DNA of 64,000 bases from Styela clava (taxonomy: Eukaryota): NCBI RefSeq assembly GCF_964204865.1, contig NC_135253.1, positions 5,208,001 to 5,272,000 on the forward strand, given 5' to 3'. Both the position numbers and the translations under genes were made by a program. Below, piece after piece: positions 1 to 64,000 of the stretch (position 1 is its first letter; the number at the start of each line of letters is the position of its first letter). The notes beneath the pieces were generated by a model. That model was not told the origin of the DNA. It did no database searches and saw only the letters and a list, made by a program, of their open reading frames with translations.

Positions 1-1563
1 AAGTATTTCAAACATAAGCTGACTGGTCAATATCAGCAAAATATTCACGGTTTATGAGCAGAGTTATTTACAATTCGGAATCTGATTTGAAAATAATAAG
101 CGTTGTATATACATTGCATCTAATCTCAACAAGAAGTCTGTGTTTAGTTAAGGCAATAAACTATTTGAAAGGAAATTATAGGAGGTTGAAATGCCTGGTT
201 TTATGAAAGGTGATTTAATAGCATTTATTTCATTTTTCGGTATAACCTTACAAAATTATTTCCATAGGCGAGATAAAAAATTTCAGATCGCTGACAAACG
301 GAGAGATACTGAATTGGAAGTAAAATAAACATAAATCTAAAATATTGCATCTATTTCAGCTAAATTTTTTGGAAAAAGCAATGTTCCATAAGCTTTCCAA
401 AAATGAAAATCTGAATATACAACTCAAATTACGAGATTATACAATCAATCAAAATTGGAATAAAAAGCGAGGTCGACTTCTGATTACGTAAAATTTCCGA
501 GACCTAATGAGTTTTTTGTTATCTGATTTTCGGGACCTAGAAGCACGTATCTGTGGTTATGTAATCTCAGCAATATTCAATATAAAAGTTGGTGTTAATT
601 ATTTGATAATAAACAGCTCTCATGTGAAAATGTTAATTTGAACAAAGGATATTATTCGTCTTGAAAATTTGTAAATCCAACAAAATAACTGCAGATGAAC
701 AGTGTGTGAGAATAGGGATCCTTGTATTGTTGCATGTGCAGCTATGTTATTGAATCAATGTATCATTTTTTGAAGATACTTTTAATCATATATTTGACTA
801 TATACCAACGACTATTCTAGTTTAATTTTCTTCTTCTTCAACTTTTGGGTTTGTTTTCAATGTAGATCTTTTTTCACACTTTCGTTAAATAACAAGAATG
901 GGACTTCAGTTTTCTCTTTTTCTTTTACAGTTTGATTTTTCACCAAGATTTCGTCATCACGTATTCAGCTTACCAGAGAAATGTGGTTGAACTGATATAC
1001 AATCACTAAAAGGCACTCTTATCGCGATTTAACATGATCTCAATCGCATGAATTCAGTTTACAATCCTAACTAAATTCACTCATATCATACAACCACTGA
1101 GATCACATACCAAAGTAGCACCGAAAAGTTGATTTAGTTTAGACATTAGTGCGCTCGTAGTAGCTTGTAACTCATAATGCAACTTTCCTAGCGACTCGAA
1201 AGGCTTGTTAGCGACAAGACTATTTTAAGTGTGTCAATCTAGCTAAGATTTTTCTCTTATTAACGTCACGGCTCGAGAACCAGAGACTACAGTCTAGTAA
1301 AGTCTCTCGCATAGTGCTAAAACGATCTTTTTAACGACACAATGATGATGTTCCTGGCATTCTTGGACAATGAGATATGATGAAAATTATAAAGGGGTGT
1401 CAAAAGTCCCTGAGGCCACACATTGGATGATTTCAAGTAAACCTCACCTGAAAAACAGGTCATCGCAAAGGATTTTTGATGATGTTTTGTCGGTCCATAT
1501 ATGCTAATACTATCACAGAGCTCACTTTACAGTAGTATTGTAGTTACATAACAACTAATTTGG

Positions 1564-1742
1564 AAACGAGAATATCGGTCGGAGACCGAAGACTTATCGA
1601 TCGAAGCGGCTGTTTCGATTCATGACTCTATAGTGACACCGCGTTTCCTATCACAAATCAATTAATAACTCGCTAATTATACGACATAATTCATCCAAAA
1701 TCAATAGGCTTATGATCCAAGATATAATGAATGCACATGCAA
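1564..1742 (-). mobile_element. HINE/DINE-1-like non-autonomous Helentron, 3' fragment (family 1)
   Basis: Diverged reverse complement of 2234-2412, including subterminal repeat GATCGATAAGT and 3' hairpin TCGGTC-tcc-GACCGA. Confidence 0.7.
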
Positions 1743-1814
1743 GAGTGAACGGGGGACTGGCAGGTCTGAGACGGTCTACGAATAAGCAATATATATACTG
1801 GAACATATCACTTA

Positions 1815-2412
1815 TTACTTATCGATCTTAAGATTGGTAAGTATGTTGATAGGTATTTGTCTGTCTGTTTGTTACTTATCGATTTTAATCGGTAAGTGTG
1901 TTGATAGGTATTTGTCTGTTTGTTTGTCTGTCTGTCTGTTAGATGCACGCGATATCTCACGAAAGCGAGATTGAATCTACTCCAGATTTTGCATGTGCAT
2001 TCATCATATGTCGGACCAGAAGCCTATTGCTTTTGGACGAATTATGTCGTATAGTCAGCGAGTTATTATTTAATTAGTGATGGGACACAAGGTGTCACTA
2101 GTGAGTAAGAGCGCTGTTTTGGGGGATCCCCTAACTTTTGATCAATAAGTCTTCGGTCTCTGACCGATATTCTCGTATCTCTGTTAGATGAACACGATAT
2201 CTCACGAAGGCGAGGTAGAATCTGCTTCAAGTTTTGCATGTGCATTCATCATATCTCGGACCAGAAGCCTACTGATTTTGGATAATTTATGCCGTATAAT
2301 TAGCGAGTTAATAATTAATTAGTGATGGGACACGCGGTGTCACTATAGAGTCATGAATCGAAACCGCAGTTTCGATCGATAAGTCTTCGGTCTCCGACCA
2401 ATATTCTCGTTT
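1815..2412 (+). mobile_element. Two nested HINE/DINE-1-like elements (inner copy 1872-2176), family 1
   Basis: 5' TT-ACTTATCGAT subterminal repeat with palindrome, (GTCT)n microsatellite, 3' GATC(G/A)ATAAGT plus stem-loop and TT end, which is the established Helentron/HINE layout. Confidence 0.75.
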
Positions 2413-2891
2413 ACCATTTTATTTGCTATAGTATAATGAATTTTAATTAGATAACATTTTTGTATTATTTTCCATTACTGATGAAGACTTTTTTATGAAT
2501 TTCTATCATAAATATGAGTCACAGATCATTGGTACTACACATCTTGTGGAGCTTTCATAGAATCAAAGTCAGATTGCTCCTTATAATGTAGTTGACAATG
2601 GGAAATATTTCTCCCAGTGTTTGTAGTTCTGCATAGAATCTTATACGGTTCTAGCTCTCGTAGGATTTTCTATTAAAAAGTTGACGATAAAAGCATGCGC
2701 ATAGGGGCAGTTAAGTGTAAAGTTTGTACTATCCTTCACTGATTCTATGCTCGATCATATGGAATAAACACTACGAGACACATTATTACAGCATTTAATC
2801 AAATCCACAGATAATTCAAATCATTCGTGGATATGAATGTTCAATTACACATGAAACAAAATTTATGCAGAAATTCCATATTTTTAAATTT

Positions 2892-4196
2892 TCAGAAATC
2901 CGTTCCTCCATAAAGACGATAATCTCTGCAGTCGCATCCACACGGTGTCTGAAATTAGTTTAGAATTTTAGAACCATTTTAGTATATATATGTATATCAT
3001 TGAAAATAAAAAAATAATTTGAGAATCCATTCGATTTCATGATCAAGTCAGTATTTCTTAGCCGATGGTTCGCATGAAAACCCTCATAGGTCAGTTGTTT
3101 TTTCAAGGAAGACTCGGAAGTTTTTCATTCATTTTTTAGTATTTTTTATTGTTTATTGAAGATTTGGTATTGAAGTGTTGCTCAATAGTAATTATATAAG
3201 TATCACAGCGTAAAATTTGACAGCTTCTATATTTCTACGTAAGTAAGTATATTTCTACGATCAGGATTCAGTTTTGCGGGCATAAAAGCACTACGTGCCA
3301 TTTAGTATATGAGCATTTCTTTGGGGTCGCGAGATTTCACAAATTTAAGTTTTTAAAATATTGAACTAATCAATCATGATAAGTACAGGCCTTTAAAACA
3401 ACATTTCCTTTGTTTAACTTTCCGTTTTCCTCGTAGATTGTGCGTATGTCACGGAAGCACCAAATAGTGAAACATTCACACGACGATTTTTCGACATCTT
3501 TTTCTGGCGTATGATACCATTTAAATATTTTATTCGGAGGTTTCGGATAAAAATGTGGTTTCCCATCTTTTGGTGTTTCCTTGTGATCATGGAGTTTTTC
3601 AAACTTACAGCTTGCTTTCATTTTTCTTAAAAATATATTTATTCACATCATATCCTAAAATATGACAATTTTTAAAAATTTCGCACGTAGCGTAAATACA
3701 CATTCATAGGGTATTTTGAAATACAATTCAGGTGAACTGAGCATTTTTTCTTTATTTTCAATGGCCTGTCACTATTTCTATTAAAATATCCATATCCACT
3801 TGTTGTTAATTCCACCCTTTTTTTCTTAGTTTTCATTAAAAAAAATATTTTACACAAAACGCTTGGTCATATTGAGGACATTGTGTATTCATATCGACCA
3901 ATATTATTTTTAAGCTAATCATAATAATGTCGAATCATATATTTTAACATAGGTATTCAATTCTCCTCTATTAATATTAATTAACAAAGAACTTACTTGC
4001 ATTCAACTGCAGCGTGAGGGAAAGGCTTATATAATCGAACTACCCTTCTGCAATTTGTTGAACCGTAGAAGGATTTCAGAATACATTTTCTCTCGTCGCA
4101 ACCAGTACCCCAGTGACCAGTGAAACCTTTTGGGACAGGACATGAATCTTTCGGGTGAGGGAATTTCTTGTGCATGAAATCATTTCATTATGTGCT
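2892..4196 (-). pseudogene. Unknown Cys-rich gene, copy 1, probably degenerate
   Basis: Exon-like pieces: about 3997-4196 (KDSCPVPKGFTGHWGTGCDERKC..., acceptor tttttgtag, donor gtaagt), 3370-3654 (..DVEKSSCECFTIWCFR..), 2892-2948 (tttcag|TPCGCDCRDYRLYGGTDF*). I could not join them into one intact frame. Confidence 0.45.
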
Positions 4197-5329
4197 CTAC
4201 AAAAAATGTAAAATATCATTTTCATTATGAAAAATAGTCACTTTTCTTGATAGGATGTCTTTTTGAAATAAATATATAATATGTTTAGTATACAATTTAT
4301 GTTGTTGTTCAATCTGAAGATTTTGATGATAGTATACGGAAATATACTTGCCTGCCAAGATATGGTAATTTTTATTTGAATGCGTACGTCAATTAAATAT
4401 TAAACAAATGCGTAGGAATATAAATTTTATGTGGTCCAACGGCAATATAAACAACTTCAAATGAAGAATACAAATTACTTGAACTTTCTGCATTCTGGAG
4501 TATTTTTAAAATCAAGTCCGTTTTCTTTCGGAAATTCAAACTTTCTTGCAAGGTCCTCCGTAAACTGAAAATGGGATTTGAATATGAAATAATTTTTTTC
4601 GTGTTCAATTATAATAATCGTCGTATTGACCTCGGTATTTTAGTTGGTGCTATACCGCACGATAACTAAATACAAAACGTACAAACTGGCATACCTCAGG
4701 ATCGAATGTATCATAGAAATCTACAAGACTGACTTCATTCTCCCACGTTTTTCCTCTCACTCCAAAAAAAAGTATAACGAAAATTATCAACTCCATTGTT
4801 TAATATGTTGTTTTACACAAGGTTCTGAAACATAAGAAAATCGTAATTGAATATTTCTGATTTTAAACCTACATTTTACGACTCAAATGCGAGAAAAACT
4901 CTATATCAAACGAAATCGACTAATAAATTATCAATAGTAAACAACTTTTATCAAATATTATTTTTATGACAACTATATATGTTCCATTTTCTCAACACAT
5001 TTTGAAGTGAAAAGATTTATTTCTAGTTAGTTCAAAAATAACTATTCTCGATCGGCCATTGAAACGATTGGTTCTTGTTATCATACAAAAATCATTAAGT
5101 TGATCCAAATCGGCGAAGGAAAGATTTAATATTGACGAAAAAAGAGACGTGGGCCAATCAGAGATCGCGCGTGATACTCATATTAGGTAGTAAATAAAAA
5201 AAAAAAAGGTTGATTGTTCGTTGAAACTTTCATTTCATAAGTCTTAAAAACCACTTTTGTTATCTAGTTGTTGTGCAACAAACAGCGTTATTGCGGTTTC
5301 TTAAACTTATATACAAATACAACCAACTC

Positions 5330-5620
5330 AAAATACATGTACAGCCATTCGGTTGATATACAGGGGAAGCCAATGTATACAGACATTCTATATATAATAT
5401 GCATTTCTTTCAAGAAAGTTACATAAACAGCAATATTCTATATAATGTACATATTCTCAATATACATTCATTAGAGGGAGTTACATGCAAGAGTCAATGC
5501 GCTATTCATATACAGTCAAATCATACACATATACAGCCAACCAAATGTGCATATAGCTAATTCCACATACATATACAGACAATGTCATATGCACATATAA
5601 GACAATGTCATTAGCATATA
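5330..5620. repeat. Degenerate low-complexity tandem repeat (catatacag-like units)
   Basis: Recurrent atatacag / agccaa / aatgtcat motifs. Confidence 0.5.
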
Positions 5621-6340
5621 AACATCGAGTACCCACGTCTCGTCACTTTGTGACAAAGAGATCATACAGGTCACTGGAAAAGACAATTATCAAAATAAAT
5701 ACACAAATCGGTCATGTGATTGTAAACGTTTTATTCTAATCATTTGTCATTGTCTAACTAACATTTAATTTACCGAACTGAAAATAATAGTTTTAGGATC
5801 TCCTCGCAATTCTTGATAAATTATTGTTCGACCGAAACAGGCAAGAAATACAACCTTTGAGGAATCATTCTTTGCGTATACCCACTTCCACACAATCTTT
5901 TATATTTTAGATCAATCACTGTTACAGGTGTATTCAGTCATGGTTTAGTCTTGTTCATGTTTAATAATAAAACTCGGAATTAACCTATCCCGATAACCTT
6001 CTCAAAAAAAGGTTTTGATCCATTGGATATTGAAAACGTGATACCTATTTGTGAGTCGAGTATTTATAGGAAATAGGTTAAACAATTTCCACAACCACAA
6101 AATTCCACATGGCGTCATGAATTTTTGTCGAAATGAATCGATAACATTTTCCATACTAATACATCAGGATGAAAATTAGCATGTACGTATGCTATATATC
6201 AATCTTCTTACCCTGATTTACATTACATGACAAACTTGACTGTACTTTAATAATGTTAAATTAGTTTTTATATTGGCGATATTTGCATTTGAAATGTCAT
6301 TATTCATTTGGAGGGGGAAAAGATGTTTGATCATGGACCG

Positions 6341-8845
6341 AAAATATTTCAAACTCAAGCCGACTGGCCAGGCAAGTAGAAAACCAAAAAACATTTACAG
6401 TTTATGGGCAGAGTTATTTACAATTCAGGATCTGAAATTGAAAACGATAAGCATTCAATGTAATCTCAACAACAGGGTTATCTTTTGAAAAATGCAATAA
6501 AATTGAAAGGGAAATTTTGAAAATATGAAATGTTTTATTTTGAAAAGTCATCTAATAGCATTAATTTCATTTTCTTTTTTTCCTGCATAAACTTTCAATG
6601 TTATTTCAATATGCGAGATAAAAATCACCAGTTCGCTGACAAATGGAAGGTTACTAAATTCGGAGTAACATAAAACTATCTACTTGAAAAATATTGCATT
6701 TATTTCAGCTGAATTCTTTGGCAAAAGCAATCTTTCATTAGCTTCTCAAAAGTGAAAATCAGAATATACCACTTAAACTACTAGATTATATAAGCATCAG
6801 AATTGCAATAAAAAGCGAGGTGGTCGACTTCTGATTACGTAAAATTTCAAATGTAGATTGAAATCACTTGTGCCTTTTCTGGAGTTCATAAGACTCAATT
6901 AAAGAGTTTTTGTTTTCTGGTTTTCGTGCACTTAGCAGCGCGTATCTGCGGTTATGTAATCCAAGCAATGTGAATATAAAATGTAGTATTAATTATTTGA
7001 TAATAAACAGGTCTCATGTGAAAATGTTAATTTGAGCAGAGGAAATTATTTGTCATGCAAATTTGTAAAACCAACCAGATCACGGCAGATAAGCAGTGCA
7101 GAAAAAAAAGTAAGGTATTCTTGTATTGTTGAATAATATGCTGTGTTACAGAAATATTATTGAATCATATATTGTACTATATTATTGAGTATTTTAGTTT
7201 AATTTTCTTTTTTGTACGTTTTTGCAACTTTCGGGTATGTTTTCTCTGTCCATCTTTGTTCACATTTTTATTAAATAACAAGGATCAGACTTCAATTTTC
7301 TCTTTTGTAAATACAGTTTGATTTTTCACCAAGATCTCGTCATTAAACCGCTCGTATGTATTCATATTACCTGAAAAATATGATTGCACTGACATACGAA
7401 CGCTAAAAGGCACCACTCTTATCGCGATTGAGGTATCGTAGAATTAATTAATTGTCTGACAAGTAATGGTGTATTAAAGTATGAAATCTCATGAATACAT
7501 AAATGCGTGATGAGATATTATCAGATAATAAACACACACAAGCGTCAATGAGGTTCACATATTTGTGAAATAAATTACAAACAAAATACCAAAGGCCTAA
7601 ATAGTTCCTCCGTTCGGTTTTACGGAAAATGTATAAAATTAAATGTTATTTTCGAACAATATTTTACTGCCTAGTTAATTTTGAACGCGCATTTCACCTA
7701 GATTGGCAGACAAGATTGTTGCGCAACACTCAAAATAGTCTTGTCGTTAACAACCAATTGATTTGCTAGGAAATTTGCATTTTGAGTAACAATCTACTAA
7801 GAACGCACGCAAAGGATTTGTGCTGATAATGTTTGTCGATCCATGTATGCTGATCACAGAGTTCACTTTGCAGTAGTATAATAAATTTCAATTGGGTAAC
7901 ACTTTTGTATTATCGTCATATACGGTTCTGCCTTCCTCGTAAGATTTTCTATTAAAAAGTTAAACGATAAAAGCTTGCGCATACAGGCAGTTAAGTGTCA
8001 GGTTTGAACTATCCTCCACTGATTCCATGCTCCATCATAAGGGATAACTAATAAGCACTACGAGACACATTATTACTGCATTTTATTTAATTCACAGATA
8101 ATTCAAATCATTTATGGATATGAATGTTCAACTTCAAATGAAACAAAATTATGCAGAAATTCCATATTTTTGGATTTTTAGAAATCTGTTCCATCACAAA
8201 GACGATAATCTCTGCAGTCGCATCCACACGGTGTCTGAAAATAGTTAAGAATTTCAGAACCATTTTAATATTATCAATATTACAAATAGAAGGCTCAAGA
8301 CAATCAAGCATCGGATATGCGGAATAATAGTGCTTAAATAAAAGCGCAGTAAAATCCAAAGGATCTACGATTACGCCACGATCTCAAAAACTTCCAGCTG
8401 ACAGACCAGCAAATCTTTCTCACTTTGAAGTAATTTCTGCTAAAATAAATGTTTTGTAAAATTGCTCGTTTAATAATTTAATTTTACGACCCCAAGAGCA
8501 CTGCGTGAGCTTATCTTTGGTGTCAAGTGATTTTACAAATTTGAGTTTTTAAAATATTCGGGTCGATTGAATAAGCATTGAACTAATCAATTACGATAAC
8601 TACGAATCTTCATAACATCTCCTTCGTATAGCTTTCCGTGTTGGTACATTGTGTGTATTACACGGAAGCACCAGATAGTGAAACATTCACACGATGATTT
8701 TTCGACGTCTTCATCCTATTCATGTCGTAGGATACAATTCAAATTTTTTCTTCGGAGTTTCCGGATACAAATGTAGTTTCTCATCTTTTGGTGTTTCCTT
8801 GTTATAACGGAGTTTATAAGCTTACAGCTTGATTTCGTTTTTTTT
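6341..8845. repeat. Tandem segmental duplication, unit 2
   Basis: Colinear with unit 1; homology stops where the LINE fragment begins. Confidence 0.85.
8178..8845 (-). pseudogene. Unknown Cys-rich gene, copy 2, frameshifted and 5'-truncated
   Basis: 8587-8845 encodes ..KETPKDEKLHLYP.. and, after a frameshift, DVEKSSCECFTIWCFR; 8178-8234 encodes TPCGCDCRDYRLCDGTDF*. Confidence 0.55.
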
Positions 8846-8879
8846 TAAGTAGGCCACGAACCACCGATACTAATCTTTT

Positions 8880-9540
8880 TATACTGTGGTATAAGGTATG
8901 GTATTTCCTTTTCCTGAAAAAATAAAGAGAGTTAGCGGAATACCATGGCCTGTTTAAGATTCTGGAATGTGGATGGAATTAGGAATGCTAAATAAACCTG
9001 GGTTGACCAGCATTATTTTGCTGCCAAGTCTGTATTGAGGCTCTTTATGCCACAATTGTGTGGGATTAACAAGCGAGACCAGTTGATTGAATCGTTCATC
9101 CTGGCAAGCAACTATTATGGTGTTTGTACAAGGAACACCCATTCCACCTATAGATTCATCGTTCCGGGGGATTCGCCTGCCTAAAACTTCCATGGGCTCA
9201 GAGGTCCAGAGAAAAGAAAATATTTCCCTATCTATATATTTAATTGTGTGAGGTGGTATTTCTACCGACCTCGCACTATAGATGAATTGAGACAAGATCA
9301 GGGAATTGATTACCAAGATCTTGCCGTGCCAAGATAGAGATCGGGTCCTATCAAAGTTAATATTGTTTTCTATCTTGGAGATTTTTCACCCCAAGTTAAA
9401 TTGACTCGGTTCCTTCCAAAATGATTACCCGGGATTTTTATATGATCTTTTACAAATACATAATAGGGCAAATAAGAAATCATTTCTTTCGCCCTATCGT
9501 TTGTACAAAGAACGGTGTTTTTAGCTTTATTTATTCCTGA
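8880..9540 (-). mobile_element. Degenerate L1/Tx1-like LINE ORF2 fragment (region downstream of the RT core)
   Basis: SWHGKILVINSLILSQFIY...IDREIFSFLW...SIGGMGVP matches the LSxxGK / FLW / GGLGxP pattern of L1-Tx1 ORF2; flanks are frameshifted. Confidence 0.75.
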
Positions 9541-11049
9541 AAAATAGCATCGATCGAGTATATGTCCGACACAATAAAGTTTGTGTCGTACGGATACTGA
9601 GCTAGTTTATGTGTGTAATTACCTATTCTTATGCATTTAATCCTGTTTTTTGTCGTTATAAGACGGCTAAGCGGCTCCACATTGATGATGTAGATGCGGT
9701 GTTTCCAGACCTTCTTTCACCCACGTACCATTGCGAGGTTTTATGTATATGCAATGCTCGCGTACCACCTACAAAAGTTACGCGCGTCGAAGACAGTCAA
9801 AATTTTCCCATCTTTTATGACGTACTCACAGCGCATTTTATCTATGTGAGGTGTAATAACAAATTCTATCAAACTAAGCAGCATGCATAGACGCAATCAT
9901 TAGAGATAAGAATCTACGCTAGCACTCTCACGTAGAAGGGCAAATTTGCAGTTGGGGAATAGCGTGAGAAGTCAGCGACGAGTTCGAAGACACCATGTTA
10001 AGCCAGAAGTTTATCGGTGAGCAATCCTTGTGTTTTGTCTTTGCTGTTCACAAATTAGCTAAACAGCCGACTATTTAAAGCTGAATCCTAACCTGAGTTC
10101 AGGTTGTGCGCCATCTTGGCGCGCATACTTCAGGAGGTCCAAATTTACTATTTTGATAATGCAGTTCAAGCACGATAGCAACTTCAGTGGAAGCACTGAT
10201 CATTTCGAGTAATATCCGAGATAACTATGATGAACCATGTCAAACGCCTTGAGAATATCAATAGAAACTATGAAATAAAGAATTTCTGGGGCTTATGAGG
10301 CGTTGGGTCAAGAGTTTTGTTATGACGTTGTAGCCGACGTTTAGATTTGAAATAGGTGGCCAATTTTTTCACAAATCTAAAGCGTCGGCTTTCTTATAAA
10401 TTGACACTTACTATTGCTATCAAGACAACGAAATCGCCTTTCTATCAGTAAACGGGGTGATTTAAGATTGTGACTGACGAAAATGTCACCTAATAATAAA
10501 TAAAACTTGCTGAAGAACACCAAGCTCTTTAAAAAACACTATAAATATTATTTGTCTTCTTATTTGGTCAGTAATGTAATCGTTTCTGACTTCACATTTT
10601 TTGTAGTGCTGGGGGGGGCGAAGAAGTTGTAAAAACTACTGTAGGGGGGCGATAGTACAAAAAGTTTGGGAACCACTGCTGTATATGATTCGCAATTAAA
10701 TATACAGTTTACTTGTTACATAGTGGGTTTTACAATATAAGGAGGTCATTACTTGAAATAGACTAGAAAATGGATTACACAATTGAATATAGCCTACATT
10801 TCATCACTTATTACACAATGAATTTTAACAATATAAAAGGTTATAAAGTTAATTTATGAAATAGAACCAAGGAAAAAAGAGACAGTGACAATCACTGAAT
10901 ACTGTAGGCTATATTGGCTACCGACATTCATAAGTACCTATTGATACATACTTGAGAAATGAAATGTTAATACATGATCCACAATTAAATAAGCAATTAA
11001 TAAAGGTATTTATCACTTTTTACACAATGATTTTTAACAATATAAAAAG

Positions 11050-11122
11050 AGGTGCTCCCGAAGTATGCGAACCAAGATGGCGGACATCGGAACGTAACAT
11101 GGGTAACAGGTTAGGGTTAGGC
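11050..11122. mobile_element. Partial GGG-TIR MITE containing TTAGGG units (another fragment at 10083-10140)
   Basis: ggtgctcccgaagtatgcg..aagatggcggac..ggttagggttagg matches the complete copy at 45870-45968. Confidence 0.65.
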
Positions 11123-11395
11123 GATTGATTGGTTATTGAATTGATTTACAACATTCATAAGTATTGATCGGTATGTTAGTCGTTGGTATTGATACATATT
11201 GAAAAAGAACTGAAATATTAATATATGATCCGCAATTAGGTATGCACGGTATGTTAGTCGTTGGGTATGCATGATTAAATATACAGTTCCCTTGTTACAC
11301 AATAAGTTTAACAGTATAGGAAGATTATTTTAAGACTGGAATATTACTGTATGATCCATAATTAAATTGTTGGTCATGAATTGTTTGAACATAAT

Positions 11396-11914
11396 GGACC
11401 TTTCCCCGAGCATCGACTTCTTCGTTTACTTCGTGACATTGGCCAATCAGCAAGATGCAAAAAGTGACGTAACAAAGCCCCCTTTTCGCATCCGCTCAGA
11501 CACTTTTCGCACTCAGACATATTTTCAAACGTGGTTGTAAACATCACCTCGTTTTCGCGTTTTTGAACTCTATTCGTTAGTTTTCAGTTGTGTTTCGGAA
11601 AATTAAATAAAAATCAGATAATTCAATGATCACTCTGTCTTCCTAGGAGTTTTAATTTAATTGCAGTAGCCTAATAAAAATTAGTGTAGAAATACCTGTA
11701 GCTGTGATAGACTAGCCTGAAATTCTTTACCGGTAGGAAACTTTTAATAAACAGATTGTTGTGTGCGATGGATCATAATCATGGTTTGAAACACATACCC
11801 CATTTTACAGGTGCCAACTCGCAAAAGCACTCCTAAAATAGTACTGAAAATTTTGCAATGGTACCGTACCGGTAAAGGTACCGTATAGGAGGAATTTCCG
11901 GGGGTTAAAGGTCC
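11396..11914. mobile_element. Candidate ISL2EU/Harbinger-like MITE
   Basis: AT|GGACCTTT ... AAAGGTCC|AT (8-bp perfect TIR, AT flanks); 11400-11575 recurs inverted at 38700-38875. Confidence 0.5.
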
Positions 11915-12847
11915 ATGGGATTTGGAATCTACCCAATAAAATAACACTCTGAATAGCGATAGGCCTACCACTGAAGTGAAAAAAAAGGAGGCCACGGGCC
12001 ATACGGTAGAAGGTCGAGAACAGCACTACTGCACTGTCATATAGCATAACGTAATCTCCAGCTGGCCGGTTGGTTTTCTTCACCTTTCACGATTGGGGGT
12101 AGTTTATAGCGTGAATATTGTCGTGGTTGAGTTAGCTCATTTAATGGATATGATAGGATTTACATATTTATTTCAATCGTTTGATCGAATTATCCCAATT
12201 TTCCTCAAAAACATCTTTACATTGATTTGTTTTGAATAGTCCTGATACTAAAATGCATACAGTAGTTATTTTGACTGCTGAAATTTTGAAATACATTATT
12301 TTCAAATATCATTTGAACTGATTCTTCAGAAAAATGTTTTAATGAGATAATGTGAAAACTCGAAAGGAATAAATCTTGTATTCGATATACTTGCAGTTCT
12401 GGCATGAATTAGGCTATAGTAGTTATTAGTATTTTATATTTTTCAACTATATTCAATTCAAAAACACATTTCAATTCTGGGCCAAAGTTATATCAGATGG
12501 CTTCTAAATGCCAAGGGAAGATTCAGCGCTGTTTCAGAAAAAAATGTTGCGCAATAATCAATTATATACAATTGATGGTTCGTTACCGGTAAATAGTATG
12601 GTTTCATTGATTTGAATATCGAAGTATCAACAAGATATAGATATGCATTTTTAATTTATATACTGAAAGATTAATTTTGATGCATACATTTCCAGTTGAC
12701 TCAGTTCTGCAGTTATGAATAAGATTATATATTTATCTCAATGGGGGATATAAAGCCAATTACTGCATTCAATTCATGACATTCGACTTTTAACTAGTTC
12801 TTTATGCTTTTTGCAGTTGAAATTGATTACAAAAACTTATAAAAATA

Positions 12848-13339
12848 ATGTCAGTGACGTTGCACACAGATCTTGGGGATATAAAAGTTGAACTTCATTG
12901 CGAACAAGCACCGAAGTCATGTGAAAATTTCCTAGCCTTATGTGCTAGTAACTATTATGATTCGTCTTTGTTTCATCGTAATATAAAAGGATTCATGATA
13001 CAGACTGGCGATCCCACAGGTACAGGGAAAGGTGGGACAAGTATATGGAATAGAAAATATGAAGATGAAATTTGCGAATCATTAAGACATAATAGTCGTG
13101 GTGTAATTTCAATGGCAAATAGTGGACCAAATACGAATGGATCACAATTTTTTATTACATATGGAAAACAACCACATTTAGACACAAAATACACAATCAT
13201 AGGTCGTATTATTGACGGACTTGAGATTCTGGACGACCTTGAAAAGCTTCCTGTGGAAGAGAAAACATACAGACCCATGACTGATGTTAGGATACAAAGA
13301 GTAACAATTCATGCTAATCCTATTGCTGATGCATGTTAA
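12848..13339 (+). CDS. PPIL3: Peptidyl-prolyl cis-trans isomerase-like 3 (cyclophilin), single coding exon, 163 aa
   Basis: MSVTLHTDLGDIK...CENFLALCASNYY..FHRNIKGFMIQTGDPTGTGKGG..SMANSGPNTNGSQFFITY..HANPIA is the recognisable PPIL3 sequence; splice acceptor ends at 12815; AATAAA at 13346 and 13607. Confidence 0.97.
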   Translation: MSVTLHTDLGDIKVELHCEQAPKSCENFLALCASNYYDSSLFHRNIKGFMIQTGDPTGTGKGGTSIWNRKYEDEICESLRHNSRGVISMANSGPNTNGSQFFITYGKQPHLDTKYTIIGRIIDGLEILDDLEKLPVEEKTYRPMTDVRIQRVTIHANPIADAC

Positions 13340-14135
13340 TACAGCAATAAAAATTCTGAATCAGGATTAGTTTTGGTTTCTGCTTACTTAGTACTAAATT
13401 GATTCCTCGCTACCAAAAATCTGGGAAACCCTTGGGCATATTTTCCAATAGATAGATAGAAGTGCCAATGTTGCAGTGGATAGATTTGAGTTTGAAGTAT
13501 TTTCAATTTAGCATGTTATTATGATTGTGGTATCTTTGCATATGTAAGGGATATGTTTGAACAAACAATTAGAAATGTAAACCGTTTTTACATGATCCAA
13601 AGTGCCAATAAAACTGAATATTCAGGGATGCCCAAAATGGATCAAATTGATTCAAGATAAATATATTCAATATTTTGAATTCTTGATAATTAGTAATTAC
13701 AAATGTTATTCAATTTGGAAATTTTCTTCAATTGAAGTCTCACAGTATTTCATTTATTCCCAAATGTAATAAATACGAAACCAAACATACCAATGTTCAT
13801 CTTAACTCTCATGTACCCATGACTTTGTATTCTTGTTTAACATCACCCAACTTAGAGTGTATTCAGAATAGTAAATCGTTCTGGTCTGGGCCATCCCCTT
13901 AAATCCATTTTCTTGACATCATTTCTTGCATGGGATTTTGTTATGTACATCGTACAATCTGGGATAATTTTTTAAAGAAATTTATAATATATTTTCCTTT
14001 TGTGCATGTTCTGCTAACTGTAATATACAGATTGAACTAGAGAGGTCTGGCTGTTTCATGGAATTATTTTCACACAAAACTGCTAATACGGTATGTTTTT
14101 GTATTCTATAGTATGCAATTTAGTTGTTTATAACA

Positions 14136-15572
14136 ATGAGTTTATGGGGACGTTTCCTTCGTGAAGCATCTGAAACCACTTGCTATACAAATATTTCAAA
14201 AAAATTTATATCAACATCATGTATGGCAAATGCTGGCTTTCAAGGGCGATCAGGGATCAGTGCATCTTCCGAAATGAGACAGAGTCAAATAACAAGAAAA
14301 AGACGTGTTATTTTGAAACTTGAAAAAATGCCTCTCCAACAAAAACCAGTTCAGGACTTTCAAATTAAATATTCATGGAAAACAGAACCACGGTAACACT
14401 ATTTTTTGTATATGAACTGACTGGTTTCATGCTGTATGTAAAATTACAATAAAGTTAATGATAACAGTATTTGAATATTTCACACATTTTATCCCAGGGA
14501 GAGGAACTCCGATAACATGACTTAATCATATGGCGAACCCTTTCATTTGGTTACCACTACCAGTCCATATCAGGTATGGTATTAGTTAGTCAGTTCTTTG
14601 TTTCAGATGTATGGACTTGATGGAGAAAGAAGCCATAATGAGGGAGATATGGTAGGAGTGATTGAAGGTGAAATCTAACTCTTAGCACAATGTGCCTCCA
14701 CTGAGCGTCATTATAATGACGATTTTTTCATTACCTCTAATTTGAGCTACAGATTTCAATGGTATGCTGTTGTTTAGGCAAAGATCTCTTGAGCCGCTCA
14801 CCGCAGAAGAATTGGAGCGAAGAATATTATTACAAAAAGAATGGAGTAAGTTTGTAACAAATCGTAAAAAGAAAGAAGATGAAAAACTTCTCATTCTCAA
14901 GGAATCTCAGGTAGTGTACTTATCTTTCTGCAGGAGAGTCACAGATAGTATCACTAGAGTGCAAAAATAACAATTATTTATACTCTGAGAAATCATACAG
15001 AAATTAAAAACATCCTACATCCATGAAATTGGTGTACTCGATATAGTAAATTGATCTTAAGAGGAATTTAGAGTATTTCCATCTGACTTGTCAGTTTAGG
15101 AATTTGCCATCTCATGGCCGGAGACAAAAAAATATTTTATTAATTAAATTGTTATCAAGTTACACTCGGTTTAGCCGATTTCTCCGTTAAATTCAAAATC
15201 TTCGATATCACACATTTGAAAATATAATTCAGAACGTATTCATAATTTTTTTCAAATTTTGGCTCTCCGTGATTAAGAAGGACAAATCACTACAGATATC
15301 ACCTGCTTCCTGTATCTATTTCTTCTATTAATTACATTGTTTATTTCCCTGCTGAAGCAAAAGTATATTGAAATCATTCATACTCCCTCTTTACACTACA
15401 GGAAACAGCACTGTATGAGTTACGCCTAGAATCTGAAGAACTTTACCTTGCCGCAACGGAAGTAGATGAAAACCTCTTTCCATTTGCCATGGAAGGCCCT
15501 ACAGAAACTCCCCCCAACAAAAACTATGTAGCACCATTGGGAACTTATATCCAGAGAGAGGAAGAGAATTAG
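14136..15572 (+). CDS. MRPL40: Mitochondrial ribosomal protein L40 (mL40), 3 exons
   Basis: Exons 14136-14392, 14778-14910, 15402-15572 with GT-AG and matching phases; basic N-terminal presequence; ELERRILLQKEW and ALYELRLESEELY..NLFPFAMEGPTETPP..NYVAPLGTY resemble MRPL40. Confidence 0.9.
14478..14690 (-). mobile_element. tRNA-derived SINE, decayed copy in MRPL40 intron 1
   Basis: Similar to the 3' half of the SINEs at 30769-31058 and 38999-39347. Confidence 0.6.
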
Positions 15573-16231
15573 ACTCTAGAAAATCTAAGAAAGGGACGAT
15601 TAATGGAGCTTATATTGCAGGGATTGCGAACCAATGCCCGCCATGTTTTTAGGTGACATGCGAAGTCAACGAATTAACGCTAAAACAATTCAGCGATAAA
15701 AACTTGAATATTTGAATCTAACAATATCTGAACTACTGTGCAGCTATTAACAACAAATGCTGTTATTTGAAATAGCAATACAATTAATAACAATACATTT
15801 CTCACAACTTGTTTTGTAATAGCACACAGAGGGGGAGAATGTACCAGAACTAATTGCTACTTCACGGTTTACTCCGATATAATGTCGCTTGGAAAACAAT
15901 TTTATTGGCGTAAGCGTAAATAACAATGGAGCAACATGGGTTGAAAACTCCAGAATGGAGGAGTTCCTTTCAATTCAGTAATTCTTACGCATCAATTTTG
16001 ATAAAGTCAAGGGTCAGAAATTTCCTTAATTTTGATAGAATTGCTGTGTGAAAACCACATAAGAATTATAAAACTCTCAGTAAAGATACAACAGCAACTT
16101 TGTTCGACATGTAATTGAAAAAAGCTTGTCGTTTCCACATGACTCACCACACCAGTTTTTTTTTAAATAAACTACCTTGTTATCTGAGAGCTCGGCTGCC
16201 TCAGGTAACCAACAAACTCCATAATGAAGAC

Positions 16232-17620
16232 TAGAGCTGGGCAAAATATTCGAATAGCGGATCGAATATTAAATTATTCGAATGGCATTTTACTATTCGA
16301 ATATCCGGTACCACGTGACCTGCGCCACTGCTTGGACACGGAACTCGCGCGTCTCTGAATCGCGCGAGAATTCACCAACAGCGCTCACTATCAGAAAAGA
16401 GCGACAAATTTGAGAAATCGTTGTCTTTGCGTTGTGGTGTGATTTGCTTCCTTTTTGCGCCCAACATATCGGTTTCAATTCCCTAATATTGCAAAAGCAC
16501 GTACCGTAAAGTAGTTATCAGCCGCTTCATGTATGACCCGAACATAAAAGTGATTATCGAAAATCAAAATTACGTTTTCGAGAAACTATACATAGTAAAA
16601 CACTTATAAGCTATAACCAGAAAAGAAATGACAAGCCAAACTCCATTTAATGTATATTCTATGAGCTCTTCAGTGATCCCTTCGATCTATTCTATGACCA
16701 AGTAATGTTTCGTAAATGTGAACATTTTTTTCGGCCATGCATGGCGGGTTTGAGTGATAAAATCGTGAACGAGAGTAGATCGTAAAATCAATCGTGAATT
16801 TCGATGTCACAATGCACACCGTCTCGTTTGCGAATTGTTGCGCCTATGACCATCGGAAATGATTACATTCGTTATATTTCGAACATTTTTGCACCAATAA
16901 TTACGCGACATTATCAAAATCATCAAGTGAAATGGTGAATTTGCAAATTCCGTAAGTAAAATTGTGACGTGACGTTGAAACTTGAAAGAATTAGTTATAA
17001 TATGTATCTGACCCACTTTTCGGCACATAAACACTCGAGCGCAAAATGTTTTTAGCATTAGATCGCATATGTAAAAAAAAATATCCCTCGAGAAGTGCTG
17101 TTTATTACCGTCATCGCGTCTTATGACCACATAGAAATTGCCTTTGTTGTCGAATTATTCAATCATATTTTAAATCAACATTCAGGATTGATGCAATCGC
17201 TTTGCGAGGTTTATCCTTCTAACACGAAAATAACACAGACACCATAGAAAAGTATAAGAAAGTTCATCATCGTCATAATAAATATCTGCATCTCGGTATC
17301 GATAATATTACCGCTCGCTTAAAATTCGGACGGTAAAGTTACAAAAGTTGTCCACCAACCCGTAAGAATGAATCCGTACAAAAAAAGAGAACGGGCGGGA
17401 ATATAGATTACCAACTTCAGGATATCGCCGTCAAAACGATTGTGATGACAAAAACAATCGGCGATTAGGGCGAAATTAACCAGGCAAAAACGCTTTGTTG
17501 CCGATTTTTATTTGATTATTTTTTTATTTGATTTTCAAAGAGAGTATCGGCCGACGAAAAAATATTCGTTATTCGGTATTCGTTAAAAATGAAAAACATA
17601 TTCGATTTTGCCCACCCCTA
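16232..17620. mobile_element. Non-autonomous hAT(Ac)-like element, about 1.39 kb
   Basis: TIR TAGAGCTGGGCAAAA / TTTTGCCCACCCCTA, subterminal TATTCG repeats, flanked by direct repeat ATAATGAAGAC. Confidence 0.8.
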
Positions 17621-18251
17621 ATAATGAAGACCCTGTATGCCGAGGCAGATACAAAACGATTTGCATAAATATTTTAATTGCAAAAATTTACAAATTGAAT
17701 TAAAAGCATATTACATTATTTGCAGTGTATTTCTACATATAACTGGGCTGACATATGCTTAGTACAGACCTAAACGCTTAAAGACAGTAACTCACAGTGC
17801 ATGTCTAAAGACAACCACTCGTCTTGATAATAGTCTTCTGATATAAAACAGATGCTGACTTCCGGGGATTGTGCTGATTCAACACATACCTCCAAAGACT
17901 GTAGAGATAGCAGTCGTCATAGTTTACGATTTTTTTGTTATTTTTATAGCAGTAGTAAGCTAATGTTATGATAGGGCGGACTGGTGTAAAAGTGGCCAAA
18001 TGCTTAAAATTCAAAACTATTTCATTTATAATGGCTGAAATAGTTCGCCAATATATATATATTTCAAGTTTGTAATTGGAAACGAAAAGTTGCAGATGTG
18101 AATGATTCTACCTGGTCAATAACAAGAAATACGATGAAACGAAATATTAAAAATGAAATTTCACAACAACGTTTATTAACATCAATTGAAAGAAACTACA
18201 TGGTCATTGTGGCACTTACGGTAAATCTTTATCAAAGCCAAAATTTTAGAA

Positions 18252-21200
18252 TTAAAATAAATAAATCAGCAGCCTGACTTCTTTTCATTCATCGTTGCAA
18301 ATGCTGCTTCAAATCGTTTGCATAAATCGTGTGAATTTTCTGGTTTGATGATAGCACCATGAAACGCCATATTTGCAATTTCATCTCTGTTTGGTGGTTC
18401 CATTAGTGCTTGAAGAGCACATTCATGTTGTTCTTGCACTCTTCCTGTGTATCGAGAAGGAAAAATGTTTGTAAGTAATGTTTATATATTGGGGGACAGA
18501 CGTTAGTTTCATCCCACGCATGCTGAAGTGCGGGGATAAGTTCATCAACAATGCACTATGTTAGTGATTGAATATTTTGTTATGAAAATGGCGTTCTGTT
18601 ATTAGAGTCGACACGTCGTTTACCTATGTATTCATGTTAAATAGCATGTCATTCTAATTGATTATAAACACTGATTTTGTTTTTGGAGCAGATTTTTACT
18701 TAATTGTTGCTGTAGGAACTGGAGTTATATATATACCGGTATGTATAAAATCAAAAAGCCTTGAAAAAATGCAACATTTTTGTGGTCAAATTTTTTTTAA
18801 TCCACAGCCAGTAGCTGTAAATATGATCAAAACCTTGTGCAAGTATTTTTCGAACGGCACTCCTTGTACAAACACATTTATAAAATGCCAATAAATCAAA
18901 TCATTGTTGTTTATCATAACTTTCGTACATGTTCAAATACAAACTAATTGAATTCTATGTGTTTTTTGTTGAATTATATTATGGAATATTACCTTATAAT
19001 GCATTCTGAATATATTATCGGTTCTGATAATTTAACATTCACAGGCACAGCATTTTGTTAACAAATATAAAAATGACAAAAATTTTTATATAAGTTTTGC
19101 AATATCTGCATCAGTGAATGTTTAATTCTCAATCAGCATTTCATTGCATATGCTTATTTGTCTATAGAATGTTGAATATGTACAAGAATATTGCAAAACT
19201 CTTCAACATTACACTCAAATAACAGACTATAATTTACTGCAATAATAGGTACTCCCGTAGTGTGTGTACCAGGTTAGGGTTAGGCCATAATTTTATTCCG
19301 ATTTTCCTTATTTTAATTCTATTACAAGTTCAGGGACTGTCTGTAATAGCCAAGTGAATATACCCCCTTGTCCATAGGTTTCAGTCCCTGTACACAACCT
19401 GATGTAAAGTAGGCATACAGAATTAGTTATTTCCGTATTGGTACACATTCTTCTGGAGCGCCCAAATAATATGATATTTAATGAACCATTCCCCAGACAA
19501 CTAAAAAGACTAAACAAGCTAACATTACATACAGTACCTGGACTAACATCCAAATCACACCAGTCACTCCTTATTTGTCCAAGCAATGTTGTTCTGTTGG
19601 ATTTTACTGGAAGAAGATGAATCCATGGTATTAATGATTCAATTAAGATATTAATACCTTCAATTGCAACATCTTCTTCAGCTGAATTTACTTTTGCTAT
19701 TGCTTCTTGGTGAATTTTCTGAATTGAAAAAATACATACGATTATATTAGACAACTACAATTATTCTATCAGCGAGCGCATTTTCTACTTTTATTTATGT
19801 GTTGGAGAACTTGGAATAAAAAAAATGTATCATGACACGAACAAATCTAAATTTACTGTTGACATACTGTTCCACTCGGAACAAACAAGCATTCAAGAGT
19901 CAAAGCCTTAGGTTCCGGAGTCGTATTTACAAACTGCTCAGAGTTGGGCAATAATTATACATTATCCAAATTCAAATTCAATTCAAGAGAAACTGTAGGG
20001 TAACAGTTTTTTTTAAATCCATTAAGCGACTGGAGAATATATAGTTTGCAATATTGTTATTATACATTTGTGTAAAGTTTTTTTCAGTTCGCGGTATTTT
20101 AATATTATCAATTTCAAAAATTATGTAGCTCTCACATATTTCTGACTCGCTGCACGCGGCTCTTATACTAAAAAATTTTGCCCACTCCTGCTATAAGTAC
20201 TCATTTGAATTGTTGAATTTTTATCTTCAACTTTTTAGGTAATCCCATGGCCTTGCTAAATCATGCTCTTTATTTTTTTTTAAATGCACTCGACAAAATC
20301 AAGATATTCCATTCATACCTCTATAGAATATGATATCAACCGTCTAGCAAGTTCCCAGTCTGCAAACAAATCATCTCCCACTGCTTCATCAGCACTTGTA
20401 CTGATTACGGTATCATTTAATGTTTTTACATTTGCAAAATAAGGTAAAGCATCAGCATATCTTCCGCTGTTATAAAGTTCCATTCCTTGTATTAAACAAC
20501 AAGTAGCCTTGCAGAAATAGCAGTAATATCTGTTCCATTTCTAAAATTAAAAGTAGAAATTGACAGCCAAAGTGTAGAATACTTCGATATGAATAGACAG
20601 GATAGGTCTGTATATACCAGAATAGTCTACCCCAGTGTAAAAACACACATAAAATACAGACAATAACTTGTGAGCATTTTGTAGAAATTAGCAATATGTG
20701 TAAATAATTTTCTTGATAATTTCCATTGCAGTCCCAGCGCATGCCAAGTCATGGTTTTATGCTTGCCAATCATCGTAATAGACATTAGTCATTTTTAACT
20801 CATCCAACATTTTACTCAGCAAATGAGGAAGCTCAGTAAACGAACCAACTCAATTGATTATTAACTGGAAAGTTTGGAAGGACGCAATAACATTGCAATA
20901 ATTTTAATAAATAAATTGAAACCACTATTTAACCACTAAATAAATTGAAACCATTAAAAAACTATATTATGTAATGAATGTAATTCTACTCGAGTTTGAT
21001 AAATTTGGTCGACTCCTACCTGGTAATCACTGTCATTTTTATCTTCAGGTGACAACATCCTCAATTTTTCTTTGGCACATTTCATGATTTCTGTAGATCT
21101 ATTATCATAACTCATTTCGTCGTCTGCAAATTGTTCAAGTAATGCTCGTTCAATGATCTGAAATGATAAAATGTTTTTTATGAGTATATTTTAGCCTCAG

Positions 21201-24200
21201 CTTTTATGTGAGGGAAGCCAAGCTGGTAATATTATGGTATGGTAGGAATGTCATGAGAACCTATTGTAAACACAATCTGTGAATGATTTGATGAGAAGCT
21301 ATTTTTTTGAATTCAGGTAATCATTTTTGTGAAATTGTAAGTGATCTTGGGATTTGAGAGTCTTGCTGCGCCCCCGTGAAATGTATTTCTGTGACGCTTG
21401 CTTGAAAAGGTCTGACACAGTCAGGGTGTGTAGAAACTATAAAATAATCTCAAATCCCAAAGTCTGGTGATCTTTACCCTTGCTACAACATCCATGCATA
21501 GTACCCACCCGGCCACCCATACAAATCCACCAATGCAAAACACAGAGGATAGGTAGTTAGTTAGTACCGTAGTTAGTCTTGCTCAGACACTTTAAAACTA
21601 TATTAGGATATGTCAATTTTGATGTATGATGATTTTGTTATAAAATAAAGTCTATGTACAATGAAATCACAGGTAGAACTATTCAGTTATTTCTCTACAG
21701 TACCGTCTATAACTTTTTATCAAGTAAAAGTTTGAAAGAGAATAATATCAATGCTCACCTTTCTTGGTGCCTTGTTCCTGAACATATATATAACTATATG
21801 TTGAAGACGAACATCCATATCAGTCCTTGTATCTAATCGCTCTATCTTTCGAAGTCTATCCCATTCATGTTTCAAAACCTGTAAGAATATTTAAATAGAA
21901 AATTTTGAAGCAAATCTCAATCAAATAAAGGAGGTTTCGAACGAATCTGTTTGAAATTAATCATACTTAATGTTTCAAGTCCATAATTCCTGGGATAATT
22001 TAAAAGCTTAATATAAAAACTATCATTCTGACATGACATGAGCAAACTAACCCCCGCAGGCCAAATCCGGCCCGCTGGGTAATTCAATCTGGCCTGTCTG
22101 ATGCTGCCACAACCAAACAATAACCAAATTTTGATGATTTAGCTAGAAAATTGCTCAAAGAATTTGTTGAGATTGCGATTAAATTTGGTTTTGGCTCAAG
22201 GATTATTGTTTTCCACTTTTGATTTTGTAACACCATAAATATTTTTTATAAAATGAAACTTTTTAGGTCACACTGACATGGCCTGTCTGTCAAGGTAGGC
22301 AAAATATTTGGCCCCTGGTGCAAAAACTACCCCTGGTCTAAACCGAAATGTTTTTCATTCAAGTAAATTTTTGAGATCTGTGACAAATATAAAAATAATC
22401 AATACACAACACACACTCGAGCAAGATTTGTTTGCTAAGTGAATAAATATTCTTCAAAAGTAGGCCGTGCTTTCATGTACCAAATCCTGACTGATATAAT
22501 GAAAAGCAGTGAGGAAATGAAGTGAAAGAGAAAAGGAGTGTTTCCAATCGGTAATCACACAAGTGAGTATCTACCTCAAGAAGAGCAGCTTCTGGACCTT
22601 TCATGTTGAATGTGTCAGTAGCAGATGCAATAGCCAGCATACTAGTTTGGTGAGTGAGATTATGAATTTCCTACAAGAAAAGAGAAGGAAAGATGCCAAC
22701 TTATCACATGGTGGATAGATAGATAAAGAATAATTGTTCGTAGAATTACAGAGAAAGATGAAAGAAATACTGAAGCTCAAAACAAAAAAAAGACTGATAG
22801 ATAGAATAGTTACATGAGGTATGACTTTGAAAATGAACACAACCATCTTAGGGCTATATGATTAAACTTACCATATCGAAAAAGTCTTTTATGTTGACAT
22901 CATCTTTATAGTCTTGACAAACTTGTTGGATTGCCTTTTTACAAGCTTCTACATGCCATGACGACATAGAATCTTTGTTCGAAGAGTCGGCTTGGGTTAT
23001 TCCTGAACAACAAAAATCCCATTAATTTGTGAATGTTAGTATGGAATTGCACTGATTTGAACAATGTGAATCGGATGTGCTCTGTACCATTAGAAATACA
23101 TTATTTGCATATTTTCTAATTATACATGATTTCTCACACATTTACGGTAACCATTTCTCTCTGTGAGTAAATCAAGGAAAAAGCTTCCTAGTGCACATAT
23201 CTGAGATGCCAGTAGGCTCCACACCTCAGCCTCAACTCGCATTATTGTCTTGCAGCCCTGGGACAACGCCAGATAACTCTCCAGTTTTTCGGTTCAACGG
23301 TCTCGCACAAGATGGCGTAGAATATGTGACTCAATATATATATGAATGTTCATGGTAGTATATATTTTCAGATTGGTAAGTTTTCTATGGTAGCATACCA
23401 TTAGGTTTCTCTTGGACATCCATTGATGTTGCTTGTGCATCAGAAATGTCCTGTTGTCCCTAAAGAAAAAAAGTTTATTTGAACTACATCAGAGATTAAT
23501 ATTAATGACTGCTATTTCAGAAAATTCCAGTGAAATTTGGCATTGAAACTCAAATAACACTTAAATGACTAATTTTTCAAAAGCGGAGCATTGTAAATCA
23601 ATCTTCATCTGCTGATTTTAGCTGCAGATGACAGTATGGTTGCATATGCAAAAGTTGCTGACTTGGAAACTGGAATCAAATTGAAAAATGTTGACAGCCA
23701 GGAATCAAGTTCTTTTTACAGGGCTCAAATCACTCTTACAGTTAATGAAAGTATTTTAGCTTGTTCCAAATCCCACTCTTCCATTTCGTTTGCAAATTCT
23801 GTATTGTGTTTTTCAATTAGTTCTTGCAATTCAGTATGAGCTGATAACACTTTTTCTCCGTTGGGTGTACCTGGCACAAAAATGTTCATTTAAGCTCATT
23901 ACAAAAAATAAATTTGTTTTGAGGAATAAAGTTTTGTAAAAATCTACTTCTAAAAAAACTACTCTACAAGGTTGTCTTGGGATAGGATATAACAAGGTTT
24001 CAAATTTTTTTTATTCCAGGGAAAGGAAAGTCGATAAGATGGGTTAACCATATGGTGAGCCATGGGCATTAATTCAGCTACCAGTCTGTGTCAAGTATGG
24101 GAATAGTTAACCAGTTTTTCATTTCAGATGCATAGACGAAGCCGTAACAAACTAGGGGTTATGTGACCCAACCCAATGTGGCTAGTCCAGCAATCCTTTC

Positions 24201-27200
24201 GCAATTAATTTTTCCCAATGTGATTCCAACCTGTCAAGGCTGTCAGCCAAGATATACAGAGGTGTGTTGGCAAGTGAGTTCCAAGTGTTTAACACAGTGT
24301 TAAAACTATCTAGCCAGTTTGCAATTCAATCTACATTTTGTGATGTCATAACCACATAATATTCACAGAGTTTAAATATAAATATTGTCTAAAATAGGTA
24401 GAGTCAACAAATTGGGAAAAAACACAATGATTTTTTAATGGGAAGTTGCTTAAAAACAAGTCGCAGGCCAGATGCATGTCATCGTTTTGAAAGTTCTTAT
24501 TTGGAATAATTATGATATATTTGGATGCCTACATATTTCGAGTTAGCGTTCGAGTTTACAAATTAATCTAGAATAGAAGCTTTGAGTCAAGTCAAGTTTA
24601 TTTTTTTCAACCAGTAACTAAAAAAACAATAGAACACAGAAAATACAAAAAATATGAAAAGTACAGTTTTACTAGGGAATGAAAAACATGGGCAATCATA
24701 GCTACTTATCAACACTGACACCCAAAGTTCAAATTTCTAATTTGAAAAATTAAGATTTTAAAGTTAGGAAACTACTTTTTTTAGATGGTGAGTACCGTAC
24801 GAATCATTAATCTAACATCGCTTAATAGAGATAGTTAATTCTCAAAATAGCATTAAAGAGTTGAAACACCAACGGCTAGAGGGGAAATTTCCCAATAACT
24901 GGCGAATATTTTATGTACCGGTAATAACATACAGCAACTTACCCATCAACAATTCTTCTTTATTCTTATCAATATACATTAAACAATAAGCACTGGTAGA
25001 TCCCATTCCTCCTCCTATTGAATCTTGAACTAATTCATCCCAATTTGATTCCCTTACATCAGTATCGTTGAATTTCAACCATTTTGATTTTTGATAATCT
25101 CGAACATAGGCCCAGTAATGACCTAGAAATACAAATGACAAAATTATAACATTACTATTGGAGTGGTATCTTATATTCTAAGTGCATTAATGAAAAAACT
25201 GCAGGCAATAGCAAATTCACAGTGTTCTTGAGGACAGTGTAATACATTTGTTAACAACAAAAGTAGCTGCTGAAGTACAGGATGACCCATGAATTTCTTA
25301 ATTCTTGTACCAAAAAAAAACAATTTTAACACTTGAACTTCTTTCTGTTCATGTACGTTTACACCCAAATATTCTATTGTGGTGATTTTGTGAGTGCAAA
25401 ACGTTAGAGACTACACGCAGATAAAACAGATATGATATTTTAAAAATTAGTGGTTATACACTCAATAGTAGAAACAATAATAAGGATTATTGCATAGAAC
25501 ATTATAAGCCGATCACATTTATAGCAAGATTACTAACACAATATTTATCATTCTCGGACGACTATATCATACATACATACAACTTTAGCCCCGATACAGT
25601 TGATACACAACAAAAAAATATTTGTAAATTTCCAACAAAACAGAAATCCAAAAATTGATTTTAGTTTATTAGGCCTATTGAATTACATACGCCGCTATGC
25701 TCACCTGCAACTGCATAACCTTGATGCACCAAAACTGCATGTAAACTATAAGGATGTTGTTTAAGAGCTGGATCATCGTACATTGACTCAATCCTTTTCT
25801 GAATGTCATTGATGTCATCTCGAAGAACTAAAGAAAAAAGGCATTCAAAAACCATAGATATAAAACATTAAAAAAAAAAATATGCAAATTTAAAAAAAGT
25901 TTCATTTCTTTGTTCAATACTAGACTACTCTAGCAATCACCAATATATGTACCGGTAATGATACTGATTCTTTTTTCGGCATAGTGTACAAAATTTATTA
26001 ATATAAACTCACAAAAATAATACATAGATCACATATGCAACCTATTAACAGCATGGTAGTCTTTCTTTGTGCAATTCTTATTCATACATTTAACTCAGGA
26101 AAAATGCCTTGTACAATCAGCCATTGATCACACGATATGTAAAGAGTTACTATTTTTCTTTGGATTGGGACCAGTATCTTTTTGGTTCTGCATTTATTAC
26201 ACTTTGGGTGGGTGAGTGGGGGGCATTGGATTCGAAGTAAAGATGTGCAACACGTAACGCCAACACAGTTAAGTATGCAAACCCCCCTTGTCAAATTTCA
26301 TTCTTTCTGTTATTTACACTTTACCTTGTTGTCTAGCACATTGAATACCCCATGTACAAACCAAATTGATTACTCCATATTCTATTTGTATGGGTGACAC
26401 AAAAAATACACAAAAAACAAAAAGATGTTCGGAAATTGAAATTAAACAATGAGACCATCACCCAATCAAGCTTGGTGTCATATAAGACTTATCAAATTAT
26501 CTCGTTAAACAATTACACTCCTGTTTGTACAAATGCATTTTGTGAAATGCAAACAAAATCTAGTTGATATATACCAGCTCCAACAAACCTTCCTTTTCCC
26601 TCTCGAGTTCTTCGAGCCATGTTTTCAAACAATGTTCCACTACAGATGCATTAGCAATTTTTTTGTCATTATTACTGACTTCTTCAATATGCTGCGGTTC
26701 GGTCACATGATCACCCGACCCATCGTCAATGTGTTCTGCAGTTGACGATTGATCCGTTGACGAGTTTCTGCTCCTTTTGTTCAAATGGCTAAAAAAAATA
26801 TATACTTCAATTCTATTTTCGATAAAACGTTTTTATGAGCGCTTCACATCTTTACCCTGAACTAGGCTTTGAACAAGCATGAACTGATTATGTGAGCGGC
26901 TACTGATATTGGAAGGATAGAAATCTTTTTTCTGTGATTCCGTCATCATCCAAATTCATACATTAGGGACGACTATCTGATCAACCATTCTCTTAACTAA
27001 CCTGGCTTGGTAATCTCATATTTAGTCATTGTTCGCTATATCATATAGGCCAATGATTTTGCCTTCTTCTCATCAAAAATAGATATAAAAAAATCTATAT
27101 TTCTAAAAAAATAGATTTACCTTTTATTTTTGGCATAGAGTTTTCTCTTTGAAGCAGCAAATTCTGTGCAGCATCTCAAAACGTCTTGAATAGAATAACT

Positions 27201-30200
27201 TTTTTCACCAAGCATCATTTTTCTCCTCCTGTTATAATTTGATCAAGAAAAATAATGGTATAAATGTTAGAATGATAACATTGATAGAATATAGAATTGG
27301 AAAATCCAGTAATCGAGATTCGAGGCAAACAAAATTCAAGTTTAGCTACCAGGAATTTCATTGTTAACTGACATATGTGTGAATCATTAAAGCTTATTTA
27401 ATGCAATCTGACATATTTGACACAAGGACATAGCTCTTTTGCTGCTTGGTTCTTCCCCCTGTGCCCTTTCAGTTTTTGCTCAGGACCTGCGACCTTGCTC
27501 TGAGCAAACTTTAGAATAAAAAATTACAAACAAATTGATTGCATATTCCATGAGTAAATGCATATGTTTGTACTGATCCCTTCAATACAGTAACTTGTTA
27601 ATTGAAATCTAGTCCATCTGTCATTGGCTATCTGAGAAGACAAACCAAAAAGTATTATTTCTATCAAGCAATAAATATCTTGCAACCAGCTAGACTTACT
27701 TTTTCAATTCTTCCTTCATGGAATGAAGTTGACGTAGGAGTTCCGAACATTGATCTCTACATTGGCGTGTTCGTTCAGCGTTCAATTCCATGTACCTAAG
27801 AACAGTTCGAATAGATTTACTCGAAATCTCGAATTACAAACTTGAATATCGGTGACCAGAAATCTATTTGGACATTTGAAGTTAAAATTCTGAACACAAA
27901 GATACATTTACAGAGAAGCATAAAATCATGCGCAGTTCGTCAACTATGCAGAAATGGGAAAATATTTCAAGTTGGAATTCTGTACAGTCGATCTCACCCG
28001 GGGGGTGTATTTAAATTGATGACGGGTATAGTCTTTCCCGCGGCCTTATCTTGAGCAAAGAAATGAAATTCCTCACATAAAATAATTTCATAAATCAAAT
28101 CTTAGAAAAACTCCAAATATGGATTATGATAAGAAAATGAAATACCTAACATAAAATAAGCCATTAATCAAATCTCAGAAAAACCCCAAATATGGATTAT
28201 AATGAGAAAATAAATAAAAATAGAACAACATACCGGTCCATGTACAGAATATTAGGAAAATCAAATCCACTGTGAATTTTCTCAGGAGCTTTTGAATGTT
28301 GATTGTAGTGAAAACGAGATAGTTCGAATATTAACACTGGTGGCAATTTTGTAAACCAATGCTGACAAAGAAACATTGAATTCAATTAGTAAAATCAACA
28401 CCACTATTATTTCTGTAGTTGTCTATAACTAAGCAATACATATGTAAGCTAACATTGACAAATAGGTACTTGAATTATAAGCAGCTCTGTACTTATAAGA
28501 ATAATCTTTTACACAGCGCATATTCACACTCCAAACAAGGCCTATACCACATCGATATTTAATAACCATATGTAAGGCCAGTAAGGGGCGACCAATATTC
28601 GGGAGTGACAAAGTTAGTCAAACGCTAACCACCAAGCCATCGATGAAGCCAAAAAAATTAAGAATTAAATAAGATTGTGACAAAGTCATTGAAATAAGAG
28701 GGTATTTATTCTATATTAAAAACCAGGTTTCTATTTTTCCTAATACACATATTTATCCCTTGTAAGTTTTATTGCAGAATTTTAAAGCAAGACGCATCAA
28801 TTGTGCCAAGGGAAAAAAAATAGGATCGACTAAACATAACCAATCAAAAAGGCAAGGCTGTTTAGCGTGTAGTCAGAAAAGAAACAAATTCAACTAAAGA
28901 CTCCAGTTCTTAACGCCTAAATTTTCGGGTGATACAATTTTTTAGCTTCTGCTGACAGCTTCAGCTCTTGCTTCAATTATAGATAATTAAAAAAATTAGA
29001 ATCCAGCATCAGCTCAAAGTCATAATACTTATAACCGAACAAACCTCTTGTCCGATATGATTTCTTTCACCAATGCTTGATGAATCATGATGCATACGAT
29101 CTCGTGTTGTAAATTCCAGGCTATCATGCAGGTTACTGACACCATCAACATACAGTGGAAATAAACCAAACTTTTGAGGTTTTGTGAAGCTGTTACCTGT
29201 AATGAGAAGCATACAATGATATATCACCATTTCATTATTGTAACGGTACAATATCACCATGAAAACCTACAGAAAAATATAAAAAGTACCGGTAAATAAT
29301 TTTGATTCTCGAATATATTTCTAAGGAATATGTCAAAAAATTAGGTGAAAACCAATTACCTATTACAATTTTGATTCCCAAAATTTTTTATAATATCTAC
29401 AGACTTGATTATCAGAATAAATACTTGATCGAAAAGTTGAATGATATATGATATTTTGCAGAGACACAATGTGGAAACAAATCAAGATACTCCCAATTCA
29501 TATAGAATATTCTCTTATTTATTACTGGTACATATACTTATACAGTACCAATATAAAATATTCAATATTTTTTTTTTCTGTAGATGTGATTGGATTAACT
29601 ATCACATATCATATATAGATTACAGTTTAAAATATTCTAAATGAAATGATCATAGATTGCACATGATTTTATGATGAAATTCCTAGCATACCATTATTTA
29701 TTCCATGAGCCTTGTATTCCCCATAAAAAAGTTCAACCATTGGATTACAATTATTTTGGGGTTGCCCCCCTGTTGCATGAGTTGCTTCTTCCGCTTGGTC
29801 AACCTCCATAGATGATGTTTCCTCTTGTATAGCAGATGAAGATGTTTCATTCTTATGTGCTAAAGCATCTTCAAGCCAATCTAATAATTTGTGCGTAAAT
29901 TCACTCACGTCTTGCTAAAATTGAAAAATATATTCCATGTTAAATCAAATTTAAACCAATGTGGAATGAATTGATAAGAATTTAGGAAGAAAACATTGAG
30001 GACATGACAAGGACATTGACATAAAAATTTTAAAAAAAATTTCTTTAATTTGATTTAAAATTATTTGATACACTTAGGTATAAATAATACAATTACACAG
30101 AGAAGTAATGATTCATTTTAAATTTGGCAAATACTGTACAGTGATTACGCTGAAAAATCGATTTATTTACTAAACCAAAATGATTTTCCTATAAAGGCCT

Positions 30201-33200
30201 TAAAGGGCATAAGGAACATGTGATTATATTTATACCAGGGTTTCTCGAACTGGGCCATTGGCTCCTCTAGGGGGCCACGAGGCTTTTCAATGGGGAAAAG
30301 ACTTTCATTAGGTTCCATTCATGAAGACCATAATTAATATAAAATAAATTGATTGTGATTCGTCAGAAAATATGTTAACGACAAACTAGTTATTTTCATC
30401 GAAGAGCAGGGGGGCACAAGAGTTGAGGGTCTTCGGAAGAGAGGCATGGGTCATAAAAGTTTGACAACCACTGATACAAACACTAAATCAGACAGCGAGC
30501 AATAAACTTACCTGTTGACTGTTTTCATCAAATCCAGATTTTAACAATAAAACACAATTACTTGGATCAATAAAACTTTGATTTGATCCAATAAGAAGTG
30601 CAAAGAGCTTCTTCAATTCTTCCATGAAACAAACATTTCTATATCTCTAAAATGAAAAAATATATATATATATAAAGCAGGGAATTGTTACCCAAAATAA
30701 TATGGCTTCAAAAGCCATATTATATACAAACCCAATATATATATATGAAGCATATACTGTTACCAAATATAGGATAGGATTTATATATGAGGAGCCATGG
30801 CCTCTTGTTAATTACCATTCCATGTCGGGTATGGGATTAATTAGTTATTTGTTTTTCGGAAGCACAGACTCAATGGTGGAGGCAGCCGTAACCGACCAGC
30901 AGTTACGTGAACCACCCTACAACAGAGTCTAGCAATCTTCTTACACGTAACCATCCCTGCATGGGATTTTAACCAGTGAACCCACGCAGAGTAATCAGAG
31001 GTGCGGTGGCAAGCGTATTCCTAACGCTTAGCACAATGAATCACACCGCCGCGCCTGGCTTTAACAACAATATTCAAAAAATCAAATGATCTTAATTAAA
31101 TTATTTATTCACTAAAGTTATATCACCCACATAAAAATAAGGTTTGCCAAATTTTCGAAGCACAAGTTTGGCATACCACAGCTCAAATAACTCGACTATA
31201 TTTATCACCATATTGAAATAACTCAGACTGTGGGTACTAAGAATAAGAGACTACAAAGAGATCGGGTACAGGTATTCCCAATAAAAATTTAAGAGACTGA
31301 AGCACAAAAAGAGACTTGGAAAACAGGAGTAGTAGCAATGGTACTATCAATCATTAAAACTTTATGGGGACTTGACATTCACTGTAGGCTTCAAATTCAG
31401 GGACAGATATTTGGAAAGAGGGAGAGCAATAAATTACATCAAAGAAATAAAAATGAATATTTTGGTCTAACCAATTTCCATGTTGATATTTTGAAAAAGT
31501 TTTATTTAGAAATATTACAAAGAAATATGGGCTATCTAAACAGGTATCATACCATAGTTTTAAGCAATATACACCAAAGTAAAAAAAGTTGCAGAATATT
31601 GAAATGAAAAATTTATTTTTTCTCATTTTCTCAAAGTAGCATTTTCAAGTTTCACCTGTTTGGGTTATAGCCCTCTTTTTGTAGATTACTCTCCTTTTGA
31701 AAGTGAAATAATGCTTTACTTACCGCTGAGTCAGGTGATGGCAATTCAGATGAGGATTGATAATGAAGTACCAGGTTTCGAAATATAGGTAAATTGAATA
31801 GTGACTGAATAACTGCACTAAACCAACATGTATTTCCAACGTTTTTTAATCCAGCTGGCCATTCTGGTGCTTAAATAAAAAAAATTGTATGATTAGAATA
31901 GCAACAAAACTTGGAATATATTAAGTATATTACTGTATATAGACATCAGAAAAGTTTTTATGTTATGCAAGTTAAAAAATTAAGGCTCAAATTTAGAAAT
32001 TATTGCTAATGGGAATAAGTCTATTGAGCAATTACTTATTTGCTTCAAAAATGTAAGTGTCTGCATTATCAATACTAATCAGTAATCAGTATAACAGAGA
32101 TGGGATATATGTTCAATACGTTACTGACCTAAAACACGGTTGTGCAACATGTACCCATCACTAGTATATTAGCAATTTGGGACTGCTAGTTATACTAGCA
32201 CAGTAGACATGAAAATTAAATAACAAAATATAGTTTTTTTCATTTTCAAATAAGCTAAAAGCAAGCCAAACGTTTCAAAAAGAAGCCACCTGGATAAAAA
32301 AAATAAATTCTTAACAATAGAAAAAAATGGCTAAAACTAGTATATGTCAGAAACATAACATTGACCATTGCTTGGTCCATGACCTAATATACCTCAATGA
32401 GTAACAAAAATTTTGAGAAATTAAAATCAGACAATCGACAATATATTTTTGCTGCATCTCAATAAATTGGAAGGACATTTCCAGTTATAACTAATGATAC
32501 AGCAGTATTTTTTCCTAAATAAAAAACATTTCAGAAATGTCAGTTTTATTAGGATAGATGCAAAGATGAATAACTAATAAAAAAAACTCACATTTTCTTC
32601 TTCTCTTTGATGGATCAGAAGTGGACTTCAAACCTTTCATGTTGCTTGGAGGAATTGTATTTGACAAATTTACTCCACTGGTTGAAGGGACATCTTTGGA
32701 ACTACTGGGGAATGAAATATAAATTACTTATCAAGGGATGTCCAAATATATTGAATCGATGCAAATTACATACATTTGATATTTGAAAAATTATCAATTT
32801 TAAATACTGGTTACCGTATGCTCCTATGAGTAACCAGAAGAAGACATGGAATTAAAAAATAAAATCACGATGAACATACCCTGATGCTGTTGATTCTAAC
32901 GTTCCACTACACTCCATGCTTAATTTTATGGCTCTCTGTAGTTCAGCATCTTCGGAGTTAAGAATTGATCCCGTCAAATCAATAACTGGATCTAAAAAAC
33001 AAATTTTCAAAAAATCAATTAAATTCTTGGCTAACATACCTAAACGCCAGGAAAGGTTTCATCGATCCACTGCTTGTTACATTTTGTTAGGGTTTAGATA
33101 AGCGGTGTGCAAACTAGGCCTGCGGGCCAATTGCAGCCCACAAGGAAAAATTGTGAAGCCCGCAGAAAAGTGCCAATTTTGAAGGGTGTGCGGCCCGCGA

Positions 33201-36200
33201 AGCGAATCAGGTATATGCGAGTATTTCCAATCCCTTTGCGTTGCAAAGCCTATACCAATTTAAATTTTGCTTTTGATGCTTTTGACATTACAATGACCCA
33301 ACAGCTAGCTTGGGCAAAGCGAACATCGCATATCATTAGATTAATAACCAAAATTTTTGAGCCTGCAACTACTGGAAAGTGGAAAGCCGATGTTGCGCAT
33401 CCCTAGTTTAGATAGAGCATGATCCATTTATATGCCAGGTGTCAGTTTTGACTTCTCAGTTCTCACCATACATTACATAACTATTGGGTCATGGCATATG
33501 TCCCAAACCACGCAGTTCACGCATCTGTCTGAAGTCAAAGGCTAAACATTAAAAGTCATCTTAATGGCTTTTTTGTTCAATAGGTATAAATATGAAATCT
33601 ATCATAATCGCATTACAATTCAAGTATAGAATCAAACCATGATCAAAATTACTAAAAATCATATTCAACTTCTGAATTGAAATTTAAAAGAAAATGTAAT
33701 TTTCCAGGACTTGATTTAGGATTAATCATTACAAAATTGTTTGAGAACTTGTTCAACAGTATAAGAAACACTTGATATATGAATACCTTTCTCGATGGTC
33801 ACACCAGGTATGAAATCCTCAACAGATCTCTGCACAACGTCAGCTGATGACATTTCTCACTTCTACCTCCTGACTAACACTTTCAGACTAATATTCAATA
33901 AATAGGACTGCTGAAATTGCCAAACTAAATTAATGTTATGAACAATTTATTGGATACAACTGTAAAAAGTGATAAAGTAAATTTACAAAAAACATGAATT
34001 AAATATAAATAAATATTTATGATAAAACTCATTTATCCTGTTCACAGGATTCATTTACGGTTTAGGCAGTACATTATTTATAGCCTATCTAAAGTTACCC
34101 TTTTCTTAAACAGTCAAATACATGTAAGCTTTCAGCAAATTTCATAAGGAAATGTACAAATAATCATTCTTTTACTTATTTACTAAACTGTAAAATGGAA
34201 AAATTTCTGTTTATAATATTATTAATAATAGTTATCATCTTTTCTATACTTCTTATCATCGTACATACGCAAGCATATTGCGCCAGTAAATCAGTCTCTA
34301 CCAAACCAAACTGCTCTATCTATATTCTGACAGTACTGAGTAATGACGCAGAAGCGGCGCATTCCTTTAGTGAGGTAAGGAATTAAATTCAGAAACAATT
34401 CCCATGTGTCTCAAATTGACTTTTTACAAAGCAGATATGCTGCAATCTCATGACAGACTACGTATGACATCACAAACAGAGAACAATTGTTGTTATCCTT
34501 CAAATTGTAGGCTACTATTTCTCTGATCAAATATAAGCTATAATGTCTTTCATATCTAAACATGTTTAAAATATCTATTTTTTTTAGAAGAAAAATAAAT
34601 AAATGACAAATTTTACTTTGACATAATGACGTTTCCATCAAAATAAATAATCTAATTCAACTTAGAAAGGGGTTAACTTAATTATATGAATTTTATGAAG
34701 ATTTAACAAAATTATTTAATTTAAAACCCAATTCTTGAACATCACTCGATTTAATGCCAAAAAAAATTAGAGCTGAAAATACAACAATAAGTTTGTATCA
34801 ATATAAAATGACGAAATTTGAGACTACTATAAATATAACTTCTATTGCAAACCATGTGACCTCCAACCCCTAAACTTGAAATCGAATGATTATTTTCTCT
34901 ACATAGACCAGGAATTACTTCAGCTAGCAGAAGACATCTTTGAAGGTGCTGAATTTTTCACTTTCTCACCCTGGAACATTTTATATGAGGTAACAAAAAT
35001 CTCACTCCTTGATAATTCCAGCTGCCTACTTCACAATTTATTTAGCCAAGTTATTACTTATCACACTAAAGAGCCTTGTGTTATCATTATTATATTTAGG
35101 ACAGTGGATATAATTATTGTGTTGGAGATGGTGAATGAAATAAAATTAATAGACTTCAAAATTGTTTGTTGATAGGAATACATATATATTGCTTCTGTCA
35201 ATGACTTGAAAATATCACCACAAAAAAATTCACTAGTTAGGCAACACATATGCACTAAAACGTCTATGTGTGTTAAAATTCACATGTTTATCCTGAGGGA
35301 GTTCTTGATCATATGGCGATAAAATTGGATTGGAATATGGAAAATGAATTAATTATCCCAATTGTTTAATAAATCACAATGTGAAGCAAGTATTTACTTC
35401 TATACATATTTAACGAAATTATTATATATTAATTATTATTATAAAATCATTTAGCATACGGTAAATGGAAATTGGTTAAAGACAGATAATAGGCTATGTC
35501 CTCCAATCATGAATAGATAAAATACACTGTGAGAAGGTTTACAATTTTATTATTATTCAATTTTATAAGGAATTTTTTTTCATTCTAATGAGAATTATAC
35601 CTACAAAGTTTCAAGTTTATGACACAATATTATTAAAAACAGACCATATTTTCTGAAATTTCATAGATAGTAAACAGAGTCAAATGGAAATACTTTGGGT
35701 CAAGTGTTATCTATTGATGAATTGAGCCATGCTATACTTGGAGATAGAATTGGAACAATAATTGATTGAGATAACTCAGAAGTATCATTCTACTCACTTC
35801 CTCCAACTCCACCAGTTTTGAGTGAGTTTCTATTCGAATTCATGCCTGTGCTATTGAAGTCCATGGGTGTTTGTGTGAGTGCTGCTACTCCAGGTCCTTT
35901 ATGGCGATTCAGAGATCGACCAGTTAAATCCGGCATGTTCTGTGGCATAAAAAATGAATTTTGCATTGGTGTTGTAAACTTGTAACATTATCATACCGCA
36001 TGGTCGAGTGGTTAATACAACTTTATGAAGCATTATGAGCAAGTATTTTATTGTTTTAATGTAGTCTTCAAAACGCCATTTGAGTGATGGTCTCTAGTGG
36101 CTACTATTGAGTAAATCTCAGACACAGTTGCTTGGACCATGAACTAAAGGTCAGATTCCATCCCCTTATGAAAAATGGGTGCTCCAGAAGTATGTGTACC

Positions 36201-39200
36201 AATATGGAGGTAACGAATTTTGTTTGCTTATTGTACATCAAGTTGTGTTCACTTGGCTAACACAAACAGTCCTCGGACTTGTAATAAAAATAAAATAAGG
36301 AAAATCAGAATAAAATTATGGCCTAACCATAAACTGGTACACATACTACGGGATTATCAAAAAATGTAACAACTGGGTAGGGTTTGACAGTAATGGAGAG
36401 TCAAAGTTGAGCATGTTTCTATTGATACTGTGGTCCGAGCTGTGGTTGGAAATTTGGACTCTCAATGGTGATGATTTCCAACATTAACTCCAAAGACAAT
36501 ATATTTTAAGGAATTAAATAATGCCAATACAGAGAAGTATTTGATAGGCTATCAATTTTTTTTTTCAGAGTTGAGGGCTGAAGTTTAAGTACAAAATTTA
36601 TTCAACCAACCTGAAGTCGAAGTCAATTTTTTTGGTCTAAAGAGAAGGGGGCTATAGTCGTTTTTGAAGTGGCTTTAAGTCTGGTGTAAATGTTTCTAAA
36701 CTTAGCAGCCAGAAGTTAGATCAATGTTACAAGAAATTTCAAACCTGGTGACTTCCTACAATTGCATTGCATTATGGGGTTAAAGAGTAAAACATCCATT
36801 TATTAATTGAAAGAATGTATAAAATACTCACTGAATTCAATTCAGAGTAATAATTGTTGATATATTCTACACCTTTCGCAATATCTCCCCTACACGCATG
36901 ATATGCTTTAGAAAGCAAGCCAATATTCTTTTCCCCAGTCAATTCTTTCAGTTGGTTGAAAAATGTTGTCCGTTTCTAAAACAATAATGAACAACGTTAT
37001 CGTTATTAATTTATTCAAGAAGATTGGCAACGGAAAACATCAAGGTTAGTGTGAAGGAGGTAAAATTATGTTTCCATTTTATTATTGTATTTAGACAAGA
37101 TATCAGAGTCCTGGGAATCACGATATAACCAGCGACGGTATAAGTTTGTATAGGATAAATATTCCTTGAATATATATTCATTAATTATGATCAAGGAATA
37201 GTTTGAATAGTATTGAATGAGGTATCCTAACAAAGTAATCCGATTATGTCCTATACAAAGCTAGGATATGATGAGATAAAATTATTCGAGAAGACAAGAC
37301 CCCATGACTGCATGAGATTAATACCAGTAATATTGAGTTATGATATAATTTTAAAAAACTCATAACTCAGCACATAAACATCTGGGTAATGAAGTTTGTC
37401 ATATCGCATTACAGCATTACAGGCCAGAATGAGGACAAACCAGCATTCTGGACTGCCACTTCAGCATTTGGTTCTGTCACTTGCTGACTCTAAATGCTTG
37501 CTCACACATAGATTCATTTATTTCTGATTTAACAGGTTGGCAGTGTGGCGCGTTGTGCTAAGCCAGGGGTCACCAAACTTTTTTGACCGCGGGCCGGGTA
37601 TGACTCAAATTGTGTTGAAACGGGCCGGATGAATATTTTTGTCAATGCAATACAATAAATTCACAAAAGTTGGGAATATCGCAGAACATAGATCGAGAAC
37701 AACCTAGGAAAACAAATTAACAAGATTTCTATATCTAGACAACTATCCTGAGGGTAGCTGTTATCAAAACGTTGCTGTCATGAATTAGAAATGTTACAAA
37801 ATCCGCGGCAAAAAATGTACGCATCACGTCTACCGTTACGCCGTGTTGAAATACCGCTCATAAAAACGACTGCCTGCTGTAGCTTGGAATTCTATGAAAT
37901 TTTGACATAATTTAGATAAAATAAACAACTATTATCTGGTATTTGAATTTTTTCAATAGCGCATAAATTTCCCAACATTCGACGCTTTTAAAAATTACGC
38001 TCCAGTTATACGTAGTGCAAATAATGATATTGTCTACGGACACCAATACAATTTATATGGACGTGTGTATTTCTTGTCTAACTTGATACTTACCAATTTT
38101 TATGAAGTTCGTACAATCAGAACATCGTTAATTATTACCCACAATGAACCACTGTCAAACTATCATGCACAACTCCAGCGTTTATTTGCGACGATCTTTC
38201 GGCGGTGTCAATGACCGTTGCCAGAATAAAATCCTGAAATAGTCTCAATATACCATAGATGTGACGCACATCGAAAGATTAGTGATTGATATGTGTTATT
38301 TTTCCATATTTAGTTCAGTTCTTATCAAAAAAGTAATAGGATCCTTATGGAAAAAATTGGCTGTCGGGCGGTACTAAAATTCCGATATCTCCGTTATTTC
38401 TTGACTGTTTATTCCAAACTTGGTATTGTTTTCTATTTTTACTCAAATCTTTCCACTGGAGCAGTTTTTATTTAAATCGGATGAACTTCAATTTTTTTGT
38501 AACATACCTACATGAATATCCGCATTAAAGCGGTACAAAAGTTAGTGTGGCTTTTGAAATTGGAGCAGTACGCGAGGGATTACAGTACTGTTAGCACAAA
38601 ATGCACATTCGACGTTTATTTTAGCACGAAAAACAAACAGTTTCGTCGAAAGCAAGCGCCACGAGTGTACAAGTGTATCGCAGAAAACGTTACGTACTGG
38701 TAGCATTCAAAGTCGCAAAAACGAAGTTTTGTTTACAACCACGACTGAAAATCTGTCAGAGTGACAAAAGTGTCTGAGCGGATGCGGAAAGGCCTATTAT
38801 TACGTCACTTTTCTGCATCTTGCCGATTGGCCAATGTTACAAAATAAACAAGGACGACGATGCTCGTGAAAATCTTCCTTGGAAAAAATTTAGCCATTTT
38901 TGCGTGTTATTGCGGACCGGATAAAATGACGCCGCGGGCCGGATAAAATGACGTCGCGGGCCGGATCCGGCCCGCGGGCCGTAGTTTGGTGACCCCTGTG
39001 CTAAGCGATAGGAATACGCACAGCACCGACCTTTGATTACTATAAATGGGTTCGCAGGCTCGAATCCCATGTGCAAGAGGATTGCTGGACTCCTCCACGC
39101 CCTACTGCCCCACAGCCCCAAGATGGTTCCTGTAATCCAGAAACCGCAGGTTAGTTACGGTACCTACCGCCTTCCCCCACCATTAAGTCCATGCATCTGA

Positions 39201-39435
39201 AAACAAATAACTGGCTAACTAATCCCATACCGTACGTACACAACGTGAACTGTCAACCGGACGAGGAAGTGGTTCGCCATATGCAGATACAGAGATAGGC
39301 TATGACTGTATGATTATCCCCGGGATAAATATGCAAATCCTATCTTATTCTAGCAGTTTACAACATCGCTAATTGGAAGATTGGCGAATAACTTGAATAA
39401 AATCATACTTTTTCTTCCTCTGGTGCGTTAGTCAT
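18252..39435 (-). CDS. USP25: Ubiquitin carboxyl-terminal hydrolase 25/28 family (UBA, UIM, USP catalytic domain, C-terminal domain)
   Basis: Hand-traced exons 5'->3': 39409-39435, 36832-36975 (UBA: [10 protein letters not shown]), 35798-35939, 32880-32991 (VIDLTG, UIM), 32592-32704, 31724-31869 (Cys box [19 protein letters not shown]), 30512-30646, 29692-29914 ([15 protein letters not shown]), 29045-29196, 28234-28361, 27700-27795, 27121-27228, 26589-26788, 25705-25827, 24943-25122 (His box [21 protein letters not shown] spans these two), 23740-23870, 23399-23459, 22872-23002, 21759-21878, 21020-21157, 20319-20540, 19538-19718, 18252-18444. All GT-AG with compatible phases. USP25 versus USP28 cannot be resolved (likely pro-orthologue) and the exact C-terminus is uncertain. 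Confidence 0.92.
19248..19335. mobile_element. Partial GGG-TIR TTAGGG-containing MITE
   Basis: ggtactcccgtagtgtgtgtaccaggttagggttaggccataattttattccgattttcc; the same family occurs at 47395-47462. Confidence 0.65.
22033..22337. mobile_element. hAT MITE, about 305-bp family
   Basis: Homologous to 48971-49276, 45095-45380 and 61009-61310. Confidence 0.75.
23981..24300 (-). mobile_element. tRNA-derived SINE, decayed copy
   Basis: Similar to the 30769-31058 family, with a gataggat tail; another decayed copy at about 26870-27100 (+). Confidence 0.6.
30236..30473. mobile_element. hAT MITE
   Basis: Ends CAGGGTTTCTCGAACT / AGTTTGACAACCACTG; related pieces at about 10610-10678 and 55414-55588. Confidence 0.6.
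30769..31058 (-). mobile_element. tRNA-derived SINE
   Basis: A-box-like head (tgtgctaagcgttagg), B-box-like ggttaaaatccc, body shared with 38999-39347, (ATCCT)n tail. Confidence 0.75.
33100..33405. mobile_element. hAT MITE with 8-bp TSD
   Basis: Flanked by GTTTAGAT (33092-33099, 33406-33413); degenerate TIRs and GGCCCGC subterminal motifs. Confidence 0.75.
33787..33853 (-). CDS. Candidate alternative first coding exon of USP25/28 ([22 protein letters not shown])
   Basis: Acceptor aatttcag gives exon start 33910; in-frame stops precede the ATG at 33853; donor AAG|gtattc is phase 1, matching the UIM exon at 32991. Confidence 0.45.
36177..36359. mobile_element. GGG-TIR MITE with 6-bp flanking duplication AAAAAT
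   Basis: gggtgctccagaagtatg ... catactacgggattatca, with internal ggcctaacc. Confidence 0.65.
37534..39347 (+). mobile_element. tRNA-derived SINE split by a hAT element (SINE parts 37534-37563 and 38999-39347)
   Basis: Removing the insert restores tggcgcgttgtgctaagcgataggaatacgc...ggctcgaatccc (A and B boxes), as in the 30.9-kb copy. Confidence 0.8.
37564..38998. mobile_element. Non-autonomous hAT element, 1435 bp
   Basis: Perfect 16-bp TIR CAGGGGTCACCAAACT and perfect 8-bp TSD TGCTAAGC (37556-37563, 38999-39006). Confidence 0.92.
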
Positions 39436-40000
39436 AACCGGAACTTAGAAGTCTTCAAAATTGACACCATTCCTCTCAGCACACACACTACTGCACTACC
39501 GCTCAAAAAACCCTATCCCTTGGTCGTGCTTGGGCTGCATCCGAGCTGCAAGGCGTCAGATCGATTCAGGACTTCGAAGTGGTGCCGGAGCCAGTTAGAA
39601 AAAATTGATTTTCAAAAATTTTGTTTCAGTCTTTATATTTATGTTGCAGGAAAAGAAAAAAATTGACAGGGATAATTTATGTTTATCGTTTTAATCGTTT
39701 GAGATTCTGAATTGTACTAAAGCATAACTGGTCGACGGATAGGAGAACTTTTCATTTTCCTTAGTCATAAAAATGTGTAGTATGTGTAGCGTATTTACAT
39801 TTCAGTAATATATAATTTAAAGGGTGGTTCGACAAAAGTTTGATAATTTCCGGGTTAGAAAAATAACACAATGTTACACTATAATTTTAATATTGTTAAA
39901 GATTTATATCTATTAAGGACATACTTCGTATATTTTTCGTATTTTAGATATATATACTTGTCCTCATTCAACTTACCAATTGTATGATGATAACAGGTTA

Positions 40001-40442
40001 TTGGACACGTTTAGTGGCCATAACGATCGTTTCAATATTATGTTGTTGTTGTTGTTGTTGTTGTTGTCGTTCTTTGACACGTTTTTAAAAAGTCGCTTTT
40101 CTCTTCGAATACTGGACCAATTGCTTTGAAATTTTCAGTGGTTAAAGATTAATTTTTTCGCTAGAAGGCTATTACTTTTATTTATTTCAAAATTTTGCGT
40201 GAATTCTATGAAATTTGATATTTCGTTCAAAATTTTGCTGTATTATTTTTTATCCATGGGAACACGGATTTTAGTCAGTGTCGTGACTGGCTGTACGTTT
40301 TGATTCTGCAAAATTCTTGCTACTGGAAATTCAGAACTTTTCTGAGGGTACCGGTACCGGTACCGGTAGCGTCAAAGGTACCGGTAAGGACTGATTCGCT
40401 CTGTTCTAACGTGTCCATATATTTGTGCGTAGCTCTCTTGTT
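40001..40442 (+). mobile_element. HINE-like element, family 2
   Basis: TT-GGACACGT ... (GTT)n ... ACGTGTCCA ... agctctcttgTT; core tcttcgaatactggaccaattgc shared with 41718-41943 and 50794-51036. Confidence 0.7.
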
Positions 40443-40844
40443 TTGGTTGGACTTGTAGTCTTCTCCGCCCCTACCGATTAAAGTTAATGATAATTTTTTT
40501 TTACTTTAAATTGTATTCGGAAATAATATCTCATTATCACAACTGGAACATGACACCGTAGTCATTTAACCGTAAATATATACTACTACGATTTAACGTC
40601 TCTGATTATTCTTGCTGAAGAAACCACAAAAGCGTATTTCCGCTACACAGGATCGGATTAAGCCCCTTTGGTGCCCTAAGCACTAAAGACTTTGATGCCC
40701 CCTCAGGTTGGCTCGGTTGAGCCCTAATCCTGAGGGAGTGTGACAATAAAGATTCGTGCCTCCAGTCTCAACGTGAATCAAAATACCAAAGGATACAAGT
40801 CACAACTGTAGTTTGAAATTTTACCGGTACCTAGTAGTTTACCT

Positions 40845-41617
40845 CAGGGTGGTGTAAGGTTGCTAGGTTGAATGACCGCAAAACTTTTGAGGAGGTCTCG
40901 CGGGCCGAAAGTCGGAGAAAACCCAAAAGTGATCGAAATATCGCGAGTTTGCTTACTTTAAAATTAATAAACAACGAGAGTTTACCGTTCTAATCAGACT
41001 ATTATTATGTTGCATTGGGGGCGTTCTTTTAAAGAATATATATAAAGCCTTCAGTTATTTTAAAGTTAATTCCCGAGAATGACCGTTGTATTTTGCGCAT
41101 CTCACGTTTAATGCAGCTTCAAATTATATTCTTTCGTGGCAGATATTACTTGAAATCAAACCAGACACTGTGTGATGGGCAAGGAAATACGTTTAGTTTC
41201 CGCCGTGTTTTCTTTATGTCACCCTTCTTGCGACACTCATTTTATTACGAATTGTTATATTGAGTAGTTTGAAAACTTGCAGCGTGAGCAAGCTTAGTGC
41301 CATCGTCAAATACCAACCAAGTCCGTCTAAGTTGGTATTTCGGGACCTTGCTAAAGAAAAATGGATTGCGCGGCGTTAAGTCGGCTCTGCGTTTCGTCAC
41401 TACTGTCACGTGGCCGACGCTTAAAAACAGAGCAGTGATTTTACTAAAATAAAGGTACAAAGCGTTAGAAAAAAGGGGTTGAATCTCGGGATCCTAACCC
41501 CAGTTGGAATAGCTAAAAAACACTCAAAAACGTTCCTCCATTAGATACAAATATACGCTAAAATTGTTCTGTGAGCCGCACGGAATGTATCAGCATGACA
41601 GGGTTTGGGCCACCCTG
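40845..41617. mobile_element. Nested hAT MITE
   Basis: CAGGGTGG...CCACCCTG ends; TSD GTTTACCT / GTCTACCT. Confidence 0.75.
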
Positions 41618-41717
41618 GTCTACCTTATCAAAAAACTCCCGACTACGCTGACCACTAGATCGTTGAAATGCGATCATGGAACCGCCACATAGTGTAAATA
41701 GTTCATTGGTCCAATTG

Positions 41718-41943
41718 TTGGACACGTAGTGGACATAACGATCGTTTCAATATTATGTTGTTCCTGTTGTTTGACACAAAATAACACACCTAGTGGAAAT
41801 ATTAAAAAAACGCTTTTCTCTTCGAATACTGGACCAATTGCTTTGAAATTTTCAGTGGTTGAAGATAAAATATTTCCCCAGAAGGTAAACCGTACCGTAC
41901 TGCGAACAGACGTGTTCATATATTTGGGCGTAACTCTCTTGTT
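41718..41943 (+). mobile_element. HINE-like element, family 2 (nested)
   Basis: Same termini and core as 40001-40442. Confidence 0.7.
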
Positions 41944-43483
41944 GAAAATAAAAGAATTTTTTTAAAACAAAAATGCAGCAACAAGGAAAATGCTAGAAAG
42001 AAAAAACAACAACAATTCAAGAAAACGACTCATAGGCCCATTTCGTGTCAAATAAATGGGTTTCAGTGTTTATTTTTAATAAAGAAGGTTAATATGATAC
42101 TTGGAGACGAAAAATAAGCGAACATTTTGAAGTTTGAGTCGTCTGGTGAACTCGTAATATTTTAATAAACACCGATAAACTATATAAAATTCTGCTCTAA
42201 AATTTCTGTGGTGTCCCTCTTTGCTTGATGCCCTATGCACGTGCTTATATTGTTTAATGGTTAATCCGGCGCTGTCGCTACATTTAGTTCGGCGTTCTTG
42301 CCTCTATCCCGCTTTGATTTAAATGCATCGCAGCTTGCTTGACTTGCCTATTTGTTTACACTTTACAACTTGACTGGACTCTGAATCTAATCCTCTAACT
42401 TACCATAAAAATAGCCTGTGACTCAGCCAATACCAACAGAGACAAAACCAAGTGGCTTTAACTGTACTTTTATTGAACAATACGGATTCTGGCCTCATAA
42501 AATAGAAAGCAGCTTTTAGTAATGAAGAATTGTAAGTTAAAGTAAACATGTAAGTGGCATGAACAGATCCCATTCAAAATAGGGCTGTGCAAAATCAGAA
42601 ACCTCACGCTTCATACGACTGCATCAAAAGGGAAATCATCAAAGCAATTATACGATTTAGAAATTCAGACTAGCAATTACAAAAATCAGATTAATTTGAT
42701 AGAAATATCAACAATGGATAGGGCGCAAAAAATAGGTTAATTATCCAACTTCAAAACAGTTGAGCATCATGGAATTGACTTAAACCAAATTTGTACTATG
42801 TTTTGATACGATACAGTTTCATAAATCACGCAGTGAAAAGATTTATAACTGTGAATATTAGAGAATGTTCCCATCATAATTACGTAGATATACTACTGCA
42901 ATTCCTCACTATTCAATGTGAAAACACTTTTATACACAATATTTAAAGTTGAGAATGGTACACATATCGTGCTATATGTAAACTTACAATTTAGAACTAT
43001 ACTAAACTGTTTCGATAAATAAAATAATAATTTTTAGTATCACATTAAAATAAATATAACACACAAAGTCACCGGCATTGCTCATTTACATATTATATTA
43101 AATCAACTGACCACTCTAGCCCATTATGTACCGACATCTCTATTCCAGGAATAAGTCGAAACAAAGGGATCACGCTTGGAACGGAGTCAGTGGTTTTCTG
43201 TAGGTGGGCGGAGTGGTTTTAAGATTCAAAAAAGCAGATGCAGTGAGTCGATGATCAAAAAATGCAACGAATGTCAACTATATATAATAATATTAAATTC
43301 TAATAAAGAAAATAGAGAAAGAAAAGTCTGTAAACAGCGTAAAATATGTGGCATTGATCAACTGGGGTTAATTGACGATATATATATTCAAGTTCTTAGA
43401 AAATCAAAAGTTGATGAATAGGCAGAGCGAATGATACTGCATAATAAACCACCAATGTTGTTATGATGTATTCGTCGTTGCCC

Positions 43484-43570
43484 TCACCATGGTTGAGCCT
43501 TCAAAATCACTCTGGATTTGGGAGTGTAACGAGTGTATCCGAAAACATCCTCGTGAAGATACAATCCCAT
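43484..43570 (-). CDS. NOS: Candidate alternative (distal) terminal exon of NOS: MGLYLHEDVFGYTRYTPKSRVILKAQPW*
   Basis: Strong acceptor ttttgttatttttacag, phase 0; HEDVFG lies at the same offset from the acceptor as HEDIFG in the proximal exon; downstream AATAAA at 42469-42474. Confidence 0.75.
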   Translation of the reverse strand: MGLYLHEDVFGYTRYTPKSRVILKAQPW

Positions 43571-45094
43571 CTGTAAAAATAACAAAAATATACATAACTA
43601 CAATTATCAAAACGAAAGGGAAATGAGGAAACCCTTCTCAAACTTTGTACTGCAGCATTCCTACTGAAATATTTGTCAATCCGGGCATCAGGGGTAACAG
43701 AATTTTCAGATTTTTCATACTTTTTCAAGCAGAAACATTTTTTTATGAATATAAAAAAACACGATGACTTCCCCAATATGCAGAAAAATCATCGGATTTT
43801 AAGAATTTTAGTTAACTTTTAACATAAAACGTTGAAATGATACTAAAGAGAATAGAATTAAGTGGTACAAGCAGAACGTTCGTATTTGTGATCGAACAAT
43901 CGATTGAAATAAAATATATAACATAGAAGCATCCGATGTTAGTGTAAAGTAGATTGCGATGTATGAAACATTTTATTCAACAATATACTAACTAATGTTT
44001 GTGATATTCCATATGGTTGGAAAGAATTGAACTATTATTATAGAAAAATATTTTGCAAGTAAAAAACGTTCTCAATACATCGAATTCCGACTCGCAGTCA
44101 AAATGCGCTGCCCAAGTTTCCGAACATGACTCACGCAAATAACCATTCAATAAATTTCACCAACAAAACAGACAAATACAAACGGAAAAGTTCGTACCAA
44201 ACGAAGAAACAAATATGCTTGAATGCAACAATACATGAACGTAATAATAAACAAACACATATCTGGTAAACAGCATCTCAACAGAACATTTAAATGTAAG
44301 AAATTACTGTCTATTGTTATATGTATGCATTCGCTTGGAACATGCAAATTACATGACACGTCGAATCTAAGACCAACGAATAGATAGTTCACAATGGTCA
44401 TTGATACCGCCATAACGCTTTCCGCTTAATGTTAAATAAAATAGGACAACGGTTCCAAACTTTTTGTTCGTGCGCGTTCAGGGAAAAAACTAATGGCGCA
44501 CTTACACGAAAAAAATTGCAGCCTATAAAAATCCAATTTTGAGATCGTTAATGTGTACTTTATTCCTTTTATAGTTTGTAAACATGTAGGCCTAGCCTAG
44601 AGAATATAGGCTAAACAGCAACTTTTTTTCTTCATCTATGTATTATTTTCCTTTGACAAAAATCACTCATGTTCGCTGAACTCGGTTCCGCATTTAAATT
44701 TTCGGGGCGTACCAGTGGGAACCGCTGGGATAGGATTCATATATTTAACCTGTGGGAAATTTTTTTTAAATGTAGGCGAACCATACAGTAAACCATACAT
44801 ACAGCCCGTTCAGTATTCCAAGTAGGTAATGAAAATAGGCCTCTTGTATGTAAATATTCCCACGGAAATCGAACATGCGGATATTCATTAACATTGCTAA
44901 GGAAAGTCGTAATCGCTCTAATGTGAAAGTCAATAAATATGCGAAAGAACAAATCAATATAAGATTAATTAAGCAGAATGTGTGGAAAAAGAAGTATTAA
45001 AAAGCAAATTATTTCTACTACCCGATTGGGTATATTAAACTTACTACAATAGAAAGAAGTGTAGAAGATAGGTCTTGGGCAAAAGAGGGTTTAA

Positions 45095-45380
45095 AGCCAG
45101 GGGCCAAAAAATTTGCCCACTCAGACTGGCGGGCCACGTAAGTGTGACGTAAAAAGTTTCATTTTATGAACAATATTTACAGTGTTACAAAAGCAAAGTG
45201 GAAAACGATAAGCCTCGTGCCAAAACAAAATTTAATCATAATCTCAACAAATTGCTTGGGCTATTTTTGGCTAAAACATCAAAATTTGCCTTTGGTTTGA
45301 TTGTGGCAGCATCTGGTGGGCCAGATTGAAGTACCCAACGGACCAGATTTGACCCGCGGGCCGTAGTTCGCCCATGTCAG
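45095..45380. mobile_element. hAT MITE, 305-bp family, in the putative NOS proximal 3' UTR
   Basis: Inverted homologue of 48971-49276. Confidence 0.75.
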
Positions 45381-45564
45381 GTTTAAAGACATTGTGTCTT
45401 CATAGCGTTAAAGGTTATAATCGAGCTGTTTGCATCGCACGTTATTTGTAATTTTGTGAAGTGATTAGATAATTACACTAGCACAATCACATGCATGTTG
45501 ATCTATTTCTATTGCTTAATAATTATATTCTATGTCCATTGCTTCCATGCAACTTCTTACGCTT

Positions 45565-48500
45565 TTATTTCTTTTTCGAAGTGACGTGGCGCTGACGCAC
45601 GCTCTTGTTTACTTCGTACGTCCTCAAGGTGACGCCAAAAATATCCTCATGATATAAACCTTGCTCCTGAACATCAATAATACTTCGAAATATCGCATTT
45701 TTTTTTCACAAAATTATAAAACAAAGGTTAAATGAAGGTTAAAGAGTAAGTATAACTCGAATCCAACTGGTAGTTGAGAAGATCATCTTTAAGTCTCGTT
45801 GTTGTGGGTTTTACATTGCTAAAGTCGGAAGGCAGCTCATATTCAGGTACATATTGTGGGCACAATCCAGGGTACTCCCGTAGTATGTGAACTAAGATGG
45901 CGGACACCGGAACGTAGTATGTGTACCAGGTTAGGGTTAGGCCATAATTTTATTCTACAGGAGTACCCAATCAAGTGCACCCCCATGCCTTACACACTCT
46001 GTCAGTGATGATCTTTGACCCTACCATTTTATGTGTTTTGCAAATGTTTATAGCAAACAGATTTTCCATATGGGAAAACTAGATTAGCTTATCCAAATAC
46101 ATCATTTAGTGAAGGGTACCAACATGGTCGTCATTTGCCACATGAAATGTTGAAAATCCGAATAAACATACGGTATCTCACCTTCATTTTAGTCACATGT
46201 TCTCTAGCTTCCTTTTTGCTAATGTTTGCTTTCTTTTCCAAAACTTCCATTAGTGCATTGTTGACGTCATCAGCCATTGTGACGTCACCACATATGTAGA
46301 CGTGTCCGCTGTTCTTTAAAAGCCAGTCGTATGCTAGATCAGCTAATTGTTCTTTCAAAACATGCTGAACATATTGCTGTAAACAAGAAAATATTTTATC
46401 ATTTTATTTACAAGCCATTAACGGCCTAAAAAACGCCGGGATGCACTAAAAACATAATATGATAACCTTGGCGCAATGGTCTAGCATTGTCAGAGACTTT
46501 GCCACACATGTATCGTAAATTGAATTCATTATATACATGCGTAGTAACAAGTATATTGAGTATTATTTTTTACGTAGATTGTCAAAAACCAAACCAACTT
46601 TAGGTTGTCCCGGAAGTCTCGAAAAAGCCGTATGGTATTCAGTGATAGCTCCACAATTCTTAGCCTCCTGTATTTCATCCTTATATAAATGATCTCGATC
46701 TGGGTGACGACAACCGAAAAGTAAAGCAACTTCTCCGACTTGTTTTCCTGCAAAAATATTAGATTTTTGAGTTATATAATCCAGACAGTTAGTTATTCAG
46801 ATGATTTATTTAATTTATTGCAAAAGTTTAACTGAAAGATTGATTAAATGGCAAACTTTACCTTGTTTAATGTCGTACATCCTTTGTTGCCAGAAACTTC
46901 TGAATGGAGCGATTCCTGTTCCCGGACCAATCAATAAACATGGGGCAGAAGAATTTTTCGGAAGATGGAAGCTTGTGGCTCTGCAAAAGACAGAATATAG
47001 AACATAAATCTACTAGGACCACATCATGAATAATGTTATCAGAATAACACTTACGGCCTTATAAAGCAGCAAATATCCGATCCAAGTTCCATTCTATTCA
47101 AATAAGACGAACATACACCGTGACGTTTTGTTCCCGATCCCCCTGAGATGTGATAGAATGACATTTATTTCACTGAAAATCAGCTTTTAAGACTCTTCGA
47201 CTATTCTAGCGTTTAAACAGTCAACTACGAATTTCTTCTCTTGCAGTTGTGGTTTTTGAATTCGACGATGACGTCAAAATATTAAACTACATCTCTAACC
47301 GATATTTTTAATGTTTATCAAAGAATTAATAACATGCTTTGAAAGAACAAATTTTATCCATTCTTGTCCAATCCACATTTGTTGGACATTTTGGGGTACT
47401 CCCGTAGTTAGGGTAGGCCATAATTTTTTCCCGATTTTCCTTATTTTAGTTCTATTACGAGTTTTTAAGCTCTTTCTGTATTTGATAATACAGTCAATAC
47501 AGTAATACATACAATTTTTCTTACCTTGGGTATTGTAGCTAACAATAGCAACTGTGCAATGAACTTCGTTTGGATATACATCAGTAGAACTACTTATTGA
47601 ATAATATCTACATTGCAAAGGACTGAGTTGACTCAAGAGAAGAGATGCTTCTACTCGCACCGAAGGAAATTCCGCTAAAACTTCTGCCAAGTTTGGAAGA
47701 AAATGAAACTTCCATTCTTCGTATTCGGACTTTCCCTGAATTATAATTAAAAAGGTTGTTATGTAGCAATCAGAGAAGCGTGGTTCATAGAAAATATTTT
47801 ATTTTCGCGGACATAGGTTACCTAATTAGAATGAAATGAAGTAAATGAGCATAGATCACAATGAAGTAACAAGCTAATTGTGGGAAAAGTGTGGAACAAG
47901 TGTGGTAAAAGCGGGAAAAGTGTGGAACAAGTTGAAGCAGTGCGGAAAAACTGGAGTGCGGAACGAGTCAGAAAGATGTAGAACAGTTAGAAGTTTGTTA
48001 ACAAGTGGGAGGAATGTGAAACAAGTTGTAGAAGTCTGGTACAAGTGTGAAACAAATGGGAGAAATGTAGAACAAGTGTGTTAAAGTGTGGCACAACATT
48101 TTTGAGACATTCATTCTGAAGCACTCACAATTAAATTTTAAACTAGCAAATAGTTGTGTACACGTTGTCCACCATTCAACGTTGCAGTTGATAAATATAC
48201 ACGTATATTTGACGCTCTTAGAAAACGCTTTTTTTAAAACCATACAAAACTGTACATTTGTGTGAATAATACTATACCAGGTATGTGTATTAAGTTTGCT
48301 ACATCAGGCATATTTTGTGATAGTGAGGTAAATATACATGTTCATACACTCCACGAAAATGCACTAAATTTATACTGCAATGTATAATGAGGATATACAT
48401 GGCTAACTGTTATTACATAATAGATAAATACCCAATGTGTATCCCAGGCAAAAAATAGGCTATATTCGATTACGTAGTCCGATTAAATATTCAAGCGAAC

Positions 48501-51500
48501 TATTGCGCATTGGATTACCAGTCCAAGTCGAGGTTACATGTTCAAGATGGATTTGTGTGGTGATATTTTGTCATGAATACTGATGCAAGCTTTCTGAAAG
48601 AAGAGTCTCTACTCGCTCCACTTGTACTACACTTATCGCACTTGCACCACGCTAGAAACACTAGTACCACCACACATGCATCAATTTTCTGGGTTGGGAT
48701 ATATATTAAATCTTGGATGATTGGTTAGTGATGAACATATAGAAGTGGTTTCATGGTAAGTACCGGTTTAGGACAGATATAATACTCAACTTTTTGTTTA
48801 AATGTACCAAACAATTTTTTTTTGTGTGTGGGGGGGGGGGCCAAGGTTTATTAGACTAATACGTTGCGTTCTATCATTTATTTGTTATTAAAAACTTTAA
48901 ATCGCCCATGTCGTGCAAGAGGTAATCATCATCATATCACCAAGCACTAAAACGGTATATTAGTCTAGCTCAGACATAGGCAAAGTACTGCCCGCGGACC
49001 ATCTCTGGCCCGTTGGGTAATTCAATCTGACCCGCCTGATGCTGTCACAACCAAACTTAAATCAAATTTTTATGTTTTAGCTAAAAATAGCTCAAACATT
49101 TTGTTGAGATTGCGTTTAAATTTCGATTTGGGCACGAGACTATTGTTTTCCATCTTTGCTTTGTAACACTGAAAATATTGTTCATAATATTTAACTTTTA
49201 CGTTACACTTACATGGTCCGCCAGACTAGGTGGGCAAAATTTTTGGCCCCTGGTTCAAAAACCTTGCTCCCTCCTGGTCTAGCTGGTGCTATACAATGTG
49301 TCATAGAATACTTGATCACAGAAAGCAAGTCACACAAAATTGACACACAAAATTTATCACTCACATCTCCACTATTCTGTGTAAAGTCAGCAGAAAGGAG
49401 GACGCAGCAATATGAACTTAAAAATTTTCTTCAATTAAACAAACGAATGGTAAACCTTTACCATTATATACAACACCAGCTTTTTAAGGTTTGAATAAAT
49501 ACTTGCAATGATATAACAATAAAGCATAGGCATAATAATTTAATTATTAATTATACCTTATTATGCACATGCTTTCCAGACATGTGTTTGTGCTAAGAGT
49601 AGATAGGAGATTTGTATGTAAATATTATATTCGGTGGCCTGACAAAAGGCGCGTACGAATTTGAGGTTCAAAGTACCAATCCGGCAACAATTAGGTGAGG
49701 ATTACGTTTTATGTTTAAGATAATCCTTTGGCGAAACCTCATTTTCGAATATCTGTATATGTATCGATTGATCAGATTTGAAAAATATAATCCGGATACT
49801 ATGATGAACTCGGTACGTTCAATAACTTGATTGATTCAAGAACTATTAGTTTGAACTATTGTTCGTATGAAAAAGAAAAAATTCCAACCTCTGAAAGCTC
49901 TAGCAGTCTTGCTTTCTCTTTGTCATCTGCAGCGCAATCGGCAAATATTTTCAATAGTTGTGGAGTAGGACAAGTTGTAATGTCGAAATAACGCTCGAAT
50001 GCAGTTCTCAATGTACAGGCAGGAAGACGTTTGTCTGGCAGCCAGTTGCTAATAACACCTGAAAAGAGATGAAAAAATTCCGAATATTTTCAACAATTTA
50101 ATATTTACAACCTTGAACTGATGCAGTAATAAACAATGAAAATTCATAGGAGTTACTCAAACATGGTTACGAACCCTAACTCAAAATAGAAAAACTATCA
50201 CTGTTAGTGTTTAAGTGACACTATTTGCTATTGAAGAATCGGTGATGGCCCAGTGGTTAAATCTTAAACACATCACTCAGTGTGTAATCAATTGGGTAGA
50301 CGATGCCGAACCGGAAAGATTTCGGTTCCTCAAAAAATAAGGTAGCTCCCCACATATCATATCAGTAACAGAATGTGCGTAGCCTTGTTAAGTGCAAAAA
50401 GCGTTTAACTGCGCGTCGTATAAAAAAAATAAAATAAACATTTCTAGCAAATTGTTACCAAGAGGCGTCGTTCGTTGTTCAAATATCTGTAGTTGAATCA
50501 ATGCTTTTTCATCCACTTTATCGTGAAGTCTCTCTAGAATCCCTGAGAAGATTAACAATAAAATAAGCACAAATATGGTAAACTTTTTCATTGAAATATA
50601 AATAGTTTAGCAATATAACATACGGTCAACAATTTCAGTTTGGTTACAGGGGTATATTCCGATGTGATCGCCTGGTAGATATTTGATTTCAGAAGAACTT
50701 GAAGAATCGAATTCAACAAGGATGGTGCCGCGACTGAAAAAGAAAATATCGTATAAATAGTGTTATCAATTAATAAATAAACTTTAGTCTTTTTTGGACA
50801 CGTTTAGTGGACATAACGATCGTTTCAAAATTTTGTTGTTATTGTTATTTGTCTCCATCATTTTTAAAAAATCGCTTTTCTCTTCGAATACTGGACCAAT
50901 TGCTTGGAAATTTTCAGTGGTTGAAGATAAAATTTTTCTTCAGAAGGCTATTACTTTTTTTTCGCTATGACGTCATCAAAATTATTGCCATTGGGTGGCG
51001 CTACGTGCCCATATATTTGAGCATAGCTCTCTTGTTTCGGTATATAAATACATTGCATTCAGCAGTTTAATAAGAACCAACTTGGTCCGGTAATCTAAAT
51101 AGTCTTCTGGTACAAGTTGGGACCAGAATCGTTAGCAATCTATGCCCGATCTATCATAGTTGTAGTAGTGTATACCTCATGTCAACTAACTATATAGGGC
51201 TGGGCATTTTTGAATACCCTGTGATTTCAGAATCGAATCGAATAATTTTTTCGAATCGAATCGAATCTCGAATACTTGGGACAATATAATTGTAAGCGAC
51301 TTTTCTAGAGTAATAGGTCCTCTTGCCACAGAATTATTGAAGACATAGAATACATCACTCAGTTGGATTACTGAGCGTTCACACACAATAACAAACACGT
51401 TTTATCAATAACTCAGTACAGAAATAATGTTATACGTTAGAATTGCGTTAAAAAATTATGACTTCAATGAACAAAAAATGAGGAATTCACCTAGATCATT

Positions 51501-54500
51501 GGGTGAAAGAAAAAATAAGATGGCGGCGATTCGAAATTTAGCTTTGAACCGATTCGAATAATTTACTATTCGATTCGATGCCCAGCACTACCCCTAACCC
51601 ATGCCTACCGTCCTACTACCGTACCGATACAGGTGCGGCATTAGGTTAATACTTCATTTACATATCGTGTGGTATCGTTTTTTTTTCGCCTGGTCACCAA
51701 CTGATGCTATTTCGATTTTTTTTTTATATAACTTGCATAGAAAAAAGTCTTCTTCAAACCGCGCCCAGGCGGTTCCTAACATCTGTGTTTATCGGCCTAC
51801 AGCTAGAGTTTTTCGACATTGAGTTGCGTTTATAATATGCCTAGTCATATTATTAAGCGATATTATCATTATAATCTGTATTTCTGCTTACTTTAATTCC
51901 TTGTACATGTACGCATGTACGCTTTTTTTCTCGTTATGTATTATCTCTTTATTATTTCTATGCCTTTATTTACATTTAAATCAATTTGTACATCGATTCC
52001 TCTATGATATAAATTAAATATAGGAATCTGAATCCGACAGAAAACGAGGCAAATGTGATTAATTCAATTTGTTCCGTTAATGTTATTATTTAGAAAGTAT
52101 AGCCAATAATTAAATTGATATGAAATATGGTTACTCACTCCTGTTCTCCAGATTGCAAGTTTGTTCGCTTCTTCAATTTACAGCCGGAAACCTTTTTCTT
52201 ATGAAAGTTGGAGAGCCCTAGAATTTTTTTTTAATTGCATGATGTTCCATTCGTCAAAATTATGTGATCTAATTTCATCCTTAAAATACCTTCCAACAAC
52301 GCTGGTTCCTCAACATCTTCCGGATCAACAGCTATCCGGAATTTATTTGGACTCCAACTCCTGTCTTGACCAGCTAATGACGCACTTGCAGCTTCCACAG
52401 AGACATCTTCACCAACGCAGAATGTTTCACAAGCAATCTAAAAAAATAACAATCCATAAAGTGAAGTTTTTTTCATAAAGTTTTTTTTTTCATTTTTGAC
52501 TATTTTGGAGTAGTTCTCTTACTTGAAAAACTTTCTTAGCCCAATTTCTGAAACTCTCTTCTTGTCCGCATAATTCGTCGCCTTCTCCAATTTCAAGCAA
52601 TCTATCTCCACTCAGTTCTCCGAGTAAAGTGTCGATAGCGTGAGCAAATGCACAAAAATGTGGGTAAGCTCTCGATCCAAGACCAAATACTGCAAATCTG
52701 TGGAACAATTGGTTAAATGTAATTGTGTACCAGGTAAATGTATAAAAATGACCATCGCTTGCTACCCCTTGTACCACATTATTAACCATTTGTACTAAAT
52801 GTACCACTTGTATCCCATATACCAATTGTATCACATATACCACTTGCACCCCATATATCAATTTTACTAAATGTACCACTTGTACCACATACACTAATTG
52901 TACCACATGTACCACCAGTACTACATGTACCCTTGGTAAATGGTATTTTTGAGACATCGCTTCTGTGGTATGATATTGAATAACAAAAATGAAAAGATAA
53001 ACTTTGACAACGCAGAAATGTTGAAAAATGAAAACCAATCAAGAGTTATTTATCATCATAATCCCCAAAGAACACAATTCCAATGTAAAGTTTTAAAAAT
53101 TCAAATACTCGGTTCCTGATAAAGTTGTCATTTACGCTGCAAGATAACGGCCTAAGCTAAATTTCAATTGAAAAAGTAAAAGTAATTTACAACCAACCAA
53201 CAGCATTGCTCACCGTAAATTAGCAAGAAGACCGGTAGCTTCACCAATATCGGGGAGATCAATCGGTTCCATTGCAACTGATGATCGACGTCTTACAGAA
53301 GGTGTTACATTGTGAATACTGGTGAATCTCGTTTTGTCAGTTCCCAAATTGTCTCTGAAATAAAAGAATAAAAAGAAATGAAAACTGAAGTTTTTTAAAA
53401 AATAATCAAATACGGAGAAAAAAAGGAAAAGACTCTCTAAATTAAATACTTGAACATAAATTTGAATTTTCTGAACTATTAGACCAATTAATATTTAACG
53501 TGAAAATATCTGTTTTTGACTTCCTGATGATAATTTCTCAGTATTGATAATTATATAAAATATGACTGGAAAGAATCGAATTTCAAATAATTTTGAAAGT
53601 ATTTGCATTTTACATTGTAGATTTCAGAACGAAAAGATCAATGTATATGTCTATATGAATATTACTATAAATTGTTATGTTTGACATTACCTATTATAAA
53701 ATAATTTTATATTCTATATTAGAATATGTACACGTTCAGAAGTGATTCGCCATAGAAAGTTAATCAGTCTTATTTACTAACAAATTTATAACATTGTTGG
53801 GTGGCAGTAAATCTAAACCTTCATTTGGCAATTGTTTTATAATCAATGGGAAATAGCAAAAACTTTATTAATCGATAATCGAAACAATCTGTAATTAGAA
53901 TCAGAATTGCTTGATTTCAGTGATTTTGTCGATATGACAAAAACTTGAGCGATACTTCAATTCTACTGGAATGTGTCAACACCTATGCTTCCAGGAAGCC
54001 TCTGTTCAAGTTACATTTGCCGACCAAATAGAAATGGAATTTGTCAGGTTGGCATAGTGCATATATCATTTTCAGATATTGGGTATATGCACACAAAACC
54101 TTATCCCTGTGATCTCAACATCTTTCAAAAAGTAATATTATGTACATTTAGATACAGGTTAACAAAATCTCTTCTATTTACCTATTTAAATCTACAACAG
54201 ATAATAAAAGAACTAAATCAATTGATATTTAATTGCATTATACAAATTTTCAGTATAATGCATCAATTACAACCGTTACAACATAAAACTAGTTTTCGAA
54301 GAGGTAGAATTAACTTCTGCAGAGCCTAATTCGATGAAAAATGTAACAATTATGTAAAATCAAGCTCAAACAAATTCGAAAACACTTTATCAAAAAATAA
54401 ATCACCAAATAAATTAAACCATAGAAAATATACTAAAATAAAAAAAATCAAAACCACCAAATTGCATATTTGTTCTGAATTAGCTTTAAATAAAATAACA

Positions 54501-57500
54501 AGTTTGCAAAAATCAAAACACAAACAATTATTTTTCACTCAATTGGTCACTGACGTACGGAGCGGTGGAAGAGCGTTTGAGAAGTCGTTGCATTCGTGGT
54601 TTCCTGGTTAATTAAATATCTTTTGACATTAAATACGGTTGAGAAAAATAGGCCAAGGTTTTTTCCTAAGAGAGAAAAGCCGATAACATTATTACATGAC
54701 CCATTCCTATGAAAAGTAATGACTTCTGGCCCGTTAGAGCATTTTAGCAAGGACTAAGACTATTGTAGTGATAGCAAACTACAGATGTTGAATGATAATA
54801 TTAAAAATAAATGGTGGGTCAACTATACAGTCTAAGAAAATCGTTTTATTTACCTCATACAGTATATGAAATATCTGATGTGCAACTAAATATATTTATC
54901 AAATAACTTACTGGCTTTCTTCTGGTTTTGATAGCTCCACTAGTGTCTGGCCTAGATTCTGAAATAAAAAATAATATTGTTACAAAAGCTGCAATAAATA
55001 AAAAATTAGTAATAGGTTTTGAACAAAATTTTAATTTTTTCAAAATCTAAACCTATATCTTGATACTATGCCACGTTCTTGTGCAATATTCCCCCATATC
55101 ATAGTTTTGGTATTTATGCTGGAAAATCAACATAAAACTAACCAATTTCAATATTGATGCTTCCACAACAGTTTTGATCTCATATACTAACTTGGAATGA
55201 ATATTTTCTTATAATATGAGCGATTTTTACGAATTATAAATAAAAATATTCAAACTTTTGTAACTTACTACTCCATTTTCAGGGGGATCCCCGTTTCCAA
55301 AAGTACTTGTGACAACCAACAAAAGAGTTTCATGTTCCAAGTGTACAATATCATAATCGTCCATGCAGACAACCTATTAGAAAAAAAAGTTTGAGTCTTT
55401 GTAACAACTGGGCCAGGGTTCCTCAAACTGTCTTGCTGTATTACTTGTCTTTTTATTTATTTAATGGGTTGCATTGATTAAATCCCCAATGAAGATGCGT
55501 TAAAATTGGGTATTTTTATTGAAAAGCAGGGGACATGTGTTGAAAGTATTTGCGGGCGGATGGTATCATGAGGATTTGAGAACCACTAAACTACACGTTT
55601 GTCAATTTTTCCAAGTGTAGGTGATATAGACAAGTTTTCACTTATGCCAAGTTTTTACTGATTATTGAGAGAGAATTTGAGGATTTGTCAAGTCTCTAAT
55701 ATCAAACCGGACTACAAAATATCTACAGGATAGGGACGCCGCGTAAGAAAATACATTTATTAGGATACGTCAAAAAGTTTGCCAACAAAATTTTCAATGT
55801 TTCAACGTATTTAATGAGCAATTTGTAATTTAACTCAACCCCGGAGTAAACTTGTTTTGGTACTCCTGAAGTATGCGCACCAAGATGTCGCATAACCTGA
55901 ACCCTAACCTGGTACACAACCTGAGTTCAGGTTGTGCGCCATCTTGGTGCGCATACTTCAGGAGGTCCCTTGTTTTAATAAAATTAAAATTCATATTGCA
56001 GTTTTTAGTATAATAATTAAGGATTATTTCTCTGCATTAATGTTCCATTTAAAAAAAAATCCAATTTCAATTATCAGAATTTTCGAAAAAAGCTTTTTTT
56101 TATTGAATCACAAATGTATCCAATTTTGAAGAACTAAATTATTTATACATTTTCAGCCTTCTCTACAAGTGGAATGTCCATTTCCGCATCAAAGACTTAA
56201 ATGGAGACTTTCTAAATTGATTTTACACTGACCATAAAGGAATTTCGAATAACAAAGCGGTTTTCACGGCCCACATGGCGCAATCCCCATTCCAACTATT
56301 CTAATCTTGGTTTTATATATTCAGATAGATACCTTTGCAGCAAAAGCATGGTTGAAAATGTCACACAAAGTCTTCGCATATTCCAATGATTTTCCTGTTT
56401 CAGAAGCATACAAAATTGTTGCTTTCACACGATTCGCCATTGCCTTTCCCATCATGGATGACATAATTAGCACGGACCTGAAATAAGTATCAAGAAAATG
56501 TATCATAACTGGAGTATATGGAAATATTGAATAGTAACAGATATTACGAGTCACGAAATAGTTTCGAACGAGTATAAACATGGCGCATTTATTTCAATTT
56601 TAGTTATATTACGAGTTCGGGGACTAGCCAGATGACTCCCGTAGTATTTGTTCCTTCGGGAGTACCAGTTATTCAATATGCAGTTTAGCGAATTTTGTTT
56701 CCGATTTCTTATCATTGGGAATTTAAAAAATATCAGTGAATTCGAGTACACATCAAATATTAATATGCAATTTTATACCGTATAAGTTGCATGGACATTG
56801 CACACAATACACATATCATATCACATATTGCAAGGTCATACGCACTAACTCAGAAGTAAAGGAGACTCATCTTCGAGTAAGATTGCGAGCGACAACTAAT
56901 ATGCCAAGAGATACTGAAACTACAAATGTACGGAACAGCTTTGCATCTAATTAAAATGAAAAACAGCAAATAAAAAGACACTTTTGGGTATTTCTTCCAT
57001 ACCTAATTTAAAAAAAAAATCTTCGAGCTTCGAGGTGAATTTTAAATGTTAATCTGTTTACATAGCAGTACGACATATGTTCCCAATCAAAGATAAATTT
57101 GAAAGGTATTTTTATTAAAACGACTCACTTTGCAAGCTCTTTGAATCTGATGGCTTTCTTTACTTTGTTGACTTTTCCCTTCCACACATGATATTTCCAT
57201 GGATCAGGCTATAAAAATTATCACATTTATATACGTGCCATATAAGGCAAAACATACACGGTGAGATCGTGCTTAGCATATACACAGCTGGTTCATACTT
57301 CGAAGTATATTTGGAATAAGGCATAATATTTTCATTCCCGTTTTTTTATGAACTTATGAGATCAATTCGTACCTGTATAACACGCTAAACCGGTAACCGG
57401 TAAAATTGTGTTGTCTGCTTATAAGATAACTTTCATTTAACCATTGCATGCCGCGTGCTTGCAAGACGCTTATATGTTGATTCCGAACAATTTCTATGCA

Positions 57501-60500
57501 AGTCTAAGGACCGGGTATAGGAGTACGTATTAATTCAATAAATTGAAGAAGTGGTTAAATATTCCCATAGACGACATACTTGTAACTGGACGACCGACTG
57601 TGGCTTGCGTAGGGGGAAAAAATCCTATCCTTGTATATTCTGACAAGAAAGGCCGCTATATTTTGTGAACCCGATTTCATGATACTCTCTCTACGTGGTG
57701 GCAACCGCGGGCCATACGCATCCAGGTAACAACTCGAGATTCTGATTTATAATTACGATGACCAAAGAGTGAATCCAACTCATTAATTACCTAAAACCTT
57801 TGGGGATGTGAGAGATATACATGCGAGAAATATATATGCAAATGAGCGCATAATTTACAACATTTGTTAAATATTTTTATCGATCCGTTAGTCATTGGTA
57901 ATGCCAATCGACATTAGTGTAGAAATCAAGTCGTTAGTCCTATGCGTGCGACCATGTAATTTAATTTCGGACCTGGCTGGAAGATTTTTAATATAAATTG
58001 ATACTCGGCTAAGTGCCAGACCTTCGAATTAATTTATCAACCTTTTATCTTGGCTTGCACTCAATATTTTTAACATTTGTAAAATGATAGCCCCGTCCAT
58101 AGAAGGCTATTGGGCTGCCAAATGGACGGTAATTTTAATTTTGGAACGGCATCTACATGAGGCATGTAATGCCCATCGAATAAAATCAGTGTTTTATTTA
58201 AAAAGTTGTTCGCTAGATGATTCCACATATCTAGCCTAAATGAAAAATGGTGTTAAATGCACCTAATACCCCATACCTGATATTTACAAGACGGATGAAG
58301 AATATAGTTCAAAACTTCCTGGTGGAATATGGGAGTAATGCTTCCAGAAATGGGCGGGGTTAACCAGACCCAATCACCAGGGCAACCGCCACGTAGCTTC
58401 AATTCATTGGCGTAATGCTTCATGAACGACTGTGTCGCAGAATGATGATCCATTATCGTAACTCTGTCACTCTAAATTATAAAAATAAATGTCATATTGA
58501 ATGTTAATTCATAATACAGGTAACTAGTTCATTGCGCAGCACAAGCTAATAATCTTCTCCAAGATGTAAGAGGTTAAACAAGTTACACTCAGATCGAAAA
58601 ATGCCGAGAGTATTAACGGGTCCTGTTGCACCACCAACATCTAATGTTACTCAATACATATGCCAGGATAAGTTATGTTAGGATATGGTGTCTTCAAGAT
58701 GACAAGATAAAGGTGGGAAAATAACTTAACCTTCCCTACTATTAACATACGAAAACAGATCAAGAAATTAGTGACGGCACAATAATAGAACAGTACATAT
58801 CCATGCATTGAAATTGAAACGTCGGCATCATAAACACTATGTGTCGGGAACCATTGTTAGAACGAAGAGGATTTTCCCACCGCGATGGGGGCTATATTGT
58901 TACCCGAAAATAAAACGTTTCCCGTCGCCTCGTCTTGCGTGACCAAATTGCGTGCGTAATTGACAAACCGCGCAGTGACGCACTCTCCCAGTGCGTCTTC
59001 AACGGATTGCGTTAAACAATGCTCTGTAACACCTGTAACGACTTTGAGTCGAAGACTGTAATCTTGGCATTAAACATGATTAGTTATCATCGGCCATGAA
59101 CGAAATAATACCAAATGCGCATTTTATCAATTGACCATGCCTGGCAAAGTATAATGAACAACTTTGTTTTGATTGCGCAAACCGATCATAAATTGCGTTT
59201 AGGTCACTAAGGCGAAGTAACGATATACCGACTTCTATTATTTCCGAGTTAAAATTAGTACACTTCATGTGGATAAATCTGGCATCATTGAATTACGTAT
59301 ACTCCATCGGTGTAAACAAGCGAGAGAAAACCGGGAGAATTGACGAAAAGGGTGATTGCACGACATCTAGGTAACTATATCATAATAAATCAGGTTTTAG
59401 AAGCGATCGAAATGCCACACATTTTAAATTAAAAATCAGTTCGTGACTTCGTAACGAGGTTCCTAATTAAAAATTCCAATTCTCGAATTGTAAAGTTAAG
59501 TTGTTTCTGAATCGAAAATAAACCTCAACCAAATATGAGAACTAGATAATGGGTACTACAAAAATCTCTAAATCACACTCTGCTAAATGAAATAGATTTA
59601 TATTTTGAAAGACGATAATCTCACGAAGGCACGCATTAACCTTTCTGGTCGATCGTGAAATTATTTTAGTATGAAAGGAGGAAAGTAGCCCTTTACCTGG
59701 AAATGGTAATTAAAATGCCATTAGATTGAGTAAATAGGTTGATCCAATTTACAAGTAAACCGCTATTTTTGCATTTTGAATCTGAGGGTTAGACAATGCA
59801 CGAAGTACGATCGCCGTAATTGCATATTTCGTTATGAAAGTGAAGTATTTCGTTTGTTTTATAATTATTATTTCATAAAGGTATTTTGGTATTATAATTA
59901 ACAAAAGTGGAGACGAACAGAGCAATACGATTAGGCGAAGCAATGTATAACAAACAATGACAATGTATAACCGTTTTGAAAAAGTGATGCGATGAATTAT
60001 ATACCTGGTAACTATGTAAAACGGCAACGTTGAATTCCACCAATGCAATATCCTTCCACAACGATGACGTGTTCCTTGTATCTAAATTCATCTTTTCTGC
60101 TACATCCTGAAACACAAATGTAAATATTACTGAATAGTTCAAACAATACAATGTATACTGTTTTTGTTGCTGTATTCTAAAAAGGGACAATGTCGATTCA
60201 TTCATAATTGAGGTCATAGGCGGATTGAGAGGGTGTCTTAAAATTATCGTTCACCACTTGTAACACTTGTACCACATGTCCCGGTTTTACTACTCACAGA
60301 AATCATCCGGAGAAGACACGAAGATTTTAATAGTACAAAACAAATTACGCGCGCTCCTTGTATGAAATTATTTTGTTTAGATTTGAAAAAATCTTGAAAG
60401 CGTTTTATAAGTTTCAGATCAGATGGTGCCTGGTTCCGAGAGAAGCCAAGCTATCAGCAAAACGATGTATAAAACTAGAATCTCGTGGTAACTTATAACT

Positions 60501-63360
60501 TATATCTTCCCACCTGCAGTACGTTGTACCGAGCAACATCACAAAGATCTCTCGCTATTTCTGTTCCCATAAACCAACCGTTAAATGGTGCGGCAGGAAA
60601 TTCAAGACCACCAATGTCCAGCAAAACATTTGAGACAGCAGGAACTGCACACCATTTGTATCCAAGTTCTTCAAACCATTTGAACCTTGTTATAGATAAA
60701 GTAAAGATATGAATTTTTTTTTATTTCCGCTGTAGATCTGGGAAGCAAGGTAATAGAAGTAACAAAAGCACAAAGAAAATTATATACAAAGTTTACTTCA
60801 GTAGCGTGCACCTAACTTTTCCTTTTTGTATCTGTACGCGTCAGTAGATCCGTATATACACGGATTGCGGATATATATATATATATTAAGTAGTTAAAAG
60901 GTCTTGCATCACAATTTCCCAAATTTTATTTTATTTACAGTTTACAGGTTGCAAGACATCTGTACCCAACGAAATAATATACAACGTAAAATTGCCAAGG
61001 ATTTACACGAGGGGCGGGCAAGTTTTTTAAACCAGGGGCCAAATTTTGCCTACATAGACTGGAGGGCCATGCGTGACGTCAAAAGTTCCCTTTTATGAAC
61101 AATATTTACATTGTTATGAAAGCAAAAGTGGAAAACAATAAGCCTTGTGCCAGAACTAAATTTAATCGCAATCTCAACAAATTCTTTGAGCTATTTTTAG
61201 CTAAAACATCCCAATTTGGTTTTAGTTTGGTTGTGGCAGCATCAGGCGGGCCAGATCGAATTAGCCAACGGGCCGGATTTGGCCCGCGGGCCGTAGTTTG
61301 CCCATGTCAATTTTATACGAAGTGTTATAGTATATGCCAAGGTGTTAAGATACGATTTCTAATAGTACAAATCAATAACTCAATGCGATAAACCTACCTG
61401 GGATGACGCAATTTTACTTCAAGAGCCAAGTCCGGTGGAATTTCGTATATATCAGGATCTTCTCCATTAGCTTGCAGTACCAAAGGTAAGATATCAAATC
61501 TACCAAATTTTGGCTTCCAACCAAGCTTGATACAAACCTAAAATAAAAGAAATAGTAATTATAAATTTAGTAGGCTATGCCAGATCGAAACGATCACAGT
61601 ATTTGGAATCATAGGAACTCTAAAATTACTTCTTATGTGGAGCCTTCTTCGGAGAGTATGTCTTAATACGTTTTTAAAAGAGACGACTCAAGACAAGGCC
61701 ATGCGCACTCACTCGGAAGCAAAGGAATCCCATATCCAAATCCAATTACCAACAAACATTGAAATGGCATTGAAATAATATAGCAATATGGCGGTGCATA
61801 ACGCGATTGCAAATATTCAAAACTGAAGCAACAATCATCAAATTGATCAGGAAAACAATCTATAAAGTATTGAATTTCACGCTAGAGTTTTTAAAACTAG
61901 GAATTGAAACGGAGAAATAGAATAGTGAGCGTATCTTTGTAAAATGAAAAAGTTTTAAAATGCGCCCTCTTGGCCGTTGGCTGCCATTTTTTTACGATGT
62001 TGTTTAACTGAATTACCTCTACGTTATTTTTTAAGAAAAACGGCGATTTCAAATATTTCCAATTTGATACTATTTTATCGAATTATTATACGATAAAAAC
62101 TTTCCGCCTTTTCTTACAAACGGCGCCCGTTACACGAGCTGACATACGCTGGATACGCCACTGAGTGAGTGTGAGTGAGAGGCATAAATTGAGTAGTAAA
62201 TTTGACAATATCTTAATTCAAGTCACGACAAGGTAAATTAATAACAAAACTCTGACATAATGTAATTGAAGTACAATGTGTATATCATACTTATATACAT
62301 AGTGAATATCGGATGACATTAGGGACATGTTTACACGACCACGAAACTAGAATATATTCATTCCAACCATGCTTGGCCGCATGTGTTAAATTAATTAAAA
62401 TGAGAATATTATTCACGAATATCAAACAAATGTGATTAATTGGGAAATAATGATTATGAACTGATAATCAAACAACTCAATATTTAATCGACATGATTAA
62501 TTGATTTTATATACAGCACTTAGCATATTGGAGGAACCTACAACTAACCATCAAAGAATTCAAAGAACTAACTGTTGCCTAATAGTTTTTTCCCTCGATC
62601 GATCAAATATTTGTATCAAAATTTGTACGCAGGGGTACGTGCGCGACAGCCGTCTTGCATGCAAATTTGACGATATAGCTGATTTTAGAGAAAAATGCTA
62701 AATGTCTGTGCATGACTTTAAACTTCCGGCATGAAAACCCATTTAAGAAGTGAGTTATAAATATAATTCTGCACAAATACATGTATGGGATTTAAAATCG
62801 CGTGCGGTTTTCTATTTAATTCTTAAAGTTGTCAAATTTGAAAATCAACATCAAACAGCGTATTTTCATTTGCATCGAATTGCTTTAAAGATGTTGATGT
62901 AGCTTTTTCGTTAAACGTTGTTTCGATGATATTCTGCACCGAGACTTCTCTAGATTCCGAGTATTTCAAAAACTCGAACAAAAAACTCCAATACGTATGA
63001 CAGATTTGGAATAACGGGCTCTATTTAACTCTCTGAAATTCTTATTATTTAGCAATAAACAATATAATACTGAAATGTATAGTAGAAAAAAATGGGACCT
63101 CCAGAAGTATGCGCACCATCCTGCACATCCTGAACATAGTATGTGAGTACCGGTTTGGATTCAGGTTGTGCGACATCTCGGTGCGCATACTTCTGGAGCC
63201 CCAAAATATGAAATGCACCTCCGTAAATTCCACATTTGCAGGATCACCAATTATGCTTCCGTCAGGTTGCCCGTATCCTGCATATCTTATATACTGAGAA
63301 CTCCAGACTCGGAAATCTTTCTTGTAATCCGTTCTTTGAGGAAAAAAGGTGATGCAAGAC
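45565..63360 (-). CDS. NOS: Nitric oxide synthase, constitutive-type (autoinhibitory loop present); 5' exons lie beyond the window
   Basis: Exons 5'->3': 63219-63360 ([14 protein letters not shown]), 61398-61537, 60514-60685, 60005-60106, 58277-58471 (GGCPGDWVW), 57129-57208 and 56333-56477 (CaM site, YASETGKS), 55269-55373 ([12 protein letters not shown]), 54912-54958, 54559-54603, 53214-53354, 52523-52697 ([15 protein letters not shown]), 52290-52437, 52139-52217, 50624-50733, 50459-50542, 49889-50058, 47525-47735 (RYYSISSS), 47055-47142, 46862-46980 ([16 protein letters not shown]), 46599-46747, 46182-46376 (HVYICGD), 45565-45666 ([12 protein letters not shown]). All GT-AG and in phase. 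Confidence 0.97.
45870..45968. mobile_element. Complete GGG-TIR mini-MITE with TTAGGG units
   Basis: GGGTACTCCCGTAG ... CTACAGGAGTACCC; flanks AATCCA / AATCAA. Confidence 0.75.
47880..48090. repeat. Degenerate gtggaacaagt minisatellite
   Basis: Recurrent gt(g/a)gaacaagt units; complementary units at about 48615-48675 and 60255-60280. Confidence 0.6.
48971..49276. mobile_element. hAT MITE, 305-bp family, perfect TSD
   Basis: GTCTAGCT at 48963-48970 and 49277-49284; CAG...CTG ends. Confidence 0.85.
50794..51036 (+). mobile_element. HINE-like element, family 2
   Basis: Same termini and core; 3' hairpin GAGC-ata-GCTC followed by tcttgTT. Confidence 0.7.
51195..51590. mobile_element. hAT(Ac)-like MITE
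   Basis: TAGGGCTGGGCAT / ATGCCCAGCACTA ends with (TCGAA)n subterminal repeats. Confidence 0.7.
52765..52935. repeat. 9/18-bp minisatellite (tgtaccac-like) in a NOS intron
   Basis: Repeated tgtaccac(a/t) units, which account for the Val-rich spurious ORF. Confidence 0.75.
55858..55969. mobile_element. Palindromic GGG-TIR MITE
   Basis: About 40-bp arms (ctcctgaagtatgcgcaccaagatg / catcttggtgcgcatacttcaggag), internal accctaacc, 6-bp duplication TTGTTT. Confidence 0.8.
61009..61310. mobile_element. hAT MITE, 305-bp family
   Basis: Inverted homologue of 48971-49276, CpG-rich. Confidence 0.8.
63094..63202. mobile_element. Palindromic GGG-TIR MITE 16 nt from a NOS splice donor
   Basis: gggacctccagaagtatgcgcacc ... 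ggtgcgcatacttctggagcccc. Confidence 0.8.
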
Positions 63361-64000
63361 CTGAAGATATAAAATTTATATATACCGGATGTACGCAATA
63401 TATTACGTAATAAAAAGCGAAAAGTCTCAGGTTCGAACGTATGCCCTTGATTTCACCCAACGAGGCGTGTTCTGAGTGAGTGCAAGTAAACAAATCATAG
63501 TGAAATAAATTGCTGGGTCATGATTTACTTGCAAAAATGTCGCATGAAATCATCTCTGAAGCACTAAATACATACAAAAGATAGACGGAAAAACAACTTG
63601 ACTTAACCACTATTTACCATGTGAGTAACTCCACACTATGCCAACACAGACAGAATTTATATCTTATTATTAACGTATGTACAAATATTAAAGTAACATC
63701 GCGGTACTCGTGACCTTTCTTTGAGCAAACTTAATTTTACGCGTGGGTAGAAATGTAGTTATCTTCAAAATATATGGAGGTGAAAAAAATACATGTTTTA
63801 TTGTTTAATCCATGAAGTTTTATTAAAATATTTATTTCAGTTGTAATATTCAATAGGTTGAATCGTTAAAGTTTATGAATTTCGAAAAATCGGTTCACTT
63901 CAAATATTTGCCTTCTTTTCTTGGGTTTTAAATTAAATTGAGTTTGGATATTTTTTTGGAAATATATTCGTTTAATTAAACAGACGCTTATTGAAAACGT

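What the first reader, a model, noticed from the sequence alone, without database searches (positions are those of the whole stretch)
43484..45666. NOS with a duplicated alternative last exon: a possible splice/polyadenylation switch of the regulatory C-terminal tail
Seen: after the penultimate exon (donor at 46182, phase 0) there are two phase-0 terminal exons. The proximal exon 45565-45666 encodes [33 protein letters not shown], with AATAAA at 43972-43977. The distal exon 43484-43570 encodes MGLYLHEDVFGYTRYTPKSRVILKAQPW*, with a strong acceptor and AATAAA at 42469-42474. HED[I/V]FG sits at the same offset in both. The distal frame is too short to appear in the ORF track. Established: this exon supplies the catalytic Asp and FAD-shielding Phe (rat nNOS D1393/F1395), and the tail restrains electron flow through R1400 and an Akt site (S1412; eNOS S1177); iNOS has a shorter tail lacking both. 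The proximal tail keeps the Arg at +5 from Phe and an RxRxxT motif (RQRHVT), while the distal tail keeps Asp/Phe but loses both. Inference: one gene could make a constitutive-type and a de-repressed, iNOS-like reductase by terminal exon choice, a difference that vertebrates encode in separate genes.
Basis: partly seen in the sequence, partly recalled or inferred. Interest (0 to 1): 0.9.

Follow-up and report, generated by a model that had tools for sequence, protein, structure and literature searches.

The report
Duplicated last exon in NOS gene
The only nitric oxide synthase gene of this (probably sea-squirt) genome has, 2 kb past its normal last coding exon, a second intact, splice-ready copy of that exon with a different regulatory tail. 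The sequence suggests selection has kept it, but whether it is actually spliced in could not be tested here.

Summary
On the minus strand the NOS penultimate exon ends at 46182 (phase 0, AAG|GTGAGA). It is followed by the canonical last exon (45666-45565, aligns to rat nNOS 1388-1413) and by a second phase-0 mini-exon (43570-43484) that repeats the GLY..HED[I/V]FG.T..T core.

- **Not chance.** The six-residue motif occurs only at these two places in all six frames of the window and in none of 300 shuffles.
- **Splice-ready.** The distal acceptor is the best of 181 other AG sites in the 4.2 kb after the donor.
- **Selection.** Synonymous sites between the two copies are saturated (pS 0.8) while the amino acids are kept (pN 0.1-0.3).
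- **Coding-like.** GC content and codon usage resemble the gene's exons.
- **Context.** The genome has one NOS locus, and the distal exon is unique DNA with no other NOS exon remnant beside it.

I read it as an old tandem duplication of the terminal coding exon, probably an alternative tail (confidence 0.58).

Use in transcripts, conservation in relatives and the proposed "iNOS-like, de-repressed" enzymology remain untested.

First readers flagged tandem alternative last exons in other genes of this genome (unchecked). This NOS feature was not found on other DNA.

The parts
46182..46376 (-). NOS penultimate coding exon (65 codons, phase 0 at both ends); the donor AAG|GTGAGA follows at 46181
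45565..45666 (-). Proximal, canonical terminal coding exon (33 codons + TAA). It carries HEDIFG, Arg at Phe+5 and RQRHVT (RxRxxT).
   Evidence: aligns to rat nNOS 1388-1413 (1tll_A, 8t1j_A); family-profile E 1.6e-12
45553..45560 (-). Donor-like GTAAGAAG starting 4 nt after the proximal stop. It ranks 3rd of 247 GT sites, so the proximal exon could be a stop-bearing cassette exon.
43571..43592 (-). Distal acceptor: T-rich tract plus CAG, 10.75 bits on the gene's own acceptor matrix. It ranks 2nd of 182 AGs, behind only the proximal site, and beats 15 of 16 known acceptors scored leave-one-out.
43484..43570 (-). Distal duplicate terminal exon (28 codons + TGA). It carries GLY-L-HEDVFG-Y-T, then a divergent 15-residue tail with Arg at Phe+4 and a Thr-Pro, and no RxRxxS/T.
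45231..45236 (-). ATTAAA, 328 nt after the proximal stop
44559..44564 (-). AATAAA, 1.0 kb after the proximal stop
43972..43977 (-). AATAAA, 1.6 kb after the proximal stop and about 400 nt before the distal acceptor
42469..42474 (-). AATAAA, 1.0 kb after the distal stop; the first canonical signal after the distal exon

Best explanation
The terminal coding exon of this genome's single NOS gene was duplicated in tandem long ago, and both copies are still coding. The penultimate exon (donor at 46182, phase 0) can join either the proximal exon or, by skipping it, the distal exon at 43570. The proximal exon gives the canonical tail: Phe shield, Arg at +5, and an AGC-kinase-type RxRxxT site. The distal exon keeps the catalytic Asp and the FAD-stacking Phe but replaces the regulatory tail with a different 15-residue sequence. 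The result would be two reductase C-termini from one gene. Shown here: homology, phase compatibility, acceptor strength, the selection signature, uniqueness in the genome, and a single NOS locus. Inferred: that the junction 46182>43570 is made, whether the choice is a competition with the proximal poly(A) sites or skipping of a stop-bearing cassette exon, and any change in electron-transfer control.
For: The motif occurs only at the two exons and in 0 of 300 shuffles. The distal frame is the 2nd-best match in the window to an independent NOS C-terminus profile. The distal acceptor scores 10.75 bits, the best of 181 non-proximal AGs in 4.2 kb and better than 15 of 16 known acceptors of the gene. 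It lies exactly 15 nt before the HED codons, as in the proximal exon. Over the 15-codon core, pS is 0.80 (saturated) against pN 0.29; over 11 codons the values are 0.88 and 0.11. The chance of keeping 10 of 15 residues with 18 randomly placed nucleotide differences is 6.5e-5. GC is 0.44 in the exon against 0.29 and 0.33 in the flanks, with a known-exon mean of 0.416. Codon log-odds are +9.7 bits in frame against -7.2 and -5.7 out of frame. That is 0.31 bits per codon, equal to the best known exons, p 0.024 against 7261 stop-free null windows. There is one NOS locus in 377 Mb. No second penultimate-exon remnant and no other NOS-like piece lies below 45565. The distal exon with 700 bp of context is unique DNA, not repeat cargo. 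No intron-less junction precedes it, so it is not a retrocopy.
Against: There is no comparative evidence: no close relative turned up in any searchable collection. Only 8-15 codons are alignable, and the family profile alone gives E 0.11. The distal tail lacks the VTL[RK]T.EV segment present in most of the 15 NOS tails sampled, and it has Leu rather than Tyr directly before HED. The tail-only codon statistic is weak: p 0.024 with a narrow null and 0.10 with a broad one. The position-class Fisher test is only p 0.054. The exon was found through its amino-acid similarity, so the selection test carries ascertainment bias.
Confidence: 0.58

Rival explanations
1. Relic exon. The distal copy was once a used duplicate, or the last surviving exon of a lost tandem NOS paralogue. 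It is no longer spliced and looks intact only because too little time has passed for decay.
For: No transcript or cross-species support could be obtained. The tail beyond HEDVFG.T is unlike any of 15 NOS tails sampled. A 28-codon open frame can survive by chance. The tail-only codon signal is weak.
Against: The acceptor is the best non-proximal AG in 4.2 kb and sits at the homologous position. A neutral relic old enough to saturate synonymous sites should also have lost the motif and the acceptor. No other decayed NOS exon lies nearby. GC and codon usage are exon-like.
Confidence: 0.28
2. Separate transcription unit. The strong acceptor followed at once by ATG could be an SL trans-splice site, or an exon of an unannotated downstream or antisense-independent transcript. 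The NOS-like peptide would then not be attached to NOS.
For: The exon begins CAG|ATG. Other first readers report SL trans-splicing in this genome (unchecked). The best named PPIL3 matches are Ciona and Clavelina, so this is a lineage with trans-splicing.
Against: A free 28-residue peptide made of the FAD-shielding strand has no plausible role. No other coding exon or gene was recognisable in 30000-43400 on either strand. Selection on HEDVFG makes sense only as part of a diflavin reductase.
Confidence: 0.05
3. Chance resemblance in AT-rich non-coding DNA.
For: The family profile alone gives E 0.11 for the window, and the core is short.
Against: There were 0 motif hits in 300 shuffles. The hit is on the same strand, 2 kb downstream, in the same phase, at the best acceptor, with GLY before and T..T after the motif, and with exon-like composition.
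Confidence: 0.03

Closest known systems
C-terminal tail of constitutive NOS (rat nNOS 1388-1429; structures 1TLL and 8T1J)
   Same: The proximal exon aligns residue for residue over Y1390-V1404, with D1393, F1395 and R1400 in place. An RxRxxT lies 2 residues from the S1412 position. The roles of F1395, R1400, S1412 and the tail are reviewed in PMC6451115.
   Different: The proximal tail is 11 residues shorter than in nNOS. The distal exon keeps only HEDVFG.T, has Arg at +4 and no AGC-kinase motif, and finds no solved structure at E <= 10.
Inducible NOS (iNOS/NOS2) short tail, encoded in vertebrates by a separate gene
   Same: Like iNOS (from my own knowledge of the human sequence, not tested here), the distal tail keeps Asp and Phe, lacks the Arg at +5 and the Akt-type serine, and contains a proline soon after FG.
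   Different: No sequence relationship to iNOS tails was shown. The difference here would arise by exon choice within one gene. Calmodulin independence in iNOS also depends on loss of the FMN-domain autoinhibitory loop, which a tail swap does not remove.
Tandem duplicated exon substitution and homologous alternative last exons (e.g. KRAS 4A/4B; surveys PMC9741552 and PMC4494069, listed and not read in full)
   Same: Two homologous exons lie in tandem on one strand, in the same phase, and would be used one at a time to give isoforms identical except for a homologous segment. The duplication is old, with saturated synonymous sites.
   Different: Mutually exclusive use is unproven here. This concerns the terminal exon of NOS, for which my literature searches found no report.
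Naturally short-tailed NOS genes (e.g. P0012, Notodromas monacha, 1279 aa, 6 residues after HEDIFG)
   Same: It shows that a NOS reductase can exist with a very short, non-canonical tail after the Phe shield.
   Different: That is the only tail of a separate gene in a crustacean, not an alternative exon.

Membership tests
NOS / diflavin-reductase C-terminal strand | Conserved Asp and FAD-stacking aromatic in [YH]-x-D-[IV]-[FW]-[GS] at the C-terminal end of the NADPH domain | tested here: met
   Both exons carry HED[IV]FG. The proximal one aligns to nNOS D1393/F1395. The distal one is the 2nd-best frame in the window for a NOS-tail profile.
Constitutive-type NOS tail | Arg at Phe+5 (R1400) and a basic-directed Ser/Thr site (S1412-like) | tested here: met
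   For the proximal exon: R at +5, and RQRHVT two residues from the S1412 position. For the distal exon: not met (R at +4, no RxRxxS/T).
iNOS-type tail | Sequence relationship to vertebrate iNOS tails, and loss of tail-mediated repression | not tested
No iNOS tail was aligned here; the resemblance is from memory only. Enzymology cannot be done with these tools.
Tandem duplicated alternative (terminal) exons | Two homologous exons in tandem, same strand, same phase, each with a usable acceptor | tested here: met
Tandem duplicated alternative (terminal) exons | Each terminal exon has its own stop and a downstream poly(A) signal | tested here: met
   Stops at 45567-45565 and 43486-43484. Hexamers at 45236, 44564 and 43977 after the proximal stop, and at 42474 after the distal stop. 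This is sequence-level evidence only.
Tandem duplicated alternative (terminal) exons | Both junctions observed in transcripts, used one at a time | not testable with these tools
No transcript-derived fragment of this species appeared in the protein collections.
Tandem duplicated alternative (terminal) exons | Both copies conserved in related species | not testable with these tools
   The closest NOS fragment found is 57% identical and covers one upstream exon only (P0173). The metagenome scan gave only a bacterial FNR.

The most novel reading that the evidence does not exclude
In an invertebrate chordate with a single NOS gene, choice between two ancient homologous terminal exons would switch the enzyme between two forms. 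One carries an nNOS/eNOS-type tail (NADPH lock through Arg at +5, plus an AGC-kinase site). The other lacks both, is less restrained, and instead offers a Thr-Pro site. That would be one-gene splicing doing what vertebrates divided between constitutive and inducible NOS genes. It might also explain how ascidians run both neuronal/metamorphic and haemocyte immune NO production from one gene.
Probability: 0.22. Interest if true: 0.75.

Novelty: new variant of a known kind. Interest (0 to 1): 0.5.

Why it matters
The NOS C-terminal tail is an established brake on electron flow, and it is one of the features separating constitutive from inducible NOS (PMC6451115).

Tunicates are reported to have one NOS gene, yet they use NO in larval nervous-system signalling, metamorphosis and haemocyte immunity (PMC10342570, PMC8999111). 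Those papers also note that invertebrate NOS regulation is little studied.

A swappable tail exon would be a simple, directly testable way to obtain differently regulated enzymes from one gene. It would also provide a natural pair of tail variants on an identical catalytic body for enzymology.

If the exon turns out to be unused, the locus is just a well-preserved relic of an exon duplication.

Tried and rejected
- **Protein collection, penultimate exon.** The search for homologous proteins returned nothing. The tool only sees proteins of 36-113 aa for this query.
- **Protein representatives, penultimate exon.** 331 hits, best identity about 50%, no close relative. Of the 13 hits that reach the C-terminus, none has a distal-type tail.
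- **Protein collection, 167-aa frame around exon 47735-47525.** The closest hit is an unnamed Logan genomic fragment, 57% identical, covering that exon only.
- **Metagenome scan.** It returned one bacterial ferredoxin-NADP reductase contig, which is irrelevant.
- **Solved structures, distal peptide.** Nothing at E <= 10.
- **Own-genome searches with either terminal exon.** Each finds only itself.
- **Repeat search, 42400-46400.** No flank similarity between the two exons. The short direct and inverted repeats, including one pair linking the donor-side intron to the distal acceptor region, are within chance expectation.
- **Rfam, 40000-48000.** Nothing.
- **Recalled Ciona spliced-leader pattern.** Not enriched in this genome: 2 hits against 3 control hits.
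- **Left out under the operators' rule.** No search, fold or complex prediction was run on a joined penultimate+distal (or penultimate+proximal) product. Exons were searched one by one, by reference.
- **Rejected readings.** A retrocopy, because an acceptor and not cDNA-contiguous sequence precedes the exon. Transposon cargo, because the DNA is unique.
Full report
**What is there**

The minus strand of the window carries most of a nitric oxide synthase gene. tblastn with four full-length NOS proteins lays exons from 63365 down to 45565, and the 5' end lies beyond the window.

The penultimate exon is 46376-46182, 65 codons, phase 0 at both ends. It ends in AAG|GTGAGA.

It aligns without gaps to rat nNOS 1388-1413 in 1TLL and 8T1J.

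A second frame at 43570-43484 also translates as written. It is preceded by a T-rich tract and CAG. HED[IV]FG occupies residues 6-11 of both exons.

There are two more between the proximal stop and the distal exon: ATTAAA at 45236 and AATAAA at 44564.

**Is it more than chance?**

- HED[IV]FG occurs only at these two places in all six frames of the 64 kb, and never in 300 block shuffles.
- I built a profile from the C-termini of 15 NOS proteins of other species and scored all 3591 stop-to-stop frames of the window. The proximal frame ranks first (E 1.6e-12) and the distal frame second (E 0.11). Taken alone that E-value is marginal.
- The hit also lies on the right strand, 2 kb downstream of the real terminal exon and in the right phase.

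**Splice competence**

I built a position matrix from the gene's 16 recognisable acceptors.

- The distal site scores 10.75 bits.
- In leave-one-out scoring only one of the 16 known sites does better.
- Among the 182 AG dinucleotides in the 4.2 kb after the 46182 donor, it is second only to the proximal acceptor. The next decoy scores 8.84.
- The AG sits 15 nt before the HED codons in both exons, so the intron position is retained.

**Selection**

The flanks of the two exons share no nucleotide similarity. Within the core the differences sit mostly at third positions:

| Core | pS | pN |
|---|---|---|
| 15 aligned codons | 0.80 (saturated) | 0.29 |
| GLY/HEDxFG/xT block (11 codons) | 0.88 | 0.11 |

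If the 18 observed nucleotide differences are placed at random, 10 of 15 residues are kept in only 6.5e-5 of trials.

There are caveats. The core is short, a plain position-class Fisher test gives p 0.054, and the exon was discovered through its peptide, which biases the test. Even so, a copy old enough to saturate synonymous sites would not keep the catalytic motif and the acceptor unless it had been translated for most of that time.

**Composition**

- The distal exon has 44% GC, against 29% and 33% in its flanks. Known exons average 41.6%.
- Its codon log-odds are positive only in the proposed frame: +9.7 bits against -7.2 and -5.7.
- With the proximal exon removed from training and a 40-kb null, it scores 0.31 bits per codon, as high as the best known exons (p 0.024).
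- The 16 tail codons alone are not significant (p 0.10).

**Context**

- All seven matches to the NO_synthase oxygenase domain in the 377-Mb assembly lie in this one locus.
- Searches with two exons agree on a single locus.
- No remnant of a second penultimate exon or any other NOS piece lies near the distal exon. There is therefore no trace of a decayed tandem paralogue.
- The distal exon with 700 bp of context is unique in the genome.
- It is preceded by an acceptor and not by cDNA-contiguous sequence, so it is neither transposon cargo nor a retrocopy.
- No other gene is recognisable downstream at 30000-43400.
- The intronless PPIL3 gene at 12848-13339 is closest, among named proteins, to Ciona (80%) and Clavelina (75-76%). 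This fits the tunicate assignment made by other first readers. It is weak evidence, and a recalled Ciona spliced-leader pattern was not enriched.

**Mechanism**

The best reading is an old tandem duplication of the terminal coding exon, with both copies able to accept the phase-0 donor at 46182. Two routes to the distal tail are open.

- **Cassette skipping.** AGC|GTAAGA lies 4 nt after the proximal stop and ranks third of 247 GT sites. The proximal exon may therefore be a 106-nt stop-bearing cassette that is normally spliced on to 43570, which would make the distal exon 3' UTR. Skipping the cassette would then expose the distal reading frame.

I cannot tell these apart without transcripts.

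**What the two tails would do**

This part is inference. It rests on the established roles of the Phe shield, Arg1400, Ser1412 and the tail (PMC6451115).

- The proximal tail keeps Arg at +5 and an AGC-kinase consensus.
- The distal tail keeps Asp and Phe, has Arg at +4, a Thr-Pro, a proline that would break the tail helix, and no RxRxxS/T.
- The distal tail also has Leu rather than Tyr directly before HED. One sampled NOS (Elysia) has Ile there.
- Both tails are short: 22 and 17 residues after FG, against 33 in rat nNOS.
- A less restrained reductase is plausible but unproven. A tail swap would not remove the FMN-domain autoinhibitory element.

**What could not be done**

- The protein collections hold no close relative and no transcript fragment of this species for the exons tried.
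- The metagenome scan returned only a bacterial reductase.

**Comparison with what is known, and verdict**

Tandem duplicated exons used one at a time, including homologous alternative last exons, are a known kind (PMC9741552 and PMC4494069, seen). My searches found no report of alternative C-terminal tail exons in any NOS. The ascidian NOS papers describe one neuronal-type gene without C-terminal isoforms.

The exon is very probably a real, selected duplicate. Its present use (0.58) and especially its proposed enzymology (about 0.2) await transcripts, relatives and assays.

Noticed in passing
window 45553-45561 (-): A good 5' splice-site match (AGC|GTAAGAAG) begins 4 nt after the proximal stop codon and ranks 3rd of 247 GT sites. 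The 'terminal' exon may also work as a 106-nt stop-bearing cassette exon spliced on to the distal exon.
   Followed up: partly
window 43482-43490 (-): The distal stop codon TGA lies inside ATG|GTGAGG, a donor-like sequence that is weak on the gene's own matrix. The two next good acceptors downstream (43327, 43299) would both complete TG+A into a stop again.
   Followed up: partly
window 46145-46161 and 43792-43808: A 17-nt inverted repeat (82% complementary) links the intron just after the 46182 donor with a site about 220 nt before the distal acceptor. The position is suggestive for looping out the proximal exon, but the match is within what chance gives in 4 kb.
   Followed up: no
window 45100-45400 and 61095-61391; 41729-41965 and 50794-51070; 45843-45986, 55830-56013 and 63049-63204: Three interspersed repeat families recur in NOS introns and in the stretch between the two terminal exons. 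ORFs share the same peptides, and one family contains cctaaccctaacc.
   Followed up: no
window 12848-13339 (+): An intronless, complete PPIL3 (cyclophilin-like 3) gene of 163 aa. The best named matches are Ciona intestinalis (80%) and Clavelina lepadiformis (75-76%), and two unnamed Logan proteins reach 87-88%. This is the best clue here that the genome is an ascidian other than Ciona.
   Followed up: partly
L002 43-1722 (G000 C19, about 16439304-16440983, +): An intronless 559-aa ORF with an FNR-like FAD/NADPH module ending GRYKEDVWT, a long low-complexity N-terminus and no FMN domain. It could be a diflavin-reductase-derived retrogene or an MTRR/NDOR-like relative.
   Followed up: no
About four such pairs are expected by chance in this stretch.
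   Followed up: partly

What the first reader, a model, noticed from the sequence alone, without database searches (positions are those of the whole stretch)
60514..60685. Remodelled L-arginine pocket in the NOS oxygenase domain
Seen: the exon reads [13 protein letters not shown]...[16 protein letters not shown], versus vertebrate KWY(G/A)LPAVxNMLL...FxGWYMxTEIGxR(D/N)xCD. The rat nNOS Y562 equivalent is Cys (60649-60651), Y588 is Phe (60571-60573), M570 is Val, and one residue is missing between the Glu and the Arg (exon is 172 nt; I recall 175 nt in vertebrates). Established: Y588 hydrogen-bonds the substrate carboxylate and Y562 belongs to the same network; E592 and W587 bind the guanidinium; R596 contacts H4B. 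E592, W587, P565, V567, R596 and D597 are retained and the rest of the gene is intact. Inference: guanidinium binding is kept but carboxylate recognition is weakened, so substrate preference (for example agmatine or modified arginines), inhibitor sensitivity or coupling may differ.
Basis: partly seen in the sequence, partly recalled or inferred. Interest (0 to 1): 0.7.

Follow-up and report, generated by a model that had tools for sequence, protein, structure and literature searches.

The report
Sea-squirt NO synthase pocket variant
The single, intact, spliced nitric oxide synthase gene of the sea squirt Styela clava lacks two tyrosines and one spacer residue of the arginine pocket, but most of this is shared with other sea squirts, so it is likely an ordinary arginine-using enzyme that is predicted to grip arginine and arginine-like inhibitors more loosely.

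Summary
The 172-nt exon (60514-60685, minus) has Cys, Val and Phe at rat nNOS 562, 570 and 588 and one residue fewer between Glu592 and Arg596. Five of five RNA-type runs laid (three studies) carry it spliced with the same protein. The gene is the Styela clava NOS1-like gene, the only NOS oxygenase locus found in the genome. The remodelling is mostly not special to this animal. Phe588 plus the deletion occur in all 4 members of the ascidian clade examined (Styela, Phallusia, Ciona savignyi, one unnamed). Phe588 recurs in oysters and the deletion in an annelid; among 149 parsed cluster representatives 9 have Phe588 and 24 the deletion. Only Cys562 is unique (0 of 336 other proteins). The heme Cys, Trp587, Glu592, Gln478, Arg481, Arg596, Asp597 and pterin residues are kept, and the model matches nNOS (TM 0.93-0.96). 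Ciona larvae make NOS-inhibitor-sensitive NO. Best reading: an arginine-using NOS with a likely weaker carboxylate grip; a switch to agmatine is unlikely. No kinetics were found for any ascidian NOS. The scan's earlier notes hold no match on other DNA.

The parts
60514..60685 (-). NOS oxygenase exon with the substrate-pocket strand and helix (aa 562-618 of XP_039248117; rat nNOS 551-608), 172 nt
   Evidence: spliced in RNA-type contigs
60649..60651 (-). Cys (TGT) at rat Tyr562; found in no other NOS examined
   Evidence: Cys in 0 of 336 parsed non-Styela proteins; Tyr in Phallusia, C. savignyi and P0004
60625..60627 (-). Val at rat Met570 (Ile in the other three ascidian-clade proteins and in oyster)
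60571..60573 (-). Phe (TTT) at rat Tyr588; ascidian-wide, also in oysters
60550..60561 (-). Glu592-Ile-Ala-Arg596: two-residue spacer instead of three, inside a predicted continuous helix
   Evidence: shared with Phallusia, C. savignyi, Owenia
60547..60549 (-). Asp597 kept (second carboxylate partner)
63216..63359 (-). Upstream oxygenase exon with Gln478 and Arg481 kept and two Styela-only changes, Asn476Ser (63300-63302) and Leu479Tyr (63291-63293)
61397..61534 (-). Oxygenase exon just before the pocket exon
60005..60106 (-). Oxygenase exon just after the pocket exon; joined to it in RNA-type contigs
58277..58471 (-). Oxygenase exon with pterin and dimer residues (Trp676, Trp678, Phe691, His692, Glu694, Tyr706 kept; Val680Thr)
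43487..63359 (-). In-window part of the NOS gene (aa 468-1442: second half of the oxygenase, calmodulin site, FMN, FAD and NADPH domains); exons for the PDZ domain, zinc cysteines and heme cysteine lie 3.7-14 kb beyond the window's right end

Best explanation
This exon belongs to the single, intact, spliced neuronal-type NO synthase of Styela clava, which likely still turns L-arginine into NO but is predicted to hold the arginine carboxylate more loosely than mammalian NOS. Shown: Tyr588 to Phe and the one-residue deletion are shared across the ascidian NOS clade, so they are old; Tyr562 to Cys (one base, TAT to TGT) is so far seen only in Styela. Inferred mechanism: arginine's guanidinium is still clamped over the heme by Glu592 and Trp587; the carboxylate loses the Tyr588 hydroxyl and leans on Asp597, Gln478 and water; the deletion falls inside the helix that carries Glu592, Arg596 and Asp597 and likely tightens it without moving these residues off the pocket face (removal of a helix bulge is my untested guess); electrons come as usual from NADPH through FAD and FMN under calmodulin control, with pterin. 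Predicted result: higher Kd and Km for L-arginine and NOHA and weaker inhibition by amino-acid inhibitors (L-NNA, L-NAME) relative to small guanidinium-site inhibitors, with the same chemistry.
For: Gene intact and single: 7 oxygenase matches, all at one locus; exons map in frame; spliced in 5 of 5 RNA-type runs from 3 studies. Core residues kept. Phe588 plus short spacer in 4 of 4 members of a clade with SH-aLRT 100 (33 hand-picked rows, quick tree). Among 149 parsed of 150 listed 50%-representatives: short spacer 24, Phe588 9, both 6; position 562 not Tyr in 22 of 147. No excess decay: Styela departs from conserved columns at 12 of 155 oxygenase and 14 of 142 reductase sites, against 13/155 and 11/142 (Phallusia), 10/151 and 11/138 (C. 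savignyi). Model pLDDT 92, helix 298-306 continuous, TM 0.93-0.96 and rmsd 1.7 A to nNOS heme domains. Ciona has one NOS gene (PMC10342570 table) and the NOS inhibitor TRIM lowers larval nitrite from 3.14 to 1.14 nmol/mg (PMC4109947). In Herdmania the arginase inhibitor nor-NOHA acts like an NO donor and L-NAME at 1-10 mM opposes it (PMC3760835). Tyr588 mutation strongly alters binding and oxidation (PMC6120233). H-NOX domains, the usual NO receptors, are in the genome.
Against: No kinetic data for any ascidian NOS were found. The species with NO measurements (Ciona intestinalis/robusta, Herdmania) are not the ones whose pocket sequence I hold (C. savignyi, Phallusia); sharing is inferred. They also keep, or probably keep, Tyr562, so they do not test the Styela double change. 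The two papers on the Tyr588 mutants were not held; their size of effect is recalled only. A residue kept for the whole ascidian lineage may be fully compensated, in which case affinity is normal. Added L-arginine had no effect in Herdmania larvae. The folds give no side-chain coordinates here and follow their alignment.
Confidence: 0.55

Rival explanations
1. Fully compensated: the changes are neutral lineage variation and the enzyme binds and turns over L-arginine like mammalian nNOS; the tightened helix repositions Asp597, or the nearby Leu479Tyr fills the space left by Tyr562.
For: Phe588 and the deletion persist across the ascidian clade and recur independently (at least 2 and 3 changes on the tree); 562 tolerates His and Phe; Leu479Tyr and Asn476Ser are Styela-only and flank Gln478; L-NAME is active on Herdmania larvae.
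Against: Tyr588 is kept in 140 of 149 representatives and its mutation strongly alters binding in nNOS. Oyster larvae respond to SMIS, aminoguanidine and 7-nitroindazole but not to L-NAME or L-NNA (PMC7686737), and oyster NOS has Phe588 (Saccostrea, not the species tested); uptake could explain this too, and scallop NOS, whose residue I did not see, was also unaffected by 0.01 mM L-NAME.
Confidence: 0.3
2. Poorly coupled or weakened enzyme: losing both tyrosines leaves Styela NOS unsaturated at cellular arginine, so that it makes little NO and more superoxide or peroxide.
For: Cys562 with Phe588 was seen in no other protein; only 1 of 336 has Phe588 with any non-Tyr 562; four further Styela-only changes lie in conserved oxygenase columns.
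Against: No excess of departures from consensus and no long branch; single copy, expressed, no amino-acid variation in the exon among 5 runs; pterin and heme residues intact.
Confidence: 0.09
3. Substrate shift: the pocket now accepts or prefers a guanidine without a carboxylate (agmatine or an arginine ester or amide) as NO source.
For: Both tyrosine hydroxyls at the carboxylate end are gone while the guanidinium clamp is kept.
Against: Asp597, Gln478, Arg481 and Arg603 are kept; arginase inhibition mimics NO donors in an ascidian; the amino-acid end of the substrate is needed to steady the heme-pterin contact (PMC6120233); recalled, not read: the nNOS Tyr588Phe mutant binds arginine more weakly but gains no NO formation from plain guanidines.
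Confidence: 0.05
4. Assembly or annotation artefact.
For: None found.
Against: Same peptide in 5 of 5 RNA-type runs and 7 of 7 database records; two of the changes are shared with other ascidians.
Confidence: 0.01

Closest known systems
Styela clava NOS1-like, RefSeq XP_039248117 / 116 / 118
   Same: It is this protein: 100% identity over the exon and all exons map to the locus.
   Different: The record is an automatic annotation; I found no paper on its pocket or activity.
Other ascidian NOS (Phallusia mammillata A0A6F9DN53, Ciona savignyi H2ZG23)
   Same: Phe588, two-residue spacer, branched residue at 570, all catalytic residues.
   Different: They keep Tyr562, Asn476, Leu479 and Val680; Styela has Cys, Ser, Tyr and Thr.
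Rat neuronal NOS (PDB 8t1j, 1om4 family)
   Same: PDZ, zinc cysteines, heme Cys415, Trp587, Glu592, Arg596, Asp597, calmodulin site, FMN/FAD/NADPH domains; model TM 0.93-0.96.
   Different: Tyr562, Met570, Tyr588 and a three-residue spacer.
Engineered rat nNOS Tyr588Phe (Sato 2001, Giroud 2010; cited in PMC6120233)
   Same: Same substitution; mutations there strongly alter substrate binding and oxidation.
   Different: Made in a mammalian background with Tyr562 and the long spacer; the papers themselves were not held.
Oyster NOS (Saccostrea cucullata) and Owenia fusiformis NOS
   Same: Oyster has Phe588 and Ile570; Owenia has the short spacer.
   Different: Each has only one of the two ascidian traits and lies on a separate branch.

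Membership tests
Animal neuronal-type NO synthase | Oxygenase (PF02898) fused to FMN, FAD and NADPH domains, with N-terminal PDZ | tested here: met
   Pfam domains of P0001; alignment to 8t1j over residues 9-1430
Animal neuronal-type NO synthase | Heme-thiolate Cys415 with Trp409 and Arg414; zinc Cys326 and Cys331 | tested here: met
Animal neuronal-type NO synthase | Guanidinium clamp Glu592, Trp587 and pocket roof Pro565, Val567, Phe584 | tested here: met
Animal neuronal-type NO synthase | Pterin-site residues Ser334, Met336, Arg596, Trp676, Trp678, Phe691, His692 | tested here: met
Animal neuronal-type NO synthase | Calmodulin-binding helix and flavin/NADPH motifs | tested here: met
   aligned windows (sequence only)
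Animal neuronal-type NO synthase | NOS oxygenase fold | tested here: met
Animal neuronal-type NO synthase | [quoted passage not shown] | not testable with these tools
   Indirect only, from other ascidians
Mammalian-type carboxylate pocket (a typical trait, not family-defining) | Tyr588, Tyr562 and three-residue Glu-Arg spacer | tested here: not met
   also not met in other ascidian, oyster and annelid NOS
Helix-bulge (pi-helix) loss as the basis of the deletion | Long-spacer NOS has a bulge at 593-595 that short-spacer NOS lacks | tested here: inconclusive
   Both models show one continuous 9-residue helix there; the output does not separate helix types; no paper found

The most novel reading that the evidence does not exclude
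Ascidian NOS is a natural carboxylate-blind NO synthase, and the Styela enzyme, having lost both tyrosines, makes NO from a decarboxylated or modified guanidine such as agmatine as well as or better than from L-arginine.
Probability: 0.05. Interest if true: 0.75.

Novelty: new variant of a known kind. Interest (0 to 1): 0.3.

Why it matters
Most of what is claimed about NO in ascidian and oyster metamorphosis rests on mammalian NOS inhibitors, with results that differ by compound. If the natural Tyr588Phe weakens binding of amino-acid inhibitors, it offers one simple, testable reason for part of that scatter, and it makes NO output more sensitive to arginine supply and arginase. The variants are also natural tests of which pocket residues NOS needs. 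It is a refinement within a well-known enzyme family, not a new system.

Tried and rejected
Assembly error: rejected. A Styela-specific origin for Phe588 and the deletion: rejected. Pseudogene or relaxed selection: no sign (protein-level only, no dN/dS). A second, canonical NOS copy: none found (best candidates only). Raw DNA reads (X15) gave depth about 1 on the exon, and the run of a second organism (X14) did not cover it, so neither informs; no holder is on record as RNA in the run list. A third homologue search aimed at more tunicates returned, among named proteins, only Phallusia besides Styela (best 120 of 408); Ciona robusta, Herdmania, Halocynthia, Botryllus and other Styela species were not obtained. 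Of 10 short-spacer or Phe588 representatives looked up only 1 had a name (Owenia), so the taxa of the rest are unknown. The control fold could not show a helix bulge. Four papers were not held. Searches for Tyr562/Tyr341 function gave only docking papers, seen as listings; PMC6451115 passages held nothing on these residues. I did not run a complex prediction: an NOS dimer would pass by likeness to solved structures. Earlier scan notes concerned other NOS genes and did not bear on this one.

Full report
Observation. Against full-length rat nNOS (PDB 8t1j) it spans residues 551-608 with one gap: 562 is Cys (TGT, 60649-60651), 570 Val, 588 Phe (TTT, 60571-60573), and two residues instead of three separate Glu592 from Arg596; Trp587, Glu592, Pro565, Val567, Arg596, Asp597, Asp600 and Arg603 are kept. 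Contigs of five RNA-type runs from three studies cover the exon without gaps and join it to the next exon across the 407-nt intron (5 of 5 such runs laid; 9 were listed). Four of the five differ at two bases, both synonymous. The bases are real.

What it is. The exon peptide is identical to the Styela clava NOS1-like protein XP_039248117, and all 7 records of that cluster carry it. The 1442-residue protein has PDZ, oxygenase, calmodulin, FMN, FAD and NADPH parts and maps exon by exon from 77986 (beyond the window, fetched) to 43487. A search of the genome with PF02898 gave 7 matches, all at this locus. Heme, zinc and pterin residues are all present. An AlphaFold2 model of the oxygenase (53-sequence alignment, pLDDT 92) matches nNOS heme domains with TM 0.93-0.96 and rmsd about 1.7 A; the deletion lies in a continuous predicted helix, as does the longer spacer in a vertebrate control model.

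How unusual are the changes. Among the best 120 of 1108 hits (nearly all vertebrate), 2 of 119 non-Styela proteins have Phe588 and the short spacer: Phallusia mammillata and Ciona savignyi. An unnamed 1377-residue protein (P0004) has both too. In a quick maximum-likelihood tree of 33 hand-picked NOS proteins these three and Styela form one clade (SH-aLRT 100), all four with both traits; Phe588 needs at least 2 changes on the tree (ascidians, oysters) and the short spacer at least 3. Among the best 150 of 797 representatives of 50% clusters, 149 could be parsed: 24 have the short spacer, 9 Phe588, 6 both; position 562 was read in 147 and is Tyr in 125, His 10, Phe 10, Asn 1, Ile 1, never Cys; position 570 is Val in 3. 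This list is ranked by likeness to the Styela exon, so it over-represents such variants, and most entries have no taxon. Over all 336 parsed of 350 distinct non-Styela proteins held (many redundant), Cys562 occurs in none. Styela also alone has Asn476Ser and Leu479Tyr beside Gln478, and Val680Thr. Its overall departure from conserved columns (12 of 155 oxygenase, 14 of 142 reductase) is like that of the other ascidians and not concentrated in the oxygenase. The solved NOS chains whose alignments I saw (mouse iNOS, rat nNOS, Bacillus and Geobacillus) keep both tyrosines and the long spacer.

Literature. PMC6120233 (passages): the Tyr588 hydroxyl bonds the alpha-carboxyl of arginine and NOHA, mutations strongly alter binding and oxidation, and the amino-acid end steadies the heme-pterin contact; its two sources on Tyr588 were not held, and my memory that Tyr588Phe stays active with weaker binding and gains no activity on plain guanidines is recall. 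PMC10343299 (passages): Asp597 also bonds the carboxylate. PMC10342570 (passages and section 5): one NOS gene in Ciona robusta and C. savignyi; NO signals and NADPH-diaphorase in Styela plicata, S. rustica and Phallusia nigra. PMC4109947 (passages): TRIM lowers nitrite in Ciona larvae from 3.14 to 1.14 nmol/mg. PMC8999111 (passages): NO signal co-locates with NOS in Ciona larvae. [quoted passage not shown] PMC7686737 (passages): oyster larvae respond to SMIS, aminoguanidine and 7-nitroindazole but not L-NAME or L-NNA; the authors leave binding or uptake open. PMC3724850 (passages): scallop NOS was unaffected by 0.01 mM L-NAME; I did not see its residue 588, so this neither supports nor isolates the Phe588 idea. 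PMC6499831 (passages): pi-helices are thought to arise by single-residue insertion. I found no paper that describes these ascidian pocket residues or ascidian NOS kinetics; the library lacks most subscription journals, including the main NOS evolution papers, and no supplements were read.

Mechanism. Shown: intact gene, kept catalytic core, ascidian-wide Phe588 and deletion, Styela-only Cys562. From established NOS chemistry: Glu592 and Trp587 hold the guanidinium over the heme, pterin and the flavin domains supply electrons. Inferred: loss of the Tyr588 hydroxyl, and in Styela of Tyr562, leaves Asp597, Gln478 and water to hold the carboxylate, so arginine, NOHA and amino-acid inhibitors bind more weakly while small guanidinium-site inhibitors do not; the deletion tightens the helix while Glu, Arg and Asp stay on one face (now i, i+3, i+4), which would explain why exactly this position is lost repeatedly. 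I put 0.55 on this, 0.30 on full compensation, 0.09 on a poorly coupled enzyme, 0.05 on a substrate shift and 0.01 on artefact.

Verdict. A real and correctly described feature of a known gene. It is a member of the animal neuronal-type NOS family on every sequence and fold feature tested; activity could not be tested. The pocket is a lineage variant that I did not find described, with one modest, testable consequence for inhibitor studies. Interest 0.3.

Noticed in passing
window 45565-45666 (-) and 43487-43570 (-): The NOS gene has two alternative last exons: a canonical one (isoforms X1, X3) and a diverged copy 2 kb downstream (isoform X2) that keeps the flavin-shielding Phe motif but has a different regulatory tail. 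Use of the second exon was not checked in reads.
   Followed up: partly
window 54558-54602 (-): A 15-codon exon in the FMN-domain insert is absent from isoform X3, at about the place of the muscle-type insert of mammalian nNOS.
   Followed up: partly
window 63291-63302 (-): Asn476Ser and Leu479Tyr flank Gln478 and occur in Styela but not in the other ascidians; Tyr479 might fill the space left by Tyr562. No coordinates to test it.
   Followed up: partly
P0008, P0010 (oyster NOS): Oyster NOS has Phe588 with Ile570, the same pair as in ascidians, on a separate branch; oyster larvae do not respond to L-NAME or L-NNA.
   Followed up: partly
window 61040-61310: High-copy interspersed repeat in the intron upstream of the pocket exon; very deep and diverged coverage in DNA and RNA-type runs.
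   Followed up: no
window 12827-13336 (+): Single-exon 170-codon frame that looks like a cyclophilin-type peptidyl-prolyl isomerase (family recalled, not searched).
   Followed up: no
window about 18270-31870 (-): Exons of what looks like a ubiquitin-specific protease gene downstream of NOS (recalled from motifs, not searched).
   Followed up: no
window 8957-9385 (-): Fragment resembling a non-LTR retrotransposon reverse-transcriptase region (recalled, not searched).
   Followed up: no
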